From Monocercomonoides exilis PA203 (taxonomy: Eukaryota; Protista; Preaxostyla), in contig LSRY02000040.1 of NCBI GenBank assembly GCA_001643675.2, forward strand, positions 868,001 through 932,000: a stretch of 64,000 nucleotides of DNA, read 5' to 3'. A model generated the notes under the pieces. That model was not told the origin of the DNA. It did not search any database and saw only the letters and a program-made list of their open reading frames with translations. The first letter of the stretch is position 1, and the number at the start of each line of letters is the position of its first letter. This document shows positions 1 through 64,000 of this stretch, piece by piece. The translations under genes were made by a program, and so were the position numbers.

Positions 1-391
1 CTCTGCATTCATCAAGCGAATATCTTCTTCTGCTCATTAAATCAGGAAATGTGAATTTATTAGAATATTTTTTCTGGAATTTCTGTTGGAAATTTTATAA
101 CTTATGAAATAAATGTTTTCATTACAAACGAATATTGTTGTTTGCAGTGATATTTCGCAAATGATCGCATTCAAAATGATTTTTATTAAAATTGCGAAAC
201 TTTGATTGAAAAAATAATTATAATAAATATGAAAAAATGAAGGGGACAAAAAGAATTTAGCACTGGATTTGCTAACACTTGAATAGCACCTTTCGCACTT
301 TGATGAATCAGTTTAAATTGCGTAGACTGATTTATAAAAAAGAAAAGTTTTTTTTCTTGAAAATTTGACAAAAGTTGAAAGAAAGGAATAA

Positions 392-3300
392 ATTGTTTAC
401 AATAATTGGATGAAATTTGAATAAGACTTTTTTATTTGAATAAAGAAAGTTTATTTGAATAAGAAGCTTTTATTTCAAATACAGGCAGTTTATTCGAATA
501 AACACGGTTTATTTGAGAACTGAGCCCTTTATTTGAGTTATTTATTATTGAGGGATATTCGATCAAAAAGTTAGAAAAAAATAAAGTTTCTTGATGTTTC
601 ACATATGTTTTTAAATGTGGATTGAACCTTATAATAACAATTAACATTCATTTCATGTTATATTTTGTTGAAATTCTTTGAAAATAGAAGAGTGAACGGA
701 AAAATAAAATTTATTGAATTGTGAAAAAGAGTTTAATACTATTAGCAAAGGATTTCTAAAGAAAATATTACTCATTGATAGATCAAAACATATGACGAAC
801 AACTGGTTTAAATTTGTATTCAAAAGTGCATGTGCTTCCATAAAGGACAAAAATATCTTTGACAAAAATAAAGCAGTAAACAGAAATGGCAACATTAAAA
901 ATTGAAGTGCTGAATTGAATATCACTGCTGCATTTCACAAGATGAGCATCGTCAAACACGTTTCGCTCTTCATCAATAATCACTTGTCAGCAACAAAATC
1001 GATTCAAAATGGTTTCCTTTCCCATCGAATCAGCTAAGTTAACTTTCCATTCAACAATCGTTCCGCTTGAAAACTTCAGGAAAGATAGAGAACATAATTG
1101 AAGACAAGAAGACAACACTGAGCACAACGGCCTGCTCTTCTTCTTCTCCTCCTCCTTGTTCTATTTCATCATCATTATCTTCCTCCTCCTCCTCTTCTTC
1201 TTCTTCTCCTTCGTCACTTACAATGAAATTGCTTGCCAGCAGCCCTGCTGATATCGATTTCAGTGTTAATGTTAATGAAAATGCGCCTTCTATCGATCAT
1301 CTCCTTCAGCCACTCCGCAATCTATTGGCAAACTTCTATCACGTTCTTATCAATTCAGTTCCTCTGCTCCTTCTCCAAAACAATTCTCATTCATTTCCCT
1401 TTCCTCCTTCCCTCTTCCCTCTTCCCCTCTTCTTCCATTCATCCAGTCCTCTCTCACAGCTCACATTTGCCAGTGCTGTGTGTAAAAGAATGTGGATGAA
1501 ATTGCACCGAAGAAATTAAACCGATCGACAAATGCACTCATTTCCATTCGCCTTTCTGTTTCTTCCTTTTAATGATCGAATTGTTCTCATTGTTCTTCAT
1601 TCATTCTTTCATTTCCCTTGCTGCTCTTTGAGCCTTCCTTTTCCTTTCTCCAGTGCCTCCCAATCTGTTCATTCTCCATGGCACCTCAGTTGCCAAGTCC
1701 TGTTATTTCCTTAAAGAATTCAGTTCTTCCCTTTGTAAAAAAAAGATAAATAATTAAATGAATCAATCATACAAACAAACAAACCTTTAAACAACATCAA
1801 TTTGATAGTCTCTTCATCCATTTTCCCCTTTCCATTGCAAATATCAAATGAATATTTCACGCTTTCTTCATTTCTTCATCCAAATTGCTTTGCTGTCTCC
1901 TCCTCAATAAAGAAAACAATTTGCGAATAACGCTCCTCATTCATCTCTCTGCTTCGATCTCCTTCTTCTGGCCTGTCATTAATATGAGGTTGAACGTACA
2001 ACGAAGAAATTATTTCATTTTCATCATCATCAGCATCAATTTTATGAGTGAAGCAGAGAAGAAAGATGAAGTTGTTGTTGAAGGCGGCTTTATATTACTA
2101 AAAAAGAAGCAATCAAATAAAACCAATGATGGAAGGGAAAGAATATTTATCATTGATTGAATGGCTAATGGCCGTCTCATTGTCTTTTCATATCGTTTAT
2201 TTGGTAGAGTTTCTCAACTGCCGATGAAATAGGTGATTGAGCAATGGATGTGTGAAGAAACAAGTAGAATTTCTTTGTAGAAGGGCAATAATGTGCTTGG
2301 TCGAAAATCATGTTCCGATGATCCAACAAGGCTTCTTTGGAGGGAACGGAGAATAACTCAAAAGGATCAGTGAAAAATCATCAAGACTCAATCTGCAAAA
2401 ATGCTTGCAAAAGCTTCATAGATTCAATCCATGATATAAATTATTGCATTTCGCTCATATGTGAGGACAAACAAATCGCTCTGTTCAAATCAACGGAGAA
2501 ATTGTGGCAACCAAAAAATCGTCATCGGCTCAAGTCGTCAAAGGCATCGAAGAGAAAATATCCGATATATGCGAGGCCGTGTAGCAATACTCCAAGTATT
2601 CTCATTCCACGTGGTTTGTGAGGGATTCGGTTCTGCATTGTTTTGTAAAAAAATATTAAATGTAAGACAGCATCGGTTGTTGTCCAAAAAAAAAAAAAAA
2701 GTGCTTGAAATCCATGTTGCAGTATTCATATTTGGAGATGTACAACCAGTATTTTGAACAATCGCTCACAATCTTGAGTGTTCATGAAAACATCTCGTTT
2801 CTTGTAGTTTCGCTCCTTTCAAACAAAACACAAAATGGAAAGATTCAGTGAATCTGCTCATGCGCGAGACTCTGTTGGTGGATGCCCGGTAACTGCAAGC
2901 GTTTTTTGCGGAACAACTGCAGGAACAATGAGAATGAGGTAATTCAGTGATTTCGATTCAAAACTGTTCATTGTTCGTTCCATAAAAAACATGACATTTT
3001 CGGTAATGAAGCACCTGGCAAGCCTCTCCATTCTGCTCGCGATATCACATCATTTTTCATTTGAAACTTGTTATTACGAAAAAAAGGAAAAATCAATGAT
3101 TTGGATTTTAATTTCCAACTTATGTTGTGATCAAAGTTGTCAAAAATTATAATTCAATAAAAAACCTTAAATTTTGTGATAAATAATGCTAATAAATAAA
3201 TGAATCACGAAAAATTTTAATTAATAATCTTCATAAAACAATATTTCTCCAAATTTCACGGAAAGAATGTTTGATCATATATTTTTAATAATTTATAAAC

Positions 3301-3519
3301 TGAGAATAACACATGAAAAACATCAAAAACATGTGCAATATTTCCATTATAACATCCTTTTGTTTTTAATTCGAATCTTACATGGTTGATTCGAGAAAGC
3401 AGACGTTTATTTGAATAAACTGTCTCTCATTCAATTATTAGGGGGTTTATTCGAATAAAGTCAGATCATTCGAATAAAAACTTTTTATTCGCATTTCATC
3501 CATTGTTCATCGAAACATT
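392..3519 (-). mobile_element. Decayed Mutator-like (MULE) DNA transposon with ~230-bp diverged TIRs
   Basis: 392-625 is a diverged reverse complement of ~3295-3519. Both arms carry iterated TTTATT(C/T)GAATAAA palindromes (e.g. 488-503, 3406-3421, 3446-3460). The minus-strand interior has a WRKY/FAR1-like remnant (CSAKNACSYRA...FHEH, ~2780-2920) and a SWIM-like remnant (STCTFEYKFKPVVRHMF, ~786-836), in the order expected for a MULE transposase. No intact DDE core or TSD was seen. Confidence 0.55.
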
Positions 3520-3627
3520 ATGGCTTCAATGATATTTGTTATTTATTCCTTGTTTTTTGAAAATGAGTTATTCTTTTTCACAACTCAAAATTTCTATCAA
3601 ATTTATCTAAACGTTTTTGTAAATAGT

Positions 3628-3670
3628 AGACCTGTGCGACACGACAAGCGATTTTTTGTTGCTGTCGGTC
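3628..3670. repeat. 43-bp GC-rich dispersed motif, copy 1, followed by an A-tract
   Basis: agacctgtgcgacacgacaagcgattttttgttgctgtcggtc matches 42249-42291 at 38/43 positions. Confidence 0.85.
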
Positions 3671-3724
3671 ACCAAAAAAAAAAAAAGAAAAGAAAAGAAA
3701 AAAGAAAGAAAAAAATGAAAAAAA

Positions 3725-3793
3725 AAAAAATGAAAAATGAAAAATGAAAAATGAAAAATGAAAAATGAAAAATGAAAAATGAAAAATGAAAAA
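3725..3793. repeat. (GAAAAAT)n heptamer tandem repeat
   Basis: About 9 consecutive aaaaatg units. Confidence 0.9.
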
Positions 3794-4689
3794 TAGAATT
3801 TCATTTCTTTTCAATTTGTTCCATCAAGAATCTTCGTTGAATTGATTATTGCACTCCATCTTCATCAACAAGATTCATTTTGAGCTTTGTATGCAATTGT
3901 TCAGTTTTTTCCTCTTGAAGCCACTGTTCTCCTTTGCTTATTCTCTTTCTGATTATATTTTCAATGAACAAGAGAAGACGAAGAAAGAAATGTTTGTTGA
4001 AGAAACCTGTTATCAGCTTCTTTTGTGCAAAATAAAACAGAAATAAATCTGATGACGAAGAAGAAGAAGAAGAAATGAAAATCTTATTCAAAAACTGCTT
4101 GGCTGAAACAAGTCAATCTCAATTGAATTCTATCTCTGTTTTTCTTTCTCTTTTGCTCAGAAATCTTCAATTGAAATTCATCCAATTTTTGTTTCATTGC
4201 CCTTCACTTCCATTCCATCCATCATCTGAAAGTGACTCAACCCCAATTCATCTGAGTTGTGTGTCGTCTTCTTTGTCGAAACGAATGAAGAAGAAGAAGA
4301 AGAAGAAGAAGAAGAAGAAGAAGAAGAAGAAGAAAGGAAGATCACAATTGTTGAAATGAAGACAGATGCTGTGTGAATGTTTGAATGAGTGGGGGAGAGT
4401 GTGTGAGTGATGTCGAAGTGGAAGATGAGAATGAGAAGATTGAATGAAATGAATGAAGAACACGCAATTTTTGTTGAATATTCTTCGTGTGCAACAGAAA
4501 ATGTTGATTCAATGCGAATTTTTTTCTCTTCTCTCTTCTCTTCTTTTCTTTTCATGTTTGTTTTTTCACATGCTCGTTTTCTTTCATCTTTCTTCTTCAT
4601 CTCATTTTTCTCTTCTTCTTCAAATTTTCTTCTTTTCTGAGATGAGATGAGATGAAATGAAATGAATGGAAATGTGTTGAACATTCGCT

Positions 4690-6252
4690 TCACCGACTCC
4701 AAAGATAATCTGATGAGTATTTTGACAGCCGCAAAAATTTTGACTTATCTGCCAAATCAGGAAGAATTGCATGAAAGCTCGTCATGATATCTTCGTATCC
4801 TTCTTCTTCTATCCATTCAAACATCTTTCTTTTGATCGACTTTCTTTTCGATTCTTCCTTTTCATCTTTATTCTTTTCTTTCAATCTTTCTGAAATGCTC
4901 AAATAGAAATACAAGCAATCATACATAATTTTACCTTCCAAAGTTGATTGCTTCATTTCCTCCAAAAAGAGACCAATAGCTCCGCTTTTCAACAAGTCAT
5001 CAATTTTCACATTTCTCTTTTCTGCTGCATTTCTCAAAGAAATAATGCATACATGGCTTATATCTGGGTAATCATCTCTTGATGCTTGAAATACTTGAAC
5101 AATGCTGCAGAAAAGTCCAACAAGTTCTTCGTTCCACAATTCGCACGAGGATATGAGTTTTATTATTTCAGGGAGCCATCTCCAGATAACAAGTGCTTCT
5201 TTCGCTTCTTTTCCTCTTTCTTCTTTTCTCTTCCAATCCACACACTTTGACAGATCTTCCAGCTCTCTTCTTGCTTCTCTTGCGAAATGCAGTTCATTCA
5301 TAATAACTCTTTCCAAGCTTTTGTCTCTTATTAATCGATAAATCAAAAACTGCCAAGCAGACTGATAGGCAAGTCGTGTCAGATTGTGATGTTCCTGATG
5401 ATATCTGATGATCGCTTTGATCTCATTCAAATACAGTTCTTTTTTAATTTCCTTATAAAAATACAAGAAAAACAAAATAAATAGCTTCAAAAATGAAATA
5501 GAAGTGAACATACGCAAAATTGGCTAATGTGACTAAAAGCCAGTAAAGCTATTTCCGCTTCTTTTTGAGTCTCCTCGTTTCCCTCTTTCTTCGAGGCAGC
5601 TTTCAGAAGGGGAGGAACAATTATTGAACGATATTCATCCGAAATGAAGTAGAAATTTAGCAAAGCAAAACATTCGCAAAGATCAACCAAAAGCCTTTCG
5701 TTCTTGTCTTCTATTCTCCTTTCTTCTTCAATTATCATCCCTGGCATTTTTTTACTCAACAATGAATAATCAAAAGAATATGAGAAAAACTTTTTCAGCA
5801 CTTTGCAATATCCAACATTCTTCAACAGCAAGATTGCACTTTCCAACGACAATGTCTTTTCTTCAATCATTTGGTGAATTTTATTGAATAGTTCTTCTGT
5901 GAAAACTGTTTCGATATCTCCTTCAGTCATTTCATTAATTAATCCATTCATCTCTTCGATTTTCTGCATTTGTTCATCTTCTCTGCAATGCTCAAGCTCA
6001 TGGAACAATTCTGCAAATAGAATTTAAAAAAACAAAAATTTTGTTCAGAATTGGTCAATTCAAATAAAATGGCAAACTTGAAAACTGTTCTGTTCTGTAC
6101 GTAGAAAGAATTTCATCTTCAGTAGAATCATCTTCAGAATAATCATCTTCAGAAATATCATCTTCAGAAATATCATCTTCAGAAATATCATCTTCAGAAA
6201 TATCATCTTCAGAAATATCATCTTCAGAAATATCATCTTCTGACAAACTCAT
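4690..6252 (-). CDS. Lineage-specific 3-exon helical protein family, paralogue 1 (477 aa), with N-terminal SEDDI repeats
   Basis: join(6078..6252,5514..6010,4690..5451). Introns GTTTGC..CAG and GTATGT..AAG keep the frame. Shared motifs: QKIEEMNGLINEM, ETQKEAEIALLA, YHQEHHNLTRLAYQSAWQFLI. Confidence 0.88.
6114..6243 (-). repeat. 15-bp coding minisatellite encoding (SEDDI)n
   Basis: About 8 units of atcatcttcagaaat. Confidence 0.95.
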
Positions 6253-6321
6253 TCTGATTGTTATTAAAAATATTCAAAATGATACGTAATGCCTTGTAAA
6301 TAAAAAAATGAAAGATAAATA

Positions 6322-6480
6322 CAAACATCGTTGATTATCTTGCAGTACTAAAATGATCGCTTTCAAATTGTTTTGTTATTTTTATATAAAAAGAAATGCA
6401 AGAGAAATTGCGAAGAAGCCTCAATGATTGGCCGTATAAGTCCAGAAATGGAAATTTTTTGTTTCTTTTTGATCAAACCA
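6322..6480 (-). promoter_or_regulatory. Conserved upstream block of the family (CCAAT- and TATA-like boxes, followed by a probable 5'-UTR intron)
   Basis: The ~160-bp block recurs at 18716-18875, 22963-23122 and 52220-52380, in the same position relative to each gene. Confidence 0.6.
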
Positions 6481-6599
6481 ACAGATTATTTGAAAAATGA
6501 TATTTATTAAAAAAAATCTTTAAGTTTTTGAATCACATCTTTTTCACCAATGGAATAAATAGCGAATACATGACCACAGAGAAAAGGTGAAGCAAATAA

Positions 6600-7300
6600 A
6601 CATAGTGAGTAACTGGAAGAGGTATTTTGTTTTTTTATGAAGAAGAATGAATTTGAAAACAAGAACAGATGATTTTTGAAGGTCTGACATGTTTTACGGA
6701 TTGTTGCATTTTGAGATCATCTGTCAATGGATCATTGGGTTGCGAAAGATGAAAAGAAATGAATTTCTGAAAATCATCACAAATCGTCTGAACAAAAGAA
6801 AAGAAAAGAACATGATTTTGAACATGGAGAACATGTTTGAAGAGAGGAAGAAAATCAAGGCCCCAATGCTCCAATTGCCAAATAATCTTGTGCCATGAAG
6901 AAAAACAATGAAGTCCAGTTCTAACAAAAATGATGGATATTCTTCAGTTCATTGAGAGTGTATCATCAAAAGAAATATTTTCGTTTGATTGGATACTGTT
7001 AAAAGATTTGTTCATTCAAGTCCATTTTCGTTTCAGTTGAACTGAGATTTGGAATAGAAGGAGGAAGACGGCTTTTCCATGAGATACACTCCAGCAAGGT
7101 TATTTCTCAGCATATAAAAGGGAAAATGGGATTCTGGAGAAAAGAAAAAAATTCAATCAAATTTCAGTTTCCTTGGATCGAAGAGAACAGCTTCTTTTTT
7201 AAACAATACTCAGAAAATTCTTTCGTATGCCGCAATCAACCGTTGGTGAGATTGGATGTTTTCAATTCATCTTCAACGATGTCTGTCAAACATTGAGGAA
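6600..7300 (+). pseudogene. Possible heavily decayed Merlin/ISXO2 (IS1595-like) transposase remnant
   Basis: Frameshifted fragments QWIIGLRKMKRNEFL..KRKEKNMIL, DGYSSVH / VYHQKKYF / LDTVKRFVHS resemble the WVFG..R and GY.H..VNH...DT.VHTN motifs. Weak match. Confidence 0.3.
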
Positions 7301-8260
7301 TTTGAAAAAAACAAATTCAGTTCGTAAAACATCACATCAATTCATTATCTTTGTGGATTGATTCCGATGCAAATAGGAATTTCTATTTGCATTTGATTTC
7401 ATCACGTAATTTTTTGTTTTCCTTTTCTGTGTTTTCTTTCTGCTGTCAATATTCACCCTTCCAGTTTATTTTTATGAAATAAATTGATCATCGCTGCTTC
7501 AGTGTCTGTGTCTGTTTTGTTTCTTTTCTTTTCCTTTTTTATGATTTGCTGACATTCAAAATGATCATTGAAAGTGAAAAAATAAAAACGACAAATTCAA
7601 ACAGAAATAACATTCTTTCGGTTATTCCGATATCAAAATGAATTTTCTCTTTCTTTCTTTCTTTCTTTTCCTTTTGTTTTTTTCAACAAATATTAATCGG
7701 TTATCCACATGATAAAATCCAACTTGGTTGTTGAGAAATCGTCTTTATTTTGCATGTAAATTTTAGTGAAAAAGGAAATTCAAAATACATAATAACAACA
7801 CAAAATTGAAAACAGCTCATCAAAGAAACACACAAAAAAAATTAAAAATTATTTTTGATGAATAAATGTGCTTTTTGCCAACATTTTTTCACAAAATAAA
7901 CAAATTCTTCAAAATGCACCCTTGCATTCTTCAACCACGATAAATAAGGATATCGAATGTTATATACTGAAAATTCCATTTTTATGAAAAAACAAACACC
8001 TTTTTTAGATGGAAAGCGGAAAAAGACTATAATTCTTGAGCATAAATATCGCAATTAAATAATCAGAAAAAGCTGATGCTTTTTTGTTTCTATTGTCATT
8101 TTCAGACTATTTTTCACATCATATTTTCTTTTTCACATCTTTTTTAAACTGACTCAATCTTCTTTGATTCAGCTGCCAAATTCTCAGAATCATTATCTTC
8201 TATCTTCCATTCTTCCTCCTCTTTATTTATTTATTTATTCATTCATTCATTTATTCATCT

Positions 8261-10004
8261 TCACTTTCTTTTTTCTTTTGTTTCATCCACAAAATTGCTT
8301 TTCTCCTTGTTGCAATCGCAAATTTCTGCTTTGGAACACTCAGAAAGCGACAAATTGTAATGCTCTGGCAAAACATGAGACGAAAGCGAATTATGAGAAG
8401 AGGAAGAGGAAGAAGAAGAAGAAGAAGAAGAAGAAGAAGAAGAAGAAGATAATAAAGAAGAGGAAGAAGAGGAAGAGGAAGAAGGATTTGACGAGATATA
8501 TGAAGAAATGCAAGCCGAATTAGAATCAGGATTTGAATTTGAAGAACCAGAAGCCATGATAAGAGCAGAAGAGAACACAGTTGGAGAATAAGAAGAAGAA
8601 GAAGAAGAAGACAGAAGAGACGAATTCTGAGGAGTTGTTTGTTTTTTGGTAGAAGGATGAGAAGAAGCAGAAAAAGAGGAAGAGGAAGAGGAAGAGGAAG
8701 AAGAGGAATAAGAGGAAGAAGTTGAAGAAGAGGAAGAAGAAGATAATTTCTGAACATTTATAGTTTCACGAGGAGAAGGAGAAGAAGAAGAAGAAGAAGG
8801 GTTGACAGAAAACGAGGTGGAATGAGAAGGGGTGTTGGTGAGGAAGGAGTTTGAGCTGGAGAAGGAAGAAGAAGCAGAGCATGGGTTGTTGTGACCATTG
8901 AATGAGGAGGAGGAGGAGGAGGAGGAAGAAGAAGATGAAGATGAAGATGATGATGAAACATTTGATATGCTTGAAGAAGTATTTGAAGCATTTGAAGCAT
9001 ATGTCAAAGAAGAAGAAGAAGAAGAAGAAGAAGAAGAATTAAAAGAAGAAGAAGGATTTATTAAACGATCAGATTGAATTTCATCAGAAGTTTCTGTTTG
9101 ATTTCGTTTGATGTGCAAAAAGGGGGCGAGTTGAGGAGAAGAAGAAGAAAACACAGGAAGACGAGGGTGAAGAGAAGAGGAAGAAGAAGAAGAAGAAGAA
9201 GAAGAAGAAGAAGAATGAGGAGAACAATGAGGAGAATGAGTATGAGAAGGAGAAGAAGGAGAAGAAGGAGAATGGAGAGGAATAAGAAAAGAGGAAGAGG
9301 AAGAGGAAGAGGAAGAGGAAGAAGAAGCAGATGAAGGAAAAAAAGAAAGTTTTTGATTGTCTTTTGATAAATTCATAACTTTCCTTTTGTTTTGAGCTGT
9401 TTTAATGAAATATCCAAGTTTTGCTGAAGGAAAAGGAGAAGTTTGTGTTTCTCGAGCAGAAAGAGAAGAAGGAGAATTGAAGGGAGGAAGAGGTGGAGAA
9501 AACAATAAGAGAGAAGAAGAGGAAGAGGAGGAAGAGGAGGAAGAGGAGGAAGAGGAGGAAGAGGAGGAAGAGGAGGAAGAGGAGGAAGAGGAGGAAGAGG
9601 AGGAAGAGGAGGAAGAGGAGGAAGAGGAGGAAGAGGAGGAAGAGGAGGAAGTCGAAAGAGGAGGAGGAGAAGGAGAAGGAGAAAAGGAGTTTGAAGAGAA
9701 CAAAGAAGAAGAAGAAGAAGAAGAAGAAGAAAGATGAGCAGAATGAAGACTTCTTGCTGAGTTGCGTGCTTCTTCGTTGTCTGGAACAAATGGATGAGAC
9801 AAGAAAATGGCGTCTTCTTCTTCTTCTTCTTCTTCTTCTCTTTCTTCTTCTTCTTTTTCCTCTTCTCTTCCTCTTCCTCTTCTTCTTCCTCCTCCTTCTC
9901 TTCCTTCTTCTTTTATTTCTGTTTTTTCTATTTCTTCTTTTTCTTCTTCTTCCCCTTCCTCTTTATCTTTCGCATCACTATGAATAACATCTTTCTTAAC
10001 TTTC

Positions 10005-10035
<31 letters not shown>

Positions 10036-10879
10036 CTTCCTTTTCTCTTTCTCTTTCTCTTTCTCTTTCTCTTTCTCTTTCTCTTTCTCTTTCTCTTTCT
10101 CTTTCTCCTTCTCTTTCTCCTTCTTCTTCTTCTTCTTCTTCTTCCTTTTCTTCCTCTTCCTCTTCCTCTTCACGAGTGGATAGAGAAGACATAGAAGACA
10201 ATGGAATGTTGAGTGTTGTTGAATCAGAAGGAGGAAGAAGAAGATGAAGATGTTGATGAAGATGAAAAGAAGGAGAAGAAAGAGGAGAAGAAGAGGAGAA
10301 GGAGGAAGAGGAAGAAGAGGAAGAAGAAGAAGAAGAAGAATTTGAAATGTTTTGTATAGGAATATTATTTTTTTTCATTTCTTTCTCTTTCTCTTTCTCT
10401 TTCTCTTTCTCTTTCTTTGACTCAACCCGAAGAATAGTAACTGGAGTGAATGAAACAGAACTTTCATATTCATTTGCTCCTTCAACAGCATTCTTTTCTC
10501 TTTCTTCTTTTCTTCTATCTTCTTCTTTTTCTTTTTCTTTTTCTTTTTCTTTTTCTTTTTCTTTTTCTTTTCCTCTTTCTCCTTCTTCTTCTTCTTCTCT
10601 TTCTCTTTCTCTTTCTCTTTCTCTTTCTTTCAATTCTTCTCTTTCATTTCTTCCATCTTCAATGTTTGTATCTTTTTCCATTTTATCTGAAACTTTATTG
10701 TTGAAATTAGCTTTGCTTAATCCTTCTTCTCTTGTCAATGTCGCATTTTTAACAGAAAATGATGGAGAAGAGGAAGAGGAAGAAGAAGAAAGAGAAGAAG
10801 AAGAAGAAGGAAATGTTAAAGAAGAAGATAAAGAAGAAGATAAAGAAGAAGATAAAGAAGAAGAATTTTGTGAATAAAG

Positions 10880-10915
<36 letters not shown>

Positions 10916-11054
10916 AGAAGAAGAAGATGATGACGATGAAGAGAAAGAAAGAGGAGGAGGTAAAGGAAGAGGAACAGGAAGAGGTACAGGAAGAGAAACA
11001 GGAAGAGGAACAGGAAGAGGAACAGGAAGAGGTGGAGGAAGAGGTAATTTTGGA

Positions 11055-11085
<31 letters not shown>

Positions 11086-13232
11086 AATGAGGCGGAGGAG
11101 GAGGAGGAAGGAAATATGAAGAAGAAGAAGAAGAAGAAGAAGAAGAAGAAAGAGAAGAAACTGATTGTTGAAGTGGTTGAAATGATAAGTTATCGTCTTT
11201 TTTGTGAAGTGGAATGGGCAAATTCTGAGAAAGGGTGATCTTATGAGGTGGAGGAGGAGGAAGAGAAGAAGAAGGAAGAGGAAGATGAGGGAGTAAAAAA
11301 GGAAGAGAAGAAGAAGAAGAAGAAGATGGAGGAGGTGGTGGTGGTGGAAGCAGAAGAGGAAGGAACTGAGTGGAAGAAGGCAGCAAGGAGCTTCTATTGT
11401 TATCATTCAATGTGTTGATCGTATTGCTGTTTTTGTTGAGTGGTTGTGGAGTGAAAGAGCGGAAGGAAGAAAGAGAAGACAAAGCAGGAGGCAGAGAAGA
11501 AGGCAGAAGAGACGAGGAAGTGGACGATGAAAGGGTGAATGAAGAGAGCTGTGTGGAAAGAGAAGAAGAAGAGGAAGAGGAAGCAATAGAAGGCAATCCA
11601 TTAAAGTGTCTATTTGAAGAATGAGAAGAAGCATGTCTTCTGCCATGCACAGACAATCCTACAGTTGTCTCTTTTCCTCCTCCTCCACCTCCACTTCCCC
11701 CTTTTCTTTCTTTTCTTTCTTCCTCTCCCTCATCCTCTCCCCTCTTCTCCTCCTCCTCCCTTCCCCTCATCATCATCATCCGTGCCCTCCTCCTCTCCTT
11801 CTCCTTCTCCTTCTCTGCAATCTCGTCGTCGATGAACTGCAGCGACTGCCCTGCCATCAGCGATGCAAACACTCTCTCTGCTTTGCTCTGCAGTGCTGCC
11901 CATCCTCTCCGTCCTGCTGCCATCTTCTGCTGCAGACGCATCTTCTTCTCCATCAGCTCCCCCAGCCACACTTTCCCTTGCTTTCCCCCTTCTGCCCCTC
12001 TCTTCTCGGACTCATTCTCTGCTTCTGCCTCTGCCTCTGCCTTCATCTCGTTAACTTCTGCTTCCCTTTCTTTTCTCCCTTCTTCTTTTCCTTCTCCTTC
12101 CTCATCTTCCTCCTTCTCTTTCTCTTTCTCCTTCTTCTCTCCTTCTTCTCCCCTCATTCTCGCAGCATTCCTCTGTCTATCTCCCTCTCTCCCTTCTTGA
12201 TTCCCCCTCAGCCCCAGTAGCAGCTCTCTCTTCCGCATCACCTCCACCTCCACCTCTGACACTGCACACAGCATGTTCAGCTGCGACTGGCGGTGCAGCA
12301 GCAGCAGCCACTCCACCTCCTCTCGCGTGCTGCACTGGCCGAGCAGCGCAGACGTCGGAGGATCGAGCGACGGAGTGTGCGAAGGCGAGGGCGATAGATC
12401 GAAGTGTGGACTGTCTGCAGACGAGGGAAGCTGCGCGGGTGAAAGATAGCTCGGTGCTGGGACTGACATTAGTACAGGAAGCCCGAAAAAAGCAGAGGTT
12501 CCTCTCTTAAATATTCCTGTTCCGTCAATCGCCTTAGTTGATGGCCTCTTTGAAATCTGCCTTTCTTCTTCGACTGTTTCGTTCCAAGTCAGATGAATAT
12601 CATCTGAAGATCCGTAAGACGTTTGCTGAACACGAACTGTACGATTGAACAGCGAGTTTCTTAGTGTAAACTCTTCCTCGTACTCTTCGGGCGTCAACGG
12701 AGATTTCAAAATACGCTTTTCAAATTGATGCAGTTGTTTCTCAAAAGAATGTCTCATCCTTAAACGACGTGTATGTGTTACAAAATCAATAGCCAAATCT
12801 GCTGTCCAGTGATATTTGTGCATCAGATACGCTGCAGCTACAAAAAGTGCTCGAGTATGACCCAAAAGAGAATGGATGAGTATTCCTTCACAAACAGCTT
12901 GCCCGTGATTTATAAACTGAACTAAGCAATTTATATTATAATCATCTTTATCAAAAAAATAAGAGTTATCTTGATCCAAAAGGAAATATGTAAGGTAGTG
13001 AATTCCAATTGCGGAAAAACGATTTGCTATTTGTGAACCGGCACAATTCACGACATGAGTGATTCTATTTGCTATTAAAAACTTAAAAATAACACAATAA
13101 TTACAGACAGTAAATTCGAATCATACAAACTTCTTTTGACAATGCAGCATCAACAGTACCAATGTAAATGCCATCTTTCAATCTACTGACTGGTGGGATG
13201 CGCAAAGAATTCTGACAAGCGCTATTATTCAT
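8261..13232 (-). CDS. Dual-specificity phosphatase-domain protein (~1640 aa), probable pseudophosphatase, with a long S/E-rich tail
   Basis: join(13131..13232,8261..13081), intron GTTTGT..AAG. DSP fold motifs: DGIYIG, ITHVVNCA, ILIHSLLGHTRA, AAYLM, FEKQL. HC is replaced by HS. Confidence 0.88.
9517..9650. repeat. (GAGGAAGAG)n 9-bp tandem repeat encoding poly-Ser on the minus strand
   Basis: About 14 perfect units. Confidence 0.9.
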
Positions 13233-13982
13233 TTAAAAGATGCAATTTTTTTGATATTTTGCTATAGTATAAATTTCTTTTCCTCTCTACCTAAATTGGG
13301 ATTTAAACTATATAAAAATTATTTTCACAAATAAATGAGTGTTATAATGGCAAGATCATATTTCATTCTATTTTGAAATTTATTGTTTTCTTTGCTTTTC
13401 GACATAGAAATAGCAAAAAACAAAGAGACTGAAAGCTTGCAAAATATGTTTTTTGTCCAAAAATAACTTTAGCAAGATTGAATGTTGAAAAATAATTATT
13501 GTTTTTTCTCAATAGAACACCATAGGATCAACTTTTAAATGGGACTTTTTCCTTTATTGGCACTTTTTTTATTTTCGACAACAAAAAGCTGAGAAGTGTA
13601 AAGTGGCTTTCAGTATTTGGATAACCGATTTAAACAAAGTTGATTCAATTTATTACCGGTTTGTTTTTTAATTTTTGTTTATTATTTAACGAGATATTAC
13701 GTTTTTTTGATAAATTTGAATTGGTTTTTCCCACTCAACCAAGCATTTCCAGAAAATGAAAAATACTGTTTTCAAAAGCACAAACAGTTATCTATTTATT
13801 TTTTATTCTCTTTTTTAAGAAATATTTTTTTCGTGGTTTTTTCACATTTCATTTTAATAACAACATGCTAACATAAAACTGATTGTTTCTTTGCAAATAT
13901 TATGAAATGAAAAAAATAATAATATGATATGAAAAACAAATACTCTAATAATGAAATGTTGTAAAAATAAAAATATATATAA

Positions 13983-14218
13983 GTAGTTCTTTTTGAAATG
14001 TCGCAAATGTTTAATTTCCAAATAAATCAAAATTTACATATTTTGTTCAAATTTCTGTTTCCACTCACGAATTTTCTCAAGAGTGAACAAAATAGCATAA
14101 TCAAGAAATAGATTCAATTCCAGAGAAGTTTGGTGAATATTAACTAAATTTTGATCAAAATATGAAAATTTTGATATATTTAAAAATAAAACATTTGCGA
14201 CACTTCAAAAAGAACTAC
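13983..14218. repeat. Diverged palindrome nested in the foldback spacer
   Basis: gtagttctttttgaaatgtcgcaaatgttt (13983) versus aaacatttgcgacacttcaaaaagaactac (to 14218). Confidence 0.85.
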
Positions 14219-14220
14219 CC

Positions 14221-14496
14221 ACATGGGGGAAAATATGGACTTTCAAGCTTTTCATGCACAAAGCATGAAAAAATCGTTTCACTTAAAACATTATTAAACT
14301 TTATCACATATCAAAATAAATTAGATTTTCATATCTGTAAACAAACATCATTGATATAATCACAAAATGTTTTGTGTCCTCACATGTATTTCAAAAAATA
14401 ATCCCATTTTTTTCAAATTTTTTGATCACAAAAAGTTAATCAAAAGTGCGTAATTTTTCAATGAAAATGCCTGAAGTTAAATATTTTGTCCCACAT
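14221..14496. mobile_element. Small MITE-like unit with diverged TIRs; second copy at ~58463-58730
   Basis: 14221-14260 is approximately the reverse complement of 14455-14496. 14420-14493 closely matches 58653-58727. Confidence 0.6.
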
Positions 14497-14989
14497 TTAT
14501 TTTTATTTTTTCAACATTTCATTATTAGAGTATTTGTTTTTCATATCATATTATTATTTTTTTCATTTCATAATATTTACAAAGAAACAATCAGTTTTAT
14601 GTTAGCATGTTGTTATTAAAATGAAATGTGAAAAAACCACGAAAAAAATATTTCTTAAAAAAGAGAATAAAAAATAAATAGATAACTGTTTGTGCTTTTG
14701 AAAACAGTATTTTTCATTTTCTGGAAATGCTTGGTTGAGTGGGAAAAACCAATTCAAATTTATCAAAAAAACGTAATATCTCGTTAAATAATAAACAAAA
14801 ATTAAAAAACAAACCGGTAATAAATTGAATCAACTTTGTTTAAATCGGTTATCCAAATACTGAAAGCCACTTTACACTTCTCAGCTTTTTGTTGTCGAAA
14901 ATAAAAAAAGTGCCAATAAAGGAAAAAGTCTTATTAAAAAGTTGACCCAATGTTTTTCGATTTTGGCAAACTAATTATTCAAAGTTGTC

Positions 14990-15705
14990 AACTTATTATT
15001 AGAAATTGTTTAACTTTTTATTCAAAGCAAATCAAATTGAGTATTTTTTATCAAAATAATTTTTTGTGAAAAATCGGTTTTTGGATGAGTATCGGATAGA
15101 AAATAAAATATTAAAAATTTTCATTATCAATAAAAAGGATGAAAAATCGAACCTCAAATATTTCTATTTGTGGATAAACATGAAAATTTCATATTTTTCA
15201 GAAAAAAACAATCATCATGAAAATCCTATAATAATAAAATGAATTTTCCTCATATTGTTTGAAAATTCATTATTCAATAAAAAAATGTTATTTGCATCAA
15301 TATTTCAAACTAAAAACAAAAAATTATTACAATTGAATACAACAATGAATGTACTTTCGGTATTCCTCAATTGTTTTTTATTGTTCATCTGAATGTATTT
15401 TAAAAAGAATAACTTTTTTTGATTGAATAATTCATAATCAAACTATGTGAGATAAAATAATTCAAATGTAATCCGATTTCCATGATGATATTTTCTGAAA
15501 AATCTAAAAAATTTCATGTTAATACACAAATAATAAAATTAGAGGTTCAATTTCTCCTCTATATTTCGAATATTAACTGAATATGATATTTTAATCACTT
15601 TTTGATATTTAATCAGTGGAAGGCTTAATTCAAAAATTTTTTTTTCAAAAAATACTCAATTTTTTTTATTTTGAAAAAGAAGTTTACCAATTTCGAGTAA
15701 TAAAT
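14990..15705. repeat. ~715-bp degenerate palindrome centred near 15350
   Basis: 15137-15225 is approximately the reverse complement of 15476-15558, and 15002-15060 of 15630-15692. The arms continue almost to the centre. Confidence 0.8.
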
Positions 15706-16259
15706 GGTTTATTAATCAAAATACTATCATATTCAAGATGTTTCGGAATTTGAAAATGTTAATCATATAATCATTGAATTTTTTTATTATTTATTGTTGA
15801 TCAATCATTTGAATTCTTTGGATTAATGCAATTAAAGAAAAGCGAAACTGGAAAAAACTTTGGAGAATTCTGAAATAAAAGTTATTTGCTTTAAGCTAAA
15901 TATTAGAATTTTGTTTTTATTCTCTTTTTTCAAAACAAAATTAGAAGTTTAACTAAGTGACGAATTTCTACCAATAACACAAATCAACCATAAAGATTTT
16001 TTATGAGATGCAATGACATTTTTCAGTTTGTTATTGAAATTTCATTTTTATCATTATTTGTAATCAAATTGTTACACATTTTCACTATTTTGAAAAAATT
16101 GTTGAAGTTTGAATTTGAAATAACAGAAAGAAAAATGAAAGAGATGTGAAAATAACAAAATAGGAAATACTCGAAGAGTGGCTTTTCAAGATCAAATATT
16201 GGGGCCAATTGCATTATATGCATCTTCAAAATGATTCTTCATTTGAATTAGCGTTTTTA

Positions 16260-18390
16260 TCATCTTCTGTGACTTATTAATGGGCAAACAATTTATCTCA
16301 TCATCTTCACATTCTTTTTCTTGTTCTTCTTTTCCTTCTTCTCCACCTTCTTCGACTTTTGCATTGCACTGACCAAGCTGAAGTCATAAACCTCCAGAAG
16401 TTAGCGTTATCGAACGGATAACGAAATCTCGGTACATTTAGATAGCCACACGACTTGAGCAGTTCCACCCTGTCTTGGAAAAAGCGAGAAACGAAAAGAA
16501 CCAGTTTATGTTTGCGCTGGCAAGGCAGCTTGTTGAACAGCTTTCAGCAGCTGCTGCATTGACGCTGCTGTGGCAAATATTGGCCAGCAGCAAACCGCTC
16601 AATGAAGTTACGAAGCAGGCACTGGATACATCATCACAGGCAAAAAAAAAAAGATAAGAAGATCAGGATATTGCAGAAGGAGAATAAAAGAGAAGTGTTT
16701 GAAATGTGCAACCTCATTCCAACTACGTCTGCCATGAAAGGAACATGAAAGAACAAAGGGAACTTGGGTTTGCTGAGAAAGTCGCGAAGCAGCAGTGCTG
16801 GAGGAAGGAGGATGACTGATGCAGATGAAGTAAGCGGAGTGAATGTGTCTCTTCCTCCTTTGCTGAATACGTCTTCTGGCTCTTCTTCTGGTTCTGGTTC
16901 AGTTTCAGTTCCATTGCATTTTCACAGGGAATTATGCTTCAGGGGTCTATACAATCACAAGGGATTCAGTGAATTCAAGGGCTTATTCAAACTGGAGTAA
17001 TGAACAAACAAGGCAGCGCAGTTCGTCTGCCTCCTTTGGGAATGCAAGAGTCAAATGAAGGAGGAAAAGCACATGAAGGGAGGATATCGTTGAAGAAGGA
17101 GAGGTTTTGCGAGTTGGATAGATTGCCGGATTTGTATGGAGGGATGAGTGGAATGTTGGGCGAGTGAGAGGAAGACTGAGAATGGGATGATGGTTTCATA
17201 AAACCAGACCAGAAGATATTTTTGAAAGTGTCGTTCAAAAACAGCTGGACTATACTACCTTTGGAACTGCATAAAGCTTCTTTTCTTCTGAAAGTGTTTC
17301 TGTTTCAACCATCGCTAAGTGCAAACAGAAATGGAGCTATTTCTTCTGTTTCTGCATCATTGTCATCTTCTGTTATCACTTCTTTATCCTCATCTTGTTC
17401 CTCCTCCTCCTCCTCCTCCTCCTCTTCTTCTTCTTTGTCATCTGTATCTTCTCCTCCTTTCTCTTCTTTCTCTTCTTTTTCTTCATCTTCCTCTTATTCA
17501 TTTTCTTCATCTTCATTTCTTTCATCTTCATCTTCTTCATTTTCAAATTCTTCTTCAATTTCCTTGTCAGATTGGACAATTTGTGGCGTCAAGAAAAGAA
17601 AAATGGATCCTAAAGCTTATCTTTGTTTTTTATCAGAAATTGATAGAATGGATGATATGACATATCTGTTTGATCTTTTGAATGGAAGAGGAGGAAGAGG
17701 AAGAGGAAGAGGAAGAAACCGAAGAAGAAAAAGGAGAAATCAAATGGTTGTGCTCAGAAAGGATATTTTTATACGACGTATGATCGATCAAGTTACAGGC
17801 CAGTGGAAGAGGAATAAGCAATGCTGAAGAACAAGAACAACAACAACAAGAAGAAGAAAGTGAAAGATTCCTTCTCGTAATCTATCAGGACCTGCAACTG
17901 TTCCACCAACGATCCTTCGATGGCGGACACTACCAGATGCCACGCTCACTCAATCGCCCACTATTCACCCACCAATCACACATTACACACGCCATTCCCA
18001 TCTCACATCACTCGTATCACTCGTTCTACCACTCACACAGCGATAACCGCACATCCTTCAAAGCCTGGCAAGAAGCAGACGAGCCACTGGAAGATCAGTT
18101 GGAGTATTCTCTTTTTCTACCAAACGCGCATGGAAAAAAGCTGTTTGTGATGACCTTTTTGCTCTCGGGAGAGTAAATGCAGGAATAGCTGGAGGAGCTG
18201 CTTGGAATCTTCGATCTGCGAATGAAAGGAAGCTGAGATATCTTTCTGAACATTGTGAGCAACAAGTTTGGTTCCCCGGAGCTGGAGAAGACTTCTCGAT
18301 ATCGGCAGCTGCAGATGAACTTCTCCTTCTTCTTATCTGCGTAGAAGCATGAACAGCACACACCAATTATACCAAATAATCCTCCTTAAA
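16260..18390 (+). pseudogene. Fragmented remnant of a host-type low-complexity gene
   Basis: Higher-GC, coding-like sequence broken into several short + strand ORFs (16475, 16764, 17222, 17937) by stops and frameshifts. No domain recognised. Confidence 0.45.
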
Positions 18391-18715
18391 TGTGATATGC
18401 TTTCTATTGTCTTTAATTGTTAATATAAATGAAATAAAATATATTAAATTTTTATATATATTCTTTAAGATAATATAATTATTTTAAAAAACCACAAAAA
18501 GAAATACGACATGGGACAATTTCTGCATTTCTGAAAAATTCAATTATTTATTCAAAACATTCACTCCAATCTTATCATAATAAGTCTTCCATTTTAATGC
18601 AAAAAAATGCGGAAATTTCTATATTTGAGAAAAATATTTGTTAAAGAAAAATGGAACATAATTCAGAAAGCAATAAGTTTCGTACCAATTTATTTCTTCA
18701 TCAAAATTTTCTGTT

Positions 18716-18875
18716 GGTTAGATCAAAAAGAAACAAAAGATTTCCATTTCTGGCCTTATACAGCCAATCCTTGAGGCTTCTTCGCAATTTCTTTTGCATT
18801 TCTTTTTATAAAGCAAAAACTTAACTGTTTGCATTGCGATCATTAACATTTTGCAAGATTATCAACGATGTGTGT
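18716..18875 (+). promoter_or_regulatory. Conserved upstream block of the family
   Basis: cagCCAATcc near 18761 and ttTATAAAgc near 18805; reverse-complement homologue of 6322-6480. Confidence 0.6.
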
Positions 18876-18943
18876 ATTTATCTTTTATTTTGTTTCTTAT
18901 TACACGTAGCCACTCTTTTTGAATATTTTTTGGAACAAACAGA

Positions 18944-20394
18944 ATGAGTTTGTTTGATGATTATAATTTTGAAGATGAAATTCTGACTACGACCAGAACC
19001 GAGCAGTTTTCAAGTTTGTTCTTTTGTTTGGATTGAACAATTCTGAACAAAATTTTTGTTTTTTTGAATAACCTTTGCAGAATTGCTCCATGAACTGGAG
19101 CATCGCACAGAAGATGAGAAAAAGCAGAAAATCGAAGAGATGAATGGATTAATTGATGAAATGAATGAAAAAGAATTTGAATCAGTTTTCACAAAAGAAC
19201 TGTATCATGAAATGGGCAAAATGATTGAAAAAAATACATTATCGTGGGGAAATGCAATTTTGTTGATGAAGCATGTTGGATATTGCAAGGAACTGAAATG
19301 TTTTTTTTGTGATCCTTTTGGTGGTTCATTATTGAGCAAAAAAATGTCAGAGATGATAATTTATGAAAATGAAAAGACAAAGGATGAAAAGGATGAAATA
19401 CTTCTTATTGAACTGTGTGAATGCTTTGCTTTGCTGATTGAAGATTTTATTACAAAAAAATTTCTTTCAATCAATATGCCTTGCCTTCTGAAGATTTTAT
19501 CGAAGAAAGACGAGAGCGAAGAAGTTCAAAAAGATGTGGAAATGGCATTGCTGGTTTTAAGTAATGCTAACACGTATTGTGTATGTTCGCTTCTATTTCC
19601 ACTTTGATATTTTTGCATATTTTTCTGATTTTTATTAGATGCTTGAAAATGAAATTTACCTCAATGAAATCAAAGAGATTATCAAATATCATCAGGAGCA
19701 TCACAACCTCACTCAGCTTTCCTATCAGTGCGCTTGGAACTTTTTGATTAACAAAATTTTCAAAGACATAAGCTTGGAAGAAGTGATTGTGAATAAACTG
19801 CATTTCGGAAGAGAAGCAAGAAGAGAAATCGAAGAACTGACAAGATGTATCGACTGGAAGAAGAAAGAAGAAGAAAATGAAAGAATAGAAGTGTCTATTT
19901 TAAGGAGATGGCTTAATGTTATTGATAATTACTTTTCCTCGTGCGAATTGTGGAACGAAGAACTTGTAGGACTTATCAGCTGCATTGTTCAAGTGTTTAA
20001 AGCAGCAAGGGGTAGATACCAAATCATACGCAATAAATGCCTTTATTCATTAATGGATGCAGCAATTGCGAGAAATGTGAAAATTGAAGATTTGTTGAAA
20101 AGTGGAGCTATTGATTTTATTTTGGAGGAAATGAAGCAATCAACTTTGGATGATAAAATTATGTCTGATTGCTTGCATTTCTTTTTGAATATTTCAAAAA
20201 GATTGAAAGAAAAGGATGATGGAGAAACGGACGAAACAAAACGAAAAGAATTGAAAAGAAAGATATTCGAAAAGATGGAAGAAGAAGGATTTGAAGATAT
20301 CACAACAAGCCTTTATGGAGTGATTTCTTTTCTGAACAATGAAAATTTTAATGGTTTATCGCTGAATATTTCTGATTATTTTGTGAATACTTAG
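18944..20394 (+). CDS. 3-exon family paralogue 2 (441 aa)
   Basis: join(18944..19013,19081..19580,19639..20394); canonical GT-AG introns at the same positions as in the other paralogues. Confidence 0.9.
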
Positions 20395-20519
20395 CCAAAT
20401 TCTTTTCAACAAAAACTGAAACTCCAAAATTATATTCTCTTTTCTTTTTTATTCATTTCACAAAATGGGAGGAAAACAATAATTTGATTATTTTGTTGAT
20501 TTCATTTCCTTTTTTAAAA

Positions 20520-23122
20520 AATGAAAAATAAGAAATTCTTTTCTTTTTAAAAAATTCCATCAAGAATCTTCGTTGAATTGATTATTGCCCTCCATCTTCT
20601 TCAACAGGATTCACTTTGAGCTTTGTATTCAATTGTTCAGTTTTTGCCTTTTGAAGCCTCCGAACTTTTGAGCTTATTCTCTTTCTGATTATATTTTCAA
20701 TGAAAAAGAGAAGGCGAAGGAGAAGAATGAAATGGTAATTCTTGAGAAGAATACAAAAGAAATGAAGAAAGAAATGTTCGTTGAAGAAACCAGATGCCAA
20801 CTTCTTTTGTTCAAAATATAACAGAAATAAATCTGATGACAAAGAAGAAGAAGAAAAAGAGTGAAAATCTTATTCAAAAACTGCTTGGCTGAAACAAGTC
20901 AATCTCAATTGAATTCTATCTCTGTTTTTCTTTCTCTTTTGCTCAGAAATCTTCAATTGAAATTCATCCAATTTTTGTTTCATTGCCCTTCACTTCCATT
21001 CCATCCATCATCTGAAAGTGACTCAACCCCAATTCATCTGAGTTGTGTGTCGTCTTCTTTGTCGAAACGAATGAAGAAGAAGAAGAAGAAGAAGAAGAAG
21101 AAGAAGAAGAAGAAGAAAAGGAAGATCACAAATGTTGAAATGAAGATAGATGCTGTGTGAATGTTTGAATGAGGGAGGGAGAGTGTGTGAGCGATGTCGA
21201 AGTGGAAGATGAGAATGAGAAGATTGAATGAAATGAATGAAGAGCACACAATTTTTGTTGAATATTCTTCGTGTGCAACTGAAAATGTTGCTTCAGAACG
21301 AAATCTTTTCTCTTTTCTCTTCTCTTCTTCTTCAAATTTTCTTCTTTTCTGAGATGAGATGAGATGAATGGAGACGCGTAGAATATTCCATCTACAGATA
21401 CATCAAATATTCAGAAGTGTTTTTTGATAATTCACGATAATCATTTTCGTTAACAAAAGAAATGAATCCATAAAGGCTTGTTGTGATATCTTCGTATCCT
21501 TCTTCCTCCATCTTTTTAAATATCTTTCTTTTCAATTCTTTTCGTTTTGTTTCGAACATTTCATCATTCTCCTCCCCTTTCAGTCTTTCCGAAATTGAAA
21601 AACAGAATCTCAAACAATGATATACCATTTCGTTATTCAATGTTGATCGGTGAATCTCCTCCAGAATAACTTCAACAGCTCTGCTCTTTAATAAGATATC
21701 TTCATGCTCAACTCCGTTTCTTGCTGTAATTATTAATACATCAACACATTCATTGCGTATGATTTGGCATCTACCCCTTGATGCTCGAATCATTTGAACA
21801 AGGCTGGCTATTAGTCCAGCAAGTTCTTCTTCCCACAATGTGTACGAGTTTAAGAACTCAGAAATCACATCGAACCATCTCCTGATAACAGACACTTCTT
21901 TCACTTTTGTTTCTTTTCTTCTTTCTTCTTTTCTCTTCCAATCCACACTCTTTGACAGATCTTCCAGTTCTCTTGTTGCCTCTCTTGCAAAATGCAATTC
22001 ATTCACAATCACTTCTTCCAGTGTTCTGTCCCAATAAAATCTTTTTATCAAAAACTGCCAAGCAGATTGATAGGCAAGTCGTGTCAGATTGTGATGCTCC
22101 TGGTGATATTTGATGGTTTCTGTCATTTCATTCAAATACAGTTCTTGTTTTATTTGCTTATAAAAACCAGAAAAAAATGCAAAAATATCAAAATGGAAAT
22201 AGAAGCGAACATATAAAATATGTGTTAACATTACTCAAAGCCAGCAACGCCATTTCCACTTCTTTTTGAGTCTCCTCATTTCTCTCTTTCTTCGAGGCAA
22301 CTTTCAGAAGGCACGGCACAATTATTGAACGATATTCATATGAAAACTGGTAGATTAGCAAAGCATAACATTCATAAAGATCAGTCAGAAACTTTTCATT
22401 TTTTTCTTCTTTTTTCTTCTCATTTTCATCAATAATCATCTTTTCAATTCTTCTTTTCAACAAAGATTCTTTAAAGTGCATAATCCATATATTTTTCATC
22501 ACTTTGTAATATCCAGCTTGCTTCAATAGCAAGATTGCACTTTCCAATGATAATGTCTTTTCTTCAATCATTTGGTGAATTTTATTGAATAGATCTTTCG
22601 TGAAAACTGTTATGATATCTCCTTCAGTCATTTCATTAATTAATCCATTCATCTCTTCGATTTTCCGTTTTTGTTCATCTTCTCTGCAATGTTCCACTTC
22701 ACAAAACAATTCTGCAAATAGAATTTAAAAAAACAAAAATTTTGTTCAGAATGGTTCAATCCAAATTAAAAAACAAACTTGAAAACTTCACAGTTTTGAC
22801 CGTAATCAAAATTTCATCTTCAAAATAATCATGTTCAGGATAATCATCTTCTGAATTATAATCTTCAGAATTATCATCGTCTGACAAACTCATTCTGCTT
22901 GTTCCAAAAAATATTCAAAAACAAGGCAAAGCTTGACACGCAACAAAATAAAAAATAAATACACACATCGTTTATTATCTCGCAAAATAAAAAAGATTTC
23001 AATACATACTACTTTGTTTTTTGCTTTATAAAAAGAAATGTTAAAGATATTGCGAAGAAGCCTCAAGTATTGGCTGTATGAAGCAAGAAAAGGAAATCTT
23101 TTGTTTTTTGATCAAACCAAAA
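20520..23122. repeat. Segmental direct duplication, copy B
   Basis: Collinear with 3790-6480. Confidence 0.9.
21392..22893 (-). CDS. 3-exon family paralogue 3 (458 aa if spliced); intron-2 donor is AT instead of GT, so possibly a young pseudogene
   Basis: join(22779..22893,22215..22711,21392..22156). The donor at 22214 reads ATATGTTCG where the paralogues have GTATGTTC. Confidence 0.7.
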
Positions 23123-23279
23123 GAAATTCAAGACGGTGAAAACGTTATGATTTTTGATTTTCTTAGGAAATGAAGCAGTTTTTGACAAATTTCGGAGAAG
23201 CATCAATCAATAAAAGCTGAATGGAATATCTATCATTTTGAAAAGTGAAACAAGTAGATAAGTTTATTGTTAAAGAGAA

Positions 23280-24470
23280 GATGTTATACATATTTCTGGA
23301 CTTCAATTCTGACAAAAAAAAGGGTAACTGATGTTTGTATTCTCAAAAAATGCTATCTATTTTTGGCATTCATGCATTTTCCTTTTGTGCAGATGATTCG
23401 TGGAACTGTTGAAGATGAAAGAATTCCACAATCAAAATGCATAAACAATACAAAAGCATTGTGCATTTGCTTCAAAAGAAAGCGAACTTGAAACAAACCA
23501 ACAAGAAGAAAGAAAAAGGTGAAAAAGTATCAACCACAAAAGTGGCCAAAAGAATTGGAGAATAAACAAAAATGAAAATCATTGTGAAGGCTAGCTCCAA
23601 CGGCAAAGTTTCATCGTTTCACATATCGGCTCTAAAGCAACAAAAGAAGAATCAGACAATGACTTTTATGGACTAAATCATTGAACACCTTCGACAAAAA
23701 GAAAGCCATTTTGCGAGATTGAACGGGAAAGAAAGAAAGAGATGCCAAAAGCCTCTAATCCTTGAGAAACATCATTGAATACAGCAAGTGTTTTGTGATT
23801 TCCTATAAAGCTAATAAGATTGATCCGACTCCAACAGAAGGAATTTATCTCATCATATGGATTTTCTTTAACCAAAATATGGAGATTGATAAACACATTG
23901 ATTCTTGTTCTGGAAACATTGTTTGTTCCGATATTATTCCTTTTGAATAATCCATAGAATCTTTTTAAATTCATTCTTCAATATTTCAACAGAATACAAA
24001 AACTTCAACTTTGCCATCTCCTTTATCTTACGTTTTTTCACAGGAAACACAGAATGGAAAGAATGATTGTGATGTTGAACATCTTTAGAATTTTCAGTGA
24101 TGTGTGCATCCAACAAGCAATTAAAGGAGAAAAGAGAAGAGAAATTAGAAAAAAGGAAAAGAATATTTGAAAAACAATTTTATGAAAAAGGAGAAGATAT
24201 GTTTGAGAGACCAGTTTGTTGGGGAAAATTGCGGAAATTGTCATTTATGGGGAATTGGAAGATCTGCAGAAATGTGAGGATTTGAGAGAGAAAGAAGAGA
24301 GATAGAAAAAAAAGAGGAGGAAGAAGAATGAGAAGAAGAAAGCTGAAAGTGACAAAGAAAAGTATTTGGTAAAAATGAAAGAGAAGAATGCAAAGATTGT
24401 GCTATCGTGCTTCACTGTTACGAGATCAAAGAAGAGTTTTGTTGAAATTATTTTCAAAAACTGCATATTG
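23280..24470 (+). pseudogene. Decayed coding-like remnant, possibly transposase-derived
   Basis: Broken + strand frames including GNIVCSD...SIES...QKLQLCHL, loosely like the MULE D...CxxH region, and a K/E-rich tail. Very weak. Confidence 0.2.
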
Positions 24471-25194
24471 AAGGTTATTATATTGTTTTTCGCTTATTTA
24501 TTGGTTTTTTCCCCATTTCTTTGTTAACATTTCCGCTTTTCTCAATTAAAAGTGGAGCATTTGTTCTTTTTTTTATTGGATTAAAAATACTTTGCGCTTC
24601 CTTATTGAATTTTTTGCTTTTCAGAGTGGAATTATGTGGTAGAAGATTGATTTGATTGATTGATGATTGAATAATGATTTTATCCTTCTAATTCAGAACC
24701 TGAAGAAGCTGCTTTTTCTTTTCTTCATCATCCTCTGAAAAAAAGTGTTTCTTTATTTAAAGCATCCAAATTATGCAATCCTTTTTCTATATTACACATT
24801 TCAACAACAAAATATGCTGCCTCGAGCAAATATGGTGCAATATTCTAGCAGTTTTGAAAAATACTGCAATTTGATCCAAACTTTTTCTTCTTTCATATCA
24901 TAATTAATGAAGCAATCTTCTCAAAATATTTTCATTTGAATTGAAAATTGAATTGAGAAACCATTCAGAAATAAACAAGTGGAACAAAATTCATAAACTT
25001 AAAAAATATAATCCCATATATAAGCAAAAACATTATAAATTCAATTTGAACATATTTGCCAACAATACATATCTTTGGCAACAATCATTTAGCTTTTTTT
25101 TCTTTTTCTTTTTTTTTTTTTTTTGTAAAACATACCCTTAATTATATTTGAAAAATCAACATAAATAAAAAAATGCAACAGATCAAAAATCGAA

Positions 25195-26388
25195 ATGGAA
25201 AAAAAGGTGTCTGGCAAGCCGAAAAGCATCGAGCAGCGTAAGCAGCTGTACAGCCTGGATGGGATCCGCGGGATATGCGGGATATGTGTTGTGTTCTACC
25301 ACCTGGTGGGAACTATATACCATTACCAGCCGTACACGAAGATTGTGAATCACGGATACTTGATTGTGGACTTTTTCTATTTGATCACCGGGTTTGTGTT
25401 GGGGTATGCGTACGACAAAAAGAAAACGTCGCTGTCAGCCTGGAGCTTCGTGAAGAGGCGTTTTGTGCGGCTGCAACCACTGGTATTCCTCACTTCGCTG
25501 GTGCCAACGTTTTTCTTGCGGTACTTGAATGCACCTTCAATCGGGTGGGTGAATTACGGGGATGTTCCTGTTTTGAACAGGGTGGTACTGCTGATTTTAG
25601 CGACACTTAACATTCCAGCGCCGAAAAGTCTTGTGTACTCAGCAAAACCGTCGATGTTTCCTCTGAACCCGCCTCAATGGTTTTTGGTATATGCTTACAT
25701 TGGGAACATCCTGTACATAGCGGTGTTGAGGCATTGCAGGACGTCAGTTCTTTGTGTGTGTGCTGCAATATCCGCGTTGTGCACCGGATACATGACTTTC
25801 ACATCTGAGTTTGGGTACGTGAACGGAGGATTCCTTCTAAACGATCGGAAGATGGCGCCGTTTGGGATTGTGAGGCTAATGACACCTCTGCTGATCGGGC
25901 AGGTTATAAGCAGGGTTTATCAAAAGCAGGAAATGAAGTCGAAAGAAGAGGAAAAGAAGGGAAAGAAGAGTTCAGGGGGAATTCGATTTGCATTCTGGAT
26001 TGCGAGTGCTTGCCTAATTTCGATGAGCAAAGTTCCGTATCTACGCAAGGAGGGGGAAAGTGCATATAGAAACGCAGCGTTTGACACATCAGCAGTGACG
26101 ATTATTGAACCACTGATATTGATGGTGATCATCAACGGATGCCAGCCGAGCCAATGGGAGTGCGACCTGTTCGTGTGGATGGGAAAGATGTCATATTCAC
26201 TTTTCTTGTGTCATTGCATTTTTATTGACTTTGTGTCCTGCTGGGTGGCGAACAACAATCTTTCGTTTGACTATGTGTGGATCATGTTTGTGGGGATTAT
26301 TGTGTTGAGTGTTGTTCTTGCGCATTTCTACGAGATTTACTTCAACGAACCTGTACAGAAGTGGATTTCGGTGCATCTTCGTGTGTAG
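25195..26388 (+). CDS. Acyltransferase-3 (OafA/YrhL-like) membrane O-acyltransferase, 397 aa, probably of bacterial origin
   Basis: Motifs SLDGIRG..VVFYH, NHGYLIVDFFYLITGFVLGYAYD, FVKRRFVRLQP, MFPLNPPQWFL, GKMSYSLFLCH. Multiple transmembrane segments, no introns, raised GC. Confidence 0.92.
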   Translation: MEKKVSGKPKSIEQRKQLYSLDGIRGICGICVVFYHLVGTIYHYQPYTKIVNHGYLIVDFFYLITGFVLGYAYDKKKTSLSAWSFVKRRFVRLQPLVFLTSLVPTFFLRYLNAPSIGWVNYGDVPVLNRVVLLILATLNIPAPKSLVYSAKPSMFPLNPPQWFLVYAYIGNILYIAVLRHCRTSVLCVCAAISALCTGYMTFTSEFGYVNGGFLLNDRKMAPFGIVRLMTPLLIGQVISRVYQKQEMKSKEEEKKGKKSSGGIRFAFWIASACLISMSKVPYLRKEGESAYRNAAFDTSAVTIIEPLILMVIINGCQPSQWECDLFVWMGKMSYSLFLCHCIFIDFVSCWVANNNLSFDYVWIMFVGIIVLSVVLAHFYEIYFNEPVQKWISVHLRV

Positions 26389-27104
26389 AGTGAGGCAAAA
26401 TGTTTTTTATGAAACCATCAAAAATCAAATAAATGAAGTTGGCTTGGAAAAACATTAGTGCTGCATGATTATTTCTAATTTTATTGTATTTATGTTTTTG
26501 CTTTTTGTTTTTATTAAAACAAACACCTTTCCATGTCGAAGTGTAAATCAATGCTTTGAGTTGAAAGTGAATTGTCAGCAATGGCAAATCAAATATTCAT
26601 GAAATGTTTTCACTGTTTTCTTTGTTTATTTTTAATATCTTGAAACTTTTGGATGGTCGTTGGAAAAATAACTCCTTATTGAAAGCGGAAAGGTTTGATT
26701 CCGATTCTAAAATAGAAATGTTTTTCGTGCTGCGATATTTCATGGAAAGAAAACCATTTCTTCAATCAAATATATGGGAATACAAAAAGGTTTGATTGCT
26801 CATGAGAAACTGAATAAAAATGAACCTTTTTGTTCTTCTTTTTGCGAGACACACAAAATTAGCTTTTTCGAAACAATGCCACTTTAATACTTGTGATATA
26901 TTTTAATCTCATCTTTTAAAATAATAAGAAAATTATTTCTCTTGCATATTAATAAATTTTAAAAACATAAAGAATCCAAATATTCAACATAAAAAAAAAG
27001 TTCGGTAACACTCCAAAATCAACGAGGAAGATAAATGAAAAAGCTAAAGTCCTAACTGTCATGATTTATGAATATGATAAACAAAAAAATAAAATCCATC
27101 AAAA

Positions 27105-30100
27105 TCAAAACTGATTTAATGAATCCAAATCTCTTTTAAACGAAAGAAAACAGGAACAAAACCTATCAAACGAAAAGAGAGACGAAACATTAATCATTTC
27201 CACTAATTCACTTGCGGATTCTGGAATGGCTTGAGAAAATGATTGCGAACGAGTGTCATTGGCCAGTTGTAATCCACCAAATGAAAGACATTTGCTCAAA
27301 TTGTTCGATTTGAAGCTATCAGTTTCTTTCTCATTTGACGAACAAGCTTCTGCCACTCTATCTATCTCATTCACACTCATGTGTACTTTTCCATTCTTTT
27401 TCTTTCTTCTCAGCTTTCTCTTTGCTTCTGAATCCACGTGATTCCGTTTTTGCCGCATTAACATGATGTCCAAATGCATAATCTTCTTTTCTTCCATTTT
27501 TAAAGCTTCAAATACTTTTTTCTTTCTTTTTTCTTCATTTTCAAACTTCTGAAAAGATAAAAGCAGCACAAACATGAAAAGCTCAGAGAAAGAAGGGAAA
27601 AGAAGATGGTGAAAGAAACTGTGCGAAGAAAACGAAGAAAAGGAAGATAATGACGAAAGACGAGATGAAAAAGAATCCTTCAAAGAATTCCGAGTGAAGG
27701 TGAAAGAGGAAGGAGAAGGAGGCAGTTGATGAATGCTGAATGGATACAAGGCAGACAGCTTCACAGGAAACTTGTTTGTTTGCAACAGCCCCAAACACGA
27801 TTTGTTAGAAGAGAAGGAAGAAGAAGAAGAAGAAGAAGAAGAATTAGCAGAAAATTGATCGAAACAGCATGAAGAGAAATAATCTTTATGTTGAAAAGCA
27901 GAAAATTCACCATACGATTGACAATGCTCAGTTTTATTGCACTTTGATGAAACCAATTTTGAGGCTATTTCTCTTGCTGAAGAGTCAGAAAGAGAGCGGT
28001 TGTGATAGCAACAATGATGATATCTGTGACAATATGTGTTAATGCATTGCTCATTAACATTAACATTGGTGATCTGCTTGTTGCTGTTTGATGAAGAGGC
28101 GGACAAAGGCAATGAAGAAGACAACGATTGCTGCGGAGAATGAATGAACGGTGGGGAATTGCAAGAAGAGGCAGATGGGAAGAAGCTTCGATATTTCGAA
28201 GAAGTTGAAGAAGAAGACAGATTTATCATCAAACTTTTTGGGCGAGCAGAAAGAGCTGAAGAAGCAGCAGGGGTATTTGAAGAAGGAATGAAAGAAGAAA
28301 CAGCCGACAGATTTGAAGAAGCCAATGAAACCGAATAGCGCTTCATTGGCGAATCAACAGCTGAAGAGTTGTTCCTCCTCTTGTTCGCATTGCTGGCATT
28401 TTCTGCAATGAAAGAGCGTCTCATTGAACTGCACTCACGGCAATGGCATCTGATTCCAGAAAGAAACATGGAAAGCGGGTGCGAAAGAGAGGAAAGCGAG
28501 GAAAGAGAGAAAGAAGAAGGAGAAGGATGAAGAGAAAGAGGGATCGGAGGAAGATGCAGAGCAGAGGATAGAGAATTGTCGTTCGAAAAAGACGGGGAGA
28601 GAGAAGAAACAGAAGAAGAAGAAGAAGAAACTTCTTTCTCTATTGGACTGATCGGATCATTCAAACGCGGAGGCGGAGGAATGATTCCAAGTTCAGATGC
28701 ACTTTTGTGAGAGGAAGAAGAAAAATGAGAAGGAGGAGGAGGAGGAGAAGAAGAAGAGCTGAAATAACCAGAAAGAGTGTTTGGCGGAGAATCCAACAGA
28801 TTTGGAGAAGAAGGATGCATTGCGTGGTTGCTGGATTCTTCATCACTAACATCAGACTCTGCAGTTGTGTGCTTGCTTTCTTCACCACTTTTTTCGCTTT
28901 CCTCAGACGAACAATGCTTATTTGACTCAAATGTATCACAAGTGCAACAATCGTTCTCTTCGTCCTTCCCTTCTTTCTCCTTTTTCTCACTTTTTTCCTT
29001 CGCTTTTCCAGATGCTTCTTTGCACTTCTCAGCATTCGCTGCCTTCTTTCTTGCCTCTCCCCATCCATCGCTGGAGGCTCCTCCTCTCCCAAATCCATAC
29101 ACTCCCTTCGCAAATGTCACTGTCTCATCGTTCAGCTCGTTCTTCACCACGAACAAATCCTTCAAATTCTGCTCATACAAAAGCAGGTCGCACTCATCTT
29201 CTCTCAGCCTTTGCAGAAGCAGAGTGTCGATTGAGGCAGAGGCAACAGGAAGAAGAAGAGAGAGGAGAAGAGGAGGAAGCGAGGAGGAATAAGGAGAAGA
29301 TGAAGGAAATGAAGAATATGAAGAAGATGAGAAAGGGGAGGAAGGAGAAGATAATGAAGATAAGTTTTGATCATTCACAAAAGACAAATTGCACAAGTTG
29401 GATGATTGCTCTGAAGAATAATTTGGAGAAGAAGAAGAAGAAGAAGAAGAACTTTGAAAAGATGAATTTCTTTCTGAATAAATCGGACAAAAGTTGCATT
29501 TCCCCCCCAATTCTGAATGAAAAATTAAACATGGCTCAGATTTCGATTTGCAAAGTGCATATTTCTTTGAGCAAAAAGAAGAACATTTTGAACTATCACA
29601 ACTGCTTTTGGCTTCGGCATCAATATCATCCAGTTGCTTCTCATTTTCATTGATGGTAAATGAGTTTCCTTTATTTGTTTCTCTTTCTCCTTCTTTTTCT
29701 CCTTCTTTTTCTTTTTCTTTTTCTTTTTCTTTTTCTTTTTCTCTTTCTCTTTTTCTTTCCAACTCCTTCTGTCTTCTAAGGAACAAGTGCCAATCCATCA
29801 GAAATGCCTCTTCGTTTGCGGGTGCGCAAAGATAAACAGCAGAAAAAGAGAGAACGAGAAGAAGAGGGCAACAAGAAGACTTGGCAATCGACACGACAGG
29901 AAGAATAAGCAGAACAGAGGAAAATTCTGTTGGAGAAGGATTGTTGTTATTGCTGGAAGAAGAAGAAGAAGGAAGAGAGAAAGAAGAAGGAGAAGGAGAA
30001 GGAGAAGAGGAAAAAGAAGAAGGATGAGAAGATTTCAAAGCACTGTTACTGCTATTTATGCATCCCGTTTTATTATCATTTCTTTGCAAATTTATTCCAG

Positions 30101-33100
30101 CATATTTTTCCCACAATTTCTGATGAGAAGAATGTGTCTTTTTCAGCAAATTCTTCCACATTCCAACATTTTCATTGAATTTGACAGAAAACTCATTCAA
30201 ATTCTCTCTTTCGCCAAATTCTATTTTGTGATTTTCTTTCTCTTTAACCATCTTTATTGTATCATAATCTTTATTTCCAGTGTTATCTTCTTCTTTCTGA
30301 ACACATTTTCTTTCTCTTTCATTCTTCTCTTCCTTCATTTCTCCTTTTTCTTCATTTTCTTCCTTAACTTCTCCTTCTCTCTCTTCTTCTTCTCCTTCTT
30401 CTCCTTCCCTCTCAATCCATCTAAACACTCCCAATTCCACACAAGCAGAATGAACCAGACACAATTTGTGTGCAACACACTGCAATGTTTCTATCTCATT
30501 CATTGGCAGATGATGAGACAAGGGAAGAGAAGGAACTCTCACACGAGAAGAGGAAGAGGAAGAATAAGAAGAGGAAGGAGAAGGAGAGAAAGGAGAAGGA
30601 GAAGAAAAGGAAGAAGAAGAAGAAAGAGAAGATCCCAAATGAGAGCGATATTTTGAGCTTTTCTTTTGCGAGTTGAAAAGAGAGAAGCGTCTGACCAAAG
30701 GAGAATGAGAGGAAGTGGGAGAGATTGGAGGAAGAGCAGAAGAAGAGGAAGAAGAATGCAAAGAAGAAGAAGAAGAAGAAGGAGAAAAGGAGGAATAGGA
30801 TGAAGAAAGAGAAGAAGAAGAAGAGGAAGAAGAAGAGGAGGAGGATGAAGCAGACGATGCTGCTAAGTTAGAAGAAGAGGAATACAAAGAATTTGACCGA
30901 ACAGTGAGATTTCTGGGTTTAGGAGAGGCAAATGAAAGAGAAGAAAGAGAAGAAGAAGAAGATGATGATGATGAAAGGGGAGAAGAAGAATAAGAATAAG
31001 AAGAGGAAGAGGAAGAAGAAGAAGAAGGGAACAAAATATGGTTGGAAGCGTTTAATGTTTGTGGAGAAGGCAAAAAGGGGAATTTCAGAGCAGGACAAAC
31101 ACGATGTCTTCTGAGGAGAGTGGGAAGAGAAAGAAAAGAAGAAGAAAGAGATAAATTAGAAGAAAAAGAAGAAGATGATGATGAAGGAGAAAAGAAGGAA
31201 GTGAAAGAAGAAGAAGAAGATGATGAAGAAGAAATTGGATGTTTTAATAATATTTCTGCAGTATTCACAATCAAAGAAGAAGAAGAAGAAGAAGATGATG
31301 ACGAAGTCTGAAGAAGAGAAGGAGAAAGCGAAGGAATGCAAGAATATGAAGAAGAACGTTCATCAACAAGGAGAGCAGCAACAAAAATGGATTTTTCTGT
31401 TTCTTCGCCATTTTTCGGAGATTTTGGAGATTTTTGAGAATTTTTTGAGTTTTGAGGGTTTTTTCTGTTTGTTTGTGTTTTGATGGAAGAAGAAGACAAA
31501 GAAGAAAGAGAAGAAAGAGAAAAGGAAGGAGAAGAAGAAGAAGAGGAAGAAGAAGGGAAAGAAGAAGAGAAAGAAGAAGGCGAAATAGGAGAAGGAGAAG
31601 GAGAAGGAGAAGAGGAAGAAGAGGAAGAGAAAGAATTGCAAAGAGGAGAAGGAGGAGATTCATTTTCAGAGAAGGAAGAATTATTCACATTGTTATTATC
31701 ATGATGATCAAAAGGAGAAGAGGAAGAAGAAGAGGAAGGAGAAGGGGAAGAAGAGGAAGAAGAAGAATGAGAAGAAGAAGACAAAGTTGAATGATGAGGA
31801 GGAGGTTGAGGGCTTAACACTTGAACAGAAGAATACAGAAGCTCAGGAATAGAAGAAGAAGAAGAAGAAGAAGAAAGAGAAGAAGAAGAAAGAGAAAGAG
31901 AGAGAGGAGGATCCAAACGAGGAGAAGAGACGAGAGGATTCGAAAGAGAGAGAGAAAGAGGAGGAGGAGGAGAAATTGAACGGGAAGGATTTTCTGAAGA
32001 AGAAGAAGATGATGATGATGAAGGAGGAGAAGGAGAAGGAGAAGGAGAGGGAGAAGGAGAAGAAGAAGAATTTACAGGAGAAGAAGATGAAGAGGACAAT
32101 GATGAATCAAGAGAAGATGAGGAAGCAGAAGATGGAGGAGGAGGAGGAGGAGGAGGAGGAGAAGAAGAAGAATCAAAAGGAGATTTTGATGCTAATAAAG
32201 AAATATTATTCATTTGTTGTTTTTTGTTTGTTTTTTCATCTGAAACAGAATTTTCTTTGAAAGTTGAATGGAATGAAAAGTCCTTCACAACAGAACGAAT
32301 CAGAATGGGGCGAAGATCCAATGAAAAAGAAGAGGAAGAGGAAGAGGAAGAGAGAGAAGAAAGAGAAGAAGAAGAAGTTGAAGGAGAAGAAAAGGAAGAA
32401 GAAGAAGAAGAAGTTAGAAAAGAAGAAGAAAGAGGAAGAAGAAAAGTAGGTTGATTAAGAATGACATCGAGATCTTCCTGAGGAAAGATAGGTGAATGGA
32501 ATCTTTGAGCCATCGAGAAAGCAGAAGAAGAGGGAAAAGAAGAGGAAGAGGAGGAAGAAGAAGAAGAAAGAGAAGAAGAATTGTTTTGAGTGAAGATGAA
32601 ATCAAAAGAAAGAAGAGAAGTGAAAAACGGTTCGAAAGGATTGTTGTGTGCGTGATGGACGATGGAATGAGAGGAAGAGGAAGAGGAAGAAGAAGAAGAG
32701 AAGGAAGAAGAGGAATTTGAGGAAGAAGGAGAGGAAGAAAAAGAAGGAAGGGAAGATTTCATTGGTAAAATATCAACATTTTTTTGTTTTGTTGTTTGAG
32801 AAGAATGAATTGTGATTGAGTGTTTTCTATCAGAACTTGTCAAATCGTTATTTTCTGTTTTAACTTTGTCTTTTGATATTTCTTTCTTCTTTTCTTCTTT
32901 CTTTTCTTCTTCCCATTCCTCCTTCATCTCATTTCTTCCTCCTCTTCCTCCTCCTTCTCTTCCTTCTTTCTCTTTTTCTTTTTCTTTTTCTTTCTCCTTC
33001 TCCTTCTCTTTCTCCTTCTCCTTTTCTTTTGTTTCTCTTCTAATCATCTCGTATTCCTTGTCTGATGTTTGTTTCAGTGCAATTTCAGAGATAAACCGAA

Positions 33101-36100
33101 CAGGATCGAGAAAAGCAGAAAACAAAGACAAAAGAGGCAGAAGAAGATGAGAAAGAGAAATGGAATGGAACCAATTGAGATGGAGAGGAGGAGATGGAAA
33201 GGGGGAAGAGGAAGAAGAAAGAGAAGAGGAAGAAAGAGAAAAGGAAGAAGAAGAGGAAGAAGAAGAGGAGGGAAATGAAATTGGAGAAGAAGCTAAATTG
33301 GATGATGATGACGATGTGATTGATGAATTGACAGACGAAGATGATGAAATACATACGCTATTTATAGACTGAGAAGAAGAAGAAGAAGAAGAAGAAAGAG
33401 AAGAAAAAGAATTTAATGGAGTAGGAGAGGAGGAGGAAGAAGAAGGAGAACTTATAAATATTCCCGAATTCTCCTTCTTTTTCTTCCTCAAATCCTTCCT
33501 TTTTTGCTGCCTCAAAGCCAAAAGCGAGAAAAGCGAGGCGAAAGAAGAGCGAAGCTGAACAACAGAAACAAGAACTGACAGAGCGCTGTCAATTGAAATG
33601 ACACATGTCAAATCTCGCGAGCAGCGGAATTTCCGGGTGCGGCGATTTTTGACATGAGAATGATAACGGTGATGATGAAAATGAATGGGAGGAGAAGAAG
33701 GAGAGGAAGAGGAAGAGGAAGAAGAGGAGGAAGAAGAGGAGGAAGAAGAGGAAGAACAAGAAGAAGAACAAGAACAAGAGGAAGAAAATTCTTTGTTTTG
33801 TGGTGAAGGTGATTGTGAATGAATATTAGTTGGAGAAGGAGAAGAAGAATTAGAAGGGGAAGGGGAAGGCGAAGGAGAAGATGATAATGATGAGAAAGAA
33901 GAAGAACGAATTGAATGAGAAGAGGAAGAAGAGGAAGGGGAAGAAGAAGAAGAATGAGAAGAAGAAGAAGAAGAATGAGCACAGAGGAAAGCAATTGACT
34001 GAAGAAGACTTTTTGTGGTGGAATGAACAGAAAATTGGAGATAATCGAGAATTTCGTCTATCCAAAAGGGATTGTATTCGAATGAGAGGAGAGAAAGAGA
34101 AGAAGAAGGAGAAGAAGGAGAGGAAGAAGAGGAAGAAGAGGAAGGAGGAGGAGGAGAAGAAGAAGAAGAAGAAGAAGGAGGAGGAGGAGAAAGAGAAGAA
34201 TTATTTGGTTTGGTTGGATTGGAAGAAGGATTCATTTTGGAGTTGGTAAATGAAGGAGAAGGAGAAGGAGAAGAAAAAGTTAAACATGATTGTGAAAGAG
34301 AAGAAGAAGAAGAAGAAGAAAACGAAGATGATAATGAAGAAGAAGAATCCAAACAACTCTTTTTAATTATATAATTTCCCTTTTCCAATGTTTTCATTTC
34401 CAAATGAGGAGAAAGAAGAGAAGGAGGAAGAGAAGAGAAATAGACAGAAGAAGAAGGAATATCCACAAACACTCTTGGAAACTCATCCTGAATGAATGAG
34501 GAAAGAGGAAGAGAAGAAGAAGAAGAGAGAAAGGAAGAAGATGAAAGAGAAGAAGAAGAGGAAGGCGAAGAAGAAGATGTTTTGTCCAAAATGAAAGAAG
34601 GAATAGAATTCATCAACAGATTCCGCGAACCAGAATCGAGTGAAGATTTGCTATTATGACTAGAATTTGTATTTGTATTTGAATTAAAATTTAAATGAGA
34701 AGAAAAAGAAGAAGAGGGAGAAGAAGAAGAAGATGTTGATGATGAAGGAGAAGGGAGATAAGAAGAAGCAAAAGCAGAAGAAGAAGAGGAACGAGGAGAA
34801 AAAGAATATGAACGCATTCGAAATTTCATTTCTTTTTCGGTTGAAATTGAATTTTGATGAGAAGAAGAAAGAATCACAGAAGAAGAAGCCAAAGCAAAAG
34901 GATTGGATGAATGAAGAGAAGGAGGAGGAGGAGGAGGAGAAAGAGGAGGAGAAAGAGAAGAAGAAAGTGAAGAAGAAAGAGAAGAAGGGGGAAAATGAGA
35001 AGAGAGAGAAAAAGAATGATCGGAAGAATTGATAGAAGGAGAAGAAGAGGAAGAAGAAGAGGAATGAATTAATGGATTGCTTTGAGTATTAAAAGATAAT
35101 TTCATCGAAGAAGAAGAAGAGGGGGTGGTGGTGGAGGAAGAGGAAGAAGAAGAAACAGAAGAATTTTTTCCATTGAAATGGAGTGGATGAGAAACAGAAA
35201 TGAGATGAAAGAAAGAAGAAGACAAATCTTCAGAAGGAGGAAGAAGAGAAGGCGAAGAAGAAGATAATGATGAAGAGGAAGAGAAAGAAGAAGAAGGTTT
35301 ATTGAAAAGAGAAAAAACCGAAGAAAGTGAATAAGATGCAGGCATTTCAGAGAAAGTCAGAAGAAGCGAATTTTGAAGAGGAGGAAGCAAAAGATGAGAA
35401 GAAGAATAAGGAGAAGGAGAAGAGGAAGAGAAAGAAGAGAAAGAAGAAGAGAAATAAGAGGAAGAAGTTAGAGAAGAAAGAGAAGAAGAGGCAATTAAAT
35501 CAGAAGAGAAAGGAAGAGAAGGAGGAGGAATTGGAATGGAAGAGGAAGAAGAGGAAGAGGAAGATGAATGCTTTGTTGAAGAAGAATTATCAATTGAAGA
35601 AGAAGAAGAAGAAGAAGAAGAAGGTTTATGCGATGATTCAGAAGGTAATGTTTCCGATTCAATAGCAGAAAGTATAGAAGAAGAGGAGGAGGAGAAAAAA
35701 GAAGAAGGAGAAGGAGAAGGAGAAGGAAGAGAAGAAGGAAGAGAAATAATGTTTGCAATGTTATTTGATGAATTATCTGATTCGTTTGCTTTTTGATTAA
35801 TTTCGTCTTTCTCTTTTTTCGTTTCTTTTTCTTTTTCTTTTTCTTCTTTTGAATTTTCATCTTCCTCTTCCTCTTCAATCTTTTCATCATCATCTTCATC
35901 AACATCATCTTCTTCATCTCTTTCTCTTTCATCTTCTTTTTCTCTTTCACAATCTTCTTCTTCTCCTTCTCCTTCTCTTCCTCTTTCCTCTCTCACAATC
36001 AAAGGCAACACTCCAACTTCTTCCAGAAATGAGAAGGGAACATTTGGATTGGTGCAAATGGCATACAAAAAAATCAATGTTTCATTGGAAAGCGATTCAC

Positions 36101-39100
36101 AAGCAGAAAATTCTTCTTCTCTTTCTCTTTCTCTTTCTCTTTCCCTTTCCCTTTCTTCTCTTTTTAATTCTTCTTCTTCTTCTTCCTCCTCTTCTTCTTT
36201 TCTCCTTTTTACTTCATTTTCTTTTGATAACCTTTGAAATATTTTTTCGCTTTTCTCTTTTTCTTCTTTTCTTTCTCTCTCTTCCGCTGCCTCTTCTTCG
36301 TTTTCTTCTTCCTCCTCCTCCTCTTCTCCTTCTTCTCCTTCATTTTCATCTTCTTCCTCTTCTTCCTCTTCCCCTTCTTCTTCTTCTTCTTCGTTCTTGT
36401 ATTTGTTTTCATTTTCTTCATTTTCCTTCTCCTCATCATTATCTTTATCATCATCATCATCTTCTTCTTCTTCTTCGTTTTCTTCTCTCTCTTCCTCTTC
36501 TTCTTCCTCCTCTTCCTCCTCTTCTTCTTCTTCTCCCCCAAATCTTCCTCTTTCTTTGCATCTCAAACATTTCCTCAGCAAAATCTGAAGAAAATTGACT
36601 TGTGAATGTTTTTCGATCGTTTTTGCGAAGAATTCTCTTTCGACTTCGTTCATTTTCGAAGAAGACGATGAAGAAAATGAATGTTTTTCGTTTTCTTTGC
36701 TTTTCTGTGTAAAAGAAGAAGAAGAAAATATTGAAGAATTTTGTTCTTTCTCTTCTTTTTCTTTCTTTTCTTCTTTTCTTTCATTTTCTTTCTTCTTCTT
36801 CCCTTTCTCCTTTTCGATTTTCTCCTTCATTAAACTTCTTCTTCTCCCTTCTTCTTCTCCAAGTTTGTTGAAAATCGTGCTGAGAATGTCAAATGCTTTG
36901 ATTTCAGTTGAGGTTTGAGGAGAGGCAATTGAATTGGAAAGAGAGGAATATGAATGTGTTGAGGAGTGAAATGAAGAAGAAGAAGAAGGAGGAGGAGGAG
37001 GAAGAGGAGGAGAAGGAGAAGGAGAAGAAGATGAAGAAGAAGAAGAAGAAAGAGGAGAAGAAGAAGAATTTTCTATTTCGTTTGTATTTTCATTCTTGCT
37101 CATATTAGGAGAATTACTGAATAAATTACCACTTTTATTGTCATTTCTTCTTTCAACATGTTTTGAGGCAAAACGAACAAGAAAGCGGAAGAAAGAGTTG
37201 AGCATTTCAAAAGAAAGAGGACGAATTCGATTTGAAGAAGAAAGAGAAAAAGAGGAAGAGGAAGAAGAATGTGATAATGAAGAAGAAGAATATGAAGAAG
37301 ATTTCTTTATTTTGAAAATATTTTCTTCATTTCCTTTTATTTCATCATCATCATCATAATCATCATCATCATCTTCTTCTTCTTTCCTCCTCTTCTTTTC
37401 TCTTTCATCTCCTTCACATAACATTCTTTTCTCTTTCTCCTTCTCCTTCTCCTTCTCCTTCTCCTTCTTCTCTTCCTCTTCCTCTTCTTCCTCTTCCTCT
37501 TCCTCTTTCCTTCTATTTGTTGCACATTCCATCCAGAAAGAAGGAAATAGCATCATTTGCACTAAACTTGGCAGAGTTGAGAACAAAAATGGAGAATTCA
37601 TCAGAATAAAGCCAATTTGATGAAGAAGATACAAATGAGAATCAAATATATTGATTGGAGAAAGAAGAGAAGAAGAAGAAGAAGAAGAAAGAGGAGGAGG
37701 AGGAGGAGAAGAAGAATTAAGAAATGCTGAATTCTTTGAAATTTCCTTCTTTTCCCTGTCCCCACTCCACATCATCGTTATTTCATCTTTTTCTGACAGA
37801 AAATCAGTTTTTGAGTGAGGAAGAGAAGAAAGAAAGCGATTTGGATGATTTTTAAGCCAATGAAAAAAGAAAGAAGAAGGTTGCAAAGAAGCAGGAAGAC
37901 GAAGCAAAAACAGGTTTTGCTGCGTCATTTTGAAGGGATTTTCAGACAAAAGAGATTCATTTGAAGATGATTGAGAAGAGAAAGAATGAGAATTCAATTG
38001 AATGGCATTGTTATGAGGATTAATGCTATGAGCATTAACTATTTCTGCTTTTTCTGCTTTTTCTTCTTTTTCAGTTTTTTCCTTCTTTTCTTTCTCTCCA
38101 ATTTGTTTGTTTATCATCGCATTCGCATTCCTCTTCTTCTCATTTCTATTTCTTTTTATACCTCTTCTTCTTCTTCTTCCTCTTCTCTTCTCTTCTCTCA
38201 TACTTTCAAACAAATCACTCCAAATTAAATCTTTTTCTACTTCTTTTCCTTCTTCCTCTTCTTCTTCATATTCATCATCATCATCTTCTTCTTTCTCATT
38301 GGGAAACAAACATGAATTAGAAAGCAGCATTTCTTCAATGGAATTCGTGTTGTTGCTGAATAATTCTTCAAATTTAATTTCTTTGTCACTTAAATCTTCA
38401 CAACATAAATCCATTTTGTTATCTTCTTTCTTCTCTTCTCCTTCTTCTCTAACCTTCTCCTTTTCTCCTTCTCCTTCTTCTCCTTCTCCTCTTCTTCCTC
38501 TTCCTCTTCCTCTTCCTCTTCCTCTTCTTTCTATTCTATTTGCTTTCATCCATTGAAAAATGCTTTTGTGCAAAAAATACTCCAAAAGCGCTCGTTTTGC
38601 GTCAATTCCGAAGCATTTGAGAAGAGGAGGGACATTTAGACAGGAAGAGAAAGAGGAGAGAGAAGAAGAAGAAGAAGAAGAAAGAGAAGAAGAAGAAGAA
38701 GTGAATAAAGATTGAGTGATTGGAGATGTTCGAGAATGAAATACAGAAGCAATAGGAATTGAACACAACATTGTTTGCATGTTGTTAATAGAAACATTTG
38801 TGTGTGTGGAAGAAGAAGAAGAAGAAGGAGAAAAAGAAGAAGAAAATTTTAAAGAAGAATTAGAAGAAGAAGAAGAAGAAGAAGAAGAAGATGATGATGA
38901 TAATGAGGAATTCAAAGAAGAATAAGCAACAGGATTATTAGCAAGTCCAGTGGCATAATCATAATTCACTCTTCCATCTTGGAATGTCTGCATCCAACTC
39001 AAAAGAAGAGTCAGAGGAAGAGGAAAAGAAGAAATTAAACTGTTTTCATTTTCTGTGCCATCAAAAATCAATCTTTTTCTTCTTGTTTCGCATTCAAATT

Positions 39101-42087
39101 GTTCCTTTTTTCTGCTTTTCTTTTTTTCTTTTTCGATTTGCTTTCTTTTCTTGTATGCTTCCACGTCCCAAATCGGAATTCTGTTTGAAAGTGCTTCTTC
39201 TCCTTCAATTTCAAACATCTTATTCATTTTGGCTATGAAATCTGCTTTTATCATCTTCAAATGCCTCTTCTTCTCTTTCTCTTTCTCTTTTTCTTTTTCT
39301 TCTTCTTCAACTTCTTCTTCTTCTTTTTCTTGTTTAACATTGCAATTCTTCTTCTTCTTCTTTTGTTCTTTTTGCTTCCCTTTCCCTTCTTTCTCTCCCT
39401 TCTCTTCTTTTTCTTCCTTTTCATTTTCTTTTTGGTTTTTCATCTCTTCTTCCCATTCAAACGCAATTTTCACCATTTCTTCAGGCAAAAGTTTGTCAGC
39501 AATGTTGTTTGTGACACAAAGAGGGACATAAGAGAAGGGAGGAAAAGAGAAAGAAGAAGGAGAAGGAGAAGGAGAAGAAGAAGGAGAAGGAGAAGAAGAA
39601 GGAGAAGGAGAAGCAGAAGAAGATGACGATGATAAAGATGATGATAAAGAAGAAAAAGAAGAAGAAGAAGCATCAAAATTTCCAACAGAATCAAAGAAAG
39701 AGAAAGAGCTTGCTTCGTTTTTGCAGTTTGCAGACAACACACAGCAGATGAGATGAATAACGAGAGGAGGAAGAGAAGAAGAAAGAAGGACAGAAAGAAG
39801 ATGAAGACACAAAGAAACAGGAAGAGTTGGAATGGGAATGACGCGCACATTCTGAGAGGAGGGAGAAGAAGAAGAAGAAGAAGAAGGAGAAGGAGAAGAA
39901 GGAGAAGATGATGACGACGACGACGACGATGATGATGATGAAGATACAGAAGAGGAAGAAGATGCAGAGGAAGTTGCAGTGGAAGAGGAAGTTGTTATGA
40001 GTGTATCATTATCTTCTGTTCTCTTCACCACAAATCCAATTTCATTGTGTTGGTTTGCAGCTTCAATTTCAGGTGAAAGTTTCCTCTTTTCAGCTTCTCT
40101 TGCATTCTCCTTAGATTTCTCTCTTTCTTCTTCTTCCTCTTCCTCTTCCTCTTCCTCTTCCTCTTCAGAGCTCATTCCATTGCTGTTTCTTTTGCTCTCA
40201 AATGAATTCAGCGCTGTGCTTCCACAATCATTCCCTTTCTGAATAGCTTCCTTTTGTGGATAAAATTTTCTTTCCTTCTTTTCTATTTCCATTTCTTCTT
40301 CCTCTTCTTCCTCTTCCTCTTCTTCTTCTTCTTCTTCGTATTCTCCCTCTTCATATTCGCCTTCCTCATATTCATATTCATATTCTTCATACTCTGTCAT
40401 ACTCTCTTTTTTTGTTTCATCATCAATATTTTTCTCCTCAGTTTTTTCTTCCTCTTCTTCCTCTTCTTCCTCTTCTTCCTCCTCATCCTCTTCTTCCTCC
40501 TCATCCTCTTCTTCCTCCTCATCCTCTTCCTCTTCCTCTTCCTCTTCCTCTTCCTCTTCCTCTTCCTCCTCCATCTCTTTTCTTCCTCTCTCTTTTCTTC
40601 TTCTTCTTCTTTCATTTCTCCTTTTCTCTTCAACCTCTTTTTTAGCTTCTTTCGTTTCTTTTGTTTCTTCAATTTCTCTTTCGCTTTCAATTCGCACACA
40701 TTTAGGCACAAATCTCCAGAAGCAGCGAGCAAAAGGCAGCAGAAAATGCACCAAAAGGGAGCGAGCGAGGAGAAGAGAGAGCGGAAGATAGCGGATGGAG
40801 AAGAGGTCACGCACAAACTGCACCGTCGAAATGAAGTTGGACAGAAGATAATCCAACGCAGAGGCAGAAGACGTCTGCTTGCGTGTGGCCAATGAAGTTT
40901 TCTGTTCATTAGCAGATGATGATGATGATGTTTGAGAAGAAGAAGAAGAAGAAGAAGAAGAAGAAGAAGAAGAAGAAGAAGAAGAAGAAGAAGAAGAAGA
41001 AGAAGAAGAAGAAATTCCTTGTGAATCTTTTATCCTTTTCCATTTTGGCGATGGAAATGAGACAGAAGGTGTTGGGCATGCAAAGTCGTTTTCCACGCAT
41101 TTCACAATGGCTCGCGCATTTTCGGTGATTTCTGGAGATGCCCACTGGCCGCAGCTGGACAGATACACTTCTGCATCCTCCTGCAACTTGCACTCGTTGT
41201 GCTCCGCTTTCTCGCTTCCTTCTATTCTTCCTGTTCTTCCGATTCTTTCTTTTTGATCTCTAACGCCATTTCTATCGGTTCTTTCGCTCTTTTCACTCAT
41301 CATAACAGCCATGTCAAAGCACAGGAGCATAAGATATGAGCATATTCTATCAAGAAGGGGATAATAGATCACGCGAGGATTTTTGGAGCGCTTCTCATCC
41401 TTGTTTCCTTTGAACAAAATGCGAACAATTTTTTCATTCTTCAGTTTCATCACTGTTAGAATTGTTGTCTTCACAGCTGTTTGGATAAGCGGATCTCCAT
41501 TGTTGAAGAATACCATTGCCGAATCAAAGAGAGGAAAGCGAGACTGAAAAAAGCATTATTCATATTTGAGTAATTCAAATAAATTCATACCCCAAAAAAG
41601 AACAACGGAACATTCATTTCAGTTATCTTGAATCCGAGAGATCTGATAACAGAAATGTAGTAAGAAGCAATTTCGTTGTCCTTAAATGGAAGAGGCAGCT
41701 CCAAAATTTTATTTAATCGGTTATTCGATAAAAAACAAAGCAGAGTTGCCTCACTCCTTATATTCTGAATCATGATACTAATTGATTGCAGTATTTCTGC
41801 CTTTAAGGAGTTTTTGCAGTCACAGCACAAAACTTTCTCAAATCTTGGAAGTATTTGCTTATTTAGCTCTCTTAATGGGGTTTGAAAACAAAGGCAAATT
41901 TAAATAAATGCGCAAACGTTAGCATTCCATTATCCTCATTTGTTTCTGTTTTTAATAAATGATGCGTTAAGTTCTTTAGCGCACTAATCAAGTTACTTTC
42001 CGGTAATTTTTTGTTTTGATATGTTCTTGTCAAAAGTATGCAGCATTTCCTTACTGGGTCTATAACATAATTATCGCTTTTTTTCAT
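27105..42087 (-). CDS. Giant FPL-domain (CLEC16A/TT9/GOP-1-like) protein, ~4960 aa
   Basis: join(41918..42087,41591..41870,27105..41543). Splicing restores ILQSISIMIQNI..FLSNNRLNKIL..EIASYYISVIRSL..RFPLFDSAMVFFNNGDPLIQTAVKTTILTV, the FPL signature. The remainder is S/E/K low complexity. Confidence 0.85.
40936..41013. repeat. (GAA)n microsatellite encoding poly-Ser on the minus strand
   Basis: About 26 perfect GAA units. Confidence 0.95.
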
Positions 42088-42248
42088 AACGTTTTAAGAG
42101 TTAAAAGCTCTTGAAAACGTTCGATTTAGCACTAATTAACAATAATGATAATTTCAATATTAAATGCTTGGGAAAGATCAAGTTTCATCAAAATTTTTTT
42201 AATATTGCCATTTCATATTCAATTGCATCATTATTTATAACACAATCA

Positions 42249-42291
42249 AGACCTGTGCAACACGACATGCTATGTTTTGTAGCTGTCGGTC
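42249..42291. repeat. 43-bp dispersed motif, copy 2, followed by an A-tract
   Basis: 38/43 identical to 3628-3670. Confidence 0.85.
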
Positions 42292-42705
42292 CCTTAAAAA
42301 AAAAAAAAATTCGCCTTGATTTGTTTAAGAAATATCGGTATCAATAATAATATTAATTTTATGAAAATAATTAGAATTGTCCAAGAGATATGGTATATCA
42401 GCAATAGATCTATCTCGATTAAGATCAATCAAATATATCGATTTATGTGTATCTGGTGGTAGTTATCATCTTGTATAATAAGTTTGAATAGGCAATGATA
42501 ATAAGATAGAGATCAAGGGTTGTTGCTGATACTCTTAGGGGTTTATCATGATTGGATTTTCAGTGAAGTTCTATAAAGAAGGAGTTATTGATTGGTGTAA
42601 TCGAGATATATCCATAGCTGACATACCATATCTCCAAGAAGATGAATTAGCTGAAAGATTAACTGAAAGTGTCGAAGATGGTGAATTAATGTGACAATTG
42701 ATGCG

Positions 42706-42770
42706 ATCGTTGTTGAAATCGTTGTTGAAATCGTTGGTGAAATCGTTGATGTGAGCGTGTGTGAAATCGC
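42706..42770 (+). repeat. 12-bp iteron-like repeats (TGAAATCG core x4) upstream of the small TIR gene
   Basis: atcgttgttgaaatcgttgttgaaatcgttggtgaaatcgttg...tgaaatcgc; mirrored at 46310-46374. Confidence 0.85.
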
Positions 42771-42809
42771 AAATAAAAATAATCGATTAAGTTTTTAGTT
42801 TTTGAGCAA

Positions 42810-43022
42810 ATGGGTCGGAAGAAGATATACGCTACTGTGGAAGAAGCTAAAGCGGCTCAATAGAAACAAATTAAACAGTTTTAGGAAAACCGAAAGGAAG
42901 AAACTGTGTATTACAAGGAACATGTATCTGAAAAAAAGAAGAAATTGGTCGAAATATTGAGGAGAAAGCTTATCGAAAGTGATGAGCTGTTAGATGAGTT
43001 GATGGAATATGTTGATGGTTAA
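42810..43022 (+). pseudogene. Left-arm copy of the small basic protein, with two in-frame TAG codons
   Basis: MGRKKIYATVEEAKAAQ*KQIKQF*ENRKEETVYYKEHVSEKKKKLVEILRRKLIESDELLDELMEYVDG. TAG at 42861 and 42882 replaces CAG of the right-arm copy. Confidence 0.85.
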
Positions 43023-43419
43023 TGTGAATATGTTTATTTTTGGTCGAATGCGTTTTCTTGTTTGCCTGGACAGGGATGACAGGTTGAGCTGGACAGGTGA
43101 TGTGAGTGAGTGTGTGCTGTGGAGTGGAAATATTGAGTTAAATCTCCGTGCTGGAAGTGTGGATAGGGTCATTGCTGGACCGGATTTTTTTATTTCATTT
43201 GAAAAGTGCTACCAACATACCGTTTCTTCCAACAAGGGTGTTTTTCAATCAATTTGTCATGATTTTGAGGGTTTTTGCTTGAACAATAAGTATTGTCCTT
43301 TTGCCACATTGCCACATGGATTTGTTAGTGGCACACGTTATTTGTTCGTTGGTGGCACACATCAGTTATATTGTTTTTGTATTAATGATTCCAAAAAAAC
43401 GAATATGTTTAGTTAATTT

Positions 43420-45755
43420 CCACAGAATAGTCAAGTCATCTTCATCTTCTCGTCGTTTGAGGAATTGTTCATACTCTGGCTTGAGTTTCAACACCAGATT
43501 CTGTTTTCTCTTCAACCCAATCTTTTGTGCTCACATCTGTCTTTAATTTCCAGTTGGAATGAGCGATCGCAATTGATTTCAACTGGTCTGAAACATAGTG
43601 CCTCAGAACATCTCCATCCTTCTTTGAGTTTACTGTGATGCTCCTGACAGAACACATCGATGACAGAGAGTGACGTTGCAATGATATCTTCTTTTGCCTC
43701 CGTTGTTGGAATAGCCCTTGTGTTGAAATTGGTGAAAACTTTGCTGATAAATTAACAGAGAAGTTGTTCATAGAATTCATTGTCGAAAGAGTTTGCGAAA
43801 TCCTAAAGGAATGTGAGATTGTTCTTGTATTTTGAGTTACAATCACAAACAACATATCTTCTGTCTCCAATCTCAATCTTTACTAGGTATGTGTGATTTG
43901 TCCCAAATATGAAATAAGCTACGTTCTCAGCTGTTCTTCTTGGCTAATTCTTCTCATTGATTCTGATTGTTGAATCCGTGATTATTCTCTTCTATGTTTC
44001 AAAGTTAGCTGTTCGATCATCTCCAACATTTTTCAATTCGTCGAGTACAATAAGCATTTTTCCTTCGACGATGGAGTTGAACAGTCCTGTCAGTTCTGCA
44101 ATCTCTGTCACATTCGGACATGAATATCCTGCCAACAGTTCAGCAAGTTCATTTGTCCAGGTATTCTTTCCAATACCTTGCAAACCTTTGAGAACAAGTG
44201 ATGTTTCTGTTTTTTCACCAGGATTTTGAACAATTGATGAAATCCAACAGAGGATGTATTGATAGAGTTCTTCGTTGTTGTTGGCGATAACTTCTCGTGT
44301 GAAATCGAGGAATGGTTTGATGATTTCGTCATTTTGTTCGTTTGCCATTAGATATTTAAACCCATGGAACAGAGAGAATATTCGAGAGTTTTCTGAGAAG
44401 AACTTTTCCCCATCAATCGATAGAACATGAGAGTATTGTCCGAAAGCTGTCTCAACTGTGAGAGTCTTTTTGTTATCATGGCAGAGTTTTATTGTTATGA
44501 AGAGTTCGTGCATTGCTGATTTTGTTTTGAATGTTATTGAATAACAAGAGGTGTGAATGTCAAACTCTTTCACAATGAATTCCATCCTTGCTTCAACTAA
44601 CCTCAGAACTTTTGTGAGATCTTCAGCGACTTCAGACAGTGAGGAGTATTGTTTTCGATTAGCTTTTTCCCTGATTTCAGAGAATGAGAACGATGAGTTG
44701 AGATCTATTTCATGAACAGTAATCTCTCGTGGAGGTTCTTCCTTTTGCTCATTCTCTTTTCTGAAGAGTGGAATGATCACATCGTTGTAATATGTTGGAT
44801 TCCATCTCTTGACAATCTTTTGCAGAACAAATGGATGTGATTTGTGACCTCTGTATCTGTTTCTGTTTCGTTTCTCTTCATAGTGAGTGATTGCATTTGC
44901 TGTCAGAGCAACCGTCTCTCTGATTTGATTGAAAAGAAAATCAATCGATTGGTTGTCGAAACCATTAATGTTGACGAGTGAGTTGAGAGCTGCAAATAAT
45001 GGTAAAAGAGTTAACTCAGAATCAAGTGACAAAGAACCTGTATCGTTATGTATTTCAACATCTTTGAGTCCATCAACAAGAGCAAGAGCAACGATTGGAG
45101 ACGTATCTACAACACCATTTTGTGTGAGAAGATTGTGTGGTTCAGCTGCCATTGCCACTGATGTATTCTCTGTTTTGAGTTCAATACCGAAGATATCAAG
45201 AACATTCTCTAGTGATGAAAGATATCTGAGCTCTCAGTAATTATTGAGGGGAGTGTATTTTGTGATAATTCTCTTACGCTCTTTCATCTCTTTGTCTGAT
45301 GAGTCAGCTTGATCAACAAGTCTCTGTTTTCCATCTCCAATACCTGCAAAAATGTCGATATCGTACACCGAACTCGTGAACACTTTGGTTTGTGATGAAC
45401 ATTTGAGGTGATAACCACACAGCTCACAATAAATATGAAGACCACCATGAGCTGTTTGAACAAGAACGACATTTCGAGGGAGTTTCTCGAATATGGAATT
45501 CCTGATGGTTTTCATTTGTTCAGCTTGAATGGATTTGTTGATGTCAACATCAACGACACAAAGATCCTCACATTTTCTGATATTGACAGCTGTTCCAGTG
45601 TGTCGTTTGTCCTGCTTCTTGTTAGAGTATTTTTTGTGGTCCAACAAGTCAGCAATGTGATCTTTCATTCGTTCTCCCATCGTTTGCTGTTCTGTTGACA
45701 TTGAATCAATTAATTGTTGGATAAAGTTGTCAAAGTCTGTTTGGGGGTTTCTCAT
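43420..45755 (-). pseudogene. Prim-Pol (AEP superfamily primase-polymerase) fused to an SF3 (D5/NrS-1-type) helicase, ~780 codons, disrupted
   Basis: One frame from ATG 45755. AEP motifs: LCVVDVDIN, VQTAHGGLHIY, YDIDIF. Helicase motifs: Walker A GLQGIGKNT, Walker B MLIVLDE, motif C FIFGTN, Arg finger GDRRY. In-frame stops at 45234, 43992, 43944, 43803, 43752, 43512 and 43488, plus a probable terminal frameshift. Confidence 0.92.
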
Positions 45756-45972
45756 TTCATAAAAATAATAAAAAAACAAATTTTTTTTGAAACAGATTTA
45801 TTTATGAAACGTAAATTTACGGGGAAGATGACGATGAGGTTAATGTCGAACTTTGACGGGGAACAGTTAATTTTCACATTAAATGTATTTTGCCTTCTTT
45901 GCCCAGTTTGCCCGTTTGCCCACATATTTTGGAGAATGTTATTGACCCGGTGCACCCAGTGCAGGTGGAAAA

Positions 45973-46694
45973 GCTCGGAGATTTATCTCAATATTTCCCA
46001 GCCACAGCATCACTCACATTACCTGTCCAGCTTAACCTGTCCACCCTGTGCAGGCAAACAACCATTAACTTTTTCCATCAACTCATCTAACAGCTCATCA
46101 CTTTCGATAAGCTTTCTCCTCAATATCTTAATCGACTTCTTCTGTTTCTCAGTTACATGTTCGCTGTAATACTTCGTTTCTTTTCTACGTTTTTCCTGAA
46201 ACTGTTTAATTTGTTTCTGTTGAGCCGCTTTAGCTTCTTCCACAGTAGCGTATATCTTCTTCCGACCCATTTGCTCAAAAACTAAAAACTTAATCGATTA
46301 TTTTTATTTGCGATTTCACACACGCTCACATCAACGATTTCACCAACGATTTCAACAACGATTTCAACAACGATCACATCAATTGTCACATTAATTCACC
46401 ATCTTCGACACTTTCAGTTAATCTTTCAGCTAATTCATCTTCTTGGAGATATGGTATGTCAGCTATGGATATATCTCGATTACACCAATCAATAACTCCT
46501 TCTTTATAGAACTTCACTGAAAATCCAATCATGATAAACCCCTAAGAGTATCAGCAACAACCCTTGATCTCTATCTTATTATCATTGCCTATTCAAACTT
46601 ATTATACAAGATGATAACTACCACCAGATACACATAAATCGATATATTTGATTGATCTTAATCGAGATAGATCTATTGCTGATATACCATTTCT
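45973..46694 (-). repeat. Right long inverted repeat
   Basis: Mirror of 42386-43152. Confidence 0.95.
46019..46270 (-). CDS. Small basic helical protein (83 aa) encoded in the right inverted repeat; possibly DNA-binding
   Basis: Intact ORF MGRKKIYATVEEAKAAQQKQIK...; the paralogue in the left arm keeps the same frame with conservative substitutions. Confidence 0.7.
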   Translation of the reverse strand: MGRKKIYATVEEAKAAQQKQIKQFQEKRRKETKYYSEHVTEKQKKSIKILRRKLIESDELLDELMEKVNGCLPAQGGQVKLDR

Positions 46695-46699
46695 TTTTT

Positions 46700-47420
46700 G
46701 AATTTATCCCAAAGAATTTATAGAATATCGTTGATATGATTGCATATAACATGAGCTGCAGTTTCATTTTATTCCAGTCTCGTTTTCCACATCTGTTTGG
46801 GTGAGATCCAGCTCATGAAGATGTTGTTACATGAATGAAGGATAACAAATTGATCAAGGAAGAAAGAGAACAAAGAAATTTGGAATTCACAGCCATTGTT
46901 GAAGTAATTCGTAGATCAGGGACCGAATGAGAAACTTAGCTTAAAGCAATTCACAAAAAAAATGATTATATTAACAATAACTTTGTTAATATGCAAGCTT
47001 TAAATATCAGAGAGAACAGACGTGAGAAATTCAATGTTTAAAGAAGAAGGAATAAAACTTGATGCAAGACTGATAACTTTAGAGACACGCAATGAGATTG
47101 CTGTTCCATATTTATCAGAGTTTCTTTTGATTTGTCCTGCATTCGCAATTAAGACATTGTGGGATAGAGTTCAACAAGCCAACCCAAACACAAACAGTCT
47201 GCTCCTTAATACAAACACATTTGCTCCATTTAAAGCAGGAGGGAATCGGAGAATTGCCGAGGAAGCGCTGCTCAACGCAGGGAAACCAGAAACATATTCT
47301 CCATTCTCAATCATGGCAGCATCGATTTCGGCTTTGACAATGGCAGGTTTTCCTCCAGCTCAGATTACAAATGCAGATTTAGCCTCATTAATGGGCAAGG
47401 TGATTGCTATTTCAGGAGAA
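46700..47420 (+). pseudogene. Decayed DIRS-type tyrosine recombinase
   Basis: Fragments AAVSFYSSLVF, KEIWNSQPLLK*FVDQGPNEKLSLKQFTKK and ICPAFAIKTLWDRV..ALLNAGKPETYSPFSIMAASISALTMAGFPPAQI. The catalytic R and HxxR are degenerate and the Tyr segment appears deleted. Confidence 0.75.
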
Positions 47421-48189
47421 GGATTGACAAAGCAGGCACAACACGCTGAAGAAGAGGAAAAGCGAGGAAAAGAAGTGTGCAATTGTGAAAAAGCAGTGTG
47501 ACATTTGGAAAAGAAATGACAGAAACCAAGTGATAGACGACTCCCAAACAACAATGCCTTCGATGATTGAAGAACCAAAGGAAGATGAGAAAGAGGATTC
47601 AGAATATGACAAAAGGTTCATTATTCGAGAAAGAGTACAACAAAGGAAAGAAAAAATTCAGAAGGAATGGATAATATTAAAAGCTGCGGTTATGATGGAA
47701 TCAGAAACCCTCAACAAACATGTGATCTCAATAAAAGAGAAGGAATTGAATAAATTTGTTTTTTTCAAATTAAAGTCACATCAAATTATAGAAAAAAGAT
47801 TGAATGGCAATAAAACAAAAAACTGCGAGAAATGAAGGAAATAATAAAATAGAATTATATAATGATAATCAAAACAAAAGAAAGAAAACATACGATGATC
47901 AAATCTTATATTTAATCTTGGAACAACCTTATATTGCGATGGGACAATACATAAATCTGTTGGAAGAGAAAATTAAGGAGAAATTATTTTAATTTGAAAA
48001 TTATAATTTCCAAGAATAAATATATAATTAAGAAAATCATAAGATAATTAAAAAAATTAAAAAAAAAATGAATAAAAATGATTAAAAATAACGAAATTAT
48101 TTCGAAAAATTTATAATGAAATAATCAAGTTGTAATTGAATAAAAAAAAATTAACAGATAAAAAAACAATCTCCTTCCCTTCTCTCCTT

Positions 48190-50300
48190 TTTCTGCACAC
48201 ATTTGAGATCTTCATGAGATGAATTTGAAGCCACTCTCACGTTCCACCTCCATTTCCCTTCGTCCAACACCTCCCCCACAAAGCAACTGGAATTCCCTGT
48301 TTTGAGCGCTTTCTCAGAGAGAGAAGAGAGAAGAATGTGCTTCCCAGGAAGGATAGAAGAACTCGTCGCGGAGAGGAAGAGGAGGAGGAGGGAGAGAGAA
48401 GGAGAGCGAACGAAGGGAAAGAGAAGATGAAAAGGATGATGAAAAGGGGGAAGAAGTTGCTATTGATGAAGATGAAGATGAAGAAAAAGATGTTGATAAA
48501 TTATTTCTTTTTGTTTGGTTAAAAAGAGGAGTAAATGATGTACATAAAGATGGAATTTGTGTGGAAGAAGAATGTGACGAAGAAGAAGACAGTGATGAAA
48601 TACATATTGGAGAAGAAGAAGAAGACGAAGAAGATGATGATGAAATGGGAATAAGTGGATTTCTCTCAACAGAATCAGCTGAATCAGTTAATTTACAGAA
48701 GAAAGGAATAACATCTGAAGAAGAAGAAGAAGAAGAAGAAGAAGAAGAAGAAGATGGTGGTGGTGGTGGTGATGATGATGAAATTTGAAGAGGAGAATGC
48801 ATATTTGTTGATTCATGGATATTCTTTGAGTGCTGAAGAGGAGAAGATAATGAGTTGTTTCGCGAGCGATGAGAAAAAGAAGCAGAACGCGCAGAAATGA
48901 ACGAGGGAGGAGGAGGAGAAGAGAAGAGGAGAGGAATTGGAGAAGAAGAAGAAGAAGAAGAGAAGAAGAAGAAGAAGAAGAAGTTGGAGTTGAAGTTAGA
49001 GGCGGTGATGATGATGAGAAAGAAGAAGATGTTGTATTTGTTGATATCAAATTCTGTTTTTCTGTCAAAACACATTTTTCATGAAGTTCTTCGCTTGTAT
49101 CAAACATGTCAGCGTTTTGCTCAACAACAGTGTTTATTCTTCCATCTTCTTCTTCTCTTCCTCTTTTTCTTTCTCTTTCTTCTCCTTCTCTTTCTTCACC
49201 TTCTCTTCCTTCATCTTCTCTTCCCCCCATCAACATCTTCCTCATCTCCTCCACTTCATATCGCAGTTGATAGTTTTCTCTCCTTATCCCATCCTCTTCA
49301 ACTACCAACCTTCTGTTCTCTTCCCAAAACTTCTTCTTCTCTTCCTCAAATTTCTAGTTTCTCCTCTCTGAATCTCTCAACATCTTCTTCATCTTCATCC
49401 ATTTCATGTCTTTCTCTTCAAGAAGTTCAAGAAGGCTTCGGCATCCTTCACACAAAATACGAGAAAAATCACTTTTATGAAGATATAACACAATTTCTTT
49501 TTCTTTTTCTTTTTCTTTTTCTCTCGCACTTTCTTTATCTTTATCTTCGTTTTCTTTCTTCAGCAATTGAGTATTTTCTTCATCTTTTCTGATAATTTTC
49601 TCTTTCTCTTTCTCTTTCTCCTTCTCCTTCTTTTCCATCTTTTCCATCTTTTCCTTCATTATCTCTTCTTTTTCTAATTTTTCTTCATCCAATTTGAGTT
49701 TCACTTTCTTTTTCACTTCTTTTATTAACGTCAATTCTTCATTCACATATTTCTTTTCTTCAGAAAAAGAAGAAGAAGAAGAAGAAGAAGAAGAAGAAAT
49801 AACATTTTTCTTTCTTTCTTTTTCCCCATTCCATAAGCATCACAAATTCCCTCTTTTTGTTTCTGTCTAAACTTTTCTTCCTTTTCTTCCTTTTCTTCCT
49901 TTTCTTCCTTTTCTTCCTTTTCTTCCTTTTCTTCCTTTTCTTCCTTTTCTTCTTTTTCTTCTTTATCTTCTTTATCTTCTTTCTCTTCTTCATTTTTTCG
50001 TATTTTTTTGTATTTTTCTATTTTTCTGAGCCTCTTCCAATCGGAGAGCCATCAAATGGGCAGAAGAAATAAAATTCCTGTTGAACGAAAAAGGAGAAAG
50101 AAAAGAAGAAGAAGAATTCATAGAAGAAGAAGTTGAAAGAGAAGACGAAGGCAAAGCTGAAGAAGACGAAAGAGAACGATTTCTTGTTTGAATGCGAAGG
50201 AGATTGGAGGAAGAGCAATAGGGAGATTGTGCCTGAAGAGGAGGAGGAGGAAGAGGAGGAGATGGTTGTAGAGAAGAAGAAGAAGAAGAAGAAACATCAA
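48190..50300 (-). pseudogene. Frameshifted coiled-coil/Ser-rich gene remnant (or homopolymer assembly errors)
   Basis: Successive minus-strand ORFs 50018-50218, 49354-49746, 48688-49308 and 48314-49075 with host-like E/K/S composition; includes a (CTTTTCTTC)n repeat at 49872-49950. Confidence 0.5.
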
Positions 50301-50699
50301 TTATTCTTTCTTTCTTTTTTCTCTCTCATGTTTTGTTGAATTGTTTGAAATTGCTTGAGGAAATAAAAGATAGCGTTTTGAAGATAAGGCAAAGATAATG
50401 AAGAAGATGGTTGAGTGCATTTGAAAAGAATAATAGTTCCACTTTCTATCAGCAAAGGTTGGAGTAATTCTTTTCAGAAGGTTATTTCCAAAGAAAAAAT
50501 CATGATTGTGCAAACTTATTGCTCTTCTTTTTGATTTGCATTTCATTATTTTCAGAAGTTTTGAAAAATAGTCTTTCAAACAAAACAATTCAATGGTTTG
50601 CTTTCAATTTTGTGAAATGACAGCTTAAAAAATTAAAATAAAAATAAATATTTTTAAATAAATATTTTTGAATTTCAATGCACAATTCGTTTCATTTCC

Positions 50700-52152
50700 T
50701 TAAGCATTCACAAAATAATCAGAAATATTCAATGATAAGCCATCATAGTATTTTCTGTTCAAAAAATCAAAGATTTTATGAAAACTCTCAATGCAATCTT
50801 CAAATTCTTCTTCCTCCATCTTTTCAAATATCCTTCTTTTCAATTCTTTTCGTTTTGTTTCGTCCGTTTCTTCATCCTCCTTTTCTTTCAATCTTTCTGA
50901 AATGCTCAAAAAGAAAAGCAAGCCATTCCACATAATATCATCATCCAAAGTTGATTGATTCATTTCTTCTGAAAACGCAACTATTGTGCCTTCCTTTAGT
51001 AAAACATCAATTTTCACATTTCTCTTTTCTGCTGCACTTTTTAAAGTAAAAATGCAATCACGGCTTATATCTGGGTAATTATCTCTTGATGCTCGAAACA
51101 CTTGAACAATGCAGCTGATAAGTCCTACAAGTTCTTCATTCCACAATTCGCAGAAGTAAAAGTAATCATAAATTGCATCAAGCCATCTCCAGATTATTTT
51201 CACTTCTTTCACTTCCTTTCCTCTTTCTCCTTTTCTCTTCCAGTCAATACATCTCATCAACTCTTCCAATTCCCTTCTTGCCTCTCTTGTAAAATGCAGC
51301 TCATTCACTATCACTTCTTCCAAGCTTTTGTCGTTGGAAAATCTGTTTATCAAAAAGTTCCAAGCGCGCTGATAGGAAAGCTGAGTGAGGTTGTGATGCT
51401 CCTGATGATATTTGATGATTTCTGTTATCCCGTTCAAATACAGTTCTTGTTTTATTTCCTTATTAAAATCAGAAAAAAATGCAAAGGTATCAAAAAGGAA
51501 ATAGAAGCGAACATACGCAAAATTTGCTAATGTGACTTAAAGCCAGTAAAGCTATTTCCACTTCTTTTTGAGTCTCCTCGTTTTCCTCCTTGTTCAATGC
51601 AACTTTCAGAAGGCAAGGTACGATGTTTGAAAGCAATTCATCAGGAATGCATTTATCGCAAAGCAAAAGATAACATTCGCAAAGATCAACCAAAAGCCTT
51701 TCGTTCTTTTCTTCTATTCTCCTTTCTTCTTCAATTATCATCCCTGGCATTCTTTTACTCAATGATGAATCATCAAAAGAATAACAAAAAAAGCTTTTCA
51801 ATTCCTTGCGATATCCAGCTTGCTTCAACAACAAGATTGCGTTTCTCCAAGATAATGTCTTTTCTTTAATCATTTGGTGTATTTTATTGAATAGTTCTTC
51901 TGTGAAAACAGTTATGAATTCTTCTTCATCCATTTCATTAATAATTTCATTCATTTCCCTGATTTTCTGCATCTGTTCCTCCTCATCGCACTCTTCAAGT
52001 CCATCAAACAATTCTATAATCGGAGTTCAAAAACCAAAAAAAAAATCTTTAAAAACCATTTTTTCCAAATTATTGAGCAAACTTGAAAACTTTTCATTCA
52101 AAGGCATCTCTTTCTTTCTGCAATGAAGCTCATTGTCACAAGACGATTTCAT
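50700..52152 (-). CDS. 3-exon family paralogue 4 (441 aa)
   Basis: join(52083..52152,51517..52013,50700..51458); canonical introns. Confidence 0.88.
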
Positions 52153-52219
52153 CTGTTTTAAAATTTATAACTCTCTATTTGTCAAAACTGGTTTTTATCA
52201 TCAAAATTTGAGATAAACA

Positions 52220-52380
52220 CAAACATTGTTGATTATCTTGCAGTTTTAAAACGATCGCTTTCAAATTGTTTTGTTTTTGCTTTATAAAAAGAAGAGCAAA
52301 AGAAATTGCGAAGGAGCAGCAAGGATTGCTGTATGATGCAAGAAATGAGAATCTTTTGTTTCTTTTTGATCAAACCAAAA
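52220..52380 (-). promoter_or_regulatory. Conserved upstream block of the family
   Basis: Homologous to 6322-6480 and 22963-23122. Confidence 0.55.
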
Positions 52381-52649
52381 GATATTTCAGATGAAGAAAT
52401 AGATTTCGATTTTCTTTCACATTTTGTTAGTTGAGTTCGTTTTTTATTGGTATGAAATTGGGTATGCTTGTTACACAGAAATTGAGATTTTCAGAAAAAA
52501 AAAAGAAAAAAAGCAATTTAATTTCATAATAGAATATCATTTTTCGACTGTTTTCAAACAATGTTCAGATTGATAATAATGACTACAAATAATTGCATGC
52601 TCAATGAATTCTATTTTATTATTTTCTTATTTTTCAATTTTCAGTTTTC

Positions 52650-55600
52650 ATTCAAGATGATTCATCAGATTTGTGAAGGAAAAAAAAAGGCGAAAAACCA
52701 AAAAATATGAAAGAAATTGTCGACTCAATTCGAAAATCAGTCAAACAGCAGAAGAACATGGCAAAATGGTTTTGAAGCGAAATGAGCAAATAATGAAAAT
52801 TCTTGAAGGTTCATCTTTAACATCAAGGATAGCAGGACAAATGATTGATGGAAAACTAACAATGAATAAAGATGACATTTTTCTTTTGTTTTCATCAAAC
52901 ACTTTGGGAAATCAAAAATCCTTATGACTTGGATTGAAAGGAGATCAGATGAGAAATGTTGTGAAGGCAGCTGTTCCATGAGAAGCATTCATGAAGCATT
53001 TCAATTCAACAACACCTTCAATAGTTCATCAAAACTCCAGAAGAAATGAATCAGAGAGTTCTGCTGCTAAGCCAAATGAATGAAGAGAGCTAAAGGGAAA
53101 TCGTGTTCTTTGTCTGAATTCCATTTTGCACACACTTTTCTCTTTTTTGGAGCAAGCCAGAAACTCTTCATTGGACTTCAATGGCTAATGAGAATGAATG
53201 GATATCCCTTTTTGAATCTCTCTTCAACCCTGCCTTTTTCTCTTTTTCCTCAGCGAAAAACACACTCAGTGAAAGAAGAAACACCTGTCTCTTCACTCAT
53301 TTCTCATCTGACATTCTCAGGATGTTTCATCTTCTGCATTGGCTTCTCTGCAAAAAACATCTCTTGTCAAATCATCCTCCTTTGTGGTTGCTGAACATGC
53401 TGAAATGACACGATAAACAACAACAGCAAGTTCAGTGGTGATTGAAAGACAGTTGAGCAGGCTTTGGGTGAATCAAAAGAAAGAAGTCTTTTTTGATGTG
53501 TTTTTTGAATTCTGTATGAAATGATGATGATTGTCCGAAGAATTTCTCCTCATCATCAATTTCTTTCTTTTTCTTCCTCTCCTTTCCAAACAATCTTCCT
53601 CATTGCTTCTACTTTCTTCGCTTGGATTTCTTGAAACCTGTTAACCAAATTGTTTTTTGGATACTGTTGCCTTCCTTGTTGGGTCATCCAAATAAGGAGG
53701 AGAAAAAGAAAAAGAAAAAGAAGAACATTTCGAAACAATTGTTGTTGATGAAGAAGGAGAAAAGAAATATGAATTTCATCTGTTTTGAATGTTCAGCTTG
53801 AATGAAGAAGAAGAAACAGAAAAGGACTTCCTTTGTCTTTTTTCTTTCTTCTTCATTGTTTCCTTCAAAACAAAATTATAAAATCTCATTTAAAGATTTT
53901 AGAAAGAATAACATCGCTCCCCCAATTTTCAGAGGAAGAAAAAAATATATTATTTAATATTCTCACATTTTGTTTAATGTAGACAGTGATGCAAAAGAAG
54001 AGGAAGACGTTAATGTTAATGTTGAAGCCTGTGTCAATCTGTCTGAATGAAGTGCAAATATGACATTTTTTTCGAATAAATACCTTCATTCGTAACATTC
54101 TCTTATTTTTCTTCCTTCTTTCTCAGCTCGTTTCTGCCTTCATCTCAGATTCTCCCTTTCTCTTTGATTCATTCATAACAACCATCTCCGTTCATTCAAC
54201 GTCCCATTCTCCTCTTTTCTTCAATGCAAACATTCCACGTTGTTCATCTCATTATCAGATTTGTCTTTCCTCTTCCAAATGAGCAATCGCACATTCAACA
54301 TCCAACAACTCATCCATTTTGTGTGCTCTTGAGACAGAGTTTTATTCCATTCTGTCTGAAATATGGTTATCGTCTGTTGATTGATCAAAACTCACCAATG
54401 GCTTGGTTCTGTTGATTTTGCACTTTCATTCTTTGAGGATGCTCAGATGAAATGAATGAAGCTGTTTCTTCGAAGAAACAAGAAACATCATTGAAGATGG
54501 TTGTGTGTTGTCTGATCGTGTGCAAACTGTTTGGCTTGATGAAGTGCATCAATTGCCAAAATTCAACAGAAATGTGGAAGAAGAAGATGTTTGTCACAAA
54601 TGAAATGAAATGAGTCACAAGAACTCTTCACTGGAAGATGAATGGCAAAGGCGAGGAAGAAGTCTCGTTGTGAACAAATGGTCTTTCATTTGACCACGTT
54701 GCATAAGGAAAAAGCAATGAGCGAAAGAACTGAATGTGATAAAGAAAAAAAAAATGGCTTTCATTCAAGATGGTGAGTTAAAAAAAGGGAGAGTTGCATT
54801 GTTGAGTGGTTGAAAATAAGAAGCAGTTCTTCATTAAAAAAAACGCCCAATCCAATCAATCGAATTGAACAAAAAAGGGAAATGAGGTACTTTTATAAAC
54901 ATCATACACGTTATTTGAATCCCAATAAGCAACAAAAAACTTGTCAAACTCGCTCCATGTTGCAACATGAGAATATGATGGTGATTGCATTCGGCCTTTT
55001 TGTTCAACAATTCCCTTTCACGAAGCAATTGTTCTTCTCTTCTGCCAAGATATTAAAAAATATCGTCAATGAATATTTCAAAAAAGAGTGAGAAAAAATC
55101 ACATAATCTGCGAAAATGCTGCTTGATATGGATTGTTCCAGAAAATGATGCACAACATGAAAAAAAAGCTGTTCTTTGAAATGGAAGTGAAAAGACATAA
55201 AATAAAAATAATTGGTTTTGCATTTTTAATGAAAACTCTTCAAAAAAACACACATGCCCTTTCTATAGCAAATGGAGAAGATTGTTCAATCACTGATGCT
55301 GTCAATCTCCTTTTCCATTGTTTCCCAGTGCTCCTTTCTCCATCATCCATTTTCCCCCACATAAATGTCCTGCTTTTGATATTTCCATCCACGTTTTTTT
55401 CTGAAAAAAATATCACCGAATTTAATTCTTTCCAAGTGCTGTCCAATTGTTGGCATTCTTTTTTTTTTTTTTTTTTCTAGTCCAATTGCTTTGAAATCAA
55501 ATTTGTTTTCATCAACTGCTCCAAATGAAAACAAAAAAATATGCATTTCCCATCTGATGGTCGTTTCTTACCATCCAACTCGCTTCTCATGTTCAGCTCA

Positions 55601-56000
55601 GAAAAATAAAGGAATGAACATTTATGTTATTAATAAGATTCTTGGGCTCTGAAAAAATGATTTATAAAAATATCTTCTCAATGAACAAGAGCTGTAAAAA
55701 AGCAAACGCTTAAAACATTTTCTTTCAACTACCGAACTGCTGCATTTCCTTCCATGATTTTTTTTTTTTAAAAATCATCTCTCTCAATTCCATCATTAAT
55801 TCCCAGCTGTCGCTGTCTCATTCGACCATGCAAAATAATATCCCATATTCCAAAAGATATATTTATTGAGAAACTCTCATCTTGTGAAAAAGAATTTCCA
55901 TTAGTGTTCAAAGATAAGAGTCTGATCAAAGAATCCATAACAACAACAAACCAACAAGGATAAAGTGTTCTTTTTCTCTGCAATACCTTGCCAAAAGTTC
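52650..56000 (-). pseudogene. Heavily decayed transposon-like region, possibly a MULE transposase
   Basis: Minus-strand fragment IFQTEWNKTLSQEHTKWMSCW...MNNVECLH (~54220-54365) resembles the MULE YF..W..W..TNN.E..H segment. The rest is fragmented and the boundaries are uncertain. Confidence 0.3.
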
Positions 56001-56157
56001 TTGCAAAAAAAAGAGTGGAATGAGGAAAGGCATTTTACAGATTGTTTTGAAAATATTATATTTGTTATTATTTCTCTACCTCGATTATTCTTTTCATTTG
56101 GATTGATAAAAATGTTGATGTCTTCCGAATGATGCGTTTTGCAAAAAGTCGAAGAAA

Positions 56158-57572
56158 ATGAGCGTCACCGAAAAGTTCACTGGTTTGCATCCATTGTTGC
56201 GTTTTAATTTTTGGGAATTGCATTTCTATCTTTCTTTATAATTTTGAAGCATTGTTTGATGGACTTGGAGAGTGCGATGAGGAGGAACAAGTGCAGAAAA
56301 TAGAGGAAATGAATGAAATGATCAATGAAATGAATGAAGGAGAATTCAAATCAGTTTTCACAGAAGAACTGTTCGATAAAATTCTCCAAATGATTGAAAA
56401 AAATTCATTGTCATTGGAAAAGGCAATTGTGCTGTTGAAGCATGTTGGTTCTTGCAAGGAATTGAAAAGCTTTTTTTGTTATTCTTTTGATAAATCATCG
56501 TTGAGCAAAAAAATGCCATCGATGATAATTGATGAAAATGAAAAGATAAAGGATGAAAAGGATGAAATGCTTCTTATTGAACTGTGTGAATGCTTTGCTT
56601 GGCTGAATGAAGATTTTATTTCAAAGGAATTGTTTTCAGTCATTGTTCCTCGCCTTCTGAAAGTTGCCTCGAAGAAAGAAGAAAACGAGGAAACTCAAAA
56701 AGAAGTGGAAATGGCTTTGCTGGCTTTTAGTCACATTAGCCAATTTTGCGTATGTTCGCTTCTATTTCCTTTTTGATATAATTGATTTTTTTCCCTTGTT
56801 TTTTGATTAGGATGTTCCAAAAGAACTGTATTTGAGTGAACTCAAAGAAATCATCAAATATCACCAGGAACATTCCAGCCTGACGCATCTTATCTATCAG
56901 TATATTTGGCAGTTTTTGATTTATAGATTTTCCAACGACGAAAGTTTGGAAAAAATGATTGTGAATGAACTGCATTTTGTGGGGGAAGCAAGAAGAGAAT
57001 TAGAAGAGCTTTCAAAATGCATCGACTGGAAGAGAAAAGAAGAAGGAGGAGTTAAAGAAGTGAAAGAAGTGAAAATAATTGGGAGATGGCTTCTTGTTAT
57101 TGATGATTTCTTAAACTGGTGCAGATCATGGAACGAAGAACTTGCTGGACTTATCAGCTGCATTGCTCAGGTGTTTCGAGCATCAAGAGATAATCTCAAA
57201 GATATTCGCAATGGATGCCTTTCTTCATTAAGAAGAGCAGTGGAAAAGAGAAATGTGAAAATTGATGACTTTTTGAAAAGTGGAGTTATTGATCTCTATT
57301 TGGAGGAAATGAAGCAATCAACTTTGGATGATAAAATTATGTCTGATTGCTTGTATTTCTTTTTGAATATTTCAAAAAGATTGAAAGAAAAGGAGGATGA
57401 TGAAGATGAAAAAGGAAAAAGGAAAGAAATGAAAAGAAAGATATTTGATAAGATGGAAGAAGAAGGATACGTAGATTTCATCGAAAGTTTTCGTGAAATG
57501 ATTGATTTTTTGAACAAAAATGGTTATCGTGAATTATCAAAAAATACTTCTGATTATTTTGTGAATATTTAA
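56158..57572 (+). CDS. 3-exon family paralogue 5 (428 aa)
   Basis: join(56158..56182,56250..56749,56811..57572); canonical introns; start MSVTEKFT. Confidence 0.85.
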
Positions 57573-58462
57573 CCAAATTCTTTTCAATAAAAATAGAAAC
57601 TCCAAAATTACTACTTTTTCATTTATGTTCTTGCACAAAATGGAGAACATTCATTTTAGGCTTTTCAATATCCATTTTTTTTATAACTTCAAAATGATGA
57701 AGTGAAGATGTGAAAGCAAAGCAAAGATTTGAAACAATAATTTTTCGTATCTTCTCAATTTTATTTATTTCTTTTTTGGAAATATTCATAGAATGGATTT
57801 TTTTATGTGGTCTTTGTCAAAAAGACCCTTTTTGAAATAAAACTGCCTTATCTATAATTTCCAAATGCCTTTCCTCCTATTCAATTGCAATTCTGGTAAA
57901 GTGGAACTTATTGGGTCCGAAAATTCTCATAGAAATCATCTTGAATTATTTCTTAAATATACTTCATTGTTAAAAATTCGATTAATAAATGAACAATTAA
58001 GTTTCAGCAATTAACAAATTTGTTGTGAATTTCAGTTTCATTACCAAAAATTTAACCAGAATTTTTGAATATTTGTCGAAACATAATAATTTTTCTTCAT
58101 TCTCCCGTATTTACTTCTTAATTTAACTTTAATCAAAAAATCTTCAAATAAAATTGTTTTTGAAAACAGAATCTGTATATATTTCCTCATCTAAAAAGTT
58201 TTCTTTTCAATATCCAGAAAAAATTTTTGTATGGATCTGTTCCACGATTTGAGTGGCAATGATTTAAAAATAATGTTCTGATAGGATTTTTCAATAAAAA
58301 TCATAATTTTTCAGAACAAAAAATATCATTCGATGAATGATGATATTCAAATATGTCAGAATTTGGTGAAATATTGATTATTATTCACAATGAAAATCGG
58401 AAACCAATATGTTGCATCTTACCCAGTCTGTTTCCAATTATTATTGGAATTAATATTATTAG

Positions 58463-58730
58463 TAGGGGGACCGTTCTTTCAAGCTTTTTTTGTGCAAGGT
58501 TTTGATAAATTGCTTCACTCATAGCTTTATTTCACTTTATTAGATTTTAAAATAAATCTGATTTTATATCCTTAAACATGCATCGTTGAAATCAAAACAT
58601 AAAGTTTTCCAACATTTCACTAATATCAAAAAATGTTCCTTCATTTATAATGTTTTTTGATCTCAAAAAGTCAATGAAAAGTGCATAATTTCTCAATGAA
58701 AATGCTTGAAGTTAAATATTTTGTCCCATG
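58463..58730. repeat. Second copy of the MITE-like unit at 14221-14496
   Basis: tttttgatctcaaaaagtcaatgaaaagtgcataatttctcaatgaaaatgcttgaagttaaatattttgtccca matches 14420-14493. Confidence 0.7.
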
Positions 58731-59872
58731 TGCTTATTATAAAATAAAAAAAATCATTTCCCAACTGCTACAAAATAGACCGATGCCATTCCGTGATAAA
58801 AACTCGCAACAGCAATCAGTCAAGAAAACACGAACGAAACATTGATCGAAAAATAAAAGTTTCGAGTTTTCGAACAGTTTTTTAGAGATCGTTTTCAAAA
58901 AATATTTTTCTGAGTGCAGCTTTATTTTATATGTTTATTGTTCTTATGTTATGAAACAGATTTATGAGCTTTAATGAAATGAAGATGATGAATACAATTT
59001 TTGGTTTCAATAAAAATACTGGTACCAATATAAATACTCACTTACGAAAATCTGTCATTTCACATATTGGAAAAAACAAGAGCAGGAATCGTAGTTGTGG
59101 CTTGATATTCAGTAGGCTATCCATAAATGCGAAAATAACATCAAGTGCAATCTGTTTTCAAGAAAGAAAAAAATAAGATTAACTCCAAAATAAGTTTTTG
59201 CTCCAATTTGTTGCATTTTTTGGAAGCTTCTTTTATTTTGATTTTCAAATTTTATTTTTCGAATCTGAATGAAAAAAAATGAGCATCAAAACGAGTCTAA
59301 TATTCTTTGAAACAAAAACTTTCAGAACCGAAGCATCGACAACAAAAAGTCTCAAATCATTATAAAAGAATTTACAGACCAATTACATAATAATAACACA
59401 CTCAAAGATCAAACAAGCATTCTCAATCATCTCATTTTCTGATGAGAAAATGCACGCCAAAAAGATACATCATTTTTAACAAATTTGACAAAAGCAGACA
59501 ATCTTCAAAATGAATGAGCAAAAACATCAACACTTTTGCCACAATCAAAAATTCATATTTCTGAATAACAAAAAATCATGAATGTGGAACCTGTCAAACA
59601 TTACAGCTGTACAGTTTTCACTTTATCTTTGACCAAGCCAGAAATAAAATTTATCTTCACAAGCAATTCAAACCAAATCAAATATAGTGAAACAAAAATT
59701 ATCAAAAAACAAATCTTTCCATTTCCCCCACTTATTTTTCATTTTGTGCTTTTCATTTTTTTGAAAAAAATTTATTTTTTTAGATTTTTATTTTTTATTT
59801 CCCAAGATATCCATCGATCAATCCTCCATCAAGACGAAAAATCGAATGTTTGCGTTCAAATACAAATGCCTT

Positions 59873-62005
59873 CTAAACATTAGCCAGCAACCACTTCTCC
59901 TCCACTGCATATCTCACTGCCGACGCAAACTCCAGCGCCAAATCCAAACATCCAAACTTCACCACGAAAAACTGCTTCTCATCGCTCCCAAACTCCACAT
60001 AATTCACTCTCACACACAGCTCGTCTCCTTTCACTCCCTCAACAGCACAATGCGTACAACATAACTTCTTCCCTGCTTTTCCTTCTCCTGTCAATCCCCC
60101 TTTCTTTTCATTCTGCTCTTTTCTGCTCTTTTCTCCTCCATTCACTGTGGATGAACCTTTCTCCGATTCAGCTTCTCCTTCTCCTTCTCCTTCTGCTTCT
60201 GCTTCTGCTTCCAAGCATGCCTTTTCATAGGCGACAAGTGAAGAAATGGAGTATGACGCATCGACTGAGGCAAAGAGACGGTCATCGCTGCTGAGAGCAG
60301 ACTTCAGAGAGGAAATGGAGTTCAGAAGAGCATTTGATGAGGTAGATGCAGACTTTGATGATGAAAATGAGGAGGTAGAGGAAGAAGAAGAAGATAATGA
60401 TGATGAAGCAGAAGCAGAAACAGAAGCAGTGGAATTCGAATGAGGTCCGAATCTTTTCTGAGAGGTGAAGTGTTCGGCAATGCGGAATCTGGAGACGGTG
60501 ATGATGTGTCTTGTCCACTCAGCCCCCTTCCCGTCCACCGAGTGGAAGCACATGCACTGGAAGAACGGCCTCTCTCCAAAGGGAAGCGTAAACCGCACGG
60601 GAATGCCCCTCACCAGCGGCTTCATCCGCATTAGAAGAGGGATCTCGTGTCCAGACACTTCGGCCTCTTCCTCCCTCTCCACACACCAGTTGTAGATGCT
60701 CAGCTCAGCAGAGCTGTCCACATATGCTGGCACAAAAGAAGAGGAAGAGGAAGAGGAAGAGAAGGAGGAAGCAGATGAAGGAGGAGAAGAAGAAGAATCA
60801 TTGGTGATGGGAACTCTGCCTGAAATGACAGAAGAAGGCAGATTGCACATGGAACATAAAGGAATAGCAGTGTTTGGAGAGACAGCGTAGCAGAGAGAAA
60901 GAGGAGAAGAAGGAAGAGAAGCCTTCACAGCAGACGAGGCGATGTCCATGAGGGCGTTGCGTATGCGAGTCATGCGATAGACAGAAGCAGTGGAAAAGCT
61001 GAGTAAAGGAGCTGAAGGATCAGCAGTAGAAATGCCGATGATTTGGCAGCTGCATCGGAAGGGGTGGACAAAGTGGAGTTTGGAGATGTGTCTGTTGTCG
61101 ATGCAGCAGAGGAGGCGCAGACGAGAGGCAGAAGAAAGATAGAGAGAGGAGAAGGAGAGGGAGAGGGAAGAAGAGGAAGAGGAAGAGGAAATGGAAGAAA
61201 AAGAAGAAGATGACGATGATGAAGGTGACTGTGATGATAAAGTGGAAAACGGTTGGGAAGATAAGACATTCCAGTTTTTGTTGTGCATGAAGATGGCTGA
61301 GTGCTTTGCGGCTTCAGTCATTTCTGCCTCACCCAATGCAAGTGGATGTGTCTTCAGCTCTTTCTTCCACTCGTTCATCATCTCCACCTCCAGCTTCGTG
61401 GCTGAAGGAGGCAGATATTCCCTTTCCAGGTCGATTCCGTTCTCAAACACCCCAATCATCACCTTCTCCGCTGTGATCTTGTCCTTCATCTCTTCCGTCA
61501 TGTTGTTCCGCTTTGCCATTTTGCCTGCTCCCATGTTCCCTTTCTGGCTCAATCCAGACTCTGCCTGCGAAGCCATTGAAGGAATAGGAGATGTCTTGTT
61601 CGATTCTTCCACCCCTTTCTCTCCGCCTTGTTTCTGCTGCATCTTCAGCTGTTGTCTCTCTCTCCTTGCGCTCCCAGGCATCAGCAGCTTGATCTGCCCT
61701 TTCTCCTTCGCATTCTTCGGGTAAGTGTCCGCCAGCTGGAAGAAGAGGGTGTGTGTGGTGGTGATGGCACAGAAGCCAAACAGCATCTGCTTGTTGAGAC
61801 AGACCACGCCGAAGGAGCTGGCGAGGAGGTGGCTGCGAAGGAGGATGAGGGAAATGGGAGAGAGTGAAGAGGAAGGAGAAGGAGAAGGAGAAGAAGAAGA
61901 AGAAGAAGAAGAAAGGGAAGCCTGAGAATGTTCATTTGGCAAAGGAGTAGGAGGAAGAGGGATTGGTGGTGGTGATAATGGAGAAAGAGAATGAGAAGAA
62001 GAATG

Positions 62006-62041
<36 letters not shown>

Positions 62042-64000
62042 CAAAGAAGAGTTAATCCTATCCATATTTTCACTCTTCTTTGCTTCTATCAGTTCCATCT
62101 GTGTATCTTCCATGCAATTCTTCTTTTCTCCTCCTTCCTCTTTCTCCCTCGCCAGCACACAAATAATCTCCCTCTCAGCCAATGCGTATGCCAAAGTGTC
62201 TGTGATTGACTTGTCTAATCTGACTGATGCTAAATCATCAGCCAAGCAGAGGTAGCCCAACACTGCTTTCTTCATGTGAGGAACGATGCTAAGCCATTCA
62301 GACACAAAATGGAGTATTTTGTGTGCTGCTCCTTCGCTTCCACGCTGGCAGCTCTCTTTGGCTGCATCTCGCATAGACTGCATGTACTCTCGCGGGCGGG
62401 CTTTGCGGCGGATGTCTCGAAGAGAGAGAGAAGAAAGAGGAGAAGAAGAAGAATTTGAAGAGGAAGAGGAAGAAGAGAGAGAAGAAGAATTCATATTTGA
62501 GTGAGTTTGTTTGGAAGATTGAGGTGCAGTTGGTGTTGGTTGAGTGGATTGAGAAGGGAAAGCAAGGGAATTGCTGAGAGAAGAAGGAGGAGAAGGAGAT
62601 GGAGGAGATGGAGAAGAGGAAGAAGAAGAGGAAGAGGAGGAAGAAGAAGAATGATTAGCATTCACCTTCTTTGATGAAGATATAATTAGAGGAAGAGGTT
62701 TTGCTTTGTTGTTGATGGAAAAGGGAGAGAAGAGAGAGGAATTGAAAGAGGAATTCAGATGAATATATTTCCATTGGAGGAGATGGAGGAACATCTGAAT
62801 GAGAGGCAGAGGAAAGAGATGGAGAACAACAGAACGAAGAAGAAGATTGTGCTGATGAGAAGGAGAAATAGAAGAAGAGGAAGAGGAAGAAGAAGAAGAA
62901 GAAGAAGAATTTGATGATGAAGGAGAGGAAGAAAAATTAAATGAAGAAGAATTAAATGAAGATGAAGATGAGGATGAACTCATTAAGAGGTTGTGGAGAG
63001 GAAGAAGAGGAATATTTCTCAATAAGAGAAGGATGTTGAGTGAGCAATCAACAACAGATTCGATGATGGCATTGCAACACTCATAAGGAAGATCAAAGAA
63101 GGATTTATTGAATGAAGGAGAACAAGATGGAGAAGAAGATGGAGAAACAGAAGAAGAAGAAGATGGAGAAATAGAAGAAGAAGAAGAGGAGGAGCAGGAG
63201 GAAAGAGAAGGAGAAGGAGAATAAAATGAAGAAGATGAATGAGTGTTGATGTGTTTGTAGAGTGCCCAAGGTGAATGAGGCAGACGAGAAAGAAGAAGAA
63301 TTGGAAAGGGAAGGAAATTAAGAGAAGAAGAAGAAGAAGAAGAAGATGATGATGATGATGATGATGAGAAAGAAGAAAGAGATGAAGAAGGAGAATTAAT
63401 TGAAGGAGGAGGGGTGGGAGGAGGAGGAGGAGGTGGTGGTGGTGGTGAAGAAGAAGGTATTTGTTGTTCTGTAATTTCAATTGATTGATCTGAAGAAGAA
63501 GAAGAAAGAGAAGAAGGAGGTGAAAGAGTGTATTTTGTATTGTCAGTCTGTTTGGAATAGGTAATATACACAAATGTGTCATTGGCTGTGTCTGTTTGAA
63601 TGGAAGAAGAAGAAGAAGAAGAAGAATTAGAAGAAGATGATGATGACGATGAATTCTTTTCTTCAAATAAACTTGAAATTTTTCTGACTTTTCTGTTTTC
63701 TTGTGCCAATCCCACAATCAACTCTGCATAGAAAGGGCACAAAAGCTGATGAGTTATGCAAATAAGTTGAATGTTTGATGCAATCCCATTAAAAACTTTA
63801 GAAAATTTGGTGGAAAGCGGAATATTAGTTCCTAATTTGGCATCGTCGAACATCAAATCTGAGTCAGAAATTTTATTTTCTTCCAAAATTTGAAGTTCGA
63901 AAGGAGAAAGACGGAGAAGAGGAGAGAGGAGGAAGAGAGAACGTAGAGAGAGAACTCTTTGTGTGTGGGAGAGGAAGAGGAAAGGGGAAGAAGAATTTGA
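59873..64000 (-). CDS. Large Ser-rich hypothetical protein, 5'-partial (at least 1375 aa)
   Basis: The frame stays open from the window end (64000) to the stop at 59873. Globular-looking islands lie between poly-Ser runs. No family recognised. Confidence 0.8.

Follow-up and report, generated by a model that had tools for sequence, protein, structure and literature searches.

We found that positions 42384 to 46696 of the stretch of Monocercomonoides exilis PA203 DNA that we analyzed (the window; 64,000 nucleotides) hold a discrete 4.3-kb unit that is present in multiple copies, has fixed ends, and keeps its two-arm layout in diverged copies. With moderate confidence, we read this unit as a reduced, self-copying Maverick derivative that has lost all but one end module and was inserted by the integrase of a helper Maverick. 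The features of this copy and of the gene next to it are as follows.

42384..46696, no strand assigned: whole element, 4,313 bp; an old member of a dispersed family, with a depth step and loose ends at 42383/42384
42384..43152, + strand: left terminal inverted arm, starting AGAGATATGG
42385..42634, + strand: terminal fold-back, a 48-bp imperfect inverted repeat (42385-42432 with 42588-42634, 85%, E 8e-8) with a 155-nt loop
42706..42748, + strand: 12-bp tandem repeat, 3.6 units, candidate origin repeats, with a different unit in other copies
42810..43022, + strand: left copy of the small basic gene (70 codons, two in-frame stops)
43409..45755, - strand: decayed Prim-Pol/SF3 helicase gene, with six in-frame stops and two frameshifts within the last ~30 codons
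43491..44735, - strand: SF3 helicase region, NrS-1 type, residues 341-755 (DUF5906 E 1.6e-17; 6k9c Z 24.4; Foldseek E 2e-16)
45165..45683, - strand: AEP primase-polymerase domain, residues 25-197 (structure match to pRN1 ORF904 and NrS-1 Prim-Pol)
45972..46696, - strand: right terminal inverted arm, with 39 bp missing around the small-gene stop
46019..46270, - strand: right copy of the small basic gene, open (83 aa, including 13 extra residues from loss of the stop)
46332..46374, - strand: mirror copy of the 12-bp tandem repeat, candidate origin repeats
46446..46694, - strand: mirror fold-back of the right arm
46697..47500, + strand: broken tyrosine-recombinase gene outside the element, a separate lower-copy repeat that abuts its right end

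Blastn recovered the inverted repeats of about 720 to 770 bp that the preliminary description had placed around one long gene, and it aligned 42383-43152 with 45972-46697 at 89.5% identity over 770 columns with 44 gaps; the ungapped core of 638 nt was 96% identical. The right end of the element was set by symmetry with the left; its final 7 bp contain 2 mismatches. No further long ORF fits between the arms, there is no ORF space there for a capsid or packaging module, and a search with 12 proteins encoded at the relatives' loci (PolB, ATPase, integrase, and HNH among them) gave no match inside the element, in agreement with the earlier statement that it carries no PolB, packaging ATPase, or integrase. 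The length of 4,313 bp is below the 15 to 20 kb or more of an autonomous Maverick/Polinton. A search of Rfam gave no match.

The long gene had been described as a single frame. One frame does run from 45755 to 43491, through the six stops, but the gene then shifts into two further frames for its last ~27 codons, ending at 43409. The AEP and SF3 motifs were found (DVD69, TAHGGLH101, DIDI132, GLQGIGKN524, LIVLDE568, GTNH618, and DRRY631). The replicase model matched the pRN1 Prim-Pol over residues 25-197 (Z 9.2-9.5; for Z 9.5, rmsd 3.7, 151 aligned), the NrS-1 Prim-Pol (Z 7.6), and, over residues 341-755, the NrS-1 helicase region (Z 24.4, rmsd 4.8, 357 aligned); the Pfam Prim-Pol match was weak (2/24 members, best E 0.059). 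By its motifs and predicted structure, the replicase is an AEP fused to an SF3 helicase. We ruled out a reassigned genetic code because all three stop types are present, open relatives exist (at 84% identity), and 94-97% of the X1 depth carries another letter at the stops at 43993 and 43805.

The small basic gene was confirmed in both arms, open on the right, where its product has a pI of 9.7, and interrupted on the left. Six homologs could be aligned with the small protein, at 34-42% identity. The family had no Pfam match above the cut-off and Atlas scores of 0.85 or less, a word-based search gave no further match, and the gene was not found in loci L001-L010. We predict that the small protein likely binds DNA.

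We followed contig depth, which does not equal copy number, in four runs of a single sample: the replicase bins reached 13, 20, 27, and 86 times flank depth, the arm tips 2.2-4.1 times replicase depth, and the 3' spacer 7-25 times flank depth, only about half the replicase depth or less. Loose contig ends lay at 42384 (seven contigs in X1, three in X2, and six in X4), with four more at 42383 in X4. The AT-rich sequence beyond these loose ends shows an agreement of only 0.53-0.67, so the flanks differ between copies. The three joints listed between the 3' side of the replicase and an arm were 43359/45878, 43371/46040, and 43414/46009, and pieces about 85% alike extend from the 5' end of the replicase into an arm. 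Given this lower depth of the 3' spacer, and with no listed contig that covers a second copy from end to end, some of the copies may run on into other sequence. Four loci that matched only the low-complexity tail of P0095 were excluded. Scans of IMG/VR gave no relative of the replicase, of the ATPase, or of the 18-bp terminus.

Identity between the arms was uneven, with 1 difference in the outer 470 bp (42391-42860), 24 substitutions in the 160 bp next inward, and, in the innermost part, 10 substitutions and two gaps (39 and 5 bp). The six stops correspond to a decay of ~5-8% (95% range, 2-17%), an estimate compatible with the 14% by which the inner arms differ and incompatible with the 1 in 470 of the outer arms (Fisher p 1e-15). 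The copy at 42384..46696 is old, and the outer 470 bp of its arms were likely homogenized after insertion. An assembly artifact was ruled out as the cause of the identical outer arms; short-read contigs at twice single-copy depth span 42609-42860 with 0-1 differences. Nearly identical outer arms around a decayed gene, together with the lack of a target-site duplication, would suit a single, local event that duplicated a Maverick fragment in inverted orientation, the outcome that the preliminary description had set against its own proposal. This reading is largely refuted, and we find it scarcely credible: diverged copies repeat the layout and the terminus, and the inner arms are as old as the gene decay. 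A local accident fails because the unit is deeply covered, has one end position against differing flanks, and has arms joined to both ends of the replicase.

The genes around the relatives point to a Maverick source. In three of three independent contexts (L001/L002, L003, and L004, on different tree branches), taken from distant relatives at 30-41% identity and from no oxymonad (L005, which matches only 70 residues of a bacterial Prim-Pol, was left out of contexts and tree alike), the replicase of full relatives lies among Maverick/Polinton genes. In L004, it sits beside DUF4108, an A32-like ATPase, and a DNA_pol_B_2 gene (E 3e-10) identified by Pfam on its last 370 residues (single-sequence fold pLDDT 31). 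An rve-like integrase lies two genes from the replicase in L003 (E 1.8e-4, under the cut-off), and the helicase-only form in L001/L002 has an A32 ATPase on one side and an HNH gene on the other. Because all three contexts agree, we regard the replicase as a known Maverick accessory gene. In a quick tree, made without bootstraps and with long branches flagged, it groups in an oxymonad clade, and four sampled prokaryotic sequences form a distant outgroup.

The Trichomonas vaginalis replicase cluster P0018 (198 members) is 40% identical over 99% of the query. Among 1705 class 3 Mavericks of T. vaginalis, 8.6% carry a Poxvirus D5 protein and 58.8% carry DUF4108 (PMC12289875 Supplementary Table 5); we infer that this "Poxvirus D5 protein" is cluster P0018, the gene id of which was not found in the supplements searched. 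The preliminary description had proposed a relic of a small self-replicating linear plasmid or viral satellite, possibly of an undescribed class. The discrete multi-copy unit and a satellite-like life fit that proposal, but an origin apart from Polintons is not supported: the replicase is an ordinary Maverick gene in 3/3 contexts, and T. vaginalis Mavericks are reported to carry a Poxvirus D5 protein occasionally. None of the literature searched described the minimal two-arm layout; the replicase gene itself is already known from Mavericks.

Six capsid genes were counted in the M. exilis assembly (PMC10120064), and therefore possible helpers exist; in the ATPase search, the host's name was on none of the best 120 of 482 matches. 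The Maverick genes around the relatives are also what would be expected if most copies were end modules of longer Maverick-type elements, with the two-arm 4.3-kb form a minor defective subfamily. The shallower 3' spacer fits this reading, as do the primase-helicase end modules that adjoin inverted repeats in Polinton-like viruses (PMC11296320), and 548 loose-end rows outside the listing leave room for it. We judge it unlikely, however, since the 3' side of the replicase runs into an arm in at least three single-copy contigs, the rows listed show no long loose end on that side, and only 6 capsid genes are reported for the genome versus apparently more replicase copies.

Mavericks and Polintons make a 5-6 bp target-site duplication, and their termini begin 5'-AG. 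The left terminus reads AGAGA from 42384, a match of two letters that carries little weight. No target-site duplication was found at the one locus available (outer 6 bp TGTCCA versus TTTGAA), where the flanks look rearranged; the flanks of other copies are seen as a consensus only. We also weighed a degenerate ~10-bp duplication (GAATTGTCCA on the left; GAATTTATCCCA, 3 bp away from the end, on the right) but did not accept it as a target-site duplication.

Each arm tip also has a 250-bp fold-back that was absent from the preliminary description. The DNA fold z of the fold-back was -3.85, with 0/100 shuffles as low, for a stretch picked after the stem was seen; a wider 441-nt stretch around it gave -1.84. 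The repeats reported earlier in each arm were found in both as a 12-bp unit present 3.6 times, with a putative role as iterons.

A free linear plasmid or transpoviron-like satellite, whose intact ends host repair joined into AT-rich breaks without any integrase, could account for such ends. The element encodes what self-copying needs and nothing for integration, its ends fold back, and its locus shows no target-site duplication. One contig crosses the loop and the inner stem and then continues into other sequence for 7.7 kb, which would fit a flipped terminal segment as in hairpin-end replication, and PMC11071308 traces transpovirons and cytoplasmic plasmids back to Polinton-like ancestors that lost the structural module. 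We nevertheless consider this reading fairly unlikely. The loop-reading contig is a single one and equally fits a solo or truncated end, none of the 7 joints listed is a terminal hairpin joint, and the ends of many copies fall within 1 bp of each other, which would suit an end-specific integrase better than repair capture.

Just beyond the right arm lies a broken tyrosine-recombinase gene that had not been described before. Its segment 47022-47426 had an Atlas feature score of 0.96 to eukaryotic Tyr-recombinase clusters, and the relic gave no Pfam or PDB match. It begins at the right end of the element, and primase-helicase and tyrosine-recombinase genes are paired in Polinton-like viruses (PMC11296320), so it might be the element's own integrase. 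We hold this to be highly improbable: the gene is outside the arms, the junction contig is at single-copy depth (37.9 in X1 and 101 in X4), other copies of the recombinase occur only further out (83%), and the terminus flanks differ between copies of the element. These observations suggest that other copies of the element lack a tyrosine-recombinase neighbor.

We therefore favor the reduced Maverick derivative with a borrowed integrase, against which stand the lack of a target-site duplication at the one locus, the distance of the relatives that supply the Maverick contexts, and the failure to find the small gene in L001-L010. In this model, an end piece consisting of the terminal repeat and the small gene would have been copied in inverted orientation behind the replicase, comparable to copy-back defective genomes. 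Priming by the AEP domain would need no terminal protein and would take place at the 12-bp repeats or the fold-back, or close to them; the SF3 ring would power strand displacement from each end, and the small basic protein would bind the element ends. The rve integrase, and perhaps capsid and ATPase too, would be supplied in trans. After insertion, the copy would have decayed while gene conversion homogenized its outer arms. We also put forward, tentatively and as a doubtful possibility, that these elements are a separate class of minimal eukaryotic replicon, AEP-SF3 satellites of Maverick descent whose ends fold back. Having left the Mavericks, they would replicate with no need of a terminal protein, persist as free linear DNA, and colonize metamonad chromosomes. 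If true, transpovirons would have in them a primase-helicase counterpart, and the satellites might also be the vehicle behind the patchy occurrence of this gene among Mavericks.

Polintons are thought to be the source of linear plasmids and transpovirons by loss of capsid genes. Such capsid-shedding offshoots keep a protein-primed polymerase; the element family would represent the same kind of reduction, reached in parallel, around a primase-polymerase. Its dated copies number in the dozens, and the protist that carries them can be cultured and has both capsid-bearing elements and open enzyme copies, which makes a helper-satellite relation between endogenous protist viruses directly testable. 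The family also names part of the 35% of the M. exilis genome reported as unclassified repeats (PMC8767320).

The closest solved folds are those of the NrS-1 polymerase-helicase (6k9c, Z 24.4), SaPI PriRep (7ola, Z 17.6), and pRN1 ORF904 (3m1m, Z 9.5); these systems are prokaryotic, and among the matches listed the similarity is confined to the helicase, at 23-31% over at most 41% of the protein. Transpovirons (PMC3671162 and PMC11071308) are likewise a small capsid-less offshoot of the Polinton network built on a polymerase-helicase fusion. However, they encode a pPolB-superfamily 1 helicase and 6-8 genes and ride with mimiviruses, whereas the element has two kinds of gene and is chromosomal; its SF3 helicase with an AEP N terminus, against the superfamily 1 helicase of PMC11071308, rules out membership. 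Polinton-like viruses with AEP-S3H share the AEP-SF3 fusion beside inverted repeats (PMC11071308 and PMC11296320), but the element is missing their capsid module and tyrosine recombinase within its repeats. Autonomous Mavericks/Polintons have terminal inverted repeats, as the element does (PMC4405056), and carry within them the protein-primed PolB, rve integrase, and packaging ATPase that it lacks. A nonautonomous Maverick derivative draws its genes from Mavericks, which agrees with the Maverick neighbors of the replicase relatives; for the small gene, no counterpart was found in L001-L010. Compared with Mavericks of 15-26 kb and 10-20 genes, the element has 4.3 kb and two kinds of gene, is without PolB, integrase, ATPase, or capsid, and carries its small gene within the repeat. 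With the T. vaginalis Mavericks it shares long terminal inverted repeats (500-900 bp in classes 1 and 2; PMC12289875) and copies dispersed through a metamonad genome, and with those of class 3 (PMC12289875) and the related gut-protist Mavericks of L003 and L004, it has the replicase family in common.

The 4,313-bp element (42384 to 46696 of the window) has the architecture given in the preliminary description, with two inverted arms around one long gene. Its parts are as follows.

42384-43152 (+): left inverted arm (blastn, 770 columns, 89.5% identity to the right arm)
45972-46696 (-): right inverted arm (same alignment)
45755 -> 43491 (-): replicase main frame, a single frame with six in-frame stops
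43491 -> 43409 (-): replicase tail, a continuation via two frameshifts

The tip of each arm holds a fold-back of 250 bp with a 48-bp stem, and a 12-bp unit is repeated 3.6 times within each arm. Each arm also carries a small basic gene pointing inward, as previously described, and homologues of it exist: eight other proteins match at E < 0.001, and six of them align across the entire 70 residues with 34 to 42% identity, the two omitted matches being long repetitive proteins. These homologues show that the gene is real; no family was found for its protein in Pfam or Atlas. Over its first part (42800 to 42895), X1, one of four sequencing runs from a single sample, was 2 to 4 times as deep as at the arm tip, and X4 was somewhat deeper. 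This extra depth may be a sign that the small gene is also present in other elements.

The replicase had been described as a single frame, which holds from 45755 to 43491 but not for the tail, and all of the AEP primase-polymerase and SF3 helicase motifs claimed for it are present. In a structure model built from a 24-row alignment (pLDDT 75.8), structure comparison matched residues 25 to 197 to the pRN1 Prim-Pol (Z 9.5) and residues 341 to 755 to the NrS-1 helicase region (Z 24.4).

We aligned assembled contigs from the four runs to this locus. Contig depth climbs steeply at the left end of the element and drops at its right end, and over the replicase it is 13 to 86 times that of the flanks, a ratio that does not equal copy number. 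Contigs exit the element at 42384 (seven in X1, three in X2, and six in X4) or at 42383 (four in X4) into AT-rich sequence with a between-contig agreement of only 0.53 to 0.67. The 5' end of the replicase is linked to arm sequence in diverged contigs, and its 3' side is linked to arm sequence by three joints among those listed; the 3' spacer is less deep than the replicase, and no second whole copy in one contig was found among the pieces listed. The element is a member of a multicopy family with fixed ends. A local duplication could also place two arms around one gene, and beside such a family we find it scarcely credible.

One 7.9-kb contig crosses the loop and inner stem (42484 to 42634) and then departs from the element, as would be expected if the terminal segment were flipped or if a 250-bp end stood alone. 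In another, an element end is connected, on the opposite strand, with the repeat array that belongs to a different arm (42385/42742), a junction that may be a nested insertion.

The copy in the window is old and dead. Its six replicase stops correspond to about 5 to 8% substitutions per site (95% range, 2 to 17%), and for two stops open to checking, contig depth shows that hardly any other copy has them. Divergence of the inner arms, with 34 differences over some 250 sites, agrees with this age, whereas that of the outer 470 bp, with one differing site, does not (Fisher p 1e-15 for the contrast). Both arms carry letters that 85 to 98% of the family depth reads otherwise, for example, at 42515, 42554, 42567, 42643, and 42833. 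From these rare letters common to both arms and the contrast between outer and inner divergence, we infer that gene conversion between the arms homogenised their outer parts after insertion. A rare subfamily would account for the common letters but fails on the outer-inner contrast.

No target-site duplication, a feature that the preliminary description had singled out for checking, was found at the two ends of this copy. The left flank is single copy except for a 59-bp repeat (42249 to 42307 and 3628 to 3686; 86% alike, about 2 to 10 times flank depth) with a poly-A run at its end, which may be the end of a short retroposon. The right flank opens within a broken tyrosine recombinase gene (46697 to 47500, +) that has a few further copies in the contigs, at about 83% identity, and that probably belongs to a DIRS- or Crypton-type repeat. 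With one flank single copy and the other in this gene, the flanks are unlike two halves of one site. The adjacent gene raises a tyrosine recombinase as the partner of the element, which we regard as very improbable. Capture of a free linear form through repair seems unlikely. Farther left, a 4,803-codon open frame (27105 to 41516, -) rich in Ser and Glu runs starts 870 bp from the element, and an intron-free Acyl_transf_3 gene (25195 to 26388, +; E 4e-27) is GC-richer than its surroundings and might be of bacterial origin.

Close relatives of the replicase, at up to 84% identity over the full length, are proteins of Monocercomonoides exilis that bear the annotation "putative Poxvirus D5 protein"; some are fully open. 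They point to this oxymonad as the very probable host. The replicase search gave 27 clusters from M. exilis, T. vaginalis (198 members), Streblomastix, and metagenome proteins. Five loci were recovered for these relatives; since L001 and L002 are overlapping pieces of a single element and L005, a weak bacterial match, was excluded, three contexts were counted.

L001/L002: helicase-only form between an A32 ATPase and an HNH gene
L003: relative with an rve-like integrase under the Pfam cutoff; translation table 6
L004: relative with PolB, an A32-like ATPase, and DUF4108

No long inverted repeats flank the relative in the recovered DNA of the three contexts, of which L003 and L004 end near the gene. 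The L004 element (1 to 9384), a Maverick-type eukaryotic viral element with PolB, ATPase, DUF4108, and primase-helicase genes, lies inside a bacterial genome bin, likely through contamination. A total of 482 clusters are related to the ATPase of this element. At L003 (15 to 4079), the primase-helicase and integrase genes are open only if TAA and TAG encode glutamine, a reading reported for Streblomastix elements in PMC10120064.

A quick 38-row tree, its root dependent on four distant prokaryotic sequences, placed the M. exilis and Streblomastix replicases in one clade (SH-aLRT 100). P0027, a second and distant M. exilis lineage at 39% identity, fell inside this oxymonad clade and is a candidate for a helper's own replicase gene. 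The three Maverick-context rows lay on other branches of the same replicase family. The tree placement and the gene contexts of the relatives suggest that the replicase has long resided in oxymonads and is of Maverick origin.

On balance, we lean toward the element being a reduced, self-copying Maverick derivative inserted by the integrase of a helper. It may have arisen when an end module was duplicated by copy-back, by analogy with copy-back defective genomes. Its replication would be self-primed and strand displacing, starting at both ends, to which the small basic protein might bind, and a helper's rve integrase would perform insertion. In its supplement, PMC10120064 gives a count of six capsid genes for M. 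exilis. The earlier interpretation, an integrated relic of a self-replicating linear plasmid or viral satellite, gains from the multicopy family, the fixed ends, and the two-arm layout in diverged contigs but loses from the Maverick contexts of the replicase relatives; a free class of AEP-SF3 satellites is possible, with the odds against it. That such units are end modules of longer Mavericks strikes us as quite doubtful.

We found no published description of this minimal layout in a search that was thin on subscription journals and Repbase and hence weak. Polinton termini start with 5'-AG, and their target-site duplication is 5 to 6 bp. The gene content of the element is neither that of an autonomous Maverick nor that of a Polinton-like virus. 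Its logic is like that of the transpovirons, from which it differs in its helicase.
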